Origin: a virus
Lineage: Duplodnaviria > Caudoviricetes
DNA length: 64,000 bases
Direction: 5' to 3' (one strand)
Virus record (IMG/VR): IMGVR_UViG_3300022555_000043
Location: 1 to 64,000 of that record
The notes under the pieces are model-generated. The model saw only the letters and a list, made by a program, of their open reading frames with translations, was not told where the DNA came from and made no database searches. Below are positions 1 through 64,000 of this stretch, in pieces. A program made the translations under genes and the position numbers. How positions within the stretch are numbered: the first letter of the stretch is position 1; every line of letters begins with the position of its first letter.

Positions 1-101
1 CTGCCCTAGGCTCTGCCCTAGGCTCTGCCCTAGGCTCTGCCCTAGGCTCTGCCCTAGGCTCTGCCCTAGGCTCTGCCCTAGGCTCTGCCCTAGGCTCTGC
101 C
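1..101. repeat. Tandem array of 12-bp unit CTGCCCTAGGCT (8 perfect copies plus 5 nt) at the window edge
   Basis: Read directly; unit recurs at 1,13,25,37,49,61,73,85 and partially at 97. Confidence 0.98.
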
Positions 102-200
102 GATACCCTGTAGCCCTTGCACGCTGCGCGATTTAATCCATAATCAATATAATGGCATGTCTACTCGATTTAGTGGCATATCTGCTATTCTATTGGATAT

Positions 201-228
201 AAAAAAACTGCCCTAGTAATAGGGCAGT
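201..228 (-). terminator. Rho-independent terminator
   Basis: ACTGCCCTA-gtaa-TAGGGCAGT perfect stem with an A7 run on its left (U tail on minus strand), downstream of ORF ending at 250. Confidence 0.8.
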
Positions 229-249
229 CTATAGGGCAGGGTAGTCTAT

Positions 250-567
250 CTATTGCAACATAGAATTCAATTCCGCTTTGATAACTCGGGCCGTCGAGCC
301 CCTCCACGCTGAGGCGTTAGCTAAAAAATATCTCACAATAGATGCACCAGTATCCATATAGTAATTATCATCGATGGCATCAAGCGTAGCCATAGCATCC
401 AGATAAGGCGCAGCCGCATAGGTTACCGTATCCCAATTAGTCCTTATTTCGCGGGCGATATGCCACAGCTTACGAATTGGCATACCATTGCGCATGGTAT
501 AGGCGAATTTTTCAGAATGGCTTCCGGCGTATTCATTTAAATCTAAAGTACCGTCAAATTCTTTCAT
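250..567 (-). CDS. Conserved phage hypothetical protein (105 aa)
   Basis: ORF with IAREIRTNW...PYLDAM...YFLANASAWRG..AR.IKAEL pattern I recall from small phage proteins; start moved to ATG at 567 behind a G-run RBS. Confidence 0.75.
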   Translation of the reverse strand: MKEFDGTLDLNEYAGSHSEKFAYTMRNGMPIRKLWHIAREIRTNWDTVTYAAAPYLDAMATLDAIDDNYYMDTGASIVRYFLANASAWRGSTARVIKAELNSMLQ

Positions 568-580
568 ATTTCCCCCCCCC

Positions 581-955
581 CTATATGTGTTGATAGATGA
601 TATTGTATTCGTGGCCCGTGACGGTCGAAAAAAAAGCCGTATTGAAAGGTGCGTACTTAGCGACATTACCACCGATCAAGCCATAGGACTGATACACTTG
701 CCCATCATCGACAGCATAGGCAACGCAATCTTGCCGGAACATATTGGCCATAGTGCGCAAGTCGGCCATGATTGCTAGCATATTGGCATCAGTGTCATAT
801 TGCATAATGTAATATGCGCCATTATCTGCGCAGTCTTCGGGCACCTTGCAAATATACTTGATTCCTTCGCTCCTGAAGTATTCCCGCAGAAAAGTGATTA
901 ACTGCGCATTACTCATGCGTAATTTCGATTCGAAATTGACTGTGACATGATACAT
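581..955 (-). CDS. Hypothetical protein (124 aa)
   Basis: ORF with AAGGAG RBS, co-directional with neighbours. Confidence 0.75.
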   Translation of the reverse strand: MYHVTVNFESKLRMSNAQLITFLREYFRSEGIKYICKVPEDCADNGAYYIMQYDTDANMLAIMADLRTMANMFRQDCVAYAVDDGQVYQSYGLIGGNVAKYAPFNTAFFSTVTGHEYNIIYQHI

Positions 956-1036
956 AGCATCTCCTTACGGATACTATCGGTTGCACCTTTGGCGCAATCT
1001 CGATTAAGCAACTATGCTTGCAGTACCCATAATCCG

Positions 1037-1065
1037 ATTATCGGCTACATTCCATACAATGTCAA
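1037..1065 (-). promoter_or_regulatory. sigma70-like promoter TTGACA-17-GATAAT
   Basis: Consensus -35, 17-bp spacer, near-consensus -10 overlapped by palindrome CCGAT-T-ATCGG. Confidence 0.65.
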
Positions 1066-1215
1066 GCAAGTATTTTGCGGATTTATCTCTTACATTGTTT
1101 GCCGATAGCATGGGGGGATTGTATATATTTGACTCATGCCATTGTATAATTTCGATACATATTACAATGTCAAGAAAAATAGCAGACTGCGCGGGCATGG
1201 CAAGGCATGGAGTCT

Positions 1216-1249
1216 AACGATTAAACGATTAAGCAATCGTTTAATCGTT
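1216..1249. repeat. Perfect 15-bp inverted repeat with 4-nt loop
   Basis: AACGATTAAACGATT-aagc-AATCGTTTAATCGTT. Confidence 0.95.
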
Positions 1250-1427
1250 CTGTCAAACAAGCGTTTGAATTCCGATTCTGGCGGTTGTCATCAGCCCCCT
1301 ATAATAATATTGTCCACTTTTCAACTATTTACATATATACGTTTTTTGTCACGTACACTTCAATAGTATACGTTTTTCTATAAGTGTAAGGAATTTTCGG
1401 TTTCTTCTGTCAGTATACGGAAATTCC

Positions 1428-1681
1428 TCAGCCTATCCCTCTATTCTCCACTATTTTGTCGGGAAACCTTGTTCCCTTGAGTTTTTCGATGAATTCCCTC
1501 ATATAGTATCCACCTGCAGGAATTTCAGAACCCTTAGGAATTATATTGTAGGATATGATTTCCCAACCGTCCAATTCCAAGTAGTAATCCCATTTTTCGT
1601 CGCTATATACTTAGTGCCGTACCCATTCCAGACTTGCCCTACAGTGGGAAATATTTCCTTATTACAAATAGAACAAAGCAT
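1428..1681 (-). pseudogene. Probable ~84-aa small gene interrupted by a frameshift near 1605
   Basis: ATG 1681 with AAGG RBS reads MLCSICNKEIF..GYGTKY; a second frame continues YSDEKWDYYLELDGWEIISY..RGIG* to 1428; junction is a TATATA run. Confidence 0.4.
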
Positions 1682-1692
1682 ATATACCGTCC

Positions 1693-1854
1693 TTACATAT
1701 GGTAATTTTCCATTCCCTGTGCTTCGATGTTCTGTTGCCTCTGTTTCCAGACAGGTTCCAATAGCCGTTTGACTCTGTGAATCTCGGGCAGGTCTTCCCG
1801 CATCCGTGCTATATGTAGGGCATGTTCTAGGCTCTTCTGTGTATCTTTGGTCAT
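1693..1854 (-). CDS. Small hypothetical protein (53 aa, not in ORF track)
   Basis: GAAAGGAA RBS; MTKDTQKSLEHALHIARMREDLPEIHRVKRLLEP... Confidence 0.6.
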   Translation of the reverse strand: MTKDTQKSLEHALHIARMREDLPEIHRVKRLLEPVWKQRQQNIEAQGMENYHM

Positions 1855-1866
1855 AATGGCTTCCTT

Positions 1867-2046
1867 TCAGTCAACTACGATCTGGACATAGGGCTTGCCG
1901 TTCACTTCAGCCAGATTCACGGATATTTGATATTCCTTCCCGGGCTTGACTTTGGCGATTTTGGCAGCCTTCTCTCGGGCTTCGAACATTGTATCCGCAT
2001 AAACTTCGATGCGCTGTTGCTTGTAGAAACAAATGTATCCGTTCAT
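1867..2046 (-). CDS. Conserved small phage protein (59 aa)
   Basis: MNGYICFYKQQRIEVYADT..EA..KAA pattern; GAGGT RBS in promoter cassette. Confidence 0.75.
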   Translation of the reverse strand: MNGYICFYKQQRIEVYADTMFEAREKAAKIAKVKPGKEYQISVNLAEVNGKPYVQIVVD

Positions 2047-2053
2047 TCTGTTT

Positions 2054-2095
2054 ACCTCTTGATTCAAGTATAAGCACGATTACTATAAAAGTCTA
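2054..2095 (-). promoter_or_regulatory. Early promoter cassette P1 TAGACT-17-TATACT-ATCAAGAGGT
   Basis: Matches five other cassettes. Confidence 0.8.
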
Positions 2096-2115
2096 TACTC
2101 TTTCGAAATATTTTC

Positions 2116-2424
2116 CTACTGGATCGACAACCCATCATTCCCATCGGGGAAAAGCTTCTTGAGTTCCCAAAAGGCTGCCGAGGATATTTGCTTGTCCGGG
2201 GATACTACCTGCTGGAATAGCTGTGCATTGTTCGCATATAAACGCTGCAAGATAACCTTGACGGCTTCTGCATAGGCCTTCGAAGTTTTCCCGCTTACCT
2301 TGAATCCTATATGTGAATTGTACTCATACCTGCAGGCGCGACTCTCGCAGCTCAGTCCAGCGGTATGAATCGGCATCGGAAAGGCTGCATCCTTGTAGCT
2401 TATGTCATACATCCTGATAAACAT
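2116..2424 (-). CDS. Hypothetical protein (102 aa)
   Basis: ORF with RBS from cassette P2. Confidence 0.75.
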   Translation of the reverse strand: MFIRMYDISYKDAAFPMPIHTAGLSCESRACRYEYNSHIGFKVSGKTSKAYAEAVKVILQRLYANNAQLFQQVVSPDKQISSAAFWELKKLFPDGNDGLSIQ

Positions 2425-2430
2425 CTTATC

Positions 2431-2472
2431 ACCTCTTGATTCAAGTACAACAAATTCAGATATAAAAGGGAA
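2431..2472 (-). promoter_or_regulatory. Early promoter cassette P2 TTCCCT-17-TGTACT-ATCAAGAGGT
   Basis: Same leader and spacer start (TTTATA) as P1; weak hexamers. Confidence 0.6.
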
Positions 2473-2476
2473 GACT

Positions 2477-2520
2477 TTTTTACATTATTTTTACATTATT
2501 TTTACATTATTTTTACATTA
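2477..2520. repeat. 4 x 11-bp tandem repeat TTTTTACATTA
   Basis: Read directly; lies just upstream of P2 -35. Confidence 0.95.
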
Positions 2521-2527
2521 TTTTGAA

Positions 2528-2932
2528 TTAGAAAGTGTGAAGGGAAAAGTTGCAGGTGTGGTGGTCGATTTCGATCTTCTGCCCCGCCTTGTCCTCAATG
2601 TACCATATCCCGGCGTCCGACTTGTAGGTTTCTTTCTTGCCGCAGACCCTGTAGTCCCCGAGGCCGAGGATGTGCAGGATATCGTTCATCCTGTCCTGCG
2701 TGGTTTTCGTCTTCCAGCCGCCTGTGCGGAGGGTCAGGATTTTGGCATCCTTGCGATACTGGACTATTGCCGTGCCCCAAAGATAGAAAGCCATGCGGTT
2801 TCCAGCCTCTTCGATGATGATCAAGTCCCTGATTCCGTATTCCCGGGTTTCCATGTTCATTCCCCGGGTAATCACGAAATGCCCATCTTTCCCGGCCCGA
2901 ACCTTACTCTGCATCTTCTCATAGACTCCCAT
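2528..2932 (-). CDS. Hypothetical protein (134 aa)
   Basis: ORF with RBS; GWKTKTTQDRMN motif recalled from small phage proteins. Confidence 0.75.
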   Translation of the reverse strand: MGVYEKMQSKVRAGKDGHFVITRGMNMETREYGIRDLIIIEEAGNRMAFYLWGTAIVQYRKDAKILTLRTGGWKTKTTQDRMNDILHILGLGDYRVCGKKETYKSDAGIWYIEDKAGQKIEIDHHTCNFSLHTF

Positions 2933-2937
2933 ATCGT

Positions 2938-2979
2938 ACCTCTTGATCTAAATATACTACATCCCGATATAATCGTCAA
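2938..2979 (-). promoter_or_regulatory. Early promoter cassette P3 TTGACG-17-TATATT-ATCAAGAGGT
   Basis: Near-consensus hexamers, 17-bp spacer. Confidence 0.85.
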
Positions 2980-2996
2980 CTATTGTTTTTATTTTT

Positions 2997-3359
2997 TTAT
3001 ACAGGTATATACTCTTTTAGTTCTGTGGCTTCCTTTTCGAATGCTACTTGATGGGAACGCCTGTTGATGATGGCGTGTTTATCGTCAATCTGGTATTCAG
3101 CAATTCTCCAGCTATACTGTTTGAGCAGGTGGAAGATAGGGGCAAACATATCTATAGTCATTGAAAGGTTATCGAACGCGCACAGATGGATTCCATGTAA
3201 AAAATTGGGGCAGTCTTCCCATATAGGGTTGATGTTTATTCCCACTTCACGGAGTGTGCGCCAGAATTCGTCTTCCTTATCATCGGCAACGTTGCAGGAT
3301 AAACTACCCCAAGGGCCGCGCCCATTGTTGTCTTCGATTCTGTACACGCTGATTTTCAT
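2997..3359 (-). CDS. Hypothetical protein (120 aa)
   Basis: ORF with RBS; VYRIED..GRGP N-terminus. Confidence 0.75.
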   Translation of the reverse strand: MKISVYRIEDNNGRGPWGSLSCNVADDKEDEFWRTLREVGININPIWEDCPNFLHGIHLCAFDNLSMTIDMFAPIFHLLKQYSWRIAEYQIDDKHAIINRRSHQVAFEKEATELKEYIPV

Positions 3360-3368
3360 ATGTTCCCC

Positions 3369-3536
3369 CTACCTGTGGCATTCGCCGGATTCGATAAATG
3401 CCATAGCCTGTCTGCCATAGCATCCCTGCAGTCTCCATGCCATCCCATTGTCGATCAGCTTCTGGAAGAGTTTCACAGTATCCTTTTCCGAAAGGCTGCC
3501 TTCTTCCCAAGCCATCATCGCATCGAAATTGTCCAT
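3369..3536 (-). CDS. Conserved small phage protein (55 aa)
   Basis: MMAWEEG.L....TVKLFQKLIDNGMAWRLQG.YGRQA pattern; start at cassette P4 RBS. Confidence 0.75.
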   Translation of the reverse strand: MDNFDAMMAWEEGSLSEKDTVKLFQKLIDNGMAWRLQGCYGRQAMAFIESGECHR

Positions 3537-3542
3537 ACTGTT

Positions 3543-3584
3543 ACCTCTTGAATCAAATATACTCAAGGCAGGTATAAAAGGCAA
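3543..3584 (-). promoter_or_regulatory. Early promoter cassette P4 TTGCCT-17-TATATT-TTCAAGAGGT
   Basis: Matches cassette family. Confidence 0.8.
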
Positions 3585-3647
3585 GCCCTCTATACCCGCT
3601 TTCGAAATATTTTACAACTGTTTCGCGTAGCACTCCCTGAAAAAAGC

Positions 3648-4160
3648 TTACTTGTCCTCGATGTATCCCAGTTCCAAAGTCTTCTTGATGAAGCAGGGAT
3701 TGGAAAATTCGTAGGCCAGAGTGACTTTACCGGAAGGCGAGGCGAAGATGTAGTGGGTGCAGGCTGCAGTGAATGCCTGCCCCGTCAGATTGCACAGAGC
3801 TTCCACTTCCTGCAGGAAAGCCTTGTATTTGCTCGTTTCCTCTTCCAGCACGATGTTGAATACCTTTTCGCACTCTTCCCAGTAGGCAGCCCATCGGCGC
3901 AGTCCTGCTAGAGTCGGCGTGTGCATCCTGTCGGGTTCGGCAGGCATCCTTTCCCTGCAGTTGTTCACGATAATGAGGCCCGCGATCAGGTTATTCCCCC
4001 GGAAGTCTCTGCGGAAAGTGTAGGTTTTATGGTAGCTGGAATAATGGCAACGCATTTTCTGCCCGAAGGCTTCCACGAAAATATCGTCATCTTCGACAGT
4101 CAATGTAGGCGAGGCATCCAGCTTCCGTATATGCCCATTCCCCCATCCCGTATAGGACAA
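3648..4160 (-). CDS. Hypothetical protein (start uncertain; overlaps upstream ORF by 74 bp)
   Basis: Long ORF on the operon strand; no clear RBS. Confidence 0.55.
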   Translation of the reverse strand: MSYTGWGNGHIRKLDASPTLTVEDDDIFVEAFGQKMRCHYSSYHKTYTFRRDFRGNNLIAGLIIVNNCRERMPAEPDRMHTPTLAGLRRWAAYWEECEKVFNIVLEEETSKYKAFLQEVEALCNLTGQAFTAACTHYIFASPSGKVTLAYEFSNPCFIKKTLELGYIEDK

Positions 4161-4575
4161 TATTCAGGACGTTGGCCCGCTGCTTCTTGGGCAGTTCGTG
4201 GTACTTGTAATCGCTGCGGAATTCGTCGATGATGATGTTCCTTTCCAGATTGCACATGTGATCTTCATCATAGACAGTTTCCGTTGCCAAGTCGTGGAGT
4301 ATATCGTATATGATTTCCAGCCCCCGCTTGGTCATTTCGGCTGGAATGTAGGCGATTCCGTAGGTGCCGTAGCCCCCGTATACCCTGTACAGTCCCTTGA
4401 TCCTGCTCAGGCGTTTCACCAGCACCAAAAAATTGGAACGGGTGACAATATCCCCGGAATAGTCGCTGCCGACAGTGTATGGGATGTATTCGCAGGGGAC
4501 GAATTGGTAGTGGTCGCAATCCAGCAGAATCCCCTCTTTCCCATTCGCTGCGGTCTGGTACTGTGCTGTTTTCAT
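4087..4575 (-). CDS. Phage hypothetical protein (162 aa)
   Basis: ORF with RBS from cassette P5; SDYSG...RSNF...YGGYGTYGI motif. Confidence 0.75.
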   Translation of the reverse strand: MKTAQYQTAANGKEGILLDCDHYQFVPCEYIPYTVGSDYSGDIVTRSNFLVLVKRLSRIKGLYRVYGGYGTYGIAYIPAEMTKRGLEIIYDILHDLATETVYDEDHMCNLERNIIIDEFRSDYKYHELPKKQRANVLNIVLYGMGEWAYTEAGCLAYIDCRR

Positions 4576-4580
4576 ATTCG

Positions 4581-4621
4581 CCTCTTGATTATAGTATACC
4601 GATGCCTGCTATAAATGTCTA
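4581..4621 (-). promoter_or_regulatory. Early promoter cassette P5 TAGACA-17-TATACT-ATCAAGAGG
   Basis: Matches cassette family. Confidence 0.85.
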
Positions 4622-4655
4622 GGGTTCGGGCAGATATTTTTTCGCGCATATACAT

Positions 4656-4685
4656 AAAAAAGCCCACCCATGACAGGCAGGCTTT
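4656..4685 (-). terminator. Probable rho-independent terminator
   Basis: Minus strand AAAGCCTGCC-loop-GGTGGGCTTT followed by a T run. Confidence 0.6.
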
Positions 4686-4702
4686 ATATTCAGGCGGTAT
4701 GA

Positions 4703-5077
4703 TCAGGGGACAACCTTTGTCCTATACCCGAATTTCTCGTCTACCTGTGCCTGTGTAACTTTCTTGATTATGCTGTTCTGGTTGAGTATGTCCAGAAACT
4801 CTTCGGGGGATACCAGTCTTCCACAGCTTTCTGATACTCGGCCATTGTAGCATAGTTTACTGCCACCATCCCCTGAAAATACCCTATCCCCTCCTGCCGT
4901 CAGGACTATTCTATGTCCCTCAGCCTTTATGAAATCCGTGATGTATCGAGGGAATACATCATCCATGATCGTGGTCACGGGCCACCCGAAAGATGTCTCT
5001 TTCAATACGGTGCGAACAAATTCTGCCACCGCACTGTTAGTCCAGTTCCTCATGTCCACACATATGGGTTCTATCAT
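4703..5077 (-). CDS. Hypothetical protein (124 aa)
   Basis: ORF with AAGGAG RBS. Confidence 0.75.
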   Translation of the reverse strand: MIEPICVDMRNWTNSAVAEFVRTVLKETSFGWPVTTIMDDVFPRYITDFIKAEGHRIVLTAGGDRVFSGDGGSKLCYNGRVSESCGRLVSPEEFLDILNQNSIIKKVTQAQVDEKFGYRTKVVP

Positions 5078-5089
5078 GTTCTCCTTTGC

Positions 5090-5281
5090 CTAGTTGTAGG
5101 CGTACCATTTCTTGGTCGGGAAATAAAATCCAATTGCCCCGCAGCCATGCCTGTATGCCCATCCCCTGCGCTCGTCACCCCCAGCGACATCGGCGGGAAT
5201 CTCCAAAGCCCCCGGCTTCTCTTTGCTCATTGCGTAGAACTTCCGATCTTCGGCTTCGATTTCCGGTGAAATGTACCTCAT
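5090..5281 (-). CDS. Small hypothetical protein (63 aa)
   Basis: ATG at 5281 behind cassette P6 RBS. Confidence 0.7.
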   Translation of the reverse strand: MRYISPEIEAEDRKFYAMSKEKPGALEIPADVAGGDERRGWAYRHGCGAIGFYFPTKKWYAYN

Positions 5282-5286
5282 ATAGC

Positions 5287-5328
5287 ACCTCTTGATCATA
5301 AGATATTGTTTGCGAACACAAAAGTCAA
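5287..5328 (-). promoter_or_regulatory. Early promoter cassette P6 TTGACT-17-TATCTT-ATCAAGAGGT
   Basis: Matches cassette family. Confidence 0.8.
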
Positions 5329-5402
5329 ATCACCTTTCTAAAAATTAAGTAGCCTGTTATTCTTGGGAAACACGCCCGACCATACTATAGTCGCCTGTGT
5401 GA

Positions 5403-5708
5403 TCATACAGTCTCCGTCTTGTCGAAACCCATATACTTTATGAGTATATCCAGAGAATCTTTCAATGTAATGAACGCTTCGGAAGCCCCCCCTGCGTCTG
5501 GATGAGTCATTTTTGCCATGATCTTGTAACGGCTGCGGGCCACTTCTTCGGTCAAGATTGCACCTTCGGGGATTCCAAGAATGTCCCGGGCTTTGTCTAC
5601 ATCTTCTTGTGAAGGTCTGTCTGCCAACCGTTCCAGCATCGCCTTGAATCGGGCATGGATTTCTTCCCAGTAGTTGTGTATTCTGGTTCCGAACATATCG
5701 GAATACAT
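5403..5708 (-). CDS. J-domain (DnaJ-like) protein; C-terminal part of a gene split by an in-frame TGA
   Basis: ARDILGI...YKIMAKMTHPDAGG..EAF with HPD motif; same frame as 5757-6089. Confidence 0.8.
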   Translation of the reverse strand: MYSDMFGTRIHNYWEEIHARFKAMLERLADRPSQEDVDKARDILGIPEGAILTEEVARSRYKIMAKMTHPDAGGASEAFITLKDSLDILIKYMGFDKTETV

Positions 5709-5756
5709 TTTTCGTTCCCATTCCTCGTTTTCTTTATGTCTTTGCCAAGTATCATA

Positions 5757-6089
5757 TCACATTGCGTAGTCTCGATCTGTCTTGTACCTGTGTTCGTGTA
5801 CGGCTTTTTTCCAATCGGGGAAATAGAATTTCCTCAAGGGGATAATCTGTGTGGCATAGAAGTACCCCCAAAATTTATCGGCAGAGGGCTTGACGATCTT
5901 GGAACCGTTGAAGATGTTGTTCCATTTCACGTTCAAGGCTGTGACACAGTTTTCGAATGTCACTGTGGTCAGCCGGACTGCCTGCAGCAATGCCCGGAAG
6001 TCATCCATGATATCGGCCACGAATGCATCGCGGTCGAAATAGGGATTCTCATTCAGGTGGTACTTTTCGATGTAGACTTTCGGTTTCAT
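5757..6089 (-). CDS. Hypothetical protein; likely N-terminal part of the J-domain protein
   Basis: ORF with AAGGA RBS; its TGA is followed by 16 open codons into the J-domain ORF. Confidence 0.7.
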   Translation of the reverse strand: MKPKVYIEKYHLNENPYFDRDAFVADIMDDFRALLQAVRLTTVTFENCVTALNVKWNNIFNGSKIVKPSADKFWGYFYATQIIPLRKFYFPDWKKAVHEHRYKTDRDYAM

Positions 6090-6122
6090 TAGATTATCCT
6101 TATATGCAGATTTGATGCATAT

Positions 6123-6464
6123 TTATTCTTCCCGCCTCTTGCGGTAGATGGTGTGGGCGTGGATTAGATTGGCTTCCACAGCCTTACCTATCACACCCTT
6201 CACCTTGGCTTTGTCTACACCCAATATACTAACAATATCACGCCGAGGATAGCCCTGTTTGTACAATTCGATGATTTTTATAGTTGTGTCAGACTTTTCT
6301 TTCTTCCCCGGCCCTCTACCCGCACTGTTTGCACGTACAGCGGCGAGGTTCCTTTCTGATATAATGTCCGCTTTCACCCCGGCTTCACGTTGGCTATTCA
6401 GGATACAGACCCACGTAGGGGCTGTGTTGGTGCTGAATGCGGGGTCTGTACACTTATCGGCCAT
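6123..6464 (-). CDS. Putative helix-turn-helix DNA-binding protein
   Basis: C-terminal IIELYKQGYPRRDIVSILGVDKAKVKGVI resembles an HTH. Confidence 0.6.
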   Translation of the reverse strand: MADKCTDPAFSTNTAPTWVCILNSQREAGVKADIISERNLAAVRANSAGRGPGKKEKSDTTIKIIELYKQGYPRRDIVSILGVDKAKVKGVIGKAVEANLIHAHTIYRKRREE

Positions 6465-6465
6465 T

Positions 6466-6555
6466 TCAGATTACCCCATAAATATGAAGAAACAATATGA
6501 TAATTAAAGCAATAATTAGGCAGTAGATATTATCGTGCCCGGGTTCCATTTTCAT
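6466..6555 (-). CDS. 29-aa single-TM micro-protein (not in ORF track)
   Basis: MKMEPGHDNIYCLIIALIIILFLHIYGVI; ATGA overlap with upstream stop, ends 1 nt before next ATG. Confidence 0.55.
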   Translation of the reverse strand: MKMEPGHDNIYCLIIALIIILFLHIYGVI

Positions 6556-7226
6556 GCGCTTGCTCCTTCGATCTGTGTATTAAGGGGAATAGTGTTGCCC
6601 GCTGCAAGTCCTCTGAGATAGGCACCTTCGCTTACTGTTTTAGGGGCTTTTGTTTTGGCATCCACTAAATTAGTAAAGCGCTGTTTGATAAAATTTTCAT
6701 TATTCAGTTTTTCCGACACCACTAAATCTCGGCAATCGGAGTTCATTTCAGCGCCGTGCATGGCTTCAAGGCGTGGAACCAAAGCCGCAATGAAACCCCA
6801 ACTGAATGATCTTCTTTCTTCGGCTTTGGTAAATTGCAGTTTTTTTGTGGCTTTCTTGATGGCTTCAGTAATGTATTCGTTGAACAGATTACTGGCTAGG
6901 ATGTTGGCGGATTTACCAACATAGACAAGGCATATTTCCCCATAAGGTCGGGTGTGCTGTAGCATAGAACAGTAGTTCAAGCGCCCGACTGCTATATACA
7001 GTATCCGCATCCATTCTTCTGTCCGTGGAATTACTACCGCTACCCTAACCCCTACAGGGTCGAGTTCGGCGGTTTTGTTCTGGATGTCTTTCATATCCAG
7101 ATTGTGCTGTTTCAACAGGTCGTGAGCCTTCCCCAAAGCCACCGCAGCTTCGGCTTCATTGGGGGAATCACTCAGGGCGAGAAGTTTTCTGATTTTGTCT
7201 ATGATCTTGTCGGGTACATTGTCCAT
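6552..7226 (-). CDS. DUF2786-domain protein
   Basis: N-terminal DKIIDKIRKLLALSDSPNEAEAAVAL.KA..LL..HNL signature; CAGGAG RBS before ATG 7226. Confidence 0.85.
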   Translation of the reverse strand: MDNVPDKIIDKIRKLLALSDSPNEAEAAVALGKAHDLLKQHNLDMKDIQNKTAELDPVGVRVAVVIPRTEEWMRILYIAVGRLNYCSMLQHTRPYGEICLVYVGKSANILASNLFNEYITEAIKKATKKLQFTKAEERRSFSWGFIAALVPRLEAMHGAEMNSDCRDLVVSEKLNNENFIKQRFTNLVDAKTKAPKTVSEGAYLRGLAAGNTIPLNTQIEGASA

Positions 7227-7252
7227 AAAATTCTCCTGTATCAAATATACAT

Positions 7253-7591
7253 TCAATCCCCGGGAAGGTCAATACGTTTTTTATTTTCTTCTGGTTCTGA
7301 AGGTTTTCCGATAGTAGCATACCATATATCTACCATCAGGTCACCCAACCTTTGCTTGGCCTTGATATAAGATTCCATAGTGGGCTGGATATAGATTTTC
7401 TTGGTGAAGGCATCCATATAGGCTTTCCTTGCCAGTAGGAAGTCTTGTTTCAGTTGGTCGATTTTAGATTTCCCCAGTCTATCCCATTTCCACTTGGGAA
7501 GCTGTGGGATGTCCATGCAATCACAGCAGGGGTCTAAACTCCTGCCTTGGTGCCTGTAAATGCAGGTATCACAGATTCGGGGGGCGCTCAT
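7253..7591 (-). CDS. Hypothetical Cys-rich protein (112 aa)
   Basis: CxxC and CCxC motifs; AGGAG RBS. Confidence 0.7.
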   Translation of the reverse strand: MSAPRICDTCIYRHQGRSLDPCCDCMDIPQLPKWKWDRLGKSKIDQLKQDFLLARKAYMDAFTKKIYIQPTMESYIKAKQRLGDLMVDIWYATIGKPSEPEENKKRIDLPGD

Positions 7592-7604
7592 AATTTACTC
7601 CTAG

Positions 7605-7638
7605 AAAAAAGGCGGAAAGTCGTGGAACCTTCCGCCTT
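7605..7638 (-). terminator. Rho-independent terminator
   Basis: AAGGCGGAA/TTCCGCCTT stem with an A run on the left, after DUF932 gene. Confidence 0.75.
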
Positions 7639-7655
7639 ATGACTGTGAAAGCCGC

Positions 7656-8594
7656 TTACTCTTTCAGGATGGTGTATGCCGTGTCGATCAGGGGGTGCCC
7701 ATCCATCGCGTACCCCATCAGGGTTTCGTCGTAGGTGGGGGTCGTCCTGTCAGGCTTCTTGTGGAAGGCGACATCAGCCACAGCCTGCAGAACACCCCAT
7801 ACTGTTCCGTTGAAGTTGGCGAGGTCTTCCTTCTTGCAGGCGGCGGTTACTGCATCCTTGTTGCTCTGAATCCTCTGCTGAACGCAGGCCGAATCTTCGG
7901 TATCCAGCGGGAAAAGCCTGCCGAGGAAGGTGTTGAAATCGGCGTCGGAAATCTTCTTGATTGCCAGCGATTCGGCTTCCAGTTTCAGGGCTTCGTGGTA
8001 CACGTTGTTTAGTTCCAGCACCCGGGTGGCTTCCATGAGCTTGGATTTCATGTCCAGACCCATGTGTTTGACCGACCACGAACGGGCGGCGGACTGGATG
8101 GCGAGGTTGAAGGTGTTCCGGCAGATAATGCGGACATCCGTGACGCCGCACTTCAGGGAACGCTTGCCGCTGAAGCCGTTGGCGAAATACAGGTACTGGC
8201 CGATTTCGTCGTCGAGAAGCATGTAGGGGGGAAGCTCGGCCAGAATCCAGACCAGCTTGCCCTCTTCGAAGGAACCTGCCGTGCTGACTTTTGCGCCCAT
8301 GTTGAGCAGGGAATCTACGAAGGCGAATCCGTCTTCGTTCTGGATGATCTTGTACTTGCGGGTAGCGGCTCCGAGCCGTTTTCCGGTGTCTTCCCGCACC
8401 AAAGCCTGCAGTTCCTCGTCCTTGGTGAGTGTCAGCTTGTTGCCTGCTCCGTAAAAGAAAGGAACGGCTTTCACCTTCCAATCCAGCCCGGACAGTTTCA
8501 GCGCCTCATTCACGTTGAGGGCTTCGGCGCAGGTTGCCGTGGCTTTGCCCCAAGGAATGTCGCCCGCCGCAAACATCGTGTCTTTCGTTTTCAT
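7656..8594 (-). CDS. DUF932-family protein (TIGR03299-like)
   Basis: PW...EAL..SGLDWKV, IIQN..GF.F, G.F..G...W.LA, VRIICRNT motifs. Confidence 0.9.
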   Translation of the reverse strand: MKTKDTMFAAGDIPWGKATATCAEALNVNEALKLSGLDWKVKAVPFFYGAGNKLTLTKDEELQALVREDTGKRLGAATRKYKIIQNEDGFAFVDSLLNMGAKVSTAGSFEEGKLVWILAELPPYMLLDDEIGQYLYFANGFSGKRSLKCGVTDVRIICRNTFNLAIQSAARSWSVKHMGLDMKSKLMEATRVLELNNVYHEALKLEAESLAIKKISDADFNTFLGRLFPLDTEDSACVQQRIQSNKDAVTAACKKEDLANFNGTVWGVLQAVADVAFHKKPDRTTPTYDETLMGYAMDGHPLIDTAYTILKE

Positions 8595-8628
8595 TGCATT
8601 CTCCTTTTAGAAACTCGATATAGGTAAG

Positions 8629-9330
8629 CTACTTCTTTTTTATATCCTCGTCAAGTATTTCGACAATTATTTCATCGGAATTCGTTTTATCTTCCTTTTT
8701 ATCGTCGGCTACTATGGTTTCCCCAGCCTGTGTGATGGCATCCGGGTTCATGGCGAATATGGCATCGCGTTTTTTCTGTGCCTCTGCCGACATATTGGTG
8801 GTATCACCAGCCAATGCACGAACCTGCGTGACGAAGGCTACCAATTTTACAAGATGATCGAGCAGCTTGATCTTGTCAGGCAGGGCATAAGATAGCACCA
8901 CCTGTCCTGTTCTATTATTGATCTGTTTATTGATATTGGATATGAGTAGCCTTGCTTCGGTGGACAGGTCTGAAAACTTGATAATGCTTCCATCATCGTT
9001 ATAATAATTGGCGGGGTCGAGTTCCAGATACCTTTCTATGTATTTCAATAGAAGATTCGGTGATCTGGAAACATCGGAATCGAGATTCTGTTGCATCAAT
9101 TTGGCAACTCTTCGGCCAATTTCGGGCTTGGACAGAATCTCATTTGCCCGGGTTGTGCCGTTAGGGTCAGTACCCCCATCAAGGAAAGCGCGTTCGTAAG
9201 ATAGTTTTTTATTCAGGGATTCTGCATAAAACCGAATGAAGTTTTGCTCTTGTTCCGTTAGAGGACGGCGATCACCTTCCAGCACTTCATCGACTACGGC
9301 ATCTATCTCTTCTTTGGTTAAAAGTGTCAT
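8629..9330 (-). CDS. terS: Terminase small subunit (Terminase_2-like)
   Basis: LTEQEQNF...Y...Y..A...A..IL.KPEI HTH followed by DP..YYNDDG and LPDKIKLLDHL; start moved to ATG 9330. Confidence 0.75.
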   Translation of the reverse strand: MTLLTKEEIDAVVDEVLEGDRRPLTEQEQNFIRFYAESLNKKLSYERAFLDGGTDPNGTTRANEILSKPEIGRRVAKLMQQNLDSDVSRSPNLLLKYIERYLELDPANYYNDDGSIIKFSDLSTEARLLISNINKQINNRTGQVVLSYALPDKIKLLDHLVKLVAFVTQVRALAGDTTNMSAEAQKKRDAIFAMNPDAITQAGETIVADDKKEDKTNSDEIIVEILDEDIKKK

Positions 9331-9536
9331 AGGATATGTGTACACCCTTTTTACAGGTTTTGTCAATCCCCCTAAAACCTTATATCCCCCCACATAAACA
9401 GAGAACATCCAGCTTGTAACAGTAACCAACACAGAATAAACAGAGGGTACCACTTTGATTTGGGCATTGTTTTTCTCCTGTACGGGAATGTACTGCTTGG
9501 AGGCTAAAACGGCAAGCATCAGCATCGGCTGATAAT

Positions 9537-9663
9537 ATCTTTATGAGTATTCGAATAAAGATTCTATTTCTTAAGAGATTTCTTATATAAGAGAATGTGT
9601 GCTGTAATGCGACACACGGTGTGTTGTAATGCGACACACCCGGTATGTAGCAAAACAACACAC
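9537..9663. repeat. Candidate origin/operator: AT-rich palindromes plus 15-bp direct repeat TGTAATGCGACACAC (9603, 9625)
   Basis: Repeats read directly, 22-bp period; sits between divergent terS and initiator-like genes. Confidence 0.55.
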
Positions 9664-9673
9664 CCTACCCCTC

Positions 9674-9702
9674 TTGACAAAAAACGCCACCTTGTGTATC
9701 TT
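9674..9702 (+). promoter_or_regulatory. sigma70-like promoter TTGACA-17-TATCTT
   Basis: Hexamers and spacing; GGAGGA RBS follows. Confidence 0.75.
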
Positions 9703-9723
9703 ACCCCAATTGTCGGAGGATGT

Positions 9724-10908
9724 ATGGTCAAATTTCTATTCGGATTCAATGCGCAGAAGGCCAGAGGCTTGAATTTAAAACTGGAAGAATTGTTTATTTT
9801 GAAATGGTTAGTGGATATGGAAAGCAAAAATCTGCTAAAGTATTCTTCTATAAAACCCGGATATTTCCTTGTCATGCATAAATCTATTAGGAACCACTGC
9901 TCCGAATGTCGCTACAATTCGCAACGGCAAGTCAACCTGTACATGGATAGACTGTGCGGAATTGCGGCTGACTGCAGGCAGGATTTACTTTATCCCCTGC
10001 AACGGGAAATGCTGGTTGAAGTGGTAGCGAGTGATCGTAATCCTGCTGGCACAAAATATAGAAACTACTACTATAAATTCAATCAGGCAGTCATGCAGAC
10101 CCTTCGTAAACATGAAGAAACGGTTTCACTCCCGGTTATACAAGCTGAAGGATTGAACGATTGGTTCGTCGAACTGTATGATGAAATTTCGGCTGTATAT
10201 GATTTTCGACACGCTTGTAACAAAGATAAACCAACTAAACTAATGCTGGAAGCCCAGACCTATCTGGACGAAATTCTCTTTCACACATTCCTTAAACGTC
10301 ATTTGTGGGACAAAAAATGGATACAGAAGCAGAACACCGATATCTTGGATACTTGTGATAAGGCTATAGTTCTGCAGGCTATTGAGAAGCTGAAGGCTGC
10401 CAAGGCTCCGCATGGATTCTTGGAACACGTAGGCATATCGCTTCCATCTTTTTTTTACAATAAACGTAATAAGACATCCATATTCATTTTGATGCTTCAA
10501 GAAGGTCAGAAAGATTTGGCTATCAGTTTTGATACCGTCGATGAACGGGCCAATTATGAACTAGAGATTTCGTGGTTGGCTGAGAACACACAGTTGGATT
10601 ATAACAGTCTTTATAATCAATTGCACACCATGTATAAATACTTCAAAGATAATTACATAGGTTTGCAGGAACGGGCTGAAAAACAGGGTGATGGGACTGC
10701 GTGGCACAAACAGTATGGGTCATCTTTCAAGTGGAAGTATTTCGTGTCTGATCTGGCAGCTTTCATTCATGCTCGCCCTACAGCTATTAAGTGGATGCGT
10801 ATGGAAAATTCTACATTCTGGTACGGTTTTATATTCTACGTGTATAAATTGTATAGGGTAAAACTTGTGTTTGGTGATCAGATATTCAAAGATAAGAATG
10901 CAGGTTGA
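9724..10908 (+). CDS. Putative replication initiator / winged-helix origin-binding protein
   Basis: N-terminus FGFNAQKA..LNL.LEELFILKWLVD resembles phage replisome-organiser N-domains; GGAGGA RBS. Confidence 0.55.
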   Translation: MVKFLFGFNAQKARGLNLKLEELFILKWLVDMESKNLLKYSSIKPGYFLVMHKSIRNHCSECRYNSQRQVNLYMDRLCGIAADCRQDLLYPLQREMLVEVVASDRNPAGTKYRNYYYKFNQAVMQTLRKHEETVSLPVIQAEGLNDWFVELYDEISAVYDFRHACNKDKPTKLMLEAQTYLDEILFHTFLKRHLWDKKWIQKQNTDILDTCDKAIVLQAIEKLKAAKAPHGFLEHVGISLPSFFYNKRNKTSIFILMLQEGQKDLAISFDTVDERANYELEISWLAENTQLDYNSLYNQLHTMYKYFKDNYIGLQERAEKQGDGTAWHKQYGSSFKWKYFVSDLAAFIHARPTAIKWMRMENSTFWYGFIFYVYKLYRVKLVFGDQIFKDKNAG

Positions 10909-10933
10909 CGATTTTGTTGTTAGATAGTATATT
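10905..10933 (+). promoter_or_regulatory. sigma70-like promoter TTGACG-17-TATATT
   Basis: Same TTGACGAT..TAGTATATT pattern as P3 and 20292. Confidence 0.8.
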
Positions 10934-10995
10934 AGTTATAGGGGCATGAAAATGAGTAACACAATCGCGGCAGTCGCCGCAATGCACGCAGGAGG

Positions 10996-11319
10996 ATGGC
11001 TATGAGTCTCGAAACCGCACTTGACGCGCTGGACAAGGCAACGCCGGGGAAATGGTATTTCACTGGGGGCGTTATTTGGTGCGTGGTTCCCGATCAGTAC
11101 GGAGAACCATCGCAACAGAAAATTGCAGACTGCTACGAAACAGACTCACCCGCCCTTATAGCCGCCGCGCCCGAAGCTCTCGCGTGGATCAAGCGGGCCG
11201 TGCCGTATTTGGCAACCGTCAGGCCGGTAATTGCCGATGAGGCCAGAAAATATAAAGGAGATGCGCTAATAAACTATCTGTCCGAACTGGACGCATTGCT
11301 CAAGGAGGTGAAGGAATGA
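10996..11319 (+). CDS. Hypothetical protein (107 aa)
   Basis: ATPGKW...ALIAAAPE motif common in small phage proteins; AGGAGG RBS. Confidence 0.75.
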   Translation: MAMSLETALDALDKATPGKWYFTGGVIWCVVPDQYGEPSQQKIADCYETDSPALIAAAPEALAWIKRAVPYLATVRPVIADEARKYKGDALINYLSELDALLKEVKE

Positions 11320-11492
11320 CAGATAAAGAAATCTGTACGGCTCTTAAAATAACTCCTGCCATGCTCGACCAGTTGCGGTCGTATGTCTGGGATGTTGAGC
11401 GCGATGGAAGCTACTACGGGAACAAAGAGTATTACATACATAGGGACAAGAAAATACGCAACGCCCTGAATATGGAGGCGAGGGATGAGTAA
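11316..11492 (+). CDS. Small hypothetical protein (58 aa, not in ORF track)
   Basis: ATGA-coupled to the upstream gene and overlapping the next; MTDKEICTALKITPAMLDQLRSYVWD... Confidence 0.65.
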   Translation: MTDKEICTALKITPAMLDQLRSYVWDVERDGSYYGNKEYYIHRDKKIRNALNMEARDE

Positions 11493-11925
11493 TGAACTGC
11501 TGATGGAAGCGAAGGAAGCCCTGACAAGGGCGCACGATCATTTGATTTGGTTGACATCGAAGCTCCCCATGCAGTATTTCGGGTTGGTTGACCCCGACAT
11601 TGTGCAGGAGTGCGCCTACATGATCGACCGCATCGACGCCCGCCTTGCCGAGCCGCAGGACGGGGCGATGGAACTGGTCGGAAAAATACGCGATGCCCGA
11701 CTCGTGTCGACAAGAGATAAATCATACCGACGATTCGTCCTCACCGACTCCGAAGCCGCCGCGCTGATTGAGGCGCGGGACAGGACGGTGCCGAGGGCGA
11801 TGCTGGAAGAAGTTTACTGCGAAGGCTATGCGGTTGGATACATTCAGCCCATGCGAAGCACGAAATCGCAAGACATCGATCGAATCGCCGCCAAGTACCG
11901 CGTCAAAGTGGAGGCCACGAAATGA
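11485..11925 (+). CDS. Hypothetical protein (146 aa)
   Basis: Coupled ORF with GGAGG RBS. Confidence 0.7.
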   Translation: MSNELLMEAKEALTRAHDHLIWLTSKLPMQYFGLVDPDIVQECAYMIDRIDARLAEPQDGAMELVGKIRDARLVSTRDKSYRRFVLTDSEAAALIEARDRTVPRAMLEEVYCEGYAVGYIQPMRSTKSQDIDRIAAKYRVKVEATK

Positions 11926-12212
11926 AAGAGACGGCGAGGGAGTTTGCGAAGATTCTAATTGACCCACGATTCGATGAAAGCACGAAGGATTGGGAGCAGT
12001 TGGGCGGGGAGTTTGCGCTAGGTAAAAAAGTAAGGCTTAGTAACATCGAAAAAGCCGCCCGAAAGATCGAGGCCCGCGACCGCGAGACGCTCAAGGAGGC
12101 GGCGGATATTGCCGTAAAAGACTGCGAAGATGCGTGCAAGGTCTGCGGAATATTGAACTGTGGCGACTGTCAGGGATGTGCGAAGCTTCGCGCCGCCATC
12201 ATGAAGGAGTGA
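11922..12212 (+). CDS. Hypothetical protein with C-terminal Cys cluster
   Basis: Coupled ORF; C-x3-C-x2-C-x4-C-x2-C-x2-C. Confidence 0.7.
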   Translation: MKETAREFAKILIDPRFDESTKDWEQLGGEFALGKKVRLSNIEKAARKIEARDRETLKEAADIAVKDCEDACKVCGILNCGDCQGCAKLRAAIMKE

Positions 12213-12215
12213 AGG

Positions 12216-12470
12216 ATGCCAGAACTTAGCAAGATAGATATTGCCCTTGAGCAAGTCGATGCTTTTTTATCAGACAATCTACAGAGCATTGACCACATAC
12301 CAGATTCGAGCCTTGAACTACTTGCCAACGAAGTACGAGCCAGCCGCGCCCTGCTTGCCCAGTGCAGGCGGGCGCTGGAAGCGGTCTGCGACATACGTAT
12401 CTCATCCGAAAAATCGAGTGAACTTATCTACGAAGCCATAGCCGCCCTGAACGCGGCGGGGGTGAAGTAA
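12216..12470 (+). CDS. Hypothetical protein (84 aa)
   Basis: ORF with RBS. Confidence 0.7.
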   Translation: MPELSKIDIALEQVDAFLSDNLQSIDHIPDSSLELLANEVRASRALLAQCRRALEAVCDIRISSEKSSELIYEAIAALNAAGVK

Positions 12471-12590
12471 ATGGAATCTGCTATTTTGTTTGAAGTTGTC
12501 ACGGTGGCCATTATTTGTACCCTTGGAACATTGGGTATTTGGATGTGCTGGAACGAACTGCACAAGATGAACGGTAGGAGGAAGCCATGA
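12471..12590 (+). CDS. 39-aa single-TM micro-protein (not in ORF track)
   Basis: MESAILFEVVTVAIICTLGTLGIWMCWNELHKMNGRRKP; fills the gap exactly. Confidence 0.6.
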   Translation: MESAILFEVVTVAIICTLGTLGIWMCWNELHKMNGRRKP

Positions 12591-12913
12591 CTGAACTCGA
12601 TGAGGCGAAGACAGTATTAGCTTGCTTAAAAGCACAGGGTGGTTGTGTGACGGTTGAAGTAGGAGACAACATTTTCAAACTATCCAAGTGCTGTGAAACC
12701 ATCCTATCCGCCCTTGAAGCATCCGAGGCGCGGTGCAAGGAACTGGAAGCGGCAGGGAACGTGTTGCGACGTACACATCTGAGAGACGACGCAAAAATGA
12801 TAGGGGCTGAAATGGCGTGGGACGCACTTACCCGTAATGAAGCCGATATCAAAGAGGTGCCCCATGCTACAGGAATTGAGTACATACAAGAGCAGATATA
12901 TTTTGCGGAATAA
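12587..12913 (+). CDS. Hypothetical protein (108 aa)
   Basis: Coupled ORF with AGGAGG RBS. Confidence 0.7.
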   Translation: MTELDEAKTVLACLKAQGGCVTVEVGDNIFKLSKCCETILSALEASEARCKELEAAGNVLRRTHLRDDAKMIGAEMAWDALTRNEADIKEVPHATGIEYIQEQIYFAE

Positions 12914-12924
12914 GGAGAATTCAA

Positions 12925-13377
12925 ATGAAATTTCGAATCTATTTTGTGTTACTGCTATCTTTATTCATATGCTCATCATCGTTGTACAAAGCCCCACCCC
13001 CCAAGGTATTGACTGTCTACGAGAAGGCTGAACTGGTAACCGGGGCACCTGCTAAACTTTTACAGGCAATTGCCATTACAGAGTCGGATGAGCAGGATAC
13101 TGCTATTGGGGATGGGGGCAAGAGCAGGGGTAGGATGCAGCTTAATGAAAGGTTCAGGGCTGAACGGGTCAAGAAGTACGGAAATTACGATCCGAACGAT
13201 CCTGAGCAATCTGTGAGGGTTGCTGGTTTCATTTACATGGAGAATCTAAGGATTTTGAAGTCTCAGGATGCGGCAATCGCGGCTTACAGGCAGGGTATAC
13301 GTGGTATACGTAAATATGGAAGCACATCTTGGTACGTAAACCATGTCAAGCAACACATGGAGGAATTGGATGGGTGA
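12925..13377 (+). CDS. Lytic transglycosylase (SLT family) with N-terminal signal/anchor
   Basis: LLQAIAITES catalytic Glu, GRMQL, AIAAYRQG motifs; hydrophobic N-terminus. Confidence 0.85.
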   Translation: MKFRIYFVLLLSLFICSSSLYKAPPPKVLTVYEKAELVTGAPAKLLQAIAITESDEQDTAIGDGGKSRGRMQLNERFRAERVKKYGNYDPNDPEQSVRVAGFIYMENLRILKSQDAAIAAYRQGIRGIRKYGSTSWYVNHVKQHMEELDG

Positions 13378-13504
13378 CTATTCTTGGCAGTTGGTGCTTG
13401 GTTGGATTGTTGGTTTGTGGCTTGTGCTTGCAGGTTTGTTGCTTTTTATGAATTATAAGCTTCATACACCACCGAAAAAGCTTGACAAAACAAAGGATAA
13501 ATGA
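13370..13504 (+). CDS. 44-aa single-TM micro-protein (not in ORF track)
   Basis: MGDYSWQLVLGWIVGLWLVLAGLLLFMNYK.. with basic tail; GGAGG RBS. Confidence 0.6.
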   Translation: MGDYSWQLVLGWIVGLWLVLAGLLLFMNYKLHTPPKKLDKTKDK

Positions 13505-13511
13505 TTATAGT
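13482..13511 (+). promoter_or_regulatory. sigma70-like promoter TTGACA-18-TATAGT
   Basis: Hexamers; GGAGG RBS follows. Confidence 0.65.
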
Positions 13512-13534
13512 ATAGCATCTATGCGGAGGCATCA

Positions 13535-14026
13535 ATGTTCAAAAAAGGTGATTACGTCTATTGGGCGATGAAGATAAAGGGCGGATTGGTTGAAAGGGCG
13601 GGTATTGTCGAAATTGTTGTTCCGGCTTTCACGAACCCCAAACCTTTCATTCCTGCGGATACTTTCTTCACAGGTAAATTCTATGAGCGCAACACGGTAT
13701 CCTTCATCGTAGGAATCCCCGGGGTGAAGAGATTCTACTGGCCCCTCTTGGAGTCCCTGCAGCCGCTTCAGAAAGATCAGTGGCACATTCTGTACGACCA
13801 ACAAATTTTCAAGACTGGGGAAATACCCGCCTCGGTCAATCAGGATGACCGTATCAAGATACGGAAGACCTGTCAGTTGGTTGCTGGCGCTTTCAATGAA
13901 CGGATATATGAGAACGATAGTTTTATTGTGGTTCCTTCGTGGGGTCGCAGGTTCTGGTTCAAGGTGGCTGATGATGTGGAATTCGTCTATAAGGTCGAAG
14001 ATTTCAAACCGATAAAGGGAGTGTGA
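13535..14026 (+). CDS. Hypothetical protein (163 aa)
   Basis: ORF with RBS; MFKKGDYVYW N-terminus. Confidence 0.75.
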   Translation: MFKKGDYVYWAMKIKGGLVERAGIVEIVVPAFTNPKPFIPADTFFTGKFYERNTVSFIVGIPGVKRFYWPLLESLQPLQKDQWHILYDQQIFKTGEIPASVNQDDRIKIRKTCQLVAGAFNERIYENDSFIVVPSWGRRFWFKVADDVEFVYKVEDFKPIKGV

Positions 14027-14027
14027 C

Positions 14028-14327
14028 ATGGCATATCCAGTAAAGGCAGAAAAGGATTTTGAACATCTCATCCACCAGCAATTTGGAGAGCTTGGGATGA
14101 ATGGGAAGTGGGTCAAGGAACTGAATATCATCGAATGGGGGTTCACCAATGAACCTAAGTTTGATATTCATAGTTGGGACTCCACTTCAGATTATACAAG
14201 ATCGGCTAAAGGTTTGACGTTTACCCTTGACGAGATGAGGGCTTTGAAGAGTATATTAGAGCATGTAGACTTGGATGACTTCGTGATGCCTGATAAGAAG
14301 TTGATTCCTAAGTTTGAAGTGGTGTAA
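14028..14327 (+). CDS. PC4/YdbC-family ssDNA-binding protein
   Basis: W.KELNIIEW....PKFDI.SW......KGLTFT.DE...LK motif. Confidence 0.85.
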   Translation: MAYPVKAEKDFEHLIHQQFGELGMNGKWVKELNIIEWGFTNEPKFDIHSWDSTSDYTRSAKGLTFTLDEMRALKSILEHVDLDDFVMPDKKLIPKFEVV

Positions 14328-14337
14328 GGAGACTTAA

Positions 14338-14949
14338 ATGGAAGAATTCAAAGAGTTCGGAAAAATTGCCCGCATGTCTAGGAATATGGTGATTACCGAA
14401 AAGATTGATGGGACGAATGCTCAGATTTACATCAAAACGTTGGAAGGTTTACCCGAAGATGATCTGAATTGCCTTGTTCAGAAAGATGGTCTTGCTATGT
14501 TTGCAGGGTCAAGAAATAGGTGGATCACCCCTGAAGCAGACAATATGGGTTTCGCTAGATGGGCCAGAGAACATGCAGAAGAATTATTCCTGCTTGGTGA
14601 GGGTAGACATTTTGGGGAGTGGTGGGGGAGGGGAATTCAAAAGAGATACTCCCAAACGGAAACTGAAAAGCATTTTAGTCTATTCAATACCAAGAAGTGG
14701 CTTACGGATTTCGACAATACTAAGCCTTTGTGCCCTAGTTGTTGTCGGGTAGTGCCTGTATTGTATCGAGGTCTGTTTAACACACAAAAGATGCAGGACA
14801 TTATGGATTGGCTACTTCTCGCAGGTTCTGCAGCTTCCACGGGTTGTCATAATCCTGAAGGTGTAGTAATTTATCATGAAGCCCGGGACTGCTTCTTCAA
14901 GAAGACCTATGAGAATGATGCAGGAAAGTGGGCGGAAAAAGAAGTTTGA
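14338..14949 (+). CDS. RNA ligase-family nucleotidyltransferase (Rnl2-like adenylation domain)
   Basis: Motif I ITEKIDGTNA; GSRNRW, FGEWWG.GIQ and EGVV motifs. Confidence 0.85.
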   Translation: MEEFKEFGKIARMSRNMVITEKIDGTNAQIYIKTLEGLPEDDLNCLVQKDGLAMFAGSRNRWITPEADNMGFARWAREHAEELFLLGEGRHFGEWWGRGIQKRYSQTETEKHFSLFNTKKWLTDFDNTKPLCPSCCRVVPVLYRGLFNTQKMQDIMDWLLLAGSAASTGCHNPEGVVIYHEARDCFFKKTYENDAGKWAEKEV

Positions 14950-14954
14950 TATAC

Positions 14955-15036
14955 GCCAAGGTGGGATAATTACGAACTAGCAGAGTTTACGGACTCAAAA
15001 TCCGTTCCCTTGAGGGTGCAACTCCCTTCCTTGGCA
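14955..15036 (+). tRNA. Atypical tRNA-Leu(CAA)
   Basis: Acceptor GCCAAGG/CCTTGGC-A; anticodon arm ACGGA-CTCAAAA-TCCGT; T arm GAGGG-TGCAACT-CCCTT; D region enlarged to 27 nt, variable region only 6 nt; no encoded CCA. Confidence 0.7.
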
Positions 15037-15074
15037 GATTGTGCAGTTTGGCAGGTATTGTAAGTAAGAATTTC

Positions 15075-15145
15075 CGGGGTGTCTTCTAGTGGTAGGAAAA
15101 CAGGTTTTGATCCTGTCAACAGTGGTTCAATCCCACTCGCCCTGA
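15075..15145 (+). tRNA. tRNA-Gln(UUG)
   Basis: Full cloverleaf: CGGGGTG/CGCCCTG, D stem TTCT/AGGA, ACAGG-TTTTGAT-CCTGT, AGTGG-TTCAATC-CCACT; no encoded CCA. Confidence 0.9.
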
Positions 15146-15167
15146 GTATCGCATTTTTCAAAGGAGA

Positions 15168-15701
15168 ATGAAAATGGGAATGATCATCAAGTACGTTTAC
15201 AGCAAAAGTAAGCGCACACTGGTACGGAAGGCGAAGGGTAATCTGCTGACCACCAAGATTACTTTGGGTACTATGGAAGCGCAGATAGAATGCAAGCTCA
15301 ACACCAAGGAGCGTGTATGGGAAACCTATGCTCCTGACCTTATTGGGGTTGTCGTGGCTATCGGCCCGGACAAGATCGGTTGGTCGAAGGTCAATGAATC
15401 GGAACCCAAGAAAGTGACAGTGATGACTTATGGTGTAGACGCTGCTGGGCAGCATGTTTTAGTTCCTGTCATGACTAAGGTTTACGATAATAAAATAGAC
15501 CTTATTCGTGAGGTTCCTCTGGAATATACTCCCGATATTGCCCCCGACAGATTCAACAAGAGAAGGGGCGTGAAGCTGGCTATTGAACGTGCCCAGAGTG
15601 GGAATATTGGCTTGATCCCCAAGAAACTCAAGACAGACTACGATTGGGTGGTTGCGCAGGCCCAGAGGAAGGTTTGGGCCAAGGATGCACAAAATGCCTG
15701 A
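15168..15701 (+). CDS. Hypothetical protein (177 aa)
   Basis: AAGGAG RBS; DRFNKRRGVKLAIERA motif. Confidence 0.75.
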   Translation: MKMGMIIKYVYSKSKRTLVRKAKGNLLTTKITLGTMEAQIECKLNTKERVWETYAPDLIGVVVAIGPDKIGWSKVNESEPKKVTVMTYGVDAAGQHVLVPVMTKVYDNKIDLIREVPLEYTPDIAPDRFNKRRGVKLAIERAQSGNIGLIPKKLKTDYDWVVAQAQRKVWAKDAQNA

Positions 15702-16005
15702 GTTCACCGACGACCTCAACTTGGTGATCTTAGAAGGCGAGATAGCCTACGATCCACAGGTTCAAATTCGCAATGGAAAGACAGCTTACAACTTCGTTGT
15801 GATCCAGCGAACCCATTCAGCCAGTTTCAAATACCCTGTAGTCTATTGGGAATTCCCCGATAGCACCCCATACATCAAGGAAAATCTGATAAGGGGGCGG
15901 GTTGTTCGTATTCGCGGTCACCTGCAGTCTGGTTCGGAAGAACTTCCTGAAAAGGTGGTGGTTACCTGTAAGGTTTGTGTGGATGCAATTGTATTTGCCC
16001 AATGA
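15694..16005 (+). CDS. Short SSB/PriB-like OB-fold protein
   Basis: DLNLVILEGEIAYDP...VV.W...G.VVRIRGHLQ; no acidic tail. Confidence 0.7.
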   Translation: MPEFTDDLNLVILEGEIAYDPQVQIRNGKTAYNFVVIQRTHSASFKYPVVYWEFPDSTPYIKENLIRGRVVRIRGHLQSGSEELPEKVVVTCKVCVDAIVFAQ

Positions 16006-16022
16006 TCATATTTATTTTTGCA

Positions 16023-25662: not shown

Positions 25663-26162
25663 TGAGAACTTTTGGGACTGATTTTCGGCAAGACTGTAAG
25701 ATTGACAAGTTCAGTCTGGATGATGAAAACGCTGTCCAAGCAGAAATGTACGCTTACTGGACATCGGAACTGCCTGCTTTGCGCAGAGCCAAAGATCAGG
25801 CAGCGGACAGGTTGCGGCAAATCATGTCCCAAAGGATTCTTTTCTACAAGCGCAACCCCCCGGAAGATTTGGTGGGCAAGACCACCGACAAGTTGCTGAC
25901 CGATCTTGTCAACATGGATACGGAAGTTTTGAACGCTACGGAAATACTCAGGCAGGCAGAATTCACCCTGAACACCTGCTATAATGCGATGAATACGTTG
26001 GATCAGCGGAAAGACAGCTTGGCTAATCTGACGAAATTGCATGTCAATCAGTATTACAACAACCGTAGCAATATCACCGAAGGTCAGAGAGAGGAATTCG
26101 GTGAACAAATGACTGGACGGATAGCTGAGAATCTTAAAGGTTCTCAAGCCCAAGGAGTATGA
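25662..26162 (+). CDS. Recombination mediator-like (UvsY-like) helical protein
   Basis: IDKF.LD.E...Q...Y..W coiled coil; next to SSB and RecA. Confidence 0.55.
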   Translation: MRTFGTDFRQDCKIDKFSLDDENAVQAEMYAYWTSELPALRRAKDQAADRLRQIMSQRILFYKRNPPEDLVGKTTDKLLTDLVNMDTEVLNATEILRQAEFTLNTCYNAMNTLDQRKDSLANLTKLHVNQYYNNRSNITEGQREEFGEQMTGRIAENLKGSQAQGV

Positions 26163-26164
26163 GG

Positions 26165-27142
26165 ATGCCTAGCAAGTATGATTTTGGTGCGGATTATGAT
26201 GATTCGTACAATACGAGAAACACGGTTTCCAAGGGAGTCTTGAACTTCAACAAGAGCAAGAGTGGTTCCAAGGTCGTATTCTTTACCGTGAAGGACGGGG
26301 ATTTCCCCTCGTTGGATATCATTCCGTTCGTGATCAAGTCCGCGAACCATCCCAAGGTCGCTCAGGGAAAGAAGCGGATTGGCGGCGTGGACTACCATCT
26401 CGATGTGTGGGTTCACAGGAATGTCGGCCCCGGGGAACTTACCGTTGTCTGTCTCAAGAACAACTACGGAAAGGCTTGCCCCCTGTGCGAAGCTGCCGAG
26501 CATTACAAGGAAGGAGGTGACAAGCAGGCTTTCGACAACACGAAGGCCAAGCGTATCTGCTACTACAATGTCATCGACCATGACCATCCCGAGAAGGGTT
26601 TGCAGGTCTTCCAGTACAGCCACTACCTCTTCGAAGCCAAGTTGATCGATCAGGCATACAATGGCAACAAAGACGGCTCCCGCACGGACTTTGCTGATCC
26701 CACCAATGGGTGGACTGTTGAATTCCGTGGCAAGAAACAGCTGTTGGGAACCAATTCCTGCACTGCCTGCGAATCTCTGGTGTTCAAGAAGCGAATGGAA
26801 AACCTCGAAAAGTACGTGGCACAGGCAGTGTCCTTCGACGAGGTACTGCAGGTTTACACCTACGAGGAACTGGAAACCATCATGGCTGGTGGTATGATAG
26901 GAACGGTAGAGGATACTGGCGAACCGGGAGATGAAGAAAATACCGAATACGTCAGGGCAGACGCAACCGAGCCTCGCACCGCCCCCCAACCCGACGTAGA
27001 TTCCGTACAGGCCACACAGGTTCCCCCGAAGGCCGACAATCCCTGTCCCAAGGGTCACGATTTCGGTATCGACAATGACAAGTTCCCAAAAGATTGCGAT
27101 GGGTGCCCGAACTGGAAACCCTGCGCAAAAGCCTCTCCGTGA
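26165..27142 (+). CDS. gp32-like single-stranded DNA-binding protein
   Basis: DIIPF, VH.NVG, VCLK..YGK.CP.CE Zn motif; acidic region; C-terminal Cys motif. Confidence 0.8.
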   Translation: MPSKYDFGADYDDSYNTRNTVSKGVLNFNKSKSGSKVVFFTVKDGDFPSLDIIPFVIKSANHPKVAQGKKRIGGVDYHLDVWVHRNVGPGELTVVCLKNNYGKACPLCEAAEHYKEGGDKQAFDNTKAKRICYYNVIDHDHPEKGLQVFQYSHYLFEAKLIDQAYNGNKDGSRTDFADPTNGWTVEFRGKKQLLGTNSCTACESLVFKKRMENLEKYVAQAVSFDEVLQVYTYEELETIMAGGMIGTVEDTGEPGDEENTEYVRADATEPRTAPQPDVDSVQATQVPPKADNPCPKGHDFGIDNDKFPKDCDGCPNWKPCAKASP

Positions 27143-27148
27143 GGAAGG

Positions 27149-27175
27149 AAAGGGGGGCTATAAAGCCCCCCCTTT
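27149..27175 (+). terminator. GC-rich stem-loop between SSB and RecA genes
   Basis: AAAGGGGGGCT-ataa-AGCCCCCCCTTT with short T tail. Confidence 0.6.
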
Positions 27176-27181
27176 ATCATT

Positions 27182-28288
27182 ATGAATACCAAACAACTAC
27201 GGAACATAGAGGAGTCATTGATGGCACCAACTGAAGAGGCTAAGAAGCCTTTGTTCTTTACGACAGGTAGCACCTTGCTTGATCTTGTTGTAGGTGGTGG
27301 CGAGAAACTGAATCCTATGCAATTCGGTATGGGTTATCGTGCCGGGGACATTGTACGGGATTGGGGCAATACCTCGTCATCCAAATCATTCAAACTGTGC
27401 GAGGCTATATCGGCCAACCACTACCGCTTCAAGGACAAGTTCAAGTGGGTCTATGACGATCCTGAAGCCGGAAATAAGTTCGATTCCATGAAGCTTTATG
27501 GATTCGATATCATCCCCAAAGACCCCGCCAAGGTTGTCCGTTCTAGGACGGTTGAAGAGTGGTATAACAACCTGAGAGATTTCTGCAACAGTCTTAAAGA
27601 TGATGAGTGCGGAATTTACGGGTTGGATTCACTGGACAGCCTTAGCTCCGACGAAATGGAAGAGCGCAAGGATGAACGCTATGCCATGCACTTGAAAGGC
27701 AAGGAATTCGACGCAGGCTCCTACGGAATGGCTTCCGCCAAGTTCCTGTCCCAAGAATTCTTCCGTGGGTTATCTATTGATCTGGCAAAGAAAAATGTGT
27801 TGCTCTATGTCATCTCTCAGGAGCGCGACAACGTAAATGCTTTTGGTTTCGCCAAGAAGAACAAGTTAGGTGGTGGCCGCGCAGCAACTTTTTACGAGAC
27901 TGTGCGGGTTTACAGTCAGTTGAAGCAGAGAATAGAGGTCAAGGATCGCGCAATCGGTGTCGTGATCAAGGTTGTCGCAGAAAAGACCCGTCACCCTCGT
28001 CCCTTCAGGGAATGCCTGATCCCCATCTTCTTCGAATACGGAGTTGATGACATAGGCCAGAACATTGACTTCCTATACAATCTCCGCACCCCCGAAGGAG
28101 AAATGAAGGACAAGAAAGCAGGAAAGCTACAGTGGGATAACGAGGAGCCAATGGTCAGGGATGTGTTGGTCACATACATTGAACAGAAGAGGCTCAAGGA
28201 AGAACTGCGGAATCGTGCAATCGAAAAGTGGGAGGCTATAGAGGCGGAAATCGCAGTCCAACGCCCTTTCAAGTATGAGGATGCATGA
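27182..28288 (+). CDS. RecA/UvsX-like recombinase
   Basis: TTGSTLLDL..GG, DSLDSL Walker B, ISQ.RDN, GG.A..FY..VR, K...KTRHPRPFR; variant P-loop GNTSSSKS. Confidence 0.9.
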   Translation: MNTKQLRNIEESLMAPTEEAKKPLFFTTGSTLLDLVVGGGEKLNPMQFGMGYRAGDIVRDWGNTSSSKSFKLCEAISANHYRFKDKFKWVYDDPEAGNKFDSMKLYGFDIIPKDPAKVVRSRTVEEWYNNLRDFCNSLKDDECGIYGLDSLDSLSSDEMEERKDERYAMHLKGKEFDAGSYGMASAKFLSQEFFRGLSIDLAKKNVLLYVISQERDNVNAFGFAKKNKLGGGRAATFYETVRVYSQLKQRIEVKDRAIGVVIKVVAEKTRHPRPFRECLIPIFFEYGVDDIGQNIDFLYNLRTPEGEMKDKKAGKLQWDNEEPMVRDVLVTYIEQKRLKEELRNRAIEKWEAIEAEIAVQRPFKYEDA

Positions 28289-28692
28289 TGCGTGTGGCAA
28301 AAGTGCATGCTCCTCCCCCGGCCCCGTACACCATAAAGGAGTACGAGGCCAGCCCGTACTGGAAGAAGAAGTCGGCTACCTTACTGGATGATAAAGCCTG
28401 TACCTGTGAAATGTGTCATAGGAAACGATGGAAACATTTGCCGAGAAAAAATGCATGGAAGAAATTGCGATTCTCGGTTCACCATACGACCTACGACAAC
28501 ATCCCCAACGAACAACCGGGGGATTTGCAGGTGCTGTGTTATGTCTGTCATCATTATAGTCATGTACTATTACAGCTACGGAATATATCCGAGATGTTCG
28601 AAAAGATAGCAAAGATCGTGGAGCAGTATTTCAGGTATGATAAGGACAGTTTCAAACGGCATAATGAAGATGCCAAAAGGAGGCCGAAATGA
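28285..28692 (+). CDS. HNH endonuclease-like protein
   Basis: S.YWK...CEMC...VHH.TY.N...E...DLQVLC..CH. Confidence 0.8.
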   Translation: MMRVAKVHAPPPAPYTIKEYEASPYWKKKSATLLDDKACTCEMCHRKRWKHLPRKNAWKKLRFSVHHTTYDNIPNEQPGDLQVLCYVCHHYSHVLLQLRNISEMFEKIAKIVEQYFRYDKDSFKRHNEDAKRRPK

Positions 28693-28877
28693 TGTTCACC
28701 TTATTCGGGTTTTCAGTATCTCAAGATTGGCGAACCATTGGATTGGATTTCTGTACTATATGTGGTGGAAATTTCTACGGTGGCTTGCTGTATTTTTCGA
28801 AATCAGAGTATGAACTGAACTGGGATTTCCTGTTCTTCCATTCCCTGTATAAACTTGTCAAGGCAAATCAGAGCTAA
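28689..28877 (+). CDS. Small hypothetical protein (62 aa)
   Basis: Coupled ORF; ends WDFLFF. Confidence 0.65.
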   Translation: MMFTLFGFSVSQDWRTIGLDFCTICGGNFYGGLLYFSKSEYELNWDFLFFHSLYKLVKANQS

Positions 28878-28887
28878 GGAGTGATGC

Positions 28888-30099
28888 ATGAGAGTCCCCG
28901 TAACCGGAAAAGTCTTTACCGAAGAAGACAAGCAAGCCCTCATCGACTGTATCAATAGTGGCGAGGAAATAACCTATGGTTCATATAATGTCAAGTTTGA
29001 AAAGATGCTGGCAAAGTATACCGGGGTTTCTCATGCATTCTTTGTGAACTCTGGATCAAGCGCAAATCTATTGGCTTTCGCGGCTTTCACATCCCCCGAC
29101 ATGTACGAGAAATGGCGAGTCCAGCCGGGGGATGAAATCATTACTTTGGCTGCCGGATTCCCTACAACTGTGGCCCCCATTGTCCAGTACGGGTGTGTCC
29201 CCGTATTCGTGGATATTGATCGGGACACGTACAACATAGACATTTCATATTTGGAAGAAGCCAGATCATCCAGAACTAGGGGTGTGTTCATTGCGCACAC
29301 TCTTGGGAACCCCTTTGCCGTAAAGACAGTAAAGGATTTTTGCACTCGTCACAACTTGTTTTTGATCGAAGATGCTTGTGACGCTCTTGGTAGCGAGTAT
29401 GATCATCAGAAGTGTGGCTCCTTCGGAGATGTATCTACCTATTCCTTCTATCCCGCACACCACATCACAACGGGGCAAGGCGGGGCTGTACTGACTTCTG
29501 ACCCACTGATTGCCAAGATTATCCGTTCCATGCGCGGGTGGGGCAAGGAATGCGTGTGCCCACCTAATCAGGATGATGTTTGTGGGCGTCGTTTTACACA
29601 GCAACACGGAAAGTTGCCTTTCGGGTATGACCACAAGTATGTATTCTCTAACTTTGGCTACAACCTTCAGGGTACAAATCTGCTGGCTGCTCTGGGATGT
29701 TCCCAAATGAAGCACATCGAGGAATTCAGTAAGCGCAGGAGAGATAACTTTGAAGTGTTGAAATATGCTCTTCGGAATACCCGGGTCGGTATGATGGAAG
29801 CGTATGCCTCTTCCTATCCTGCGTGGTTTGGCTTCCCAATCCTATTGCCAAATTATCTAATCAGGCGTGACATAGTAAATCAACTATCTGAACGGGGAAT
29901 TGAAACTCGCACATTGTTTGCTGGGAATATAATAAAACAACCTTGCTTTACTAAGAATAGTACAGTGAAATACAGACAGGTGGGGGATTTGTACAACACG
30001 GATTTGGTCATGGATCAAATGTTCTGGACGGGGGTGTGGCATGGACTCAGCCCCGAACAAATAGATTATCTTGCGAAGTCTTTGGTGGAGGTGCTATGA
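28888..30099 (+). CDS. rfbH: CDP-4-keto-6-deoxy-D-glucose 3-dehydratase (E1, RfbH/DdhC family)
   Basis: NSGSSANL, AGFPTTV.P, AHTLGNPF, EDACDALGS, SFYPAHHITTG (His in place of PLP Lys), CxC..C cluster, YDHKY. Confidence 0.93.
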   Translation: MRVPVTGKVFTEEDKQALIDCINSGEEITYGSYNVKFEKMLAKYTGVSHAFFVNSGSSANLLAFAAFTSPDMYEKWRVQPGDEIITLAAGFPTTVAPIVQYGCVPVFVDIDRDTYNIDISYLEEARSSRTRGVFIAHTLGNPFAVKTVKDFCTRHNLFLIEDACDALGSEYDHQKCGSFGDVSTYSFYPAHHITTGQGGAVLTSDPLIAKIIRSMRGWGKECVCPPNQDDVCGRRFTQQHGKLPFGYDHKYVFSNFGYNLQGTNLLAALGCSQMKHIEEFSKRRRDNFEVLKYALRNTRVGMMEAYASSYPAWFGFPILLPNYLIRRDIVNQLSERGIETRTLFAGNIIKQPCFTKNSTVKYRQVGDLYNTDLVMDQMFWTGVWHGLSPEQIDYLAKSLVEVL

Positions 30100-30590
30100 A
30101 CATACCTTCTTCGACATTCGATATAACCCAGTACACCCATTTGCGATACCATGGCAGCTTCATAATCTCAGCTTTCTGCGGTACGGGTAAGACTGACTTC
30201 ACTATCAACCACCCCCATTCCTCAATAGAACGCGAGTGCTGGAAATATCAAACCCCTGACTTCCCTCGTAATTATGTCCGCGCAATAGAAGTTTTTATTG
30301 GGGTCAAACAGTTCATATTTATTAGTACAAACCCCTTATCCCTACACAAGCTAAACACTAAGGGTATCCCTGTACTCATGGTACTGCCTGAATTATCCTT
30401 AAAGGCTGAATACCTCGCACGATTTTTGAGGCGCGGAAGCGATATCAACTTTGTGCAAATGCTGGACAGAAATTGGGAATCGTGGCTCACTGAAGCATAC
30501 AACGAAGAAAATAACCTGCATGTTATTTTGGGTAGTGGAGAATATGTTTCCAATATTCTACATCCTATGACTCTTAGGGGGCTATTATGA
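30096..30590 (+). CDS. Small P-loop NTPase/kinase-like protein
   Basis: IISAFCGTGKT; FPRNY; start moved to ATG 30096. Confidence 0.7.
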   Translation: MNIPSSTFDITQYTHLRYHGSFIISAFCGTGKTDFTINHPHSSIERECWKYQTPDFPRNYVRAIEVFIGVKQFIFISTNPLSLHKLNTKGIPVLMVLPELSLKAEYLARFLRRGSDINFVQMLDRNWESWLTEAYNEENNLHVILGSGEYVSNILHPMTLRGLL

Positions 30591-31582
30591 AACTGCCTAA
30601 TCCGAAATTCTGGGAAGGGAAGCGGGTACTCGTCACTGGTGCTGAAGGCTTCAAAGGCAGGTGGATGGTTCAATGGCTTAGCAAGCTTGGTGCTATAGTT
30701 GAAACCAATGAAACTATAGATATCTGCGATTACGAAGCCATGAAAAACATCATTTTCAAATTCGACCCCGAAATTGTCATCCATATGGCAGCAGTCAGTA
30801 CAGTACAGGAAGCTTTCGAGAATCCTATGGAAGCTATCAGAACCAACGCAATGGGCACAACTACGCTACTGCAAATTCTGAAAATCCACAATATGTGGAG
30901 TAGTGTGAAAGCCATCGTCAATGTAACAACCGATAAAGTATATCATGTTGTTGGGGCAGAACGAGGGTGTGAAGAAACCGATCCTTTGGGCGGTTTGGAA
31001 ATGTATGCTGTAAGCAAAGTCTGTTCCGAACATATCAGCAAGGTGTACCAGAAAACATTTAAGTTACCTATCGTCACTGTCCGGGCTGGAAATGTAATCG
31101 GGGGTGGGGATTTTAAGCGTTCCAGAATAATTCCTAACTACTATTTTGCCCAATTGGAAAACACCCCTCTGGAAATCAATGCCACAGCTATCCGTCCTTG
31201 GCAATACATACTGGATTGCTTATGCGGCTATTTGCTGTTGTGCGAAAAATTATATAATAACGACGCCTATACAGGCGCGTGGAATTTTGCATCCAATGAA
31301 TTCGAAAGCCGTTCTGTAGAATGGATTGTTAAAGAAATGAACAAATATTTTGATCATCCTATAGATATTGCCCGTATCAATTCCAGATTATATTATGAAA
31401 CCAACACTCTTAAATTGAACAGCAGAAAGTCTCACGATGTGTTGCAGTGGACACCCAAATATGATATGCAGGAAATGGTGCGCCGAACGGCAGAGTGGTA
31501 CAGAAATTACATGATGGGGCATAGTGCAGAAGCCTTGAATGAATTCGAAATCAATGCTTATATGAATGAGGGGCAGGAATGA
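30587..31582 (+). CDS. rfbG: CDP-glucose 4,6-dehydratase
   Basis: FWEGKRVLVTG..GFKG.W, TTDKVY, YxxSK, RAGNVIGGGD, RPWQ..LD.L.GY. Confidence 0.93.
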   Translation: MKLPNPKFWEGKRVLVTGAEGFKGRWMVQWLSKLGAIVETNETIDICDYEAMKNIIFKFDPEIVIHMAAVSTVQEAFENPMEAIRTNAMGTTTLLQILKIHNMWSSVKAIVNVTTDKVYHVVGAERGCEETDPLGGLEMYAVSKVCSEHISKVYQKTFKLPIVTVRAGNVIGGGDFKRSRIIPNYYFAQLENTPLEINATAIRPWQYILDCLCGYLLLCEKLYNNDAYTGAWNFASNEFESRSVEWIVKEMNKYFDHPIDIARINSRLYYETNTLKLNSRKSHDVLQWTPKYDMQEMVRRTAEWYRNYMMGHSAEALNEFEINAYMNEGQE

Positions 31583-33363
31583 AAATCGCGGAATACATCG
31601 CCCAAAAACTTCATGAATTAGGGATCACTCAAGTATTCTCCGTTGTTGGTGGGGGAGCGATGCATCTCAATGATGCTTTCGCCAATACTTCGGGGATCAA
31701 TGTCACCTATATGCACCATGAACAGGCATGCTCCATTGCCGCAGAGGGCTATCAGAGAGCCAGTGGCAAGACAGCCTGTGTAGTGGTGACTACAGGCCCG
31801 GGCGGATTGAATACCCTTACGGGGGTTATGGGACAATGGACAGATTCTATCCCAGTCATTTATGTATCGGGACAAGTGAATGAACTTACCACTGTCGAGG
31901 GCACAGGTCGGAGAGAACTGCGCCAACTGGGTGATCAGGAAGTCCATATAATTGATGTAGTCAAACCGTTGACTAAGATGGCTAAAACCTTAGAGAATGA
32001 TAAATATCTTGAATGGAATATTGAGAAGGCATGGTGGTCAGCACATGCTGGGCGACCCGGGCCTGTTTGGTTGAACGTCCCATTAAATGTACAGGGTGCG
32101 GAATTCAAACCTGCCAGTATCCATTATGAACCGCTCCCTCCCAAAGACATGCCGAACGAACATATCGAATTCATTCTTAGTATGATCAACAAAGCAAAAA
32201 GACCATTGATTATAGCGGGGCATGGAATACGGATAGCCAAAGCCTGCGCCGCATTTAAAAGTTTCGCATCCTTTGCAAATATACCTGTCGTTACTACATT
32301 TAATGGATTTGATCTGTTGACATCCAAACATTGGTGCCACATGGGTAACATCACCAACTTAGGTCATCGTGCTGCCAATTTCATATTGCAGAATGCTGAT
32401 GTCATTCTCATTCTTGGAAGCCGAAACAACATTCGGCAAGTCAGTTACAAATGGGAAAACTTCGCTCCCAATGCTATTAAGATGTGCATTGATATAGATA
32501 ATTGGGAATTGCAAAAACCCACCATCCATATACAACATCAATTTCATGCCGATGTGAAATCTTTCTTGACTGGGGCATTAAACCATATGTTCCTGCAACC
32601 TTTAGCCAAACATACAGAATGGTTGGCATGGTGCCAGAAGCTCAAAGAAAAATACCCCATCATGCAAAAGAAGTTTTCCGATGATTCGGATGGGATCAAC
32701 TTGTACACTTTTTTCAATAAAGCTACCAAGAATATAAAACCTCTTACGATTGGGGTGGCAGGAAATGGTAGTGCCTGTGTAGGGTTATTCCAAGCAGGCG
32801 TGGTTACAAATGCATCCCGCTACTTCTGGAATTCTGGTTGTGCTGCAATGGGGTATGCACTTCCTGCAGCAATAGGGGCATCTATAGCAACGAAGCGTCC
32901 TGTGTGGTGTTTCGATGGAGATGGTAGTTTTCAACTCAATATTCAGGAACTCCAAACCATTGTCCAGCATAAACTGAACGTTACCATATTCTATCTCAAT
33001 AATGACGGCTTTTCTTCGATCAAACAAACCCAAGATAATTTCTTTCATAGACGCGCAGGCTGCGATCCTGCTAGTGGGATTACATTTCCTCGTTTGGAAA
33101 GTATTGCCCAAGCTTACGGCATTACGTATATTAAATTGTACAACCATAAAGATGTCGCATATTGGACAAAAATGGACATAAAAGGCCCGATTATCTTTGA
33201 AGTAATGCTCCAAAAGGACTATTCTTTCGAGCCTAAACTAGCACCAAAGATGCTGGAAGATGGTACGATAGTAGCTCCATCATTCGAAAACATGTACCCG
33301 TTTCTTCCCCAAGAAGAAATTGACGCGAATATGATAGGAGGGAAGAATGAAAAACCCGTTTGA
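31579..33363 (+). CDS. Thiamine-diphosphate enzyme (acetolactate-synthase-like / YerE-like)
   Basis: GGGAMHLND, HHEQA, TTGPG, GRPGPVW, GDGSFQLNIQEL..NN. Confidence 0.92.
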   Translation: MKIAEYIAQKLHELGITQVFSVVGGGAMHLNDAFANTSGINVTYMHHEQACSIAAEGYQRASGKTACVVVTTGPGGLNTLTGVMGQWTDSIPVIYVSGQVNELTTVEGTGRRELRQLGDQEVHIIDVVKPLTKMAKTLENDKYLEWNIEKAWWSAHAGRPGPVWLNVPLNVQGAEFKPASIHYEPLPPKDMPNEHIEFILSMINKAKRPLIIAGHGIRIAKACAAFKSFASFANIPVVTTFNGFDLLTSKHWCHMGNITNLGHRAANFILQNADVILILGSRNNIRQVSYKWENFAPNAIKMCIDIDNWELQKPTIHIQHQFHADVKSFLTGALNHMFLQPLAKHTEWLAWCQKLKEKYPIMQKKFSDDSDGINLYTFFNKATKNIKPLTIGVAGNGSACVGLFQAGVVTNASRYFWNSGCAAMGYALPAAIGASIATKRPVWCFDGDGSFQLNIQELQTIVQHKLNVTIFYLNNDGFSSIKQTQDNFFHRRAGCDPASGITFPRLESIAQAYGITYIKLYNHKDVAYWTKMDIKGPIIFEVMLQKDYSFEPKLAPKMLEDGTIVAPSFENMYPFLPQEEIDANMIGGKNEKPV

Positions 33364-34435
33364 AAACCTCTTTGTGTTGGAAATGGCAAACAACCATCTT
33401 GGTAGTGTAGAACGAGGACTGGCTATCATCAATCAATTCGCCCCCATCATTCACTACAACAATGTCAAAGCCGCCATCAAACTTCAATTCAGGGATGTAG
33501 ATCATTTCGTTCATGAAAAATTCAAGGGTAACAAAGATATTCGATACATCAAGAAAACGGAAGATACCCGACTCACCACAGCAGAATACGGTACTTTGGT
33601 ACAGGCTATTCGAAGGGTCGGGGCAATCCCTATGGCAACCCCATTTGATGAAAATTCCGTTGATCTGTGCGTGTCTTTGGGAATGGATATCATCAAGATC
33701 GCCAGTTCCGATATCAACGACTGGTTCCTGCTCAAGAAAATAGCTTCAACACGGTTACCTGTTATAGTGTCTACGGGTGGAGCTTCGGAAAAAGACCTTG
33801 ATGCGATAGTAGATTTCTTCGATAACCGTAGCATTCCCATTGCCATCAACCACTGCGTTTCGCTCTATCCTTCGGAAGATTGGGAATTGGACTTGGATCA
33901 GATCGACTATCTCAAACAGCGGCATCCCGGGCATGTTATTGGCCTATCCACCCATGAATACCATGATTGGGCGGCTTCCATGTTGATTTCCTATGCCAAG
34001 GGTGCCCGTACATGGGAACGGCATGTTGACATTATTACCGATGATGTCACACCCTCTCCCTATTGTTCCATGCCTGCGCAGATAGATGTATGGTTCAAGG
34101 CTTTCCATAAAGCTAGGGAAATGTGTGGTGGGAAAAATATATCCCGGCGTTTCATCCCACAAAAGGAAACGAAGTATCTGGATGCTTTAGTTCGTGGTGT
34201 TTACGCGAAACGGGACTTGGAACCCGGATATGAATTCTCCAATGAAAAAATGACCGATGATTTCTACTTGGCAATTCCCTTGCTGAAAGGTCAGCTTTCC
34301 TGTAGGGAGTTGGTCAATAATGAAGTCTTAGTCAATCCTATCAAAGCCAATGAACCCCTCATGCTTGGACATGTGGGGGGTGTGTATCGAGACAACGAGC
34401 AACTTAGGGCACTAATAATGCAAAGGGGACTCTAA
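33347..34435 (+). CDS. NeuB/SpsE-family PEP-dependent ulosonic acid synthase
   Basis: EMANNH.G, KLQ, TPFDE.SVD, KIAS.D, STGG, HCVS.YP, GLSTHE, ERH, C-terminal RGVYAKRD. Confidence 0.9.
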   Translation: MKNPFENLFVLEMANNHLGSVERGLAIINQFAPIIHYNNVKAAIKLQFRDVDHFVHEKFKGNKDIRYIKKTEDTRLTTAEYGTLVQAIRRVGAIPMATPFDENSVDLCVSLGMDIIKIASSDINDWFLLKKIASTRLPVIVSTGGASEKDLDAIVDFFDNRSIPIAINHCVSLYPSEDWELDLDQIDYLKQRHPGHVIGLSTHEYHDWAASMLISYAKGARTWERHVDIITDDVTPSPYCSMPAQIDVWFKAFHKAREMCGGKNISRRFIPQKETKYLDALVRGVYAKRDLEPGYEFSNEKMTDDFYLAIPLLKGQLSCRELVNNEVLVNPIKANEPLMLGHVGGVYRDNEQLRALIMQRGL

Positions 34436-35106
34436 TGCGGACACTTATTCTTGGTGGAACAGGAGACATCGGCAGTAGTATTTGTTCTAAACTCGAAACC
34501 TTTCTTGGTGCGGATATCCAAGCCGTAGGCAGCGCAGATTTTCGCCTACAGGAGCCTTCAGAGATAGAAAGCTTTTTCAATAAAAACGGCAACGATTTCG
34601 ACACCATTATTCATGCAGCAGGCTATAACAAGGTGCTTCCCATTGAAGATATCGATTATTTTGAATTCCAGTATTCTTGGGAAGCCAACGTACTCGGATT
34701 CTTGCAGACTGTACAAAAATGCCTCCCCTACTGGAAACAACGCAAACATGGACGCATTATAGTTATCGGTTCTTTATATAGCGAGATTGCGCGAAAGAAC
34801 CGCTTACCTTATGTCATGGCGAAGCATTCATTATTCGGGGCTGTACAGGAACTGGCTTTGGAATTGGCCCCTTATGGGGTAACAGTTAATATGGTATCCC
34901 CGGGATATATTGACACTGGACTGACACGCCAGAATAACGATCCCGAAACCTTAGCGGATATTATCTCTCGCATCCCTTTAAAGCGACTGGGAACCCCGGA
35001 AGATATTGCCGAAGTAGTTGCTTTTCTAGCCTACAATGGATATTATATCACAGGACAGAATATCGTTGTAGACGGTGGCTATTCAGCCGGGGGTTTCCAG
35101 AAATGA
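34435..35106 (+). CDS. Short-chain dehydrogenase/reductase
   Basis: GGTGDIG, HAAG, YxxxK, VNMVSPG, P.KRLG.PE, G..I.VDGG. Confidence 0.92.
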   Translation: MRTLILGGTGDIGSSICSKLETFLGADIQAVGSADFRLQEPSEIESFFNKNGNDFDTIIHAAGYNKVLPIEDIDYFEFQYSWEANVLGFLQTVQKCLPYWKQRKHGRIIVIGSLYSEIARKNRLPYVMAKHSLFGAVQELALELAPYGVTVNMVSPGYIDTGLTRQNNDPETLADIISRIPLKRLGTPEDIAEVVAFLAYNGYYITGQNIVVDGGYSAGGFQK

Positions 35107-36248
35107 CGTTTCAAGTGGATGATGTAGAGTTCCCGGTAGACCATGATTGCCTCAGTCCCATTGCATCCATTCCAAAAGAATACAAGGTGCAAATACTCCC
35201 TATTCAAAACATGATTCCGCGAATTACTACAGACATAATTTCTCGCGCCCACCCCGTCATTCTGGTTGATTCTTTCATCTACGATAGATATAATACCTTA
35301 CTACCTTTCGATAAAATCCCCACGTTCCTTATAGAATCAAAGGAACAGAATAAAAATCTCGATTCGGTGTTGGACATCATGCATTTCTTCAATAAACATA
35401 AGGTGACCAAGGGATCAACTGTATACGTCATTGGCGGGGGTATCACTCAAGACCTTGGAGCATTTGCATGTGCTATTTACAAACGAGGTATTCCGTGGGT
35501 GTTTGTACCCACCACCTTGCTTTCCCAAACAGACAGTTGCATTGGTGGCAAAACAGCCCTCAATATTGGGGCTAACAAAAATCTACTGGGCCTGTTTTCC
35601 GCCCCTTCAGAAGTGATTATCTGCCCATATTTTTTAGACACACTACCTATGAATGCCATATACTCAGGTTTAGGAGAAGCTTTCCGACTGAGTATTACGG
35701 GAGGATATGAACTTTTTAAAATGTTTGACCGACACGCCAGATATGTGATAAAAGAAACTGATTTTGTTGCTCTGGAACGCATTATTTCATATGCATTATC
35801 TGTCAAGAAATCCATCATTGAATATGACGAATTTGAAACAAACGTTCGTAAAGTAATGAATTACGGGCACACAATCGGTCATGCTCTGGAAGCCGCAACT
35901 CGATATGAAATTCCCCACGGTATTGCTGTGACAATAGGCATTATGGTAGAAACAGAATTGAGTACCAGATTAAAACAGTGCCCTTCTAATCATCAAGACA
36001 TGATCATTGAACTGGGTTGTGCCCTCGTTCCCGAACAAAAAACGAACATGTTACGAACTATTACAGCGGATATGCTGGTTCCGTTTATTCTCCAAGACAA
36101 AAAAGCTGTCGGAAGTATTATCAAAATGCCTATGTTTTATGGATTCGGAGAAATGCATATTGATGATGTAGAATTTAATGAGGCCACAATGATTGAATTA
36201 CGCCAAGCATGGAATTATGTTTTGTGCCGTTTAGGAGTGCCGGAATGA
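35103..36248 (+). CDS. 3-dehydroquinate-synthase-like sugar phosphate cyclase
   Basis: IGGGITQDLGAF, PTTLLSQ.DS.IGGKT, NYGHTIGHALE, PHG.AV. Confidence 0.9.
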   Translation: MTFQVDDVEFPVDHDCLSPIASIPKEYKVQILPIQNMIPRITTDIISRAHPVILVDSFIYDRYNTLLPFDKIPTFLIESKEQNKNLDSVLDIMHFFNKHKVTKGSTVYVIGGGITQDLGAFACAIYKRGIPWVFVPTTLLSQTDSCIGGKTALNIGANKNLLGLFSAPSEVIICPYFLDTLPMNAIYSGLGEAFRLSITGGYELFKMFDRHARYVIKETDFVALERIISYALSVKKSIIEYDEFETNVRKVMNYGHTIGHALEAATRYEIPHGIAVTIGIMVETELSTRLKQCPSNHQDMIIELGCALVPEQKTNMLRTITADMLVPFILQDKKAVGSIIKMPMFYGFGEMHIDDVEFNEATMIELRQAWNYVLCRLGVPE

Positions 36249-37474
36249 ATGTATTATTGTTGGATTTGGGCGCTAGTAGAATCAAAGCCTGCTTGTATTC
36301 CGCACATAAAGAAGAAATACACATGTCTTGCGAATTTGAGACTCCTCAACCTATGTACCTTCCTAAAGGTAAAGTCGAGGTAGACCCTTATGCATACATC
36401 CCTATTTTAAATGCTATTATAGAACAGGCACAACCATTTGGCATAGATCGAATGTGGTTGTGTTCCGAAATGCACGGAGTAATTCTTTTGGATGGCGACA
36501 ACCATCCCATTACCAACTACATCAGTTGGAAAGATTCTCGTGGTTCCACTAAAGGAATCGACGCATCCATATTTAAAAACATAACTGGAATGACCGTACA
36601 TCAAGGATTACCAATTCTCACAATAAGGTATATGTGCAAACATAAACAGCTACCCGAAACATTCCGTATGTGTTCTTTAATTGACTGGTTGTTGATTGAA
36701 TATGGTAATGATGTAGCTGCAGCAAATGCTACTATGCTATTAGGCACAGGATTGTACGGGCTACACTCACAGGCGTATGCCCCATATCTATTCCACATGA
36801 TGGGCATTAAATGTAGTCAGATCAAATCCTCTCCCATAGTCCCTCTTGGCACTCGTCTAGGATTGATTCGCGGAATTCCTGTTTATGGTGGTATAGGAGA
36901 TTTGCAAGCCGCAATTGCTGGATCAGTGCAAATAAATCATAACATCCTTATTAACTTGGGAACAGGATCGCAAATCATAACGCCTCAGCAGATAGGCTCT
37001 CCTTTTACGGAACTTCGCCTTGGTGCGAGAAATGAATGTTTTTCCGCAATCACGCACATTCCTTGTGGAAGAGCATTAAATGTTTTCGCTAAGTTCATAG
37101 GGGAAGAATTATTTTGGAAATGTATGCCTGACTTGGAACCGAAGAATATTTTAGCCGCTAGTATAGGAGTAGGTTTGGATGTTGGTTCTGGGCAGGGTGT
37201 CATATATCATATCAAGGAAGGAGAATTTAATCTCAATAATCTCATGCATGGTATTGCATTAAGTTGGCTAAAGCAATATACTGATCGAATAGAGACAGTT
37301 GACCCCTTGTGTCAATGCCCAACTATATATGTGGCAGGAGGTCTAAGCCGCAAATTACCATTTGTGGTTCCTGTGTTGGAAGCATTAACGAATAGGCAGG
37401 TTGGTTTAGTGCGCCCAATGACTGGCGAAGAAACCCTTGATGGTCTGCTGTTTTTGGCAAAGGAGAATATGTGA
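36245..37474 (+). CDS. FGGY-family carbohydrate kinase (sedoheptulokinase-like)
   Basis: LDLGASRIK, EMHG, ISWKD.RG, GIGDLQAA, INLGTGSQI, AGG. Confidence 0.8.
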   Translation: MNVLLLDLGASRIKACLYSAHKEEIHMSCEFETPQPMYLPKGKVEVDPYAYIPILNAIIEQAQPFGIDRMWLCSEMHGVILLDGDNHPITNYISWKDSRGSTKGIDASIFKNITGMTVHQGLPILTIRYMCKHKQLPETFRMCSLIDWLLIEYGNDVAAANATMLLGTGLYGLHSQAYAPYLFHMMGIKCSQIKSSPIVPLGTRLGLIRGIPVYGGIGDLQAAIAGSVQINHNILINLGTGSQIITPQQIGSPFTELRLGARNECFSAITHIPCGRALNVFAKFIGEELFWKCMPDLEPKNILAASIGVGLDVGSGQGVIYHIKEGEFNLNNLMHGIALSWLKQYTDRIETVDPLCQCPTIYVAGGLSRKLPFVVPVLEALTNRQVGLVRPMTGEETLDGLLFLAKENM

Positions 37475-38124
37475 ATTACCGATTGTATATCAAAACTATG
37501 TTTTCCGTCATCAAAGCATACGGTGTAAACATTCCGATAATGGATAAAGCAGGAGTAGGATATGGGCATTTGGAAGCCATAACCTATGACTACAAATATA
37601 GTCGCCCGTGGCTACCAAAATTGCTGGGCGATTGGAGAAGGGCAAACCCTTCATTATCAGCCAGTCAATTCGAAATCACCGAAGCCAACACGACAGCATG
37701 GTTGGATAAACTTGTACTGTTCCGACCTGACCGAATCCTGTTCATGATCATTGATAATGAAGGAAACCAGATAGGGCATATAGGATACTCCTCATTTGAT
37801 TTCGAACATGGAACTGCCGAAATAGATTGTGTTCTAAGGGGTCAGAAAACCCCATATCCTATGATGACGTATGCACTGGACTGTTTAATAAAATATGGAT
37901 ATGATAAACTAAAATTGAGGATCATCAATCTTTCGACAATGGCAGACAATACAAAATCTACACAACTCTACCAACGATGCGGTTTCAAAATCATGAGGGA
38001 CATCCCTTTATTCAAGCACACACTTCCGACAGGGGAGATTCGTTGGGACGAAGACCTTACAAAAAATTCAAGCGAAACAGATAAATGGGGTGTATACATG
38101 TGCCATATTAAGGAGTCAACATGA
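37471..38124 (+). CDS. GNAT (RimJ/RimL-like) N-acetyltransferase
   Basis: QIGHIG, AEID.VLRG, N.KS..LYQRCGF; GTG start coupled to upstream stop. Confidence 0.8.
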   Translation: MNYRLYIKTMFSVIKAYGVNIPIMDKAGVGYGHLEAITYDYKYSRPWLPKLLGDWRRANPSLSASQFEITEANTTAWLDKLVLFRPDRILFMIIDNEGNQIGHIGYSSFDFEHGTAEIDCVLRGQKTPYPMMTYALDCLIKYGYDKLKLRIINLSTMADNTKSTQLYQRCGFKIMRDIPLFKHTLPTGEIRWDEDLTKNSSETDKWGVYMCHIKEST

Positions 38125-39233
38125 ACAAGAAGATCAGTTTTGCAGGCCCATGGATTACCGACAAAGAGATAGACTTCGTACTGGAAGCTGCCCGGGACGG
38201 GCATTACGAAATCTTCGACAAGTACATCAAGAATTTCGAAGCGGAAGCCCGAAAGTATTTTGGTGTCAAGTATGCCATAGGCACCCACTGCGCAACACAT
38301 GCCCTGCATCTTGCCTGTGCCGCTATTGGATTGAAGAAGGGCGATGAAGTGATTGTCACCGATCACAGTTGGTCGGCCACAGCCTTTGCCGTCACCTATA
38401 CGGGTGCTACCTGCATCTTTGTGGATATTGATCCTGTCACACTGTGTATCTCCCCTGACGCTATCGAAGCGGCAATTACTCCCCAAACCAAAGCTATCAT
38501 GATGGTACACAATTTCGGAGTTCCTGCAGATATGGTGGAAATCATGTCTATTGCACAGAAATACAACCTTCGTGTCATCGAAGATGCCGCGCCCGCATTA
38601 GGTTCCTTGTACTACGGTCAAAAATGCGGAACCATTGGAGATGTCGGCTGCATCAGTTTCCAAGGAGCGAAAATAGCGATCAGCCAAGAAGGTGGCCTGC
38701 TCATCACCAATAATAAGGAAATCTATGATCGTGCATTGCTTCTTTCTTCTATGGGACGCACAGACAGCGAAGCCCCTTTCTGGTGCGATGAAGTAGGATT
38801 TCAGTATACCATTGGGAGCCTTCCTTCCGCTATGGCAACCATCCAGTTACAGCGGATTGACGAATTGATTGACAACAAACGCAAAATCTATTCGTGGTAC
38901 AAAGCTCGTTTGGAAGATAGCATATATTGCCATATGGTGCATGAAAAACCGGGAACCTTTGCCAACTACACGTATCCTTCCATCTGGCTGTATGATCATG
39001 TCGGAAAATCCAATACGCGAATCATTGCCGAATTGAAAACCCTGAATGTCCATTGCAGGCCGGGATTCCCCCCTATGAGCCGCTTCCCAATGTACAAAGA
39101 CGATCAGCGGTTTGAAAACCCCGTAGCCTACAAATTCTGGAAACGTGGAATTGTGCTTCCTGCAGCGCACAACCTTGTCAGGGAAGACATTGATTTTGTC
39201 TGTGATAACCTTAACCGTATTGTAAGGGGGTGA
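38121..39233 (+). CDS. DegT/DnrJ/EryC1/StrS sugar aminotransferase (perosamine-synthase-like)
   Basis: ALHLA, GDEVI, IEDAA.ALG, SFQGAK PLP lysine, EGG, RPGFPP. Confidence 0.93.
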   Translation: MNKKISFAGPWITDKEIDFVLEAARDGHYEIFDKYIKNFEAEARKYFGVKYAIGTHCATHALHLACAAIGLKKGDEVIVTDHSWSATAFAVTYTGATCIFVDIDPVTLCISPDAIEAAITPQTKAIMMVHNFGVPADMVEIMSIAQKYNLRVIEDAAPALGSLYYGQKCGTIGDVGCISFQGAKIAISQEGGLLITNNKEIYDRALLLSSMGRTDSEAPFWCDEVGFQYTIGSLPSAMATIQLQRIDELIDNKRKIYSWYKARLEDSIYCHMVHEKPGTFANYTYPSIWLYDHVGKSNTRIIAELKTLNVHCRPGFPPMSRFPMYKDDQRFENPVAYKFWKRGIVLPAAHNLVREDIDFVCDNLNRIVRG

Positions 39234-39234
39234 T

Positions 39235-39951
39235 ATGACCTACAACTTCCGCATCTACATCTCATTTGCCAGAAATATGGAACTGCTGAACAAATGCATT
39301 GATTCCGTAGTTCCCCAAATAAGGGAATTTTCTACATGGAAAGGTAAGAAAATCGTAGTGATCAATGATTCCGGGGAAGACATCCGTGGACAATGCCACT
39401 TTCCCGATGAAGTTGAAATCTACGAAATGCCCTATCGAATCAAACTCAGTCCCGCCATTATGGGAGATTGGGTTGTAAAGGATGCCTTCTACACCAATCA
39501 GCCGTTCGCCATGACCCTACATACCGATGCCGAACTGTTGCCCGGAGCAATGAAGGATATCCTCGATAAAGCCAAGGAGATAGAAGGAACCAAATGGGGA
39601 ATGCTCTTCGGTGGTGCTGGATGGCAAGTATTCGCCCTTTATAACCCACGCTTCTTTGTGGATGAAAATGTCTGGCATGATCCCTATCTCTTCCCTTTCT
39701 ACTATCAGGATAACCACCTCTACAGGATCATGACCCTGAGAGGGTGGTATGTAACACAATCTGATTCAAAAATCCCCACTATTATCCACAAAAGTAGCCA
39801 TTATCTCAAAGAAGACCCTATCTTTAAACGCAAAAATGATATAGCATTCCCAGCACATGGTTGGATTTACGCACAGATTTGGGGAGGCTTGCCCGGGTAT
39901 GAAACATCTGTCGATCCCTACGCAGCGGGCACGTTGCCGAAAAAGGTCTGA
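39235..39951 (+). CDS. GT-A fold (GT2-like) glycosyltransferase
   Basis: VVINDS, HTD, YYQDN, WGG.PG.E motifs. Confidence 0.7.
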   Translation: MTYNFRIYISFARNMELLNKCIDSVVPQIREFSTWKGKKIVVINDSGEDIRGQCHFPDEVEIYEMPYRIKLSPAIMGDWVVKDAFYTNQPFAMTLHTDAELLPGAMKDILDKAKEIEGTKWGMLFGGAGWQVFALYNPRFFVDENVWHDPYLFPFYYQDNHLYRIMTLRGWYVTQSDSKIPTIIHKSSHYLKEDPIFKRKNDIAFPAHGWIYAQIWGGLPGYETSVDPYAAGTLPKKV

Positions 39952-39954
39952 CAC

Positions 39955-40743
39955 ATGATCTGCGAATGTTTCTACTTCTGGAACGAACTCGACCTCTTGG
40001 ATGCCAAACTTCACGAACATAGTGGAGTAGTGGATCGGTTCGTCCTATTGGAATTCCCAACATCCTTACGGCATATCCCACAACGTCTGCAATATGAGGA
40101 GAACAAAGAAAGATTCAAAGAATTTCAAGACAAGATATTCCATATCGTAGGCCCAAACGATCATCCAGAATTGTACGGGCTGAATTTATTGTTCGCCAGA
40201 CATAAGAATTATCTCACTGGATTGGCAGATTGCGCTCCCAATGACATCATCATCCTATCTTCTCCTGATGTGATATGGAAAGCCTCTACGCTGGAACAAT
40301 TGAAAACAATAGACATGGAAAATTCCAGTGTTCAATTCGTTGCCGATTGGTATAGTTACTACATGGATTTTTTCTGCACCGAAATTAAATATGATTTTGA
40401 TGGGGCTTGTCTATACAAACATCTGAAATACCACAATTCAAACAATCGCCCCCTCATTCCTGTAGGAACCAGAATTACCGATGCGGGATGACATTTCTCC
40501 CATCTTGGTGGTGTGGATAAAATACTTGCTAATCTTCATGGGCACCCACACACGGAAATGGATAATGAGATAACCCGAGACAGGGCTACTATGATCATGA
40601 AAATGGGACAAGGATTTGCTTGGGGAGCGAGTGGGGGATATAGAAAGGTAATGCAGTATGTACCTCGCAACCCACAAAACTATCCCGCTTACATCAACGA
40701 CCATCCCGAAATCTTCGGAAAATATTTCAGGAACAAGGAGTAG
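39955..40743 (+). pseudogene. GT17-like (beta-1,4-GlcNAc transferase family) glycosyltransferase with one in-frame TGA at 40489-40491 (nonsense allele or readthrough)
   Basis: CF.FWNELDLL..LHE..VVD.FV..E, DIIILS..D; DAG*HFSHLGG where homologues read GWHFS. Confidence 0.8.
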
Positions 40744-40746
40744 ACA

Positions 40747-42126
40747 ATGAAGACTAAGGTTCTGTGCTGGCTTGATTCTCCCACCTGTGCAACAGGTTTC
40801 GGACAGGTCGCCAACAATGTCCTGAAGCGACTTTATGCCACGGGACTGTATGAATTCGACATCATAGGGATCAACCATGCGGGCGATCCTTACGACACCA
40901 CTCAGTACCCCTATCGCATCTTTCCCGCAGTTGCCCCTCTTTCTGGGGATGACAAGATGCGCACGGATGTGTATGGATTCCAAAAGATGCTGTTGTTCGC
41001 TGGTATGGGGCGCTACGATATCGTGTTCATCCTCAATGACACCTTCGTCATCAACGCTATTATAAAACCCCTTCTTGAAGCACAACAGAAGATGCCCAAG
41101 GACAAGAAATTCGAAATCATCACGTACTTCCCTGTCGATTCTCCTCTCAAGAAAGAATGGGTAGACAACGTGGTATCTTCCATTTCATTCCCGGTCACTT
41201 ACACCAACTACGCTTTCAAGGAATGCCTCAAACACGACCCCGGACTCAGCAAGAACCTCAAAGTCGTTTACCATGGAGTAGACAAAAACATTTTCTTCCC
41301 CATAGGAGAACCTGCCAAATTGAAGAGGGAAATCCTTGGGCCAGATCACTGCCAGAAATACGTTGTTCTCAATGTAAACCGCAACCAGCCCAGAAAAGAC
41401 CTGCACAGGACATTTGCAGGCTTCAAGATTTTCCATGAAAAGTACCCCAACACCCTACTGTTCATTCTGGCACAATCGCAGGATGTGGGAGGCGATCTGA
41501 TGGAAATTGCCAAGAGTTATGGCTTGGTTTGGGACAAAGATTGGGTTTGTCCTGCCCCGGGAAGCTATGGTGCCAACCAAGGCTATCCTATTGCAGTAGT
41601 CAATAAAATCTACAATGCTGCCGATGTCGTCATTTCCAGCACTCTGGGCGAAGGATGGGGACTGAGTATTTCCGAAGCCTTCGCTACCATCAAACCCGCT
41701 ATTTTCCCCGACAACACCAGCCTCCATGAAATCATTGGGGAAAATTCGGAACGTGGTTGGTTCATCAAATCCGGGGAAGACCTCGACCATTTCACCTGCC
41801 TTGGATCGGCTGACAACAACCAAGTTCGCCCAACCATCAACGTCTTCTCTCTGGCCGATCAACTGGAATATGTATACACCCATCCTGAAGAAGCGCAGGC
41901 CAAAGCAGAGAGGGCGTATAGTGAAGTATGGGTTTGGGATGACCTGTGCAAGACTTGGGCCGAAATATTCGCTCAAGCCAGCAAGAAAGTAGTTACCATG
42001 CGCTCGGACATCAAAGTTGAACGCAACGCCCCGTGTCCTTGTGGTTCGGGCGAGAAGTGGAAGCATTGCTGCGGAGCTTCCTACGTACGATCTGCCACTG
42101 GGGAACTCAAAAAGATTGTAGATTAG
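40747..42126 (+). CDS. GT-B (GT4-like) glycosyltransferase with C-terminal SEC-C motif
   Basis: DSP..ATGF..V, YHGVD, NRNQPRK, YNAADV, GEGWGL...EA; tail [17 protein letters not shown]. Confidence 0.9.
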
Positions 42127-42127
42127 C

Positions 42128-42187
42128 TTGACTCAAATCAGAACATATGATATATTAAAGGCAGGTCGCAAGGCTTGCCTTTAATAT
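42128..42187 (+). promoter_or_regulatory. Promoter TTGACT-17-TATATT overlapped by a 16-bp hairpin with GCAA loop
   Basis: ATATTAAAGGCAGGTC-GCAA-GGCTTGCCTTTAATAT at 42152-42187. Confidence 0.75.
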
Positions 42188-42199
42188 CTAGGAGCTAAG

Positions 42200-43435
42200 A
42201 TGCTTAAAACCGTCGATATACAGAACTTCCAGAGCCACAAAAACACCCATCTGGATTTAACAAACGGTGTAAATAGCATCATTGGAATTTCGAACCACGG
42301 GAAAACATCCATACTCAGGGCGATCAACTGGGTCATTACCAATCGTCCTTCGGGGGAAGCTTTCGTATCCAACTTCGTGCGCGATGAAAAAGGCAACCAG
42401 AAAGAAGACTGCATTGTTACCTTGACCACCGATACTCATGTTGTATCCAGAGTGCGCGGTGCCAAGCGAAACCTCTACATCTTGGATGGCAAAGAATTGG
42501 AAGCCATAGGAATGGCCGTTCCCCAAGAAATACAGGATGCTCTCAATTTCTCCACCGTGAACATCCAAGCCCAAATGGAAATGCCCTTCCTCTTAGCAAG
42601 CACTGCCGGAGAGGTCGCTCAGTTCTTCAATCGAATCGTCCACCTCGACACAATAGACACCTATCTTTCCGATATTGAAAGTAAGAAGCGGGCAACAAAA
42701 AGTGAGTTGGAATTAGCCCGCACCAATTTAAAAAGCACTGAAGATGATCTAGCCAAATATGATTGGGTAGATCGTGCGCAAGAACTTATGGCAAAACTCA
42801 AAGATGCCAAAGAACGATCCACGGCTCTCTTCGCGCAATACGAACAACTGCGCCAATCCATCAAAGCATATCAGGAATACGCTGAAATCATTGAACAGTC
42901 TTCTGTGGTTGACAAAGCCATAACCATACTGGAACATGTAAAAGATTGCAAAACTCGACAGCAAACCTATCTCCAAGAATACCACATCCTTCACGATTCC
43001 ATTTCCTCATACAAAGAATTCGATAAGTTCCTACAATCCATTCAATTCATAGACAAGGCTGTACTCCTGTTGGGATCATTAGAAACCTTACAGAAAAGAC
43101 GGGATGCTTTACGAACCACCGCAAATAATCTAGCCTCTCTTATGAATGATTTCATTCGCAACCAGAAAGACATTGAATCTGCCTCATGTGTGACATATGC
43201 CGAAAAACTGATCAAAAAAATCAGTGGTTTGCAAGCCAATAAGGTAGGATTAAAGCTAATGCACAGTAATCTGTGGGCATCCATTGAAGAATACAAACTC
43301 TACCAACAAACATTGGATGCTTTCGAAGGAGAATTCGCTGTATTGAAATCACAACTTCCTGCAACATGCCCTTCTTGTGGGCAACCCCTATCAGCAGACT
43401 ATCTCGCGGAACATGTAGGAGCTTCTCATGGATAA
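42200..43435 (+). CDS. SbcC/Rad50/gp46-like ATPase, N-terminal half (Walker A to Zn hook)
   Basis: NFQSH, GISNHGKTS, Q-loop NIQ.Q, coiled coil, terminal CPSCGQ. Confidence 0.9.
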   Translation: MLKTVDIQNFQSHKNTHLDLTNGVNSIIGISNHGKTSILRAINWVITNRPSGEAFVSNFVRDEKGNQKEDCIVTLTTDTHVVSRVRGAKRNLYILDGKELEAIGMAVPQEIQDALNFSTVNIQAQMEMPFLLASTAGEVAQFFNRIVHLDTIDTYLSDIESKKRATKSELELARTNLKSTEDDLAKYDWVDRAQELMAKLKDAKERSTALFAQYEQLRQSIKAYQEYAEIIEQSSVVDKAITILEHVKDCKTRQQTYLQEYHILHDSISSYKEFDKFLQSIQFIDKAVLLLGSLETLQKRRDALRTTANNLASLMNDFIRNQKDIESASCVTYAEKLIKKISGLQANKVGLKLMHSNLWASIEEYKLYQQTLDAFEGEFAVLKSQLPATCPSCGQPLSADYLAEHVGASHG

Positions 43436-44315
43436 ATTCATCAATACGAGCGATTGGCATTTGCGGGAGGACAAACCCCTCTGCTTCATTGGTACAGACC
43501 GCCAGTGGATGGAAGCGCAGGAAAACGCTATCAATTTCATTGTTGACGAAGCCAACTTCTATAATGCAGATATAATTCATAATGGGGATTTGTACAACAC
43601 TCCAAGAGTCGCCCCGGCAGTCAGCAATATGTTTCTAAGAACTGTCCAAAGGCTCAGGGGCAGGTTCTACATAATCGCAGGGAACCACTGTTTGCCGTGG
43701 CATAAGCAAGAAAACCTCATGGATAGTTCCATTGGGGCTTTATCCGCACAAACTACGGATACCAGCAAGATCGTTTACCTAACATGCCAAGAATCCAACA
43801 ATGCGGGTAGATTTGAACACAGTGTTGCACTCAATGACGAAATTCTTATTGTCCATACCTTAGCATTCCCAACCGCAGAAGATATTCCATTTGGTGCCAA
43901 TGCTGTAACAGGTAAGAACTTGCTGGACAAATACAAGGAATACAATACTATTCTAGTTGGTGATTACCACGAAGCCTTCCAAGTTCATGAAGGAAGTCGC
44001 CACCTCATCAATCCCGGTTGTATGATGATTCAGGCAGCCGATATGATCAAATACCAACCGAGAATTGCTTATGTGGATTATGGTGCTGACCTGTTCATGT
44101 GGATTGATATCCCCACTGATTATACATTGCTCTCAGACAACCACCTCGTACTGAAGGCAGAACGAGACAGCCGCATCAAAGCTTTCGTTGAAACCATAAA
44201 GAAAAATGGAAAGTTGTCCTTGTCTTTTATCGACAATTTGGATAAATTCCTCTTGGAAGGAAATCTCGATCAGGATGTTCTGAACATCTTCATAGAACTG
44301 AAAGGAGCAAACTAA
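43428..44315 (+). CDS. SbcD/Mre11/gp47-like metallophosphoesterase nuclease
   Basis: SDWH, GDLY, GNH, GDYH, NPG motifs. Confidence 0.9.
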   Translation: MDKFINTSDWHLREDKPLCFIGTDRQWMEAQENAINFIVDEANFYNADIIHNGDLYNTPRVAPAVSNMFLRTVQRLRGRFYIIAGNHCLPWHKQENLMDSSIGALSAQTTDTSKIVYLTCQESNNAGRFEHSVALNDEILIVHTLAFPTAEDIPFGANAVTGKNLLDKYKEYNTILVGDYHEAFQVHEGSRHLINPGCMMIQAADMIKYQPRIAYVDYGADLFMWIDIPTDYTLLSDNHLVLKAERDSRIKAFVETIKKNGKLSLSFIDNLDKFLLEGNLDQDVLNIFIELKGAN

Positions 44316-44557
44316 TGGACGATAGAACACTGGCGAACATCACCAGCAAGGTAGAGCAACTCAAGCAGAAGAAAGCCCGGGCGGAAGGCGGAATGGAAAC
44401 AGTCACCAAGGATTGGAAGGCCCGTTACGACCTCAATACCCTTGAGGAAGCCCAAGCGAAGGAAGTCTCGGTCAACGAACAAATGGTAGCCGTAGATAAA
44501 GAGACGGAGGAGTATTTCGCAGAACTGGTTGGACTGGCTAACTGGAACTTGATATGA
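44315..44557 (+). CDS. Small coiled-coil protein (80 aa)
   Basis: Coupled ORF within nuclease operon. Confidence 0.7.
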   Translation: MDDRTLANITSKVEQLKQKKARAEGGMETVTKDWKARYDLNTLEEAQAKEVSVNEQMVAVDKETEEYFAELVGLANWNLI

Positions 44558-45198
44558 ACATAGAACTCTACTCATCCATCCTCAACCAAGCCATAGGAAA
44601 GAAACATGCCTTGGAGGATGCCAAGACTAAGTTCACTACCTTGGTCGAACAACATCAACGCCGCAGTCTTGCCATAGAGAAAGCTCAGGTGATCATCCAG
44701 AACGTAGCGAAGGACACACAGCAGGCTTTGGTGTTCCAGATCAACGATGTAGTCAACACAGCCCTACAGACCTGCTTTCCTGATGAATACGAGTTCCATG
44801 TCGAGTTTGAAATCAAACGCAACAAGGTGGAATCTCGATTAGTATTCACCAAGAACGGTTTTGAAATCAACCCTATGGATGCTTCTGGTGGCGGGGTAGT
44901 CGATGTAGCAGCTTTTGCTCTCAGGATAGCTGCATGGTCATTAGGAAGCACCGAAAACACCCTCATCATCGACGAAGGATTCCGTTTCCTTTCCAGAGAC
45001 TTACAACCCAGAGCAGCCGATATTCTTTCGGAAATCAGTAAGGAATTGAATCTGCAGATCGTTCAAGTCAGCCACTCACCTGACATAATAGAAAAGAGTG
45101 ACCGCATATTCACGGTCACCCTTGTCAAAGATATTTCCAAAGTGGAACTAAAAGCGGATCAAGCAAACTGGCTTAGGAATTCAATTCAGCCCACTTAG
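44554..45198 (+). CDS. SbcC/Rad50-like ATPase, C-terminal half (signature, Walker B, H-loop)
   Basis: SGGG, LIIDEGF, QVSH. Confidence 0.9.
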   Translation: MNIELYSSILNQAIGKKHALEDAKTKFTTLVEQHQRRSLAIEKAQVIIQNVAKDTQQALVFQINDVVNTALQTCFPDEYEFHVEFEIKRNKVESRLVFTKNGFEINPMDASGGGVVDVAAFALRIAAWSLGSTENTLIIDEGFRFLSRDLQPRAADILSEISKELNLQIVQVSHSPDIIEKSDRIFTVTLVKDISKVELKADQANWLRNSIQPT

Positions 45199-45430
45199 CT
45201 TGAATATAGGCTTTTTCAGCGGGGAAGTCATCAAATGACACGGGAGTAATTTTACCCCCATCTCCTATCCATTGACAGGGAAGTGCCAAACTAAAGTCAA
45301 AACTTGGATCAATAAGGCACCTCCATACACTCGTTTTAAGGATTTCACCATTTAAGACAAGTAACTTTTTAACAATCAAACTACCATTTATCGGAACCTC
45401 AAACGGGTTAATCTGTATGACAGTATCCAT
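45173..45430 (-). CDS. Hypothetical protein (85 aa), last gene of late operon; possible fibre-associated protein
   Basis: AAGGAG RBS before ATG 45430; follows fibre-like gene. Confidence 0.65.
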   Translation of the reverse strand: MDTVIQINPFEVPINGSLIVKKLLVLNGEILKTSVWRCLIDPSFDFSLALPCQWIGDGGKITPVSFDDFPAEKAYIQAKWAELNS

Positions 45431-45440
45431 AATGTGCTCC

Positions 45441-46505
45441 TTATACGTCAAATTCTAGCGAAAACTCTATCCGTGATGTATCAATAAACTTAGCCTCTGT
45501 CATATTTATATGCCCTGTCGTACCTTGCACAAAAAAGTCTACTATAGAACTTACAGCTATACGTGCAAGTATAGCGCCACCTGTAACTAAACCAGTCATT
45601 TGTTTGCCAGAGAAAATATCGAAGTATGTAAGTCCTTCACTACGCGAAGTAGCTGAAAATGAATTCCCAGTAATACTCACAGACCCAGTTCCAGCACCCT
45701 TTGTCAGCGTTTCTATATAACCACTTATGTATACATGACGCCCATTTTTAGTGTAAGTTCCTATTTGGCTAGTATAGGCCGCTACTTCAGTGGCCCCAAA
45801 CCACAATCTAGGTGTCCACGCCCCTTCTTCATAATCATCCATTGCATTGGGATCAGAAGAAGCTACTTGAGTGGCGGAGAAAGCAATAGCATCCACATTC
45901 AAAGCAATTGCCCCACCCACACTCGCATATTTAGGTAGATATCCTGCCACTTTGTTACCAGTCGTTGCTGCACGCACAAGTGTCAATAACCTATCTCCGG
46001 TAGTTACCCCCGAAGCGGCTACTATATTATTTACATCTACAGAACCTGAAGCCGAAACACGTTTATATACACTACCATCAGCAATAGCATCAATACCAGA
46101 TGCAACTATTGCAGTAACCTTTTCTGCCTCTGCAATTAAAGTTCGTTTGTATACTCCACCATTAGCAATAGCATCAATACCAGATGCAACTATTGCAGTA
46201 ACCTTTTCTGCCTCTGCAATTAAAGTTCGTTTGTATACACTACCATTAGCAATAGCATCAATACCAGATGCAACTATTGCAGTAACCTTTTCTGCCTCTG
46301 CAATTAAAGTTCGTTTGTATACACTACCATTAGCAATAGCATCAATACCAGATGCAACCACCTGTTCAAGCTTCAACAGTTCATTATCAGTCGTCCCCAG
46401 TAAAGTCTGGATTTTATGGTTCGTATCTGCGCCAACAGCAGCACCAATATCATTAGCAGCACTTGCACCAGCCACACTAAGGTTGTTTACAATTATATTA
46501 CTCAT
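45441..46505 (-). CDS. Tail-fibre/decoration-like protein with 28-aa repeats
   Basis: VASGIDAIANGSVYKRTLIAEAEKVTAI repeats; C-terminal DDYEEGAWTP..YTKNGR.V domain typical of phage fibre tips. Confidence 0.75.
   Translation of the reverse strand: MSNIIVNNLSVAGASAANDIGAAVGADTNHKIQTLLGTTDNELLKLEQVVASGIDAIANGSVYKRTLIAEAEKVTAIVASGIDAIANGSVYKRTLIAEAEKVTAIVASGIDAIANGGVYKRTLIAEAEKVTAIVASGIDAIADGSVYKRVSASGSVDVNNIVAASGVTTGDRLLTLVRAATTGNKVAGYLPKYASVGGAIALNVDAIAFSATQVASSDPNAMDDYEEGAWTPRLWFGATEVAAYTSQIGTYTKNGRHVYISGYIETLTKGAGTGSVSITGNSFSATSRSEGLTYFDIFSGKQMTGLVTGGAILARIAVSSIVDFFVQGTTGHINMTEAKFIDTSRIEFSLEFDV
46061..46358. repeat. About 3.5 copies of an 84-bp coding tandem repeat
   Basis: GCAATAGCATCAATACCAGATGCAAC recurs at 46081, 46165, 46249, 46333. 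Confidence 0.95.
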
Positions 46506-46515
46506 ATTGCACCTC

Positions 46516-47037
46516 TCAGAAGAAGAATAAGTTCTTCCCAGTTATAGCATGATAAGCACGTTCCGCCACTAAAGTCAATACAACGCCCCGCCACACCCAA
46601 AGCTCAAGGTTTTTTTGCCCCAAGATCAATGCCGTATCTTTTTGCAAATTCTTCAAGTCGTTTGGTAAGGTTTGCATAGTCAACTGCATCGAGTCCAAGA
46701 TTATTTTGGATTGTTCCGATATCGCCCGTACCTGCTGAAAGTCGCTTGTCAATCCCGGCAACGAGTCCCCTAAGTTTTGCAAAATCGGCATTATATTGCT
46801 CAAGTCGCTTGTCAATCCTGTCCATGTAAACAGTAGACTTGCCATAGTTGTCATTGAGTTGCCGTTGCGCTTCTGTAATTGCGCTAATGTCTGTGCGAAT
46901 AACTGCAAAGTCTCGCTCAAGTAAGCGTCGTTCGACTGAACCATTAACGGAGAAGCCGATGCTGATTGCTGCGAGTACGCAGGCAGTGAGAGGCAACCAA
47001 CGAGCGCGAACAAAATCAAATATCTTTTTCCACACAA
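46516..47037 (-). CDS. Putative lipoprotein spanin overprinted on the i-spanin gene
   Basis: TTG start; MCGKRYLILFALVG-C lipobox, coiled coil, C-terminal hydrophobic segment. Confidence 0.6.
   Translation of the reverse strand: MCGKRYLILFALVGCLSLPAYSQQSASASPLMVQSNDAYLSETLQLFAQTLAQLQKRNGNSMTTMASLLFTWTGLTSDLSNIMPILQNLGDSLPGLTSDFQQVRAISEQSKIILDSMQLTMQTLPNDLKNLQKDTALILGQKNLELWVWRGVVLTLVAERAYHAITGKNLFFF
46604..47035 (-). CDS. Putative i-spanin (Rz-like)
   Basis: GTG start after AAGGAG; N-terminal TM then long coiled coil; follows holin. Confidence 0.65.
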   Translation of the reverse strand: MWKKIFDFVRARWLPLTACVLAAISIGFSVNGSVERRLLERDFAVIRTDISAITEAQRQLNDNYGKSTVYMDRIDKRLEQYNADFAKLRGLVAGIDKRLSAGTGDIGTIQNNLGLDAVDYANLTKRLEEFAKRYGIDLGAKKP

Positions 47038-47297
47038 TCTTTCTTCTCCTTATCTTCAACCAAACCATGATTGAAGAATTTACCCTTGACACCGTTATCC
47101 GCCACAGACAAACCTATGAAACCCACGGAGATTACCTGTATGGCAGTTATAATCTGAGGGGCTATCGCAGCTATCAATACATGCAACGTGGTATCGTCAA
47201 ACAATAGTGTAACTATATATATAAGCAACAAAGTAATGAGGGAAAGCAAGAAAGCGTTCCCCTTAGTCACCATGAACGGCTTACCACCGACCTTCAT
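47016..47297 (-). CDS. Putative holin (2 TM, charged C-tail, 93 aa)
   Basis: AAGGGGG RBS; two hydrophobic helices; tail EDKEKKDCVEKDI. Confidence 0.7.
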   Translation of the reverse strand: MKVGGKPFMVTKGNAFLLSLITLLLIYIVTLLFDDTTLHVLIAAIAPQIITAIQVISVGFIGLSVADNGVKGKFFNHGLVEDKEKKDCVEKDI

Positions 47298-47334
47298 ACA
47301 AACCCCCTTAAATATACGATGCGTAACATGCAAC

Positions 47335-48267
47335 CTACAAATAAACGAAAGCATACCCATAGACACTATGCCTACCATAACCATGTTTGGCAACACGACA
47401 AATATATGTGGCAGGAATATGAAGCCTCCTACTAGCTTCCTGCAGGCCACATATGTCTTGTGATATTCCTGTTCGCAAATCTGTACAATGTATCCATTTA
47501 CTACGAGGGTTGTTTTCCCCTAACTTACCTTTCATGGGATTATTATCCCCTCGCTTAGAAGCACTCTTTTTTATCTGCCTTATAATACGTGGTTTCTTAG
47601 TCCCCGTACTACGGACAAACTGATCCTTCGATATATCAGGATAAGCCTTAGCCTTGGCGACATCTATAAGTCTTTGCATAGGCCACAGCACACCCTTTTT
47701 AGCTTCTGACAATTTTCTGCGGTGCTCGGGCGTATGTTTTATACCTGTACGTGATTTACTCAGAGCTGAATTACGCCGCAGTTTGGTTTCGTCCGTAGCA
47801 GTAGCCCACCATGATCTCATTGCGGCATTCAGGGTATTGACCACCAATTGCTTCTGTTCGGGGCTATACCTTTCCCATTGCTGTGAAGATTTGAAAGATA
47901 ACTTTTTGTTTATTGCTTGCCTTTCTTCTGGGGTTTTACCAGCGAAATTATTACCATTGGAACCCCCAGAAGCACAATTGTAACCATGCTTGTGGCATAA
48001 AGCACCGTACTTTTCTATGTAGAAAACTTCTTTCTGGTTTAACTCTTCCCGCGAAAAGGCATAGTCACAAACTTCCCAACTAAAAGCATCCTCTCCGTAT
48101 TTCCGAATAGCTCTATAGAGATGCAGATCATAACGTAAAGCCTTTGCATCTTTCAAATGCTGTCTTTTGCGTACATCAAGCCCCTGAATAGTTTGCCCCA
48201 CATAGCGTTTACCATTAACCAAATTTGTAATGGCGTATATAATTCCATAAGGGGCACCAGTATTCAT
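47335..48267 (-). mobile_element. Free-standing GIY-YIG homing endonuclease with NUMOD3-like repeats
   Basis: GIIYAITNLVNGKRYVGQT, R..QH, GYN; HTPEHRRKLSEAKKG, GDNNPM. Confidence 0.9.
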
Positions 48268-48269
48268 TT

Positions 48270-49277
48270 TTATTCCCCATTCCTCAATTTAGCATATTCT
48301 AGGGCATCATCTAAACAGGGGAACGGAATCATCCTATGTTGTGTAGCATCAATTACAATTGCACCATCCTTATCTGCAGTGAAATAACTAAAACCTCGTT
48401 TTGCATAACCATCATTTTGTTTCAATGTACCCAGCACCATAAAGATTTGATACATGCCCCGTTCAAATGCAACCTCCATAGCAGGTATATGATAGTGCCC
48501 TTCAATGTAAATGTCTGCGTCGGATATTTCCTTTCTGGCTAATTGCTTTAATCCATGCGTCAAGTTCATTGTTGAATGCTGCGGTGTTTTGTGTGTGGCG
48601 ACCATCTTGTATACTTGATCATTGAGTTTCAAAGTACACACGCCAATACCATTGAAATAAATCATACGCCTGTTCAGGAGCGTCTTCCCGGCATTCTTGC
48701 CAGAAACTCTCTCCTCAAAAGCCCCATGGTTCCCCCACGAAGCAAATAGCATTTTATCCATGACTTCTGCCAACCACGATTCCAAGAAAATATCCTGCTC
48801 TTCAGGACTCATTATTTGCTGCAGTACAGCCAATTGATTCTTGAAGGATACAAAGTTGTCGGTTTCATCCCCTATCAAACTGCCATACAAATAAGGAATT
48901 TCTAAAAATAAATCTGTAAACTTCATAAAGGATTCATAATTTGTCCCTATCGACCCCAAGTGAAAATCAGACATAGGCTTGTACACTATACAAGGATATG
49001 TAGTTGACAATTCAATTGTAGCTTTATCTTGCGACCACGAAGCTTTTTCATGTAGTGCTTGGTGGTTCTGCAACATAGCACTCCATTTCCGCCAATCCAC
49101 AAAACCTGTTTTCTTTGTACTCGCCACAACAGCAATTTTACTGCATTGTTTGAAAACCCGGAAATAACGATGCAATGTTTCATATGTAAGCATATACTCT
49201 TTTAGAGTTTCTTCCTCGCTGTGTATTTTTGAAAATGCAACTATCTCTGCAATGCGTTCTTTACCTGTGGGCATCAT
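48270..49277 (-). CDS. Calcineurin-like metallophosphoesterase
   Basis: SDFH.G, GDETD, GNH, GHYH motifs. Confidence 0.85.
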   Translation of the reverse strand: MMPTGKERIAEIVAFSKIHSEEETLKEYMLTYETLHRYFRVFKQCSKIAVVASTKKTGFVDWRKWSAMLQNHQALHEKASWSQDKATIELSTTYPCIVYKPMSDFHLGSIGTNYESFMKFTDLFLEIPYLYGSLIGDETDNFVSFKNQLAVLQQIMSPEEQDIFLESWLAEVMDKMLFASWGNHGAFEERVSGKNAGKTLLNRRMIYFNGIGVCTLKLNDQVYKMVATHKTPQHSTMNLTHGLKQLARKEISDADIYIEGHYHIPAMEVAFERGMYQIFMVLGTLKQNDGYAKRGFSYFTADKDGAIVIDATQHRMIPFPCLDDALEYAKLRNGE

Positions 49278-49283
49278 AACTCC

Positions 49284-49766
49284 TTATGCAACTTCCAGTG
49301 TCACCGCTTCTGTACATAGTTTCGTCTCAATTATATATGCTAAGGCAATCACTTGTCTTGAAGTGTTATTCCCCACTCTCCCACAACCCAAGGTAGTACG
49401 AGAAAATTCACTCCAATGCAAATCATAACCAGAATCGTCCACCAATACAGTCAATCCATGATCATAGCCCCCTTTATCATCCAACGCCCATAACTGAACA
49501 AGCTGGTGGGCATCTGTCTTGATCTTAACTGGGGCAAATTCTGGATCGTTCGTGTATTCTATCTGAGTGATATTCCACTTTCCTTTGGGGAAAGGTCTAG
49601 GCATGTATGGGCCAGCATAAATCCCGCGAACTATCGCTTTCACCACTTCTTTTGGATCGTGTAATTTCCGCTGACCATTCAATTCGTTGCGTATTTTATT
49701 GGTAACCAGAAAGGGAATATCATTGACAATGAGTATATCCTTATCTTGCTGCCAAAGTAAATTCAT
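49284..49766 (-). CDS. DUF5675/YkuD-like protein, candidate peptidoglycan peptidase (endolysin)
   Basis: P.G.W.I and LH-x9-GC catalytic spacing (LHWSEFSRTTLGCGRVG); position in lysis cassette. Confidence 0.5.
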   Translation of the reverse strand: MNLLWQQDKDILIVNDIPFLVTNKIRNELNGQRKLHDPKEVVKAIVRGIYAGPYMPRPFPKGKWNITQIEYTNDPEFAPVKIKTDAHQLVQLWALDDKGGYDHGLTVLVDDSGYDLHWSEFSRTTLGCGRVGNNTSRQVIALAYIIETKLCTEAVTLEVA

Positions 49767-50203
49767 ACAATCTTCCCAACGAACACACCCGCCAATGTAA
49801 TCAATGCAACAAAAATGGTCACCAAATTCGTGCGACGAGCCTTCTTCATGTCATTTGCCATAGCCAACATTGTTAGTTGGAATTGTTTCTCCAATGCCAT
49901 GTTAGCCTCCTTCTCTTTCTCTTTTTTATCTAATTCAGCCCGTAACGTCGCAACCAATTCGGCACCATAACAAGTGTCTCTACGTCCTTTATACATGTAT
50001 TCCTGAAAATTCCTAGTGAAATCAGCAACGGATTCAGAAAGATTTTTCATATCCCCCCGCACCCCATTCCGACCCCTATCCCCAATCAAAATAAACTCAA
50101 TACGCTTTATTTCTTGATTCATTGTAGTGAATTGATCATTATTACTTTTGCGATCCTGTTGAACTTGAGATTCCAGTGCTTGCACAGCTTCTTCGCAATC
50201 CAT
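49763..50203 (-). CDS. Coiled-coil protein with C-terminal TM anchor
   Basis: Heptad-rich body; RRTNLVTIFVALITLAGVFVGKIV tail; GAGGTG RBS. Confidence 0.7.
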   Translation of the reverse strand: MDCEEAVQALESQVQQDRKSNNDQFTTMNQEIKRIEFILIGDRGRNGVRGDMKNLSESVADFTRNFQEYMYKGRRDTCYGAELVATLRAELDKKEKEKEANMALEKQFQLTMLAMANDMKKARRTNLVTIFVALITLAGVFVGKIV

Positions 50204-50272
50204 GTGGCACCTCTTCTATGTAAACGTTTTACCTTATTTTAGTGCTTTATTGCACAAATCGGGCCTCATAAA

Positions 50273-50309
50273 ACAGGGTATTATACCCACAAAACCCTGT
50301 AAAAGTCAA
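50273..50309 (-). promoter_or_regulatory. Promoter TTGACT-18-TATAAT for lysis cassette with 7-bp inverted repeat across the -10
   Basis: ACAGGGT (50273)-14 nt-ACCCTGT (50294). Confidence 0.75.
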
Positions 50310-50319
50310 TCCAAGACGA

Positions 50320-50466
50320 TCATGAATGATGTTTTTCCTTCTTCTCATGCTTGCCTGCTTCGCTCATAGCTATGGCAATTGCTTGCTTCCGAGGCTTCCC
50401 TTCATGAACAAGTTTGGAAATGTTTTTACTCACGGTCTTTTCACTCTTACCTTTGGATAATGACAT
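50320..50466 (-). CDS. Small basic conserved phage protein (48 aa, not in ORF track)
   Basis: [37 protein letters not shown], like the widespread MPLKKG.S..S.NI..QA.AIA family; AGGAGG RBS. Confidence 0.75.
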
Positions 50467-50485
50467 AATGGCCTCCTGTCTATTA

Positions 50486-53400
50486 TCACATAGATACTGA
50501 AATGCGTCTTGATGTTCTTACCCCGCTAGTCGCTACCACAGTCAATAAAGTAATAGCATCTGTTATGCTGATCCCATAAAACGATATAGTGTTGCTTGCA
50601 GATCGCGCTATTTGAGACACGTTCACCAAATTATTCCCATTATACTGTCCCGTAGCCATCCTAACATCCCCAACATCAGGTAGATGCGTCGCAAAAAAAG
50701 CAAATATTTGGTCTTCCGTATATGTCCCATGTAGATTTGAAGGTAGTATACCATGCTTATGATATATCTCCTCACCGACAACAATACCATTTCTGAAATA
50801 TTGGTATCCATAATGGTTTGTGTACGAAGAAACCACAGAGAATTGTATTTTGTGTTCTGTAATATACGTACTTAAAGTCGCGGCAGGTATCGCATAACTC
50901 CCACTTGTGTTGTTGATAAGATCAATATTCCAATCATTCATACCAGCCGTAACACCTATAGTGTAGTGGACATATCCACTATTATCTGTCCAACGATCCA
51001 ACCACCCTGTTAGATGTGTGTGTTCCCCGGGAAACGGGTATACAAATTCTGTCATTTCTGGTTGTCTGGCAACAGCATAAATTCGCAAATCTGTCGGCCC
51101 CGGAGAGGTTATAGGATAACTTGTGAATAATCCAAGCATGGTATCTAATTTTGTTTTTATACCAGAAGCTGTTTCCGTACTCAAATCAATATCATATGTC
51201 GTCCCAGTTTGAGCTTTCCACAATGTCAAATTAGGTATTTCTATATCTGTATGGAATACTCCGAAACGAGATACAATTTCACCTGTAAGAGTCGCATCTG
51301 TAAGTTCTGCCTTAGTTGCCTTAAATAATCCATTAGCTCCCTGCCAATAACCCAATCCAGAGGTGTTATTATCTGAACCGTCTTCGTTATATCTATCACC
51401 ACCATATATTGCCGCACCCACTTTAATATATTCAGCCATTAAAGAATTTATGAACGCTAAATTGGCCCCCAAAGTTTCAATATAAGTAACCCCAGTACCC
51501 ACATAAGCTTGTATTTTTTCAGAAGGGGTGCCCGAAGTGGGGAAATTATTATTTGCAAGAGCTGTCACATCTGCCCAAGCTTGCGCAATCATATATGATT
51601 CGGGCGGGTATTGTTTTGTCCACGTACTCTCCACCATCTTATATATACCACACTGACCACTTATAGTAGCGTAAGCAACTACGGTATCCCCAACATTTCC
51701 CGCAGTAACATCCAAATCAGCATATGCTACGGGATTCCTATACACAGGGGCATACACGGGAATCTGCATAATAACATGTTCTGCCACACCCTGACGAATT
51801 TTAGTAACGGTACACCGTAAAGTGCGGGAAGTATAATTATTCTTGCTAAAAGTAAACTCTAAATACCCCACATCTGTATCAATCCTAGTAATTGTATACG
51901 TGCTACCTATCAAAGTACCAGCCACATTTGATCCTATCACATCAATCACCCAATTACTCGTATCATTCGCGCCATTCAATAATACTTGGGCGGTAATAAA
52001 AGCATCGGTCAAGATAGGATTGTTTCCATCATAATCTGATCGCACGCTGATAGCATACTTGTCCAACCCTATAGACACCACATCCGGGGTGGTGTCAGAC
52101 ATTGTTTTAGTAACCCCCGTACTTATTATAGATGCATAATTTATACTGTATCCCTTGCATCGATAAGTATAGTATCTTGTTTGTTCATCGTATATTTTCT
52201 GAACAACTATACACAAACAATCAATTATATCCCCAGCTTGTATCTGGATGAATGTTCCCAAAGCTACATCAACATCACTCTTAATTGTGTAGTAACTACC
52301 ACCAACAGAATGTTCCGCCATTAAACCCTTGGCAAATAAAGACGCTGATTCATTTGTATACAAATAGGCACTTTTATACTCGTCTATTTTCTTTGTCCCA
52401 CTAACTGTTGTAACGACGATTTTTGAATCCGAGTCTTTGTACAGCACCGTACCACGAATATTCGCATAGTATATATAATGTCCTGAAGCCGTCACATCCT
52501 GATTCTGCCACAATAATTGGGCTTTACGATTATAGTACTCTCCCGAGACAAGCGTTAAACCTGAGTAACTGGCTTCCAGCGCCCAATCAGAAGTGGCGAC
52601 AATTGCGCTATAGTTGGATTTGAAAATACCCAGTGCTGTACGTGTATCGAAATCAAGTTTGTCCACGATACCCTTATTGGTCAACGCCTTAATTCCGTTT
52701 TCCGTATATTCCTGAAACACCACAGTACGCGCTGCGGTTTCGTCGTCAATAACATTGGCTTCTATGGGATAGTAGTATCCTGACGGCACCCAATAACCAA
52801 GATATGTCCCATCAGAATTATAAGGCAAATTTTCCCGATAAAGGAGAACCCCCGACATTGTAGACAAATGATTATAAATGACTCGGACTCCCTCATAAAC
52901 AGGGAGTACCTCTTCGGTTTCAACACCGATCAAACAATTGGTGTCATCGAAAACCTGTGTGGGTGTTGCAGAAACATCCAGCCATTTGATGGGGGAAATT
53001 TTGTCCTCATTATTCATATGCAGACAATACCCATTCTCATACAGAAGAGTGTCCAACTGAGCAAGAATGGAAGAGGATGAGAAGTTATTGGAGAACCCAG
53101 AAAACGTAGTCAAGATAGAAACCGTATCATCAACATCTGCGTCAGTCTTCCCAGCCAAATATGCCAACTGGTGTACCAACGACAATGCTTTGTTCGCAGG
53201 ATTCATAATATAACAATCACGGAGTACAAATTCTGTGGGATCGGTGTCTTTATCGAAATCAACATCTAAATCTTTTATTGAATCGGTAGCTTCCACAGCT
53301 ACTTGCAAAGAGGATATTTTGCCATCAAACGAATATTTCGGACGCTCAACTATCTTTCCTTGGAACATTTGGGTGGTATCGTTCATGATTTTGACTTTTA

Positions 53401-53974
53401 AATTAGAAGTAACCACCATTCTATCGAAATTGGAAACCCACGATCCATTTCCTACATACAACTTTTTCCACGTAAGATTGACCCGGGCATCCCATATAAA
53501 ACCTAACCCAGTATATGTTTCGGGATTGTTTACTATGAAAGTAGCGATGGATTCCCCACCAGCCAATGCAGATACTCCAATAACTTCGAAAGAATTGTCG
53601 GCTTTCTCCCCAACCAACGCCACTTGTGTGGTTCCTGTTGCCACAGCTTTAAGCCGAATCATGTATTCCTGATTACCTGAAATAGTGACAAAATCCCGTT
53701 TATAAACACCACCTCGTAAGGACGTAGCTATGGATTCCGACAAAGTTTGTGTCCAACCATCTTCAGTAGCCCAATCGTCAATATAGTAATATTGGCCTGC
53801 AGGATCATCAGGGATTTCGGGCATGTCTTGCACAAAAACTGTGAAATTAGCCACATTTTGCGCATAGCGATATGTATCAGAACACATGCGTTCAGTGATC
53901 ACTATATCATCGCGTACATACGTTGTCGCGTCTTCCCATCCCAACCCATAATCGAAGTATATCTTTCGACTCAT
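50486..53974 (-). CDS. Large tail-tip / host-specificity protein (1162 aa)
   Basis: Directly follows tape measure (coupled); beta-rich, T/S/G-rich. Confidence 0.8.
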
Positions 53975-56900
53975 GTTACATACCCCCGCACTTTCCGCTT
54001 TTGCAGATTCTTATGTATGGTATCAGCCAAATCATTCTCAGAAGTCACACTACCGTACACGTTAATGATGATCGGTTGCGCAGTACCTCCTGTAGCCCCA
54101 TTACCACTCATGACCAAATCTCCGCTTCTCAACGAATCTGCAAATGTCTTAGGAACAACAATCTCTCCCTTATGGAGATTAGCTGGCATATCTGAAGGTA
54201 TGTTTCCAGCACCGATAGCAAGTCCAGGGCTGCCCTCCCCCCAACCCCCAGGACTCTCAAAACCCGTATAAGGAGTAGCCTCCGAAGTAGGAGGTGCCGT
54301 GGGCGTCGCAGTGCCCATTGCCGACAAAATACTGTCTATCTGACCCTGTATATTCTGCAAAGCTAATGTGGCCGCAGAATCATTCATCACCAATCCGAAC
54401 GAAGTAAGTATAGCTTGCTTCTGTGCATCAGTATAGGCTATCACAGCCCCCGTGGTCTTGTCAATGATGCCTTGAGTCAAGGAATCCTGCAAAGCCACCA
54501 ATGTTTGAATACGTGTAGCCAAGTCAGAAACACTTGTCAAAGCCTTGTCTGCTGCGGAAACCAACTTATCCTGCCCGGGAATCTGTGCGTTGGCTTCCTT
54601 AACCTTCGCCGCATATTCCGTAGCATTGATCAACCCCGCCTCATACATATCCTTGTATGTGGTCAGTTGCTTATCAACCTCTTCCTTTAATTTGGCATTG
54701 AGATATGCAATAGTGTCCGTCAGCGAACTCTGCCCCGTCGCCAATGTCTTAGCGTTTTCTGTAACCTGTTTCACAGTCTGCAGGTGATCAATGTATGCCA
54801 GATTCATGAACGGCAACAGATTGATAATCTTGAACAACCCATTGATCAGGTCTATGATGCCATTACCAACAGGAACAAACACAGAATCGTGTAACCAATT
54901 AAACACCACACCAATTAAGCGAATTGCAGGAAGTAACAAGGAACCCATTATTTGCCCCGTCTGAGTAAGGATATCCACTAACGGTTTCAAAGCGCCATTA
55001 AGCGCGGGGCCAACTACAGACATAACTCCCTGCAACATGGTACTCATGGGATTCATCAGCTTATTCACGTTGTCCACAGCAGCGATCAATCCTGCAAAAG
55101 AATTCACAGACGGGCCGATAGAAGCCAACAACCCTTGAAGAGTGGACACCCCCCCACCACCTTCAGCTTTACTTGCCGTAGCTGCGGCAAAACGACCTAC
55201 TTCAGTACCCTTCATAGCATACTTGGCGACATCAGCAAAAGTTCCCAACTGAGCATCTGCCGCAGCAACACCCGCCCCGAAACTTTGCAAACTAGCCGAA
55301 GTCTGAGTCTGTACACTTACCTGAGTTTGTAATTGCTGAGTGTATTCCTGAATGGCCCCGGTCAAAACATCACTATACTTAAGTAATGCCGACTCGCCAT
55401 AGGATTGGGTAGAACCGTTGGATGGAAGTCCCGCATTGAAACTTGCTTGCGCTGACGGTTCCCAAGCAGCCCCTTCACCATATCCACGCATATTCTTTAG
55501 AACATGGTTTGGAACAACCGTTTCCCCACCTTGCATGTACACAAGTTCCGGGCCTTTTTCACCAACCAGAGCAACACCTTTCTTCGCACCTTGTGTTCCA
55601 GAAACGTAACCACCAATTTGTGCATACTTTTCCAAAACTTGCCCAACATAGGAAGCAGGATTTGTAACATACGCATCCAAGGCAAGACCAGCAACACCCA
55701 ATTTACTTCTGGCCGTCAATAAAGCTTCCAACGTCCCGGGAACCGAAGCCTCCATTCTGGCGAACATGGGAGCCTTGTCCTTATATTGCTTCGCAAATTT
55801 TGCATATATTGGGGACGATATGACATTGTTAAGAGGTTGAGTTTGCGCCGAAACGAACGTGCTTCCGAAAATACTGTCCAACAATCCCTGCGGTTTCTGT
55901 AAAGCCTTCACTGCCCCAAGTAAAGCACCCTTTGACCAATTACCAACTGTGGACAAAAGACCAATACCCCACTGCACGGGTTTCGTGAACATAGCCAATT
56001 TGGTGCCCAAATGTCCCGCAATATCATACGTGTTCAGCCGACCCAAAAGCGCCGCCACATCATTTTCTGTGGAAGCGTTCTTCAAGAAATTGATGATGTC
56101 GGAATTAGAAAGAGCCGAGGCACCTACCGTACCATCTTCATATCCCTGAATATGCTTCAGAGCATAATTGGGAATGACTGTCTCCCCCCCGCGCATGTAT
56201 ACAAGTTCTGGGCCTTTCTCTCCTACAAGTGCAACACCCTTCTTAGCCCCCTGTGTTCCTGAAGCATACCCGGACATACCTAATGCCGTAGCAGCCTTCA
56301 GAGTCAGCTTGCTCCAATAAGCCTCGTTCCCCGATCCTTCAAGGAACTGTTTCGCCTTGGTCAACGCTATCTGGTCTTGCAAATTTTTCCGTTCCAAATC
56401 ACCAGTCTTCACAGCCCAGTTATATTGTTGCTGGGCACCCGCCGACTGCTCATTGTTCAGGTCTATGGCAACTTGTATCTGTGCAAGCTTGGCATTCAAC
56501 TCCAAATCAAACAACGCCAGCTTGTTCTCTTCAATCGCGTATTCATCTTGACTCAATACCAACTTGGCGTATTCCAATGCATAGGTCTTTAAAGCAGCCA
56601 GATTTTCACGTTTCACCGTATCATTGATTTTTGCTATGTTGAAATTATATATCTGTTCCAACAACTTCTTGTAGGCATCTATCTGCTCTTTAGTAAGAGG
56701 CGCTCCAAACAAAGCCTTGCCCATGTCTTTTTCTATTGCGTCTATAGTTGTCTTGTATTCGGCAGTGAGTTTTTGCAATTCAGAAGGATTGAATCCAAGC
56801 AAGGAATTTGTAGTAATCTGATCCTGCAATTTCAGCATAGCATCTTGATACTTCTCAATAGCCTTAGTTAAATCGGCAAGCGCTTGTTTTTCCTTATCAA

Positions 56901-59445
56901 TCCGGGCTAATTCAGTAACAATCGCCTTTAGGCGATCCACCAACACATCATAGGCACCCGTGTCTCTCGGGCTTATATCCTTATCTAACATCTCATTATA
57001 CAACCCAATCTCTTTGTCCATTTCCTTTTCCAATGCTTGACGATTCGAATCATCAGTCCATTTTTGCCCAATAGCAGTCGCAAGCTTTTTATCGGACACC
57101 ATCTTCTTCTCGAAACTATCAATATACAGTCGGGCAGCATCCTTGCCCATGACATCGTATCCAGAAATATACTGATAAGGAACCATTATACCACTTGCAT
57201 TACGATACTGAGCTTCTTTATAAAGAGCCGTGCTAAACGCTGCGGCGTCCAATCCAGCATACTCAGTGAAAATATTCATCAAGTCGGTAGGGGACGCATT
57301 AGGAACCTTTACCCCTTCTGCCTTGGTTCTAGCCGCATACATATCCATATACTCTTGAGCCTTCCTAAGAGTACCAGTAAGTTTAGCGGAGAATGTCTTC
57401 GAATCTTCCAACATAGTCAAAACAGCGTCAGCTTCCAGATCGTACTTCTTAGCCACCGACTGCACAAAACTCATATACACCGCTGTTGTTTGCATTCCGA
57501 CATCTTGCATTTTGGCAGTTGCCTTACCTTGCAAAACATCCTCAATACTGACGCCACTATATTTGAAAGTCTTCTCCGCTTCCTTAACTACTGTACCTTG
57601 GGCCACGGCACGATCAGTTTTAATCAACTCCATCTTCTTTCGGTTTGCTTCATCAAATCCCTTGATTATCACAGGTACCAACGCCACAATTGCAGTAAGC
57701 GCCAACAACAAAGGATTAGACGCAATAGAAACAAACAAAGCTTTCAAGGATGTCGCTAAAGTAGCCGCAGAGAAAGTCGCCACTGTCATGGAAGTTCCAG
57801 CCAATAACGCCGCCTGAGATGCAGCCGCAAAAGTTGCCGCTAACACACCCACAGAGTTTTTCAACAAATTGAATATGGGAACCGCAATCTTATATGTCAA
57901 CATAATCGACAGAATAATCTGAAGCGGTATGCGCCACGCAATAAGGAATTGCGCAACCCCAATCAAAGCCTCAACCAACAACCCCAAATTCTGAGCCATA
58001 GACTGCACAAACTGTGCAAATGCAGGGGAGGAAACCATGAGGATCAATTCATCGACCACTCTCTTCACATTATCGAATACACGACCCAGCAATTCCCCAC
58101 CAAATTTCTGCATAATATCATTAAGCATGGACATCTTTCCTTCAAGGGTGCCCATCCACTTTTCGAGCATCCCATCAAAACGTCCACCAGAACTTGTCAT
58201 GTTAATGAATGCTTTTTCAACTTCGGCAAAACCAATTCGTCCGTCAGCAGCCAACTTCTGAATCTTGGTGCTGCTAACCCCCATCACCTTCGCCAATTCC
58301 TCATAAATAGGAATACCGCGCATACCGAACTGCATCAAGTCTCTGCTGTATGCGCGACCCTGAGAGCGCAGAGTACCATACACATAAGCCATATCCTGCA
58401 TCGAAGAACCAACAGCCTTTCCAACCGTACCCAGCAATTCCATGGTATCCACCAATTCACTGGCTTGGAAACCATAAGCCATCAATTGCTTGGAAGCTTC
58501 CGCAGTCTCTCGGAAAGTCAAAGGACTCTTAACAGCGAAATCATACATGTCCTGCATGAGATTCTTAGCACCAGTGGCACTATTCATCATGACTGTAAAT
58601 GCCGTAGTGCTTTCTTCCACGAATTTATTGAATCCCATACCCGTTTCAACAATATTCCGTATCATAGACACAACAGCGAACAAACCCAAATATTGGCGAA
58701 CAATGAATCCTAACTGCGCCCCCAAATTGGTATAATGCTGGAACATGCGTGAAGCATTGGACTGCTCCAATTCAGAGGAGCGACGGGTGACTTCTTCCGC
58801 TTGTTTTTTTGCAGCGTTTACCTTCGCTTCTGCATTGATACGTGTACGGGCGGTTTTCTCTGTTTCTTCCGCATAGAGTAATTCAGCTAACCGCATCTTC
58901 TCAGCGTTAGTGGTGCCTTGGGCATTCATCAAGTTTTGAATGACTGCTGTTCTTGCCAAGGCTGCCTGTTTTTCGTTTTCCGATATCAAGAACATAGCTG
59001 TCCACTTGGTTTCTTGCATGGACTTGGCATTCTCAGCGCTAATGACAGAAGCAATAGCTTGGGATTCCATAGCCATCGCTTTCTGTACTTCTGCGGTGTA
59101 TTTCTGAAGAACATCACTGTGGCGTAACTGCGCCAGAGACAGTTTATTTGTGGACTCTACATTACGAGCGTTTTGCAGGGCAAGTTTAGCTTCGCTCAAC
59201 TGCACCTGATCCACTGTCTTAGCATGGGAAGCCATCACAGCTTGGGCACTATTGAAACTAGCGGCCATCTTGTCGAGAGCCGGGGCAATATTGCCTATAA
59301 TCGCTTGAACCTTATCCGTCTGTCCTGCGAGGGTACTGATGAACTTATTGGTAGCAGATTGGCATTCCTGAATACCTTTAAGATAAGCGGCATTGTCGGC
59401 TATAAATCGTACAATTACTTGTTCAGCAACAGACTCACCAGCCAT
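53971..59445 (-). CDS. Tape measure protein (1824 aa)
   Basis: Tape_meas domain (A.KSPLT, QLMAYG, GIPIY.ELAK, G.LEGKMS.L.D); Ala-rich helical; follows chaperones. Confidence 0.93.
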   Translation of the reverse strand: MAGESVAEQVIVRFIADNAAYLKGIQECQSATNKFISTLAGQTDKVQAIIGNIAPALDKMAASFNSAQAVMASHAKTVDQVQLSEAKLALQNARNVESTNKLSLAQLRHSDVLQKYTAEVQKAMAMESQAIASVISAENAKSMQETKWTAMFLISENEKQAALARTAVIQNLMNAQGTTNAEKMRLAELLYAEETEKTARTRINAEAKVNAAKKQAEEVTRRSSELEQSNASRMFQHYTNLGAQLGFIVRQYLGLFAVVSMIRNIVETGMGFNKFVEESTTAFTVMMNSATGAKNLMQDMYDFAVKSPLTFRETAEASKQLMAYGFQASELVDTMELLGTVGKAVGSSMQDMAYVYGTLRSQGRAYSRDLMQFGMRGIPIYEELAKVMGVSSTKIQKLAADGRIGFAEVEKAFINMTSSGGRFDGMLEKWMGTLEGKMSMLNDIMQKFGGELLGRVFDNVKRVVDELILMVSSPAFAQFVQSMAQNLGLLVEALIGVAQFLIAWRIPLQIILSIMLTYKIAVPIFNLLKNSVGVLAATFAAASQAALLAGTSMTVATFSAATLATSLKALFVSIASNPLLLALTAIVALVPVIIKGFDEANRKKMELIKTDRAVAQGTVVKEAEKTFKYSGVSIEDVLQGKATAKMQDVGMQTTAVYMSFVQSVAKKYDLEADAVLTMLEDSKTFSAKLTGTLRKAQEYMDMYAARTKAEGVKVPNASPTDLMNIFTEYAGLDAAAFSTALYKEAQYRNASGIMVPYQYISGYDVMGKDAARLYIDSFEKKMVSDKKLATAIGQKWTDDSNRQALEKEMDKEIGLYNEMLDKDISPRDTGAYDVLVDRLKAIVTELARIDKEKQALADLTKAIEKYQDAMLKLQDQITTNSLLGFNPSELQKLTAEYKTTIDAIEKDMGKALFGAPLTKEQIDAYKKLLEQIYNFNIAKINDTVKRENLAALKTYALEYAKLVLSQDEYAIEENKLALFDLELNAKLAQIQVAIDLNNEQSAGAQQQYNWAVKTGDLERKNLQDQIALTKAKQFLEGSGNEAYWSKLTLKAATALGMSGYASGTQGAKKGVALVGEKGPELVYMRGGETVIPNYALKHIQGYEDGTVGASALSNSDIINFLKNASTENDVAALLGRLNTYDIAGHLGTKLAMFTKPVQWGIGLLSTVGNWSKGALLGAVKALQKPQGLLDSIFGSTFVSAQTQPLNNVISSPIYAKFAKQYKDKAPMFARMEASVPGTLEALLTARSKLGVAGLALDAYVTNPASYVGQVLEKYAQIGGYVSGTQGAKKGVALVGEKGPELVYMQGGETVVPNHVLKNMRGYGEGAAWEPSAQASFNAGLPSNGSTQSYGESALLKYSDVLTGAIQEYTQQLQTQVSVQTQTSASLQSFGAGVAAADAQLGTFADVAKYAMKGTEVGRFAAATASKAEGGGGVSTLQGLLASIGPSVNSFAGLIAAVDNVNKLMNPMSTMLQGVMSVVGPALNGALKPLVDILTQTGQIMGSLLLPAIRLIGVVFNWLHDSVFVPVGNGIIDLINGLFKIINLLPFMNLAYIDHLQTVKQVTENAKTLATGQSSLTDTIAYLNAKLKEEVDKQLTTYKDMYEAGLINATEYAAKVKEANAQIPGQDKLVSAADKALTSVSDLATRIQTLVALQDSLTQGIIDKTTGAVIAYTDAQKQAILTSFGLVMNDSAATLALQNIQGQIDSILSAMGTATPTAPPTSEATPYTGFESPGGWGEGSPGLAIGAGNIPSDMPANLHKGEIVVPKTFADSLRSGDLVMSGNGATGGTAQPIIINVYGSVTSENDLADTIHKNLQKRKVRGYVT

Positions 59446-59446
59446 A

Positions 59447-60210
59447 CTATGCCCCCTGTCTCAAATGTTCAAGCCCATTCCCTCCGGTACTCGGTTTAGG
59501 TTGTCCTGCAGTCGCATGTTCATTTTCGATTTCTCGTTGTTCCATTTCCAAAGCTGTGATTGCTTCCATACAACAGGCGTCTTCGGTAGCCCACCCATTG
59601 GAACCATGTGGCAAACCCCACAACTTCACTGTCTGGAACACATTCAGATAGTATATGAATATAGGATCATTCACGTAACCTTTGACCTGATCGCGGGTTA
59701 CGTGAACAATCTCTTCGTCCTTGCCTTCCCCGAATTTACGCGAATAAACAATGACGCCACCCTTCTCTTTTCGGTACTTATCCTTGTGCCTACCATCAGC
59801 TAAAAGACGATAGGCTATTCGGAGTTTTTTTCGTTCACCTTTGCATTCAGCAACCCTTGGAAGTAGGTGTAAATCTCGTCGATCAAACCATCGTACTCCG
59901 TAGGAGCCGAGAACAGGTCATCAACCGACTTGACCTTGATCACATGATCCTTCTGGTCGTCCAGCTGGTAACCTATATTGATGAGGCCGGAATCCAGAAT
60001 GAAAGCACTCAACATCGCTTTGCGATCCACAGACATAGTTCCCGTAACATGACCATCAGCCCCGTAGGAGAACGTGCGAGGATACAGCTTTTCCTTGATT
60101 TCAATCGTAGCGGCCTTGTGCAGAATCTTGATCTGTTCAGCCGCAGGGGCCTTGTCGTTTCCGTTGAACTTGGGAATGAATTCCCTCTTCGTAGCAATCG
60201 TCAATACCAT
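59447..60210 (-). CDS. Tail assembly chaperone G-T fusion via -1 frameshift
   Basis: Slippery A AAA AAC at ~59823-59831; -1 frame open (LRIAYRLLADGR...NDPIFIYYL) to stop at 59447. Confidence 0.85.
59815..60210 (-). CDS. Tail assembly chaperone (gpG-like)
   Basis: Between major tail and tape measure genes; AAGGAG RBS. Confidence 0.8.
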   Translation of the reverse strand: MVLTIATKREFIPKFNGNDKAPAAEQIKILHKAATIEIKEKLYPRTFSYGADGHVTGTMSVDRKAMLSAFILDSGLINIGYQLDDQKDHVIKVKSVDDLFSAPTEYDGLIDEIYTYFQGLLNAKVNEKNSE

Positions 60211-60240
60211 GATAATCTCCTTTATAAAAGATGAGATATA

Positions 60241-60272
60241 ACCGAACCCCCAGCAATCGTTGGGGGTTCGGT
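60241..60272 (-). terminator. Stem-loop after major tail gene
   Basis: ACCGAACCCCCAGC/GTTGGGGGTTCGGT 14-bp stem. Confidence 0.7.
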
Positions 60273-60282
60273 AAAATCAGGA

Positions 60283-60927
60283 TTAGGCGTTATCCTTGAA
60301 GTACACCATCGGATCGTTACCCACGAAGCGGACACCCGATTCGTAAGCCTGCGCATCACCGATAGCCGCACCAAGGTTGTAACCATACAGGTCGATCTGG
60401 CCGAACAGGAACACCTGAGTCTCGCCAGAAGTCGCGCTGTCATTCATGAAGAACTGCCCATAGAGAGCCGTTTCGGACAGAGCATTGAACGTGGGCACAT
60501 ACGCCGAAGTCATCGCTACCGTGCGCAGGAACCTATTCAGGAAGGAACCAGTCTTGCGCATTTCGCTGATCGTGTTGTTGCCCTTGATTGTACCCGTCAG
60601 ATCGATCTTGCCCTTGCGATACTTCTTCACGTTATCGCTCAAGGTCGTGACTTCAACTTCAGCACCGGAGAACTGGCAGTTGAATTCCGTGCAGTCGGAG
60701 ACGAGCGTGGCGGTGCCCAAGGCAGCGGAGTTAGTGGCACTGAAAGCCTGACCATTGCCGATAACCAAGTCACCAGCCGTATAACCAGCAGGGAAAACAG
60801 CCACACCAGAAACAGTGGCGATCTTGTACCAAGAACCGGAAACAGCATTACCCGTAACAAGGGCAGCGCCAAAAGCCATCGACCAAATACTTCCATCAGC
60901 ACCAATCAGTCTATCAACCACAGCCAT
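60283..60927 (-). CDS. Major tail (tube) protein
   Basis: EVEVTTLSD..K.Y..G..DLTGT tube motif; synteny; AGGAGG RBS. Confidence 0.8.
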   Translation of the reverse strand: MAVVDRLIGADGSIWSMAFGAALVTGNAVSGSWYKIATVSGVAVFPAGYTAGDLVIGNGQAFSATNSAALGTATLVSDCTEFNCQFSGAEVEVTTLSDNVKKYRKGKIDLTGTIKGNNTISEMRKTGSFLNRFLRTVAMTSAYVPTFNALSETALYGQFFMNDSATSGETQVFLFGQIDLYGYNLGAAIGDAQAYESGVRFVGNDPMVYFKDNA

Positions 60928-60948
60928 ATTAAGCCTCCTTACCTTCTA

Positions 60949-61347
60949 TCATATTGATTCTACAAAACGCATACTCGCGGTAAAACTGTACTTATGAATT
61001 CCGCCGACTCCATAAGACAAACCTACCGAACCGCACACAACATCCAAATCCGTCACATCGTACATTGATCCTCGCAAAAAGTCAAGTACGCGCAATGCTT
61101 TATCAGCTATCACCCTTCCTTGTTTCTTCTGATCTGGGCCTGCGTTTACTGTGATTTTTATCCTATTATTTTGCAACACTTTATGTTTCGCAATTTTATT
61201 TCTAACCCCGGGAAATATATCAATGACCACATACGGCATCTTGGCGGTTTGGGAAATTACCCCACCCAAATAAATCCCAGAAGCGGGGATTACCGCTATC
61301 AATCCAGAAGCTGTTTGCATGTAGTTCAACAAATCCCCGTCTAACAT
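60949..61347 (-). CDS. Tail terminator / completion protein (DUF3168-like)
   Basis: IY.G......MPYVVI; synteny. Confidence 0.7.
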   Translation of the reverse strand: MLDGDLLNYMQTASGLIAVIPASGIYLGGVISQTAKMPYVVIDIFPGVRNKIAKHKVLQNNRIKITVNAGPDQKKQGRVIADKALRVLDFLRGSMYDVTDLDVVCGSVGLSYGVGGIHKYSFTASMRFVESI

Positions 61348-61356
61348 ATCTGTCTC

Positions 61357-61947
61357 CTATATAGCCAATGACGCCCAGAAATTCTGTTCCTTCACCAATA
61401 ACACTGACAACCCCATTTTCTGAATCTCATCCACTGAAGTAAGGGCAAACGGTGCGGCCTCTGTTCCGTGTTCCCTGATCTTAGCCAACAATCTGGAAAA
61501 GCGCCACATATTTACAAAGTTTCCGTAACTATCCATCGCATCAGGATCAAAATTCAGAACAATCCTGCACCACTCTTTCAAATTCTCTATGAAGTATTCC
61601 GTCTTATAATCGGTAAGATGTGCCCCTGATCCCAGTTCCCTATAGACAGCATATTCCAGTGCCGATCCCATATCCACAATACCAGCCATAGGAGGGCTGG
61701 CTATTTCAGAAACATCTGCCCCGGATTCCCCGGAAATACTATCCATCGCGCCACGATCTTTGAATGTCGCCCACATAATGGAATTGGTCAAGTCACCACT
61801 GAAATCATGAGGCTCCGTTTTCTCCCGCATAATCCGCACACCACGACGACCTATCTCCCTCAATGCCGTATCAATATGTACGGAAATCATATCAGGAGTC
61901 AATTTAAGAAATCTTCCTGTTACCTTAACTTTTGCACCGACATTCAT
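61357..61947 (-). CDS. HK97 gp10-like tail completion protein
   Basis: G.LTNSI, EYAVYRELG.G, final APF motif; synteny. Confidence 0.7.
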   Translation of the reverse strand: MNVGAKVKVTGRFLKLTPDMISVHIDTALREIGRRGVRIMREKTEPHDFSGDLTNSIMWATFKDRGAMDSISGESGADVSEIASPPMAGIVDMGSALEYAVYRELGSGAHLTDYKTEYFIENLKEWCRIVLNFDPDAMDSYGNFVNMWRFSRLLAKIREHGTEAAPFALTSVDEIQKMGLSVLLVKEQNFWASLAI

Positions 61948-62639
61948 GATACCATCTCAAACTGTGTTCTTTCCAGAACAGCTTCAACATGGGGGAAATC
62001 GCCCTTGTACACTTCGGGCTGTCCCAAAATCTTTCTTTGAATCCCATCGACATCAACAACTGCGTCCCCACCGCGCAAAACCAATTTGTAATCAATAGGG
62101 CTATACAAACGGTCTGAAGCTGTACTGAAAGTCTGCTGATTCCTCAAAGAATCAAAAGAACTGACAGGTTCCACACGACCTGCGACATCCTGAATATATT
62201 TCCAAATTCCATCCATGTAACCATCATTTCTTTCTACATAGGATTTATCTCCAACATACACATACGAAACTAAACCAGAAACCCCCGTACTGAAGATGAT
62301 CCCTAAGCCAGTGTAAAACTTTGTACCCCTCAATGAATAGGAAATCGTGTTCAATCCAGAAACCGCCACGAAAGTTTCTAATGGACAATACACTCCCGTC
62401 TCATCTTCCGCACAAAGTATTAACGAAGAATCCCCTGAAAGGTTGATGCCTATTTCAATATTCGCATTACATTCTCTGAAGAAATCAGATTGGTATATGC
62501 CCCCACTTGTGGATATGCCTTCATATCCGACAGTCAATGACCATCCAGAATCCGTAGCCCATGTGTCTTCTAGATATATGTTTGTGGGAGGTGTGAAACG
62601 CCACAATGCCAAGGTTTCTTGCTGTTCTTCAAAAAGCAT
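61944..62639 (-). CDS. Head-closure protein with inserted ~115-aa beta module
   Basis: Position after adaptor; C-terminal W..IQDVAGRVEP..GD.V..DG...I..P..HVEAVL; insert similar to one in tail-tip protein. Confidence 0.65.
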   Translation of the reverse strand: MLFEEQQETLALWRFTPPTNIYLEDTWATDSGWSLTVGYEGISTSGGIYQSDFFRECNANIEIGINLSGDSSLILCAEDETGVYCPLETFVAVSGLNTISYSLRGTKFYTGLGIIFSTGVSGLVSYVYVGDKSYVERNDGYMDGIWKYIQDVAGRVEPVSSFDSLRNQQTFSTASDRLYSPIDYKLVLRGGDAVVDVDGIQRKILGQPEVYKGDFPHVEAVLERTQFEMVS

Positions 62640-62640
62640 A

Positions 62641-63006
62641 TCAACCACCTAAACATTGATCATAAATATCCAACGCAGAAACCGCAACGCCCGGGCGAGT
62701 GTGTATCAGATCATACAACTGTGCCCCATAGGAGGTTGTCTGCAATTCACTCTGCAGTTTGCCAAACCCACCAAAGGACTGACTCAATCGTCCTTCGACT
62801 TTCTGGGTCACAAATCCACTGGCACCACCACGCTTTGCATTCACAGTATACTGATGGGCAGCACGTAAGGCGATTGCCAGTGAATAATTGGCCCCGAAGT
62901 ACCCGGAAGAAGTTAGACTGGTAGCCAACTCAATATAGACTGAGTATCCAGAAGTTGCTACAAGAGAAGGGCATATCACAGCCAAAATTTCTTCCGGGGT
63001 ACTCAT
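62641..63006 (-). CDS. Head-tail adaptor (DUF4054-like)
   Basis: AIAL.AAH, G.V....EG.LS.SF, T.YG.Q...L. Confidence 0.8.
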   Translation of the reverse strand: MSTPEEILAVICPSLVATSGYSVYIELATSLTSSGYFGANYSLAIALRAAHQYTVNAKRGGASGFVTQKVEGRLSQSFGGFGKLQSELQTTSYGAQLYDLIHTRPGVAVSALDIYDQCLGG

Positions 63007-63007
63007 A

Positions 63008-63463
63008 TTACTTTACCGCCTTCGAAACCTTATCCAAGGTTCCAACCAACTGCATCTTGTGCTGATCAGCATTCCCCTTGTCTACGTCAACCAATTGCTT
63101 CATGATAGCAATCCGTATGTCTTGGCGCGTATCTTCTTCCAGCAACTTCTCAAGAGTGGGCACATGGAAGGTGTTCTTCACCAACTCCAAGGCTTTCGCA
63201 CGGTTAAGGTTCATCAAGGTGGCCGGAGCGTACCACGTTTTGTCATCCTGCTTGACCAGCGCAAAATCAATCTTTTGTTCAGGGGTGATCTTGTTCCATT
63301 CCTCAACGATCTTGCCGCTATCAATCTGCGCCAAAACAAGACTTCGTGCCTTGTTCCAGTTAGCATCTTCGATATAGGTGTACCCCGGAGCCAAAATTAC
63401 CATACCCATGCCATCGGTCTTGGCAATTACTTTGATCCTGTCTTCATTCCATCTTACTAACAT
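63008..63463 (-). CDS. Hypothetical virion-associated protein (151 aa)
   Basis: GGGGAGG RBS before ATG 63463; between capsid and adaptor genes. Confidence 0.7.
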   Translation of the reverse strand: MLVRWNEDRIKVIAKTDGMGMVILAPGYTYIEDANWNKARSLVLAQIDSGKIVEEWNKITPEQKIDFALVKQDDKTWYAPATLMNLNRAKALELVKNTFHVPTLEKLLEEDTRQDIRIAIMKQLVDVDKGNADQHKMQLVGTLDKVSKAVK

Positions 63464-63510
63464 ATGATCCTCCCCAAACAAAATTGCCATGCCCATACGG
63501 ACATACGCAT

Positions 63511-63555
63511 AAAATAAAACCCTATAAGGTATAACCACCGTTATGCCTTATAGGG
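63511..63555 (-). terminator. Terminator after major capsid gene
   Basis: CCCTATAAGG.ATAAC/GTTAT.CCTTATAGGG stem followed by TTTTATTTT on minus strand. Confidence 0.75.
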
Positions 63556-63594
63556 TATACTTTTCAAAATAGCCTACAGTTCACATACTGCCTG

Positions 63595-64000
63595 TTAAAT
63601 CCCATCCACGTAGGACACGGACAACGGGTAGTAAATTATGATACCGCCAGTCCTAGCCAAGCAGGGAATCTCATAGGCGAGAGCCTTCTTGTCGGCTTCG
63701 AACTGTTCGAAAGGAACCGGGAGTTCCAACGAAAGATGCTTGATGTCGTTGGCGAACACAATCATCCTTGCGGTACTGGTATTGCCAGCAGTGGCAAGTT
63801 CCGTCAGCCACTCAATCCGCTTGATGTAGACGTTGTTCTCAAGGAAGTACTTCATAACCGTCTTGCCATCGGAATCCGAACCGATCCTCTTGCGAGAAAT
63901 CAGGAGATACTGGGCAAGGGGGAGAAGCATGGTATCGGGAGACTCAATACCATTGGTCGCTGTGAGAATGCCTTCGACAACGCCGTTCATATCGGCCAGA
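63595..64000 (-). CDS. Major capsid protein, C-terminal part (DUF2184 / HK97-fold family), truncated by window edge
   Basis: PDT.LLP...Y..I, T...YF..NN, EL..AG, P.PF.Q, RTGG..IYYP.S..YVDGI. Confidence 0.88.
   Translation of the reverse strand, partial: LADMNGVVEGILTATNGIESPDTMLLPLAQYLLISRKRIGSDSDGKTVMKYFLENNVYIKRIEWLTELATAGNTSTARMIVFANDIKHLSLELPVPFEQFEADKKALAYEIPCLARTGGIIIYYPLSVSYVDGI

Follow-up and report, generated by a model that had tools for sequence, protein, structure and literature searches.

A sugar-gene cassette in the replication operon of a freshwater tailed phage: a candidate pathway to an acyl-branched 3,6-dideoxyhexose

Positions 28888–42126 of the window (the whole stretch of 64,000 nucleotides that was analysed) hold an integral, phage-borne cassette of 13 genes, all on the + strand and all located between RecA/HNH and SbcCD, which takes up about a sixth of the 75-kb phage genome. 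On balance, its gene content points to a phage-owned operon that would make and transfer a C4-branched 3,6-dideoxyhexose; that the pathway is of the acyl-branched 3,6-dideoxyhexose type we regard as likely. The product is most likely an unusual deoxysugar bearing a side chain, attached by phage-type enzymes, perhaps to the phage's own particle.

Results

Setting and integrity of the cassette

The cassette belongs to a freshwater tailed phage whose complete record (75,397 bp, with terminal repeats) encodes portal, TerL, major head and tape-measure proteins. The sequence-only reading had described 13 co-directional, packed genes here, and all of them were recovered. Neighbouring genes overlap by 1–17 nt at 10 of the 12 junctions and are separated by gaps of 1–3 nt at the other two. 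The flanks that it had named, RecA/HNH and SbcCD, were borne out by Pfam and PHROG matches: UvsY, gp32, RecA and HNH lie upstream, SbcC and SbcD downstream. The genes next to the borders are:

27182–28288, + strand: RecA/UvsX-like recombinase, upstream flank (Pfam RecA match; junction also in independent contigs)
28285–28692, + strand: HNH endonuclease, upstream flank (PHROG HNH match; junction also in independent contigs)
42200–43435, + strand: SbcC-like ATPase, downstream flank (Pfam AAA_23 and SMC_N; junction bridged by independent contigs)
43428–44315, + strand: SbcD-like nuclease, downstream flank (Pfam Metallophos; junction bridged by independent contigs)

The island might have been a host rfb locus mis-assembled onto phage DNA, and a check of both contig joins had been proposed. 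Nothing in favour of such a chimera was found; GC content dips only mildly (0.41–0.46 in the cassette versus 0.44–0.50 in the flanks). Both borders are bridged by contigs of three lake-metagenome studies, and contigs of other samples and studies match exactly, which argues that the cassette is not a chimera. Single contigs in two runs cover 26000–45000 with zero differences, an independent 2016 study yielded small contigs across each border (28532–29175 and 41565–42539), and the same junctions recur in eight further assemblies. Read depth across the island is even, with no alternative joints found, and a sister phage carries its cassette at the same site. Mis-assembly is thus extremely improbable.

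Gene content

Profile searches assigned the genes to enzyme families as follows:

g1, 28888–30099, + strand: RfbH/DdhC-type CDP-4-keto-6-deoxyglucose 3-dehydrase, E1 (NF011936, 551 bits; cut-off 423)
g2, 30096–30590, + strand: putative small phage-type P-loop kinase of 164 aa (Walker A AFCGTGKT; phrog_4182)
g3, 30587–31582, + strand: CDP-glucose 4,6-dehydratase, RfbG/DdhB-like (TIGR02622, 276.8 bits; cut-off 278.45)
g4, 31579–33363, + strand: YerE-like ThDP-dependent carboligase (all three ThDP domains, Pfam)
g5, 33347–34435, + strand: NeuB-family PEP-dependent 3-deoxy-2-ulosonate synthase (Pfam NeuB, 5e-35)
g6, 34435–35106, + strand: classical SDR reductase (Pfam adh_short_C2, 1.5e-39)
g7, 35103–36248, + strand: AroB-related sugar-phosphate phospholyase/cyclase (TIGR04425, 295 bits; cut-off 400)
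g8, 36245–37474, + strand: FGGY-family sugar kinase (Pfam FGGY_N, 1e-13)
g9, 37471–38124, + strand: GNAT N-acyltransferase (Pfam Acetyltransf_3; weak PseH match)
g10, 38121–39233, + strand: DegT/LegC/PseC-like PLP aminotransferase (Pfam DegT, 2e-91; LegC-family model, 266 bits)
g11, 39235–39951, + strand: phage-type GT-A (GT2-like) glycosyltransferase (nearest Atlas clusters viral GT2-like, TM about 0.8)
g12, 39955–40491, frame open to 40743, + strand: GT17-like glycosyltransferase, interrupted (Pfam GT17, 49.8 bits)
g13, 40747–42126, + strand: GT4 (GT-B, retaining type) glycosyltransferase with a C-terminal SEC-C zinc motif (Pfam; phrog_2170)

In g1, the sequence FYPAHH places a His where the aminotransferase g10 has its catalytic Lys (retained, in SFQGAK), and a Cys-rich stretch, CVCPPNQDDVC, follows downstream; the two together are taken as diagnostic for RfbH. 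The CDP-glucose model is by far the best match of g3, the dTDP-glucose dehydratase model reaching 120 bits only. The best solved relative of g4 is JanthE (8RPH; E 1.9e-100, 340 bits), a characterised YerE-like enzyme (PMC12188165), as against 230 bits for AHAS; the protein has a GDG...NN motif at residue 447.

Against the PseI and NeuB equivalog models g5 scores about 100 bits, far under the cut-offs; it is 63–69% identical to its homologues in bacterial and IMG/VR modules. The g7 product reaches 263 bits with the aroB model (cut-off 305) and retains the DHQS motif positions, but the Lys of E-x-x-K is replaced by Arg. We infer a YerF-like role for g6, whose counterpart always adjoins the AroB-like gene in related loci. 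The length of g8, 409 aa, is that called on independent contigs. The Atlas clusters closest to g2 are viral ('nucleotide kinase family'), and homologues of g2 are present in T5-like phages; none was found in the sister phage L181. No homologue of g9 occurs in the 20-kb regions retrieved with the related modules of bacteria and phages.

The transferases are of phage type. The GT2-like assignment of g11 comes from the Atlas, the gene having no Pfam match. The GT17-like gene that had been proposed is present, but it is not intact: an in-frame TGA at 40489–40491 stops one of the three glycosyltransferases prematurely. Read through this codon, g12 scores 54.7 bits with a GT17 match that spans the stop, and it is 52% identical to, and colinear with, an intact 263-aa gene of L181 that has a Tyr codon at that position. 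The TGA is fixed, being seen in all assemblies. The AF2 model of g13 (pLDDT 91) finds its best PDB match in the glycosyltransferase 3OY2 of chlorovirus NY2A; the family counts 1190 homologues and is present in phages of actinobacteria and cyanobacteria. A g13 homologue lies within the head-gene module in Mae-JY09 (between capsid and adaptor genes) and in S-CBS4 (between portal and protease), just upstream of the terminase genes in TJE1, and next to a primase in S-EIVl.

Genes missing from the phage genome

The reported lack of a flippase, polymerase and nucleotidyltransferase holds beyond the window, for the entire 75.4-kb genome. No NTP_transferase, NTP_transf_3 or CTP_transf_3 match occurs in it, so that the phage depends on its host for CDP-glucose. 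Nor was an E1 reductase found in the whole genome; with RfbF and this reductase both missing, the pathway would operate in CDP-glucose-producing hosts only. The genome encodes no initiating transferase, flippase, polymerase, ligase or GtrA/B-type protein, and, the tape measure excepted, no protein with at least four hydrophobic segments.

Related modules

The synteny search recovered related modules in phages and bacteria. L181 has, at the same site and in the same order, HNH, RfbH, RfbG, g11, GT17, GT4-SEC-C and SbcCD, with identities to the cassette of 63% (RfbH), 63% (RfbG), 56% (g11), 52% (GT17) and 65% (GT4-SEC-C). In place of the NeuB, SDR, AroB-like and FGGY genes it carries a HAD protein, an HpcH/HpaI aldolase and a ThDP enzyme (38% identical). 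A further phage, L182, resembles L181 and has HMGL-type and HpaI aldolases. This exchange of one module for another supports a putative side-chain role for the swapped genes. Many uncultivated phages and bacteria carry the cassette's module, which is present in at least 32 of the 80 IMG/VR loci retained. Bacteria of many phyla have it in full, next to rfbF, rfbG, rfbH and genes for surface glycans. Among deposited phage genomes, homologues of the ThDP enzyme, NeuB-like and AroB-like proteins were found solely as host contamination.

Discussion

A proposed pathway

The earlier proposal that the phage carries a rare-sugar pathway complete with transferases is supported by the enzyme families and by the phage-borne location. 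Its 'complex glycan', however, need not be left undefined, as the gene set fits the ThDP-dependent scheme for C4-acyl-branched 3,6-dideoxyhexoses (PMC9306805), which requires, besides a keto-sugar and an alpha-keto acid, a ThDP enzyme, a reductase and a glycosyltransferase. From the family membership of the enzymes, CDP-glucose supplied by the host (the phage lacking a cytidylyltransferase) would be converted by g3 (RfbG) and g1 (RfbH/E1) to CDP-4-keto-3,6-dideoxyglucose, the reductase required by E1 likewise being derived from the host. The kinase g8, PEP condensation by the NeuB-like g5, g7 and the SDR g6 would yield a functionalised 3-deoxy-2-keto acid, with g7 eliminating phosphate in the manner of DHQS and perhaps closing a ring. 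This acid would be decarboxylated by g4 and the product joined to C4 of the keto-sugar. Amination by g10 and N-acylation by g9 may take place on a remaining keto group or on a separate pool of the 4-keto intermediate. Finally, the soluble phage-type transferases g11 and g13, and possibly g12, would attach the product to its acceptor.

Two features sit uneasily with this scheme. The single classical SDR counts against it, since two keto reductions might be needed. Moreover, because the DHQS positions are retained, g7 may cyclise its substrate to a compound that has ceased to be an alpha-keto acid, in which case the steps would have to follow another order. The cyclase, together with the kinase, SDR, 4,6-dehydratase, DegT and glycosyltransferase genes, loosely recalls C7N-aminocyclitol gene sets, and the product might then be a small diffusible pseudo-sugar or aminocyclitol, akin to acarbose or validamycin, in place of a macromolecular glycan. 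We consider this very improbable: g7 is much nearer to true DHQS (5e-40) than to ValA-type cyclases (1.5e-23) or DOI synthase (6e-25), those pathways include no RfbH, ThDP enzyme or NeuB, and the bacterial module is associated with polysaccharide loci.

The acceptor

Virion proteins are the leading candidate for the acceptor, at somewhat less than an even chance. The missing export genes had been taken to favour a cytoplasmic acceptor. The absence stands, but it is weak evidence, because soluble transferases could act on lipid-linked intermediates of the host. Better, if indirect, evidence is that the transferases belong to phage-wide families whose homologues in cultured phages are located in head and tail modules. 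Against the virion-protein view, the cassette lies in the early replication operon, apart from the structural genes; the g13 homologue of S-EIVl has a primase as its neighbour; and no Ser/Thr-rich tails were seen in the capsid and tail-tube proteins.

Alternatively, the sugar may be placed during infection on O-antigen, capsule, S-layer or flagellin of the host, the phage transferases using lipid-linked or protein acceptors that host machinery exports. Receptors would thereby be masked, and superinfection, or the loss of progeny on cell debris, prevented. The sugar core is indeed homologous to bacterial surface-polysaccharide modules with GT2, GtrA, GT87 and acyltransferase_3 genes, cyanophage sugar islands have been read in this way (PMC12801897), and the need for host CDP-glucose points to a host with CDP-sugar synthesis of its own. 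Yet the phage lacks the lipid-carrier and export functions listed above, and none of its three transferases has a homologue in the 20-kb stretches fetched around bacterial modules. The spread of the g13 family over actinobacterial and cyanobacterial phages, and the viral clusters nearest g11, are easier to reconcile with an acceptor carried by the phage than with one specific to a host. We hold an envelope acceptor to be rather unlikely.

Phage DNA, hypermodified against restriction and CRISPR, is an improbable acceptor. The location within a replication/recombination operon, from RecA to SbcCD, would suit it, as would a dNMP kinase–DUF4406 fusion that adjoins the polymerase gene (Pfam annotation) and the RecA, DnaB or RNR neighbours of the module in unrelated phages. 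DNA glycosylation systems (T4 glucosyl-5hmC, RB69 arabinosyl-5hoC, MT/5mYOX/GT clusters) likewise express soluble transferases alongside replication genes. Their defining enzyme, however, is one that makes a hydroxylated base, and known DNA-glycosylating clusters are typically centred on a thymidylate-synthase homologue, a TET/JBP dioxygenase or a C5-methyltransferase (bioRxiv 10.1101/2023.12.21.572611; PMC13326640). The lack of a hydroxymethylase or TET/JBP gene noted earlier extends to the complete genome, where none of these three enzymes occurs, which makes DNA glycosylation unlikely. T4 DNA glucosyltransferase is also absent from the PDB fold matches of g13 listed (top 49 ranks, repeat chains omitted). 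Some other or undefined acceptor retains a modest chance.

Comparison with known systems

Virion glycosylation is documented in mycobacteriophages (Freeman et al. 2023, as cited in PMC12619734). These phages resemble ours in having soluble phage-encoded transferases and no export genes, a likeness to which the g13 homologues in or next to the head genes of three cultured phages add. They differ in using host nucleotide sugars without making a rare sugar, and in our phage the genes lie in the replication operon.

Large phage sugar islands are already known in cyanophages: cyanomyoviruses carry islands of 15–22 sugar and glycosyltransferase genes (PMC12801897). Together with the module's IMG/VR occurrences, they show that it was too narrow to describe tailed phages as usually having single glycosyltransferases or gtrABC. 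T4-like cyanophages (S-H68, S-SCSM2R, P-SSM2) share with our phage large co-directional clusters for nucleotide sugars with multiple transferases, including an RfbH homologue (34% identity); unlike the cassette, they and the other deposited phages have no ThDP, NeuB-like or AroB-like homologue that we found.

Another close counterpart is an uncharacterised bacterial module, ThDP–NeuB–SDR–AroB-like (TIGR04425)–FGGY near rfbFGH, with the same gene set as the cassette and an identical order from NeuB to FGGY; identities to a bacterial MAG locus (L002) are 39–68%. In contrast to the cassette, the bacterial loci have RfbF and membrane-associated polysaccharide genes, and lack homologues of g2, g9 and g11–g13 in the stretches fetched.

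Of characterised systems, the acyl-branched clusters for yersiniose (YerE/YerF), erwiniose (ErwE/F/I/J) and caryophyllose (MMAR_2331–2333) (PMC9306805) share with the cassette the RfbG/RfbH chemistry to CDP-4-keto-3,6-dideoxyglucose, the YerE-like carboligase, an SDR and a glycosyltransferase. The cassette differs in lacking RfbF and the E1 reductase, in its additional DegT and GNAT tailoring genes and in being carried by a phage. Its NeuB-like PEP synthase, FGGY kinase and AroB-like protein replace the pyruvate aldolase, and the HpaI-type aldolase of the acyl-branched scheme is present in the sister phage L181.

Genomic setting and integrity of the cassette

The source record is a genome of 75,397 bp with direct terminal repeats, rated complete in IMG/VR, and the window is its first 64 kb. 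The features that bear on the sugar cassette are the following.

Minus strand: structural genes (portal, large terminase, protease, major head protein, 1824-aa tape measure)
Minus strand: possible tail-tube protein (weak DUF2001 match, below cut-off)
Plus strand: replication genes (primase, SNF2 helicase, DnaB, PolA fused to a UDG-like domain, dNMP kinase)
Plus strand: recombination genes (UvsY, gp32, RecA, HNH, SbcC, SbcD)
21262-23841, plus strand: the PolA gene, a family A DNA polymerase whose UDG-like domain is N-terminal; the same fusion occurs in the sister phage contig L182
23842-24759, plus strand, directly after PolA: dNMP-kinase domain fused to DUF4406 (nucleoside deoxyribosyltransferase-like)
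27152-27171: strong GC-rich hairpin with a T-rich tail, immediately 3′ of the gp32-like gene
28285-28692, plus strand: HNH endonuclease, directly upstream of the cassette
28888-42126, plus strand: the sugar cassette, genes g1 to g13
42128-42156: promoter-like site just after the last cassette gene
45441-46505, minus strand: ORF for a 354-aa protein, function unassigned, beside tail genes
46060-46358, within that ORF: tandem repeat of 84 bp (28 codons), 3.6 copies, 97% matches
47335-48267, minus strand: GIY-YIG homing endonuclease, beside tail genes and adjoining a DNA-repair-exonuclease-like gene

All 13 genes that the sequence-only reading had listed between HNH and SbcC are present where it had placed them, on an island of 13.2 kb that makes up 17.5% of the genome and in which 10 of the 12 gene junctions overlap, by 1-17 nt. 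The joins at the two island borders, which had been left to be confirmed with reads, are bridged by independent assemblies. Six contigs (L005 and L091-L095), 99.98-100% identical to the phage, each cross the left or the right border, and the cassette stretch is present in freshwater or lake metagenomes from three studies (2016, 2017 and 2020). In each of two runs a single contig covers 26000-45000 with zero differences; small contigs from two other runs bridge 28532-29175, 28740-29727 and 41565-42539, and read depth across 26000-45000 is even, with no joints found. Multi-sample assemblies crossing both borders, together with this even depth, rule out an assembly chimera. The variant contig L091 (75,197 bp) aligns at the tandem repeat in two overlapping ways, pointing to a copy-number difference.

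Promoter-like and terminator-like sites within 26000-45500 occur only at chance level; of the terminator-like sites that precede the transcription unit formed by RecA, HNH and the cassette, the hairpin downstream of the gp32-like gene ranks best. No integrase is found among the annotated genes of the phage.

Keto-sugar genes and missing partners

The first cassette gene, g1, passes the RfbH equivalog model NF011936 with 551.4 bits (cut-off 423). Its segment FYPAHH aligns to SFQGAK of the DegT-type aminotransferase g10, which places a His where the aminotransferase has its PLP Lys, and g1 also carries the Cys stretch CVCPPNQDDVC. The PMP/[2Fe-2S] 3-dehydrase E1 is recognised by such a His at the site of the PLP-binding Lys and by Cys residues that serve its [2Fe-2S] cluster. 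For g3 the best model is CDP-glucose 4,6-dehydratase (TIGR02622), whose cut-off of 278.45 bits it narrowly misses with 276.8; dTDP-glucose dehydratase comes next with just 120 bits.

The sequence-only reading had also noted that nucleotidyltransferase and export genes were missing, and this holds for the complete genome. Neither RfbF nor any member of the families NTP_transferase, NTP_transf_3 and CTP_transf_3 is present there, nor is there a Fer2 or LdpA-like protein that could act as an E3/RfbI-type reductase partner of E1, so that the phage needs CDP-glucose and an E1 reductase from its host. The tape measure is the only protein in the whole genome with at least four hydrophobic segments, and the phage is without export machinery. 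The genome encodes no polytopic membrane protein corresponding to the GtrA flippase or the GtrB bactoprenol glucosyltransferase, and the phage does not fit serotype conversion of the gtrABC type.

The ThDP enzyme and the proposed side-chain genes

In the published scheme for the branched sugars yersiniose, erwiniose and caryophyllose, an aldolase makes an α-keto acid, a YerE-like ThDP enzyme joins it to CDP-4-keto-3,6-dideoxyglucose, and the product is afterwards reduced by an SDR and transferred by a GT (PMC9306805). The cassette protein g4 possesses the N, M and C ThDP domains of Pfam as well as the GDG...NN motif, and its best solved relative is 8RPH (E 1.9e-100, 340 bits), acetolactate synthase (AHAS) reaching 230 bits. 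This structure is that of JanthE, a characterised YerE-like enzyme joining α-keto acids to ketones (PMC12188165). By domains, motif and greater proximity to JanthE than to AHAS, g4 belongs to the YerE-like ThDP carboligases, and it is predicted to act on an NDP-4-keto sugar as acceptor with an α-keto acid as donor.

The divergent NeuB-family synthase g5 reaches only 103 bits with the PseI model (cut-off 340) and 100 bits with NeuB (cut-off 400); these scores, and the lack of CTP_transf_3 (NeuA/PseF) genome-wide, do not fit a pathway to sialic, pseudaminic or legionaminic acid. Protein g7 falls in the AroB-related family TIGR04425 with 295 bits, under the cut-off of 400, and scores 263.5 bits with the aroB model TIGR01357, below its cut-off of 305. 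With the equivalog score missed and no other shikimate genes present, g7 does not qualify as a true 3-dehydroquinate synthase (DHQS). Aligned to solved DHQS it retains the motif positions K235, R249, N253, H256, H260 and H272 (g7 numbering), which are also conserved across 20 family members, the sole exception being the E-x-x-K motif, where Arg replaces Lys. The remaining members are a classical SDR (g6), an FGGY kinase (g8), a GNAT protein (g9) and, in g10, a LegC/PseC-like aminotransferase retaining its Lys; aldolase families were not found among the 13 cassette proteins, which otherwise represent every element of the three-step scheme.

Exchange of the proposed side-chain module in sister phages

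Two sister phages, L181 and L182, were found by way of g13 and offer the most informative comparison. On L181, a contig of 61.9 kb, the order is HNH, RfbH (63% identity), RfbG (63%), an epimerase, an LdpA-like Fe-S protein, a HAD protein, an HpcH/HpaI aldolase, a ThDP enzyme (38% only), a g11 homologue (56%), an intact GT17 of 263 aa, an RmlC-like protein, a 241-aa protein, GT4-SEC-C (65%), SbcC and SbcD. The backbone of L182 is that of the phage (polymerase, RecA, GT4-SEC-C, SbcCD), with RfbH, RfbG, LdpA-like and HAD proteins and aldolases of the HMGL and HpaI types. In L181 the HpcH/HpaI aldolase and the HAD protein occupy the place held here by the NeuB-like, FGGY and AroB-like genes. The keto-sugar genes and the transferases have thus been kept, while the donor-acid genes have been swapped together with the ThDP enzyme as one unit, the sisters carrying the published aldolase route. 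Such an exchange supports a side-chain role for the NeuB-like, kinase, AroB-like and SDR genes. The GIY-YIG and HNH mobile nucleases may have helped it.

In both sisters the LdpA-like Fe-S protein (Fer4 + LdpA_C) lies right after rfbH and rfbG (L181 3242-4210; L182 18225-19166), and it is a candidate to serve the 3-dehydrase as reductase in place of E3.

Distribution in bacteria and phages

In a bacterial MAG, genes for the ThDP, NeuB, SDR, AroB-like and FGGY proteins adjoin rfbF, rfbG, rfbH and genes for GT2, GtrA, GT87 and an acyltransferase, the cassette proteins being 39-68% identical to this module. Of 80 bacterial loci, 12 hold the same five-gene core; they belong to Gammaproteobacteria, Alphaproteobacteria, Elusimicrobia, spirochaetes and other groups, and half of them also have RfbH and RfbG within the stretch fetched. 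Homologues of g2, g9 and g11-g13 are not present in the stretches fetched around the core-bearing loci. The best bacterial identities, 43-69%, are scattered over many phyla.

Deposited phage genomes gave no megablast match to the cassette. With the ThDP and AroB-like proteins as tblastn queries they gave only ilvB- or aroB-like matches of about 30% identity, mostly in host-contaminated records, and they hold no convincing homologue of either protein. In IMG/VR, searched with an alignment as query, an AroB-like relative is encoded in 156 stretches, and ThDP, NeuB, SDR and AroB-like genes occur together in 32 of the 80 loci kept. The three of these 32 that were inspected (L089, L179 and L180) are clearly phage DNA. 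In L089 and L179 the module, RfbG/H-like genes and GTs lie beside RecA and ribonucleotide reductase, with PhoH, MazG and dCMP deaminase in addition in the former and DnaB and primase in the latter; in L180 the module lies beside a DnaB-type helicase. The module is common among uncultivated phages of fresh water and also among bacteria, where it extends to many phyla.

In the unrelated freshwater phages L179 (92-127 kb; module at 3051-15598) and L089 (1232-14350) the order is NeuB, ThDP, SDR, AroB-like and a protein of 315-335 aa; these variants also carry GT11, GT17, GT34 or GT2 and adjoin RecA, DnaB or ribonucleotide reductase.

Large islands of sugar and GT genes have been described in T4-like cyanophages (PMC12801897), and an RfbH homologue lies within such islands, so for tailed phages such multi-gene islands are not new. 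RfbH-like and GT17-like genes also occur in the huge phage LR756502, which lacks the module of ThDP, NeuB and AroB-like genes. Our literature search found no paper on a phage-borne YerE-type pathway or on this module in phages.

Transferases and the acceptor of the sugar

The small protein g2 (164 aa) is a P-loop protein from a 'nucleotide kinase' family typical of phages, with homologues in T5-like phages, and has no meaningful match among solved structures. Assignment of g11 as GT-A-like comes solely from the Atlas comparison of structure clusters, in which its nearest clusters are viral; it has zero tblastn matches in deposited phages and zero sequence matches to solved structures, and its single-sequence AlphaFold model (pLDDT 35) was left unused. 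The model of g13, a GT4 enzyme with a SEC-C motif, is confident (pLDDT 91); its top match is the chlorovirus glycosyltransferase 3OY2, followed by MshA, BshA and PimA.

The GT17-like gene g12 has a single in-frame TGA, at codon 179 (40489-40491), with C as the next base and 84 further codons of open frame behind it. Read through, the Pfam GT17 match spans the stop and scores 54.7 bits instead of 49.8, and the product, conserved in both its halves, is colinear with the intact 263-aa GT17 of L181 (52% identity; 56% in the part after the stop), in which the codon is for Tyr. The TGA is found in every assembly seen, these being nearly clonal. Because TGA is the commonest ordinary stop in the phage genome (42 of 77), there is no general recoding; a recent knockout or low-level readthrough is possible.

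As to the acceptor, we lean tentatively towards virion proteins. The g13 family has 1190 homologues and is phage-wide, the Atlas neighbours of g11 are viral as well, and cultured phages with a homologue infect both actinobacteria and cyanobacteria; its occurrence with hosts of differing envelopes fits a phage-borne acceptor. The gene lies between those for the major capsid and adaptor proteins in Microcystis phage Mae-JY09, between portal and protease, beside a second GT and a methyltransferase, in S-CBS4, upstream of and next to terminase in TJE1, and beside primase in S-EIVl. No obvious Ser/Thr-rich tails are seen on the capsid, tail-tube and fibre-like proteins. A host envelope glycan is a possible, somewhat more doubtful acceptor: the sugar-synthesis core comes from surface-polysaccharide loci, and soluble GTs could act on lipid-linked intermediates of the host. 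Modification of phage DNA would fit the position of the cassette in the replication operon, but the genome is without any enzyme making a hydroxylated base, and we consider it improbable. This lack had been remarked for the window, and searches for thymidylate synthase (PF00303), TET/JBP (PF12851) and C5-methyltransferase (PF00145) families were empty across the complete genome while controls were positive; none of the enzymes creating the hydroxylated bases of known DNA glycosylation is encoded. That the product is a small molecule seems very unlikely.

Proposed pathway and comparison with known systems

NeuB-type enzymes condense PEP with an aldose to a 3-deoxy-2-keto acid, of the γ-hydroxy α-keto acid type that YerE-like ThDP enzymes accept. 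In the cassette, the kinase g8 would phosphorylate a side-chain precursor, which g5 would then condense with PEP. The AroB-like g7 could remove the phosphate by DHQS-type chemistry, leaving a terminal deoxy group or a carbocycle; a phosphatase is neither present nor needed, which fits such an elimination. The SDR g6 might then reduce a keto group, and g10 and g9 might aminate and acylate one that remains. Alternatively, the latter two could divert part of the 4-keto intermediate to a second, 4-acetamido sugar. No paper linking caryophyllose to dehydroquinate synthase was found in our literature search.

The earlier proposal that the phage builds its own rare-sugar glycan on a cytoplasmic acceptor is thus upheld in part: the genes are phage-borne and export machinery is lacking, while the chemistry of the product and its acceptor are what we infer. 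It is tempting to speculate, albeit with considerable doubt, that one lineage of siphoviruses from fresh water has its virions, or with lower probability its DNA, coated by a 3,6-dideoxy sugar bearing a long branch or a carbocycle, and that sister phages exchange the side-chain module (NeuB, kinase and AroB-like genes against aldolase) while keeping the transferases. If so, tailed phages would, beyond borrowing the nucleotide sugars of the host, possess whole tailoring routes for bacterial sugars that are among the rarest, and close relatives would swap the side-chain part of such a route, a phage counterpart of O-antigen serotype switching in bacteria. The AroB-like enzyme would then catalyse, in making a sugar side chain, a reaction of DHQS type so far never characterised. 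The system would offer a testable model of how phage particles or the surfaces of infected cells vary in their glycans in nature. A YerE-like carboligase, a NeuB-like synthase and an AroB-like member of an uncharacterised family would also form compact, soluble, membrane-free enzyme sets for studies of C-branched sugar synthesis.

Compared with the published branched-sugar scheme (PMC9306805), the cassette contains no pyruvate aldolase, and RfbF and the E1 reductase are absent genome-wide, whereas RfbG and RfbH are present in the phage; the ThDP enzyme, the NAD(P)H reductase and GTs of the scheme are united in one cluster (g4, g6, g11 and g13). Judged from its genes, the cassette represents the known ThDP-dependent branched-deoxysugar pathway in a variant borne by a phage, with transferases of its own and a side-chain module of an uncharacterised type.

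Follow-up and report, generated by a model that had tools for sequence, protein, structure and literature searches.

A TGA at a conserved tryptophan codon of a phage GT17-family glycosyltransferase gene is probably a lineage-specific nonsense allele

The window analysed here is the first 64 kb of a 75,397-bp virus record that was assembled from a metagenome. The record is complete (75.4 kb, with 91-bp direct terminal repeats) and looks like the genome of an uncultured freshwater, siphovirus-like phage, in which a 1,824-aa tape-measure protein, a family-A DNA polymerase and SNF2 and DnaB helicases are encoded together with gp32-like and RecA-like proteins and SbcCD. A co-directional run of sugar-metabolism genes at 28888-42126 constitutes a 13-kb glycan island, whose products include two DegT-type enzymes, a 4,6-dehydratase-like enzyme, a ThDP enzyme, a NeuB-like enzyme, an SDR, a DHQS-like enzyme, an FGGY kinase and a GNAT. 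Toward the 3′ end of the island, a DegT-type aminotransferase gene recognized by Pfam (38121-39233, + strand) is followed by a gene for a 238-aa protein without a Pfam match (39235-39951, +), by a GT17-like gene (39955-40743, +) and by a gene for a group-1 glycosyltransferase with a C-terminal SEC-C motif (40747-42126, +; PF00534 and PF02810, phrog_2170). The last three genes of the island (39235-42126, +) share one reading frame and are separated only by TGA-CAC-ATG and then by TAG-ACA-ATG; like the premature stop described below, the stop of the 238-aa gene is a TGA followed by C.

The GT17-like gene begins at the ATG at 39955 and runs for 178 codons to a TGA at 40489-40491, beyond which 83 further codons lead to a TAG at 40741-40743. 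Positions 40480-40512 read GAT GCG GGA TGA CAT TTC TCC CAT CTT GGT GGT, corresponding to RITDAG-stop-HFSHLGG, so that the premature TGA is codon 179 and occupies the tryptophan of the motif G-W-H-F-S. The main expected product is the truncated 178-aa ORF at 39955-40491 (+), which is recorded exactly as protein P0004, and the open, family-like stretch of 83 codons at 40492-40743 (+) would be translated only upon read-through. When the frame is read through, the protein matches PF04724 (Glyco_transf_17) with 54.7 bits (E 1.1e-14; gathering cut-off 26 bits) over residues 5-183, that is, across the stop, and by profile and motif the gene at 39955-40743 is thus predicted to be a member of the GT17 family. 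The sequence and its translation bear out the preliminary description of the locus, which had reported a single in-frame TGA inside a GT17-like gene whose frame stays open to 40743. That description had also drawn attention to the C after the TGA (TGA C at 40489-40492), a context in which weak termination is documented in bacteria (PMC5289835), although the host of this phage is not known to be E. coli. TGA-C also ends six other ORFs in a crude, greedily chosen ORF set.

Relatives of the gene are numerous. A protein search of 5.8 billion clusters returned 252 GT17 relatives; among the matches listed, most are 250-300 aa long, all carry PF04724, and the closest show 77, 69, 69 and 52% identity over their whole length, the closest full-length relatives being proteins of 258-263 aa at 52-77% identity. 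GT17 genes are common in IMG/VR, where 270 viral loci were matched. The DNA of the nearest relatives was recovered by a metagenome scan, and 103 related loci were gathered from metagenomes and IMG/VR, 102 of which cover the site. The codon aligned to the TGA is TGG in the two nearest relatives, L002 (77% identity) and L003 (74%), and TAT in L004. Across the 102 loci the aligned residue is Trp in 100 and Tyr in two, as it is Trp in the closest proteins, and an internal stop occurs in none (0/102). The claim that the UGA falls at the conserved Trp of GWHFS therefore stands, and the codon state in related genomes, which the preliminary description had proposed to compare, is that of an intact gene; the possibility raised there that homologues have no Trp at this place or are naturally split does not hold among the 102 loci, none of which is split. 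The stop is flanked by Gly178 and His180, and G178, H180, G185 and G186 are invariant among 14 aligned sequences.

The surroundings of the gene are also conserved. L002 and L003 have the same order of DegT gene, 238-aa gene and GT17 gene, with 72-81% amino-acid identity, and L025 carries the 238-aa gene and the GT17 gene with the GT1/SEC-C gene further downstream. Because this order is kept in relatives, the GT17 gene is regarded as a normal, intact member of the module elsewhere. The module of DegT gene, 238-aa gene and GT17 gene was thus seen in other uncultured phage contigs (L002, L003 and L025) at 39-81% identity. In L002, the end of the 238-aa gene and the start of the GT17 gene both lie at 1753, which suggests a one-base overlap of genes in different frames, and therefore no conserved fusion of the 238-aa protein and GT17 is implied by the shared frame in the window. 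In the viral contig set, neither a close GT17 gene nor a match to the 32-mer around the site in either codon state was found, and the flanking GT1 and SbcC genes had no close relatives there.

The truncated product is recorded repeatedly. JGI/IMG, Logan and ENA together contribute 15 contigs that encode the exact 178-aa protein, and these may stem from overlapping read sets. The neighbouring genes are found on 13-16 contigs, each as one sequence; the few variant entries for these neighbours are start-codon differences or one amino-acid change. No TGG allele of this phage's GT17 gene exists in the 5.8-billion-cluster protein collection, where the best full-length relative is the one at 77%. All recorded assemblies thus carry the TGA allele, which, on this reading, is fixed in a near-clonal population; a minority TGG allele may accompany the assembled TGA.

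Comparison with the nearest relatives bears on the age of the interruption. Amino-acid identity to L002 is 79.5% after the stop and 77% before it. After the stop, pN is 0.092 between the window and L003 and no different, at 0.091, between the two intact genes, and the GT17 gene and its flanking genes are equally similar to L002 and L003. The 83 downstream codons contain no further stop, no frameshift and no extra divergence. At sites invariant among the six closest relatives, the window has five private changes, of which four are conservative and one is Y3C; the three nearest relatives have 0-3 such changes each. Saturation of synonymous sites (pS > 0.8 against the nearest relatives) makes a dN/dS comparison of the two parts unusable, and only amino acids were compared. 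On these comparisons the nonsense mutation looks recent. The conserved downstream part fits a recent mutation and, equally, continued use of the whole frame, and it is therefore not decisive between the two.

The AlphaFold2 model of the read-through protein (pLDDT 91, pTM 0.89) places residue 179 within a strand at residues 170-182, after which helices extend to residue 257. Foldseek relates this model to GT-A glycosyltransferases and nucleotidyltransferases with probability 1.0 and TM-scores of only 0.35-0.45, and a sequence search returned no solved GT17 structure. The 178-aa product ends in the middle of the strand 170-182 and is without the invariant residues H180, G185, G186 and P244. This fragment is probably inactive, because it would lack part of a core strand of the model, His180, the two adjacent glycines and all of the C-terminal helices.

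The phage uses the standard genetic code. TGA is its commonest stop and ends 47 of 91 greedily chosen ORFs, several adjacent genes have four-base overlaps at TGA stops, and coding density is almost unchanged when TGA is taken as a sense codon. A search for a UCA-anticodon tRNA, which the preliminary description had recommended, found none in the complete genome; ARAGORN, run on the whole genome, and Rfam, run on the window, detect a single tRNA, Gln(UUG). An alternative code or a suppressor tRNA was accordingly rejected on the prevalence of TGA as a stop, the lack of a UCA tRNA and the coding density. The 121-nt segment at 40480-40600 has a folding energy of -25 kcal/mol, whereas its shuffled versions average -27.3 (z +0.71), which gives no sign of a stimulatory structure in this segment, and Rfam reports nothing at E <= 10 within 40300-40800, so that neither a SECIS nor another known recoding element follows the stop. 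Selenocysteine was ruled out by this lack of a SECIS in Rfam and by the Trp or Tyr at the site in GT17 homologues.

Only one other in-frame TGA was found in the genome. It lies at 5757-5759 in a gene for a J-domain protein (5403-6089, - strand), as seen in translation, is followed by T, and separates a 110-aa N-terminal part from the J-domain. An exhaustive HMMER search returned 224 homologues of this protein. Each of the 23 full-length homologues taken into the alignment is a single ORF; in the closest of them, in which this region is well aligned, the site holds Arg or Lys. Shorter homologues terminate elsewhere. DNA of a homologue was not found in the viral contig set. The J-domain TGA is, as judged from these proteins, an unshared, lineage-specific premature stop, and because the family residue is Arg or Lys, insertion of Trp would not restore it. 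Seven other candidates for split genes, same-frame or neighbouring, showed no domain crossing a stop in a Pfam scan, and a crude codon-usage scan for in-frame stops was dropped because it recovered neither of the two TGA cases. Both premature TGAs would result from a G-to-A change on the + strand, TGG to TGA in the GT17 gene and probably CGA to TGA on the minus strand in the J-domain gene. From the codon counts of this genome, TGA accounts for 29% of nonsense transitions, and the probability that two of two are TGA is ~0.08 under a transitions-only model. This hints, weakly, that the phage tolerates no premature stop but the leakiest, although with two cases it may be due to chance. A second unshared premature TGA is also what would be expected from mutational decay.

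These observations are probably best explained by a recent, lineage-specific TGG-to-TGA nonsense allele that acts as a knock-out or strong knock-down, the site not being one of programmed recoding. A single G-to-A transition would have converted TGG to TGA in an accessory GT17 gene of the glycan island; most ribosomes would then stop at codon 179 and release the 178-aa fragment, most likely inactive, while misreading of UGA-C by the near-cognate tRNA-Trp might, by extrapolation from E. coli data, still supply a few percent of exact wild-type GT17. The recent allele would have become fixed in the near-clonal population. TGG to TGA is the mildest possible nonsense change, because misreading by tRNA-Trp restores the wild-type residue, and this mildness may explain the fixation. 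An error in sequencing or assembly, with G as the true base, would be conceivable in a record that is itself a metagenome assembly; it is unlikely, because the truncated product was called identically on 15 contigs in three independent assembly collections and no full-length allele nearer than 77% is present in the protein collection, and with the matching contig counts of the neighbouring genes the chance that the codon is really TGG appears very small. That UGA is a sense codon, whether because the host is recoded (code 4 or 25), because a suppressor tRNA acts or because selenocysteine is inserted, would make two genes whole at once; this is highly improbable in a complete genome without a UCA-anticodon tRNA, in which TGA ends about half of the genes, four-base overlaps included, in which no SECIS is present, and whose homologues carry Trp at one site and Arg or Lys at the other rather than Cys, selenocysteine or Gly. 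Least credible is an enzyme in two pieces, in which termination at the UGA would be followed by re-initiation at the in-frame GTG at 40513, seven codons past the stop, and assembly of the 178-aa piece with a 76-aa piece. A restart at this GTG would omit HFSHLGG, including the invariant H180, G185 and G186, and the two-piece enzyme is therefore rejected; moreover, by eye nothing upstream of the GTG at a workable spacing looks clearly like a ribosome-binding site, the break would fall inside a beta-strand of the AlphaFold2 model, and split relatives number 0/102.

The nonsense allele has also to be weighed against the reading in which the UGA is a selected hypomorph or a programmed read-through site, at which tRNA-Trp would provide a small, tuned dose of GT17 and hence partial or heterogeneous glycosylation. 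Several observations are compatible with such a site: bacterial termination is weak at a UGA with C next to it (PMC5289835), premature TGA codons in E. coli are read mostly as Trp, at hot spots typically at 0.7-6% (PMC11126739), the frame beyond the stop is intact and its protein sequence well conserved, the allele is fixed across all recorded assemblies, and the second premature stop of the genome is likewise TGA. Against it, the stop is found in 0/102 relatives and the closest of them carry TGG, a downstream RNA structure or known element is absent from the segments searched, and the other TGA lies at an Arg/Lys site, where insertion of Trp would restore nothing. Because the population is clonal, fixation is uninformative about selection, and nothing indicates selection for a leak at the UGA; a selected or programmed site is accordingly considered unlikely. 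The preliminary description had offered the two readings side by side, and the comparison separates them: the TGG-to-TGA knockout allele is favoured by TGG in the nearest relatives, by the stop in none of the 102 loci and by the TGA in all assemblies, whereas programmed Trp read-through has the UGA-C context in its favour but is left without conservation, structure or a UCA tRNA. The more specific proposal that UGA-C serves as a selected 'dimmer', by which a few percent of exact GT17 would place the sugar on only part of the phage-made glycan, is rather unlikely. If it were true, the UGA of the J-domain gene, taken together with it, would mean that this phage and its host tolerate or exploit unusually leaky UGA termination.

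On sequence grounds the site falls outside the class of programmed read-through, because conservation of the stop, the defining feature of that class, was tested and the stop proved to be confined to this lineage. Leaky UGA alleles of E. coli (PMC11126739) resemble it in that a premature TGA lies at a Trp codon and misreading by tRNA-Trp restores the wild-type residue, although their rates come from K-12, which has a weak RF2 allele, and may not apply to the host of this phage. The phage GT17 gene is probably an accessory gene that an ordinary nonsense mutation has broken or, at most, left leaky. In the coat gene of phage Q-beta, a UGA is decoded as Trp by a host tRNA to give the longer A1 protein as a minority product. 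The likeness to A1 is that a UGA in a phage gene would, if decoded as Trp, give a minority of longer product. In Q-beta, however, the stop is conserved, the protein that it terminates is complete and functional, and the extension brings a further function, whereas the stop in the phage GT17 gene lies inside the predicted catalytic domain, occurs in one lineage only and leaves a short product without invariant residues.

The type member of GT17 (PF04724) is the animal enzyme MGAT3/GnT-III. The phage protein resembles the family in its Pfam match above the cut-off and its G-W-H-F-S...G-G motif, and its predicted fold may be of the GT-A type. Bacteria and viruses commonly have short members of the family, 250-300 aa in length; compared with animal GT17, the phage copy is short, soluble-looking and interrupted. 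In annotation, the proper label for the gene is a GT17-family pseudogene or nonsense allele, and not two small ORFs or a recoding site, and the glycan island is best taken as one that probably lacks the GT17 transferase step. The locus may also be useful as a negative control in scans for programmed UGA read-through, since it combines the same motif, a leaky context and an open downstream frame with a stop that is not conserved. Were the minority reading true, the locus would be a natural case in which a leaky stop codon controls how much of a glycan-modifying enzyme a tailed phage makes.

Some further features of the window lie apart from the glycan island. A lone type I-C-like CRISPR repeat at 16023-16054 had no exact or loop-degenerate match in two scans of GTDB with one genome per species. 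The gene at 23842-24759 (+), directly after the DNA polymerase gene, encodes a deoxynucleotide monophosphate kinase domain together with DUF4406, a nucleoside 2-deoxyribosyltransferase-like domain. The family-A DNA polymerase itself (21262-23841, +) carries an N-terminal domain of the uracil-DNA-glycosylase superfamily (PF03167) at residues 86-180.
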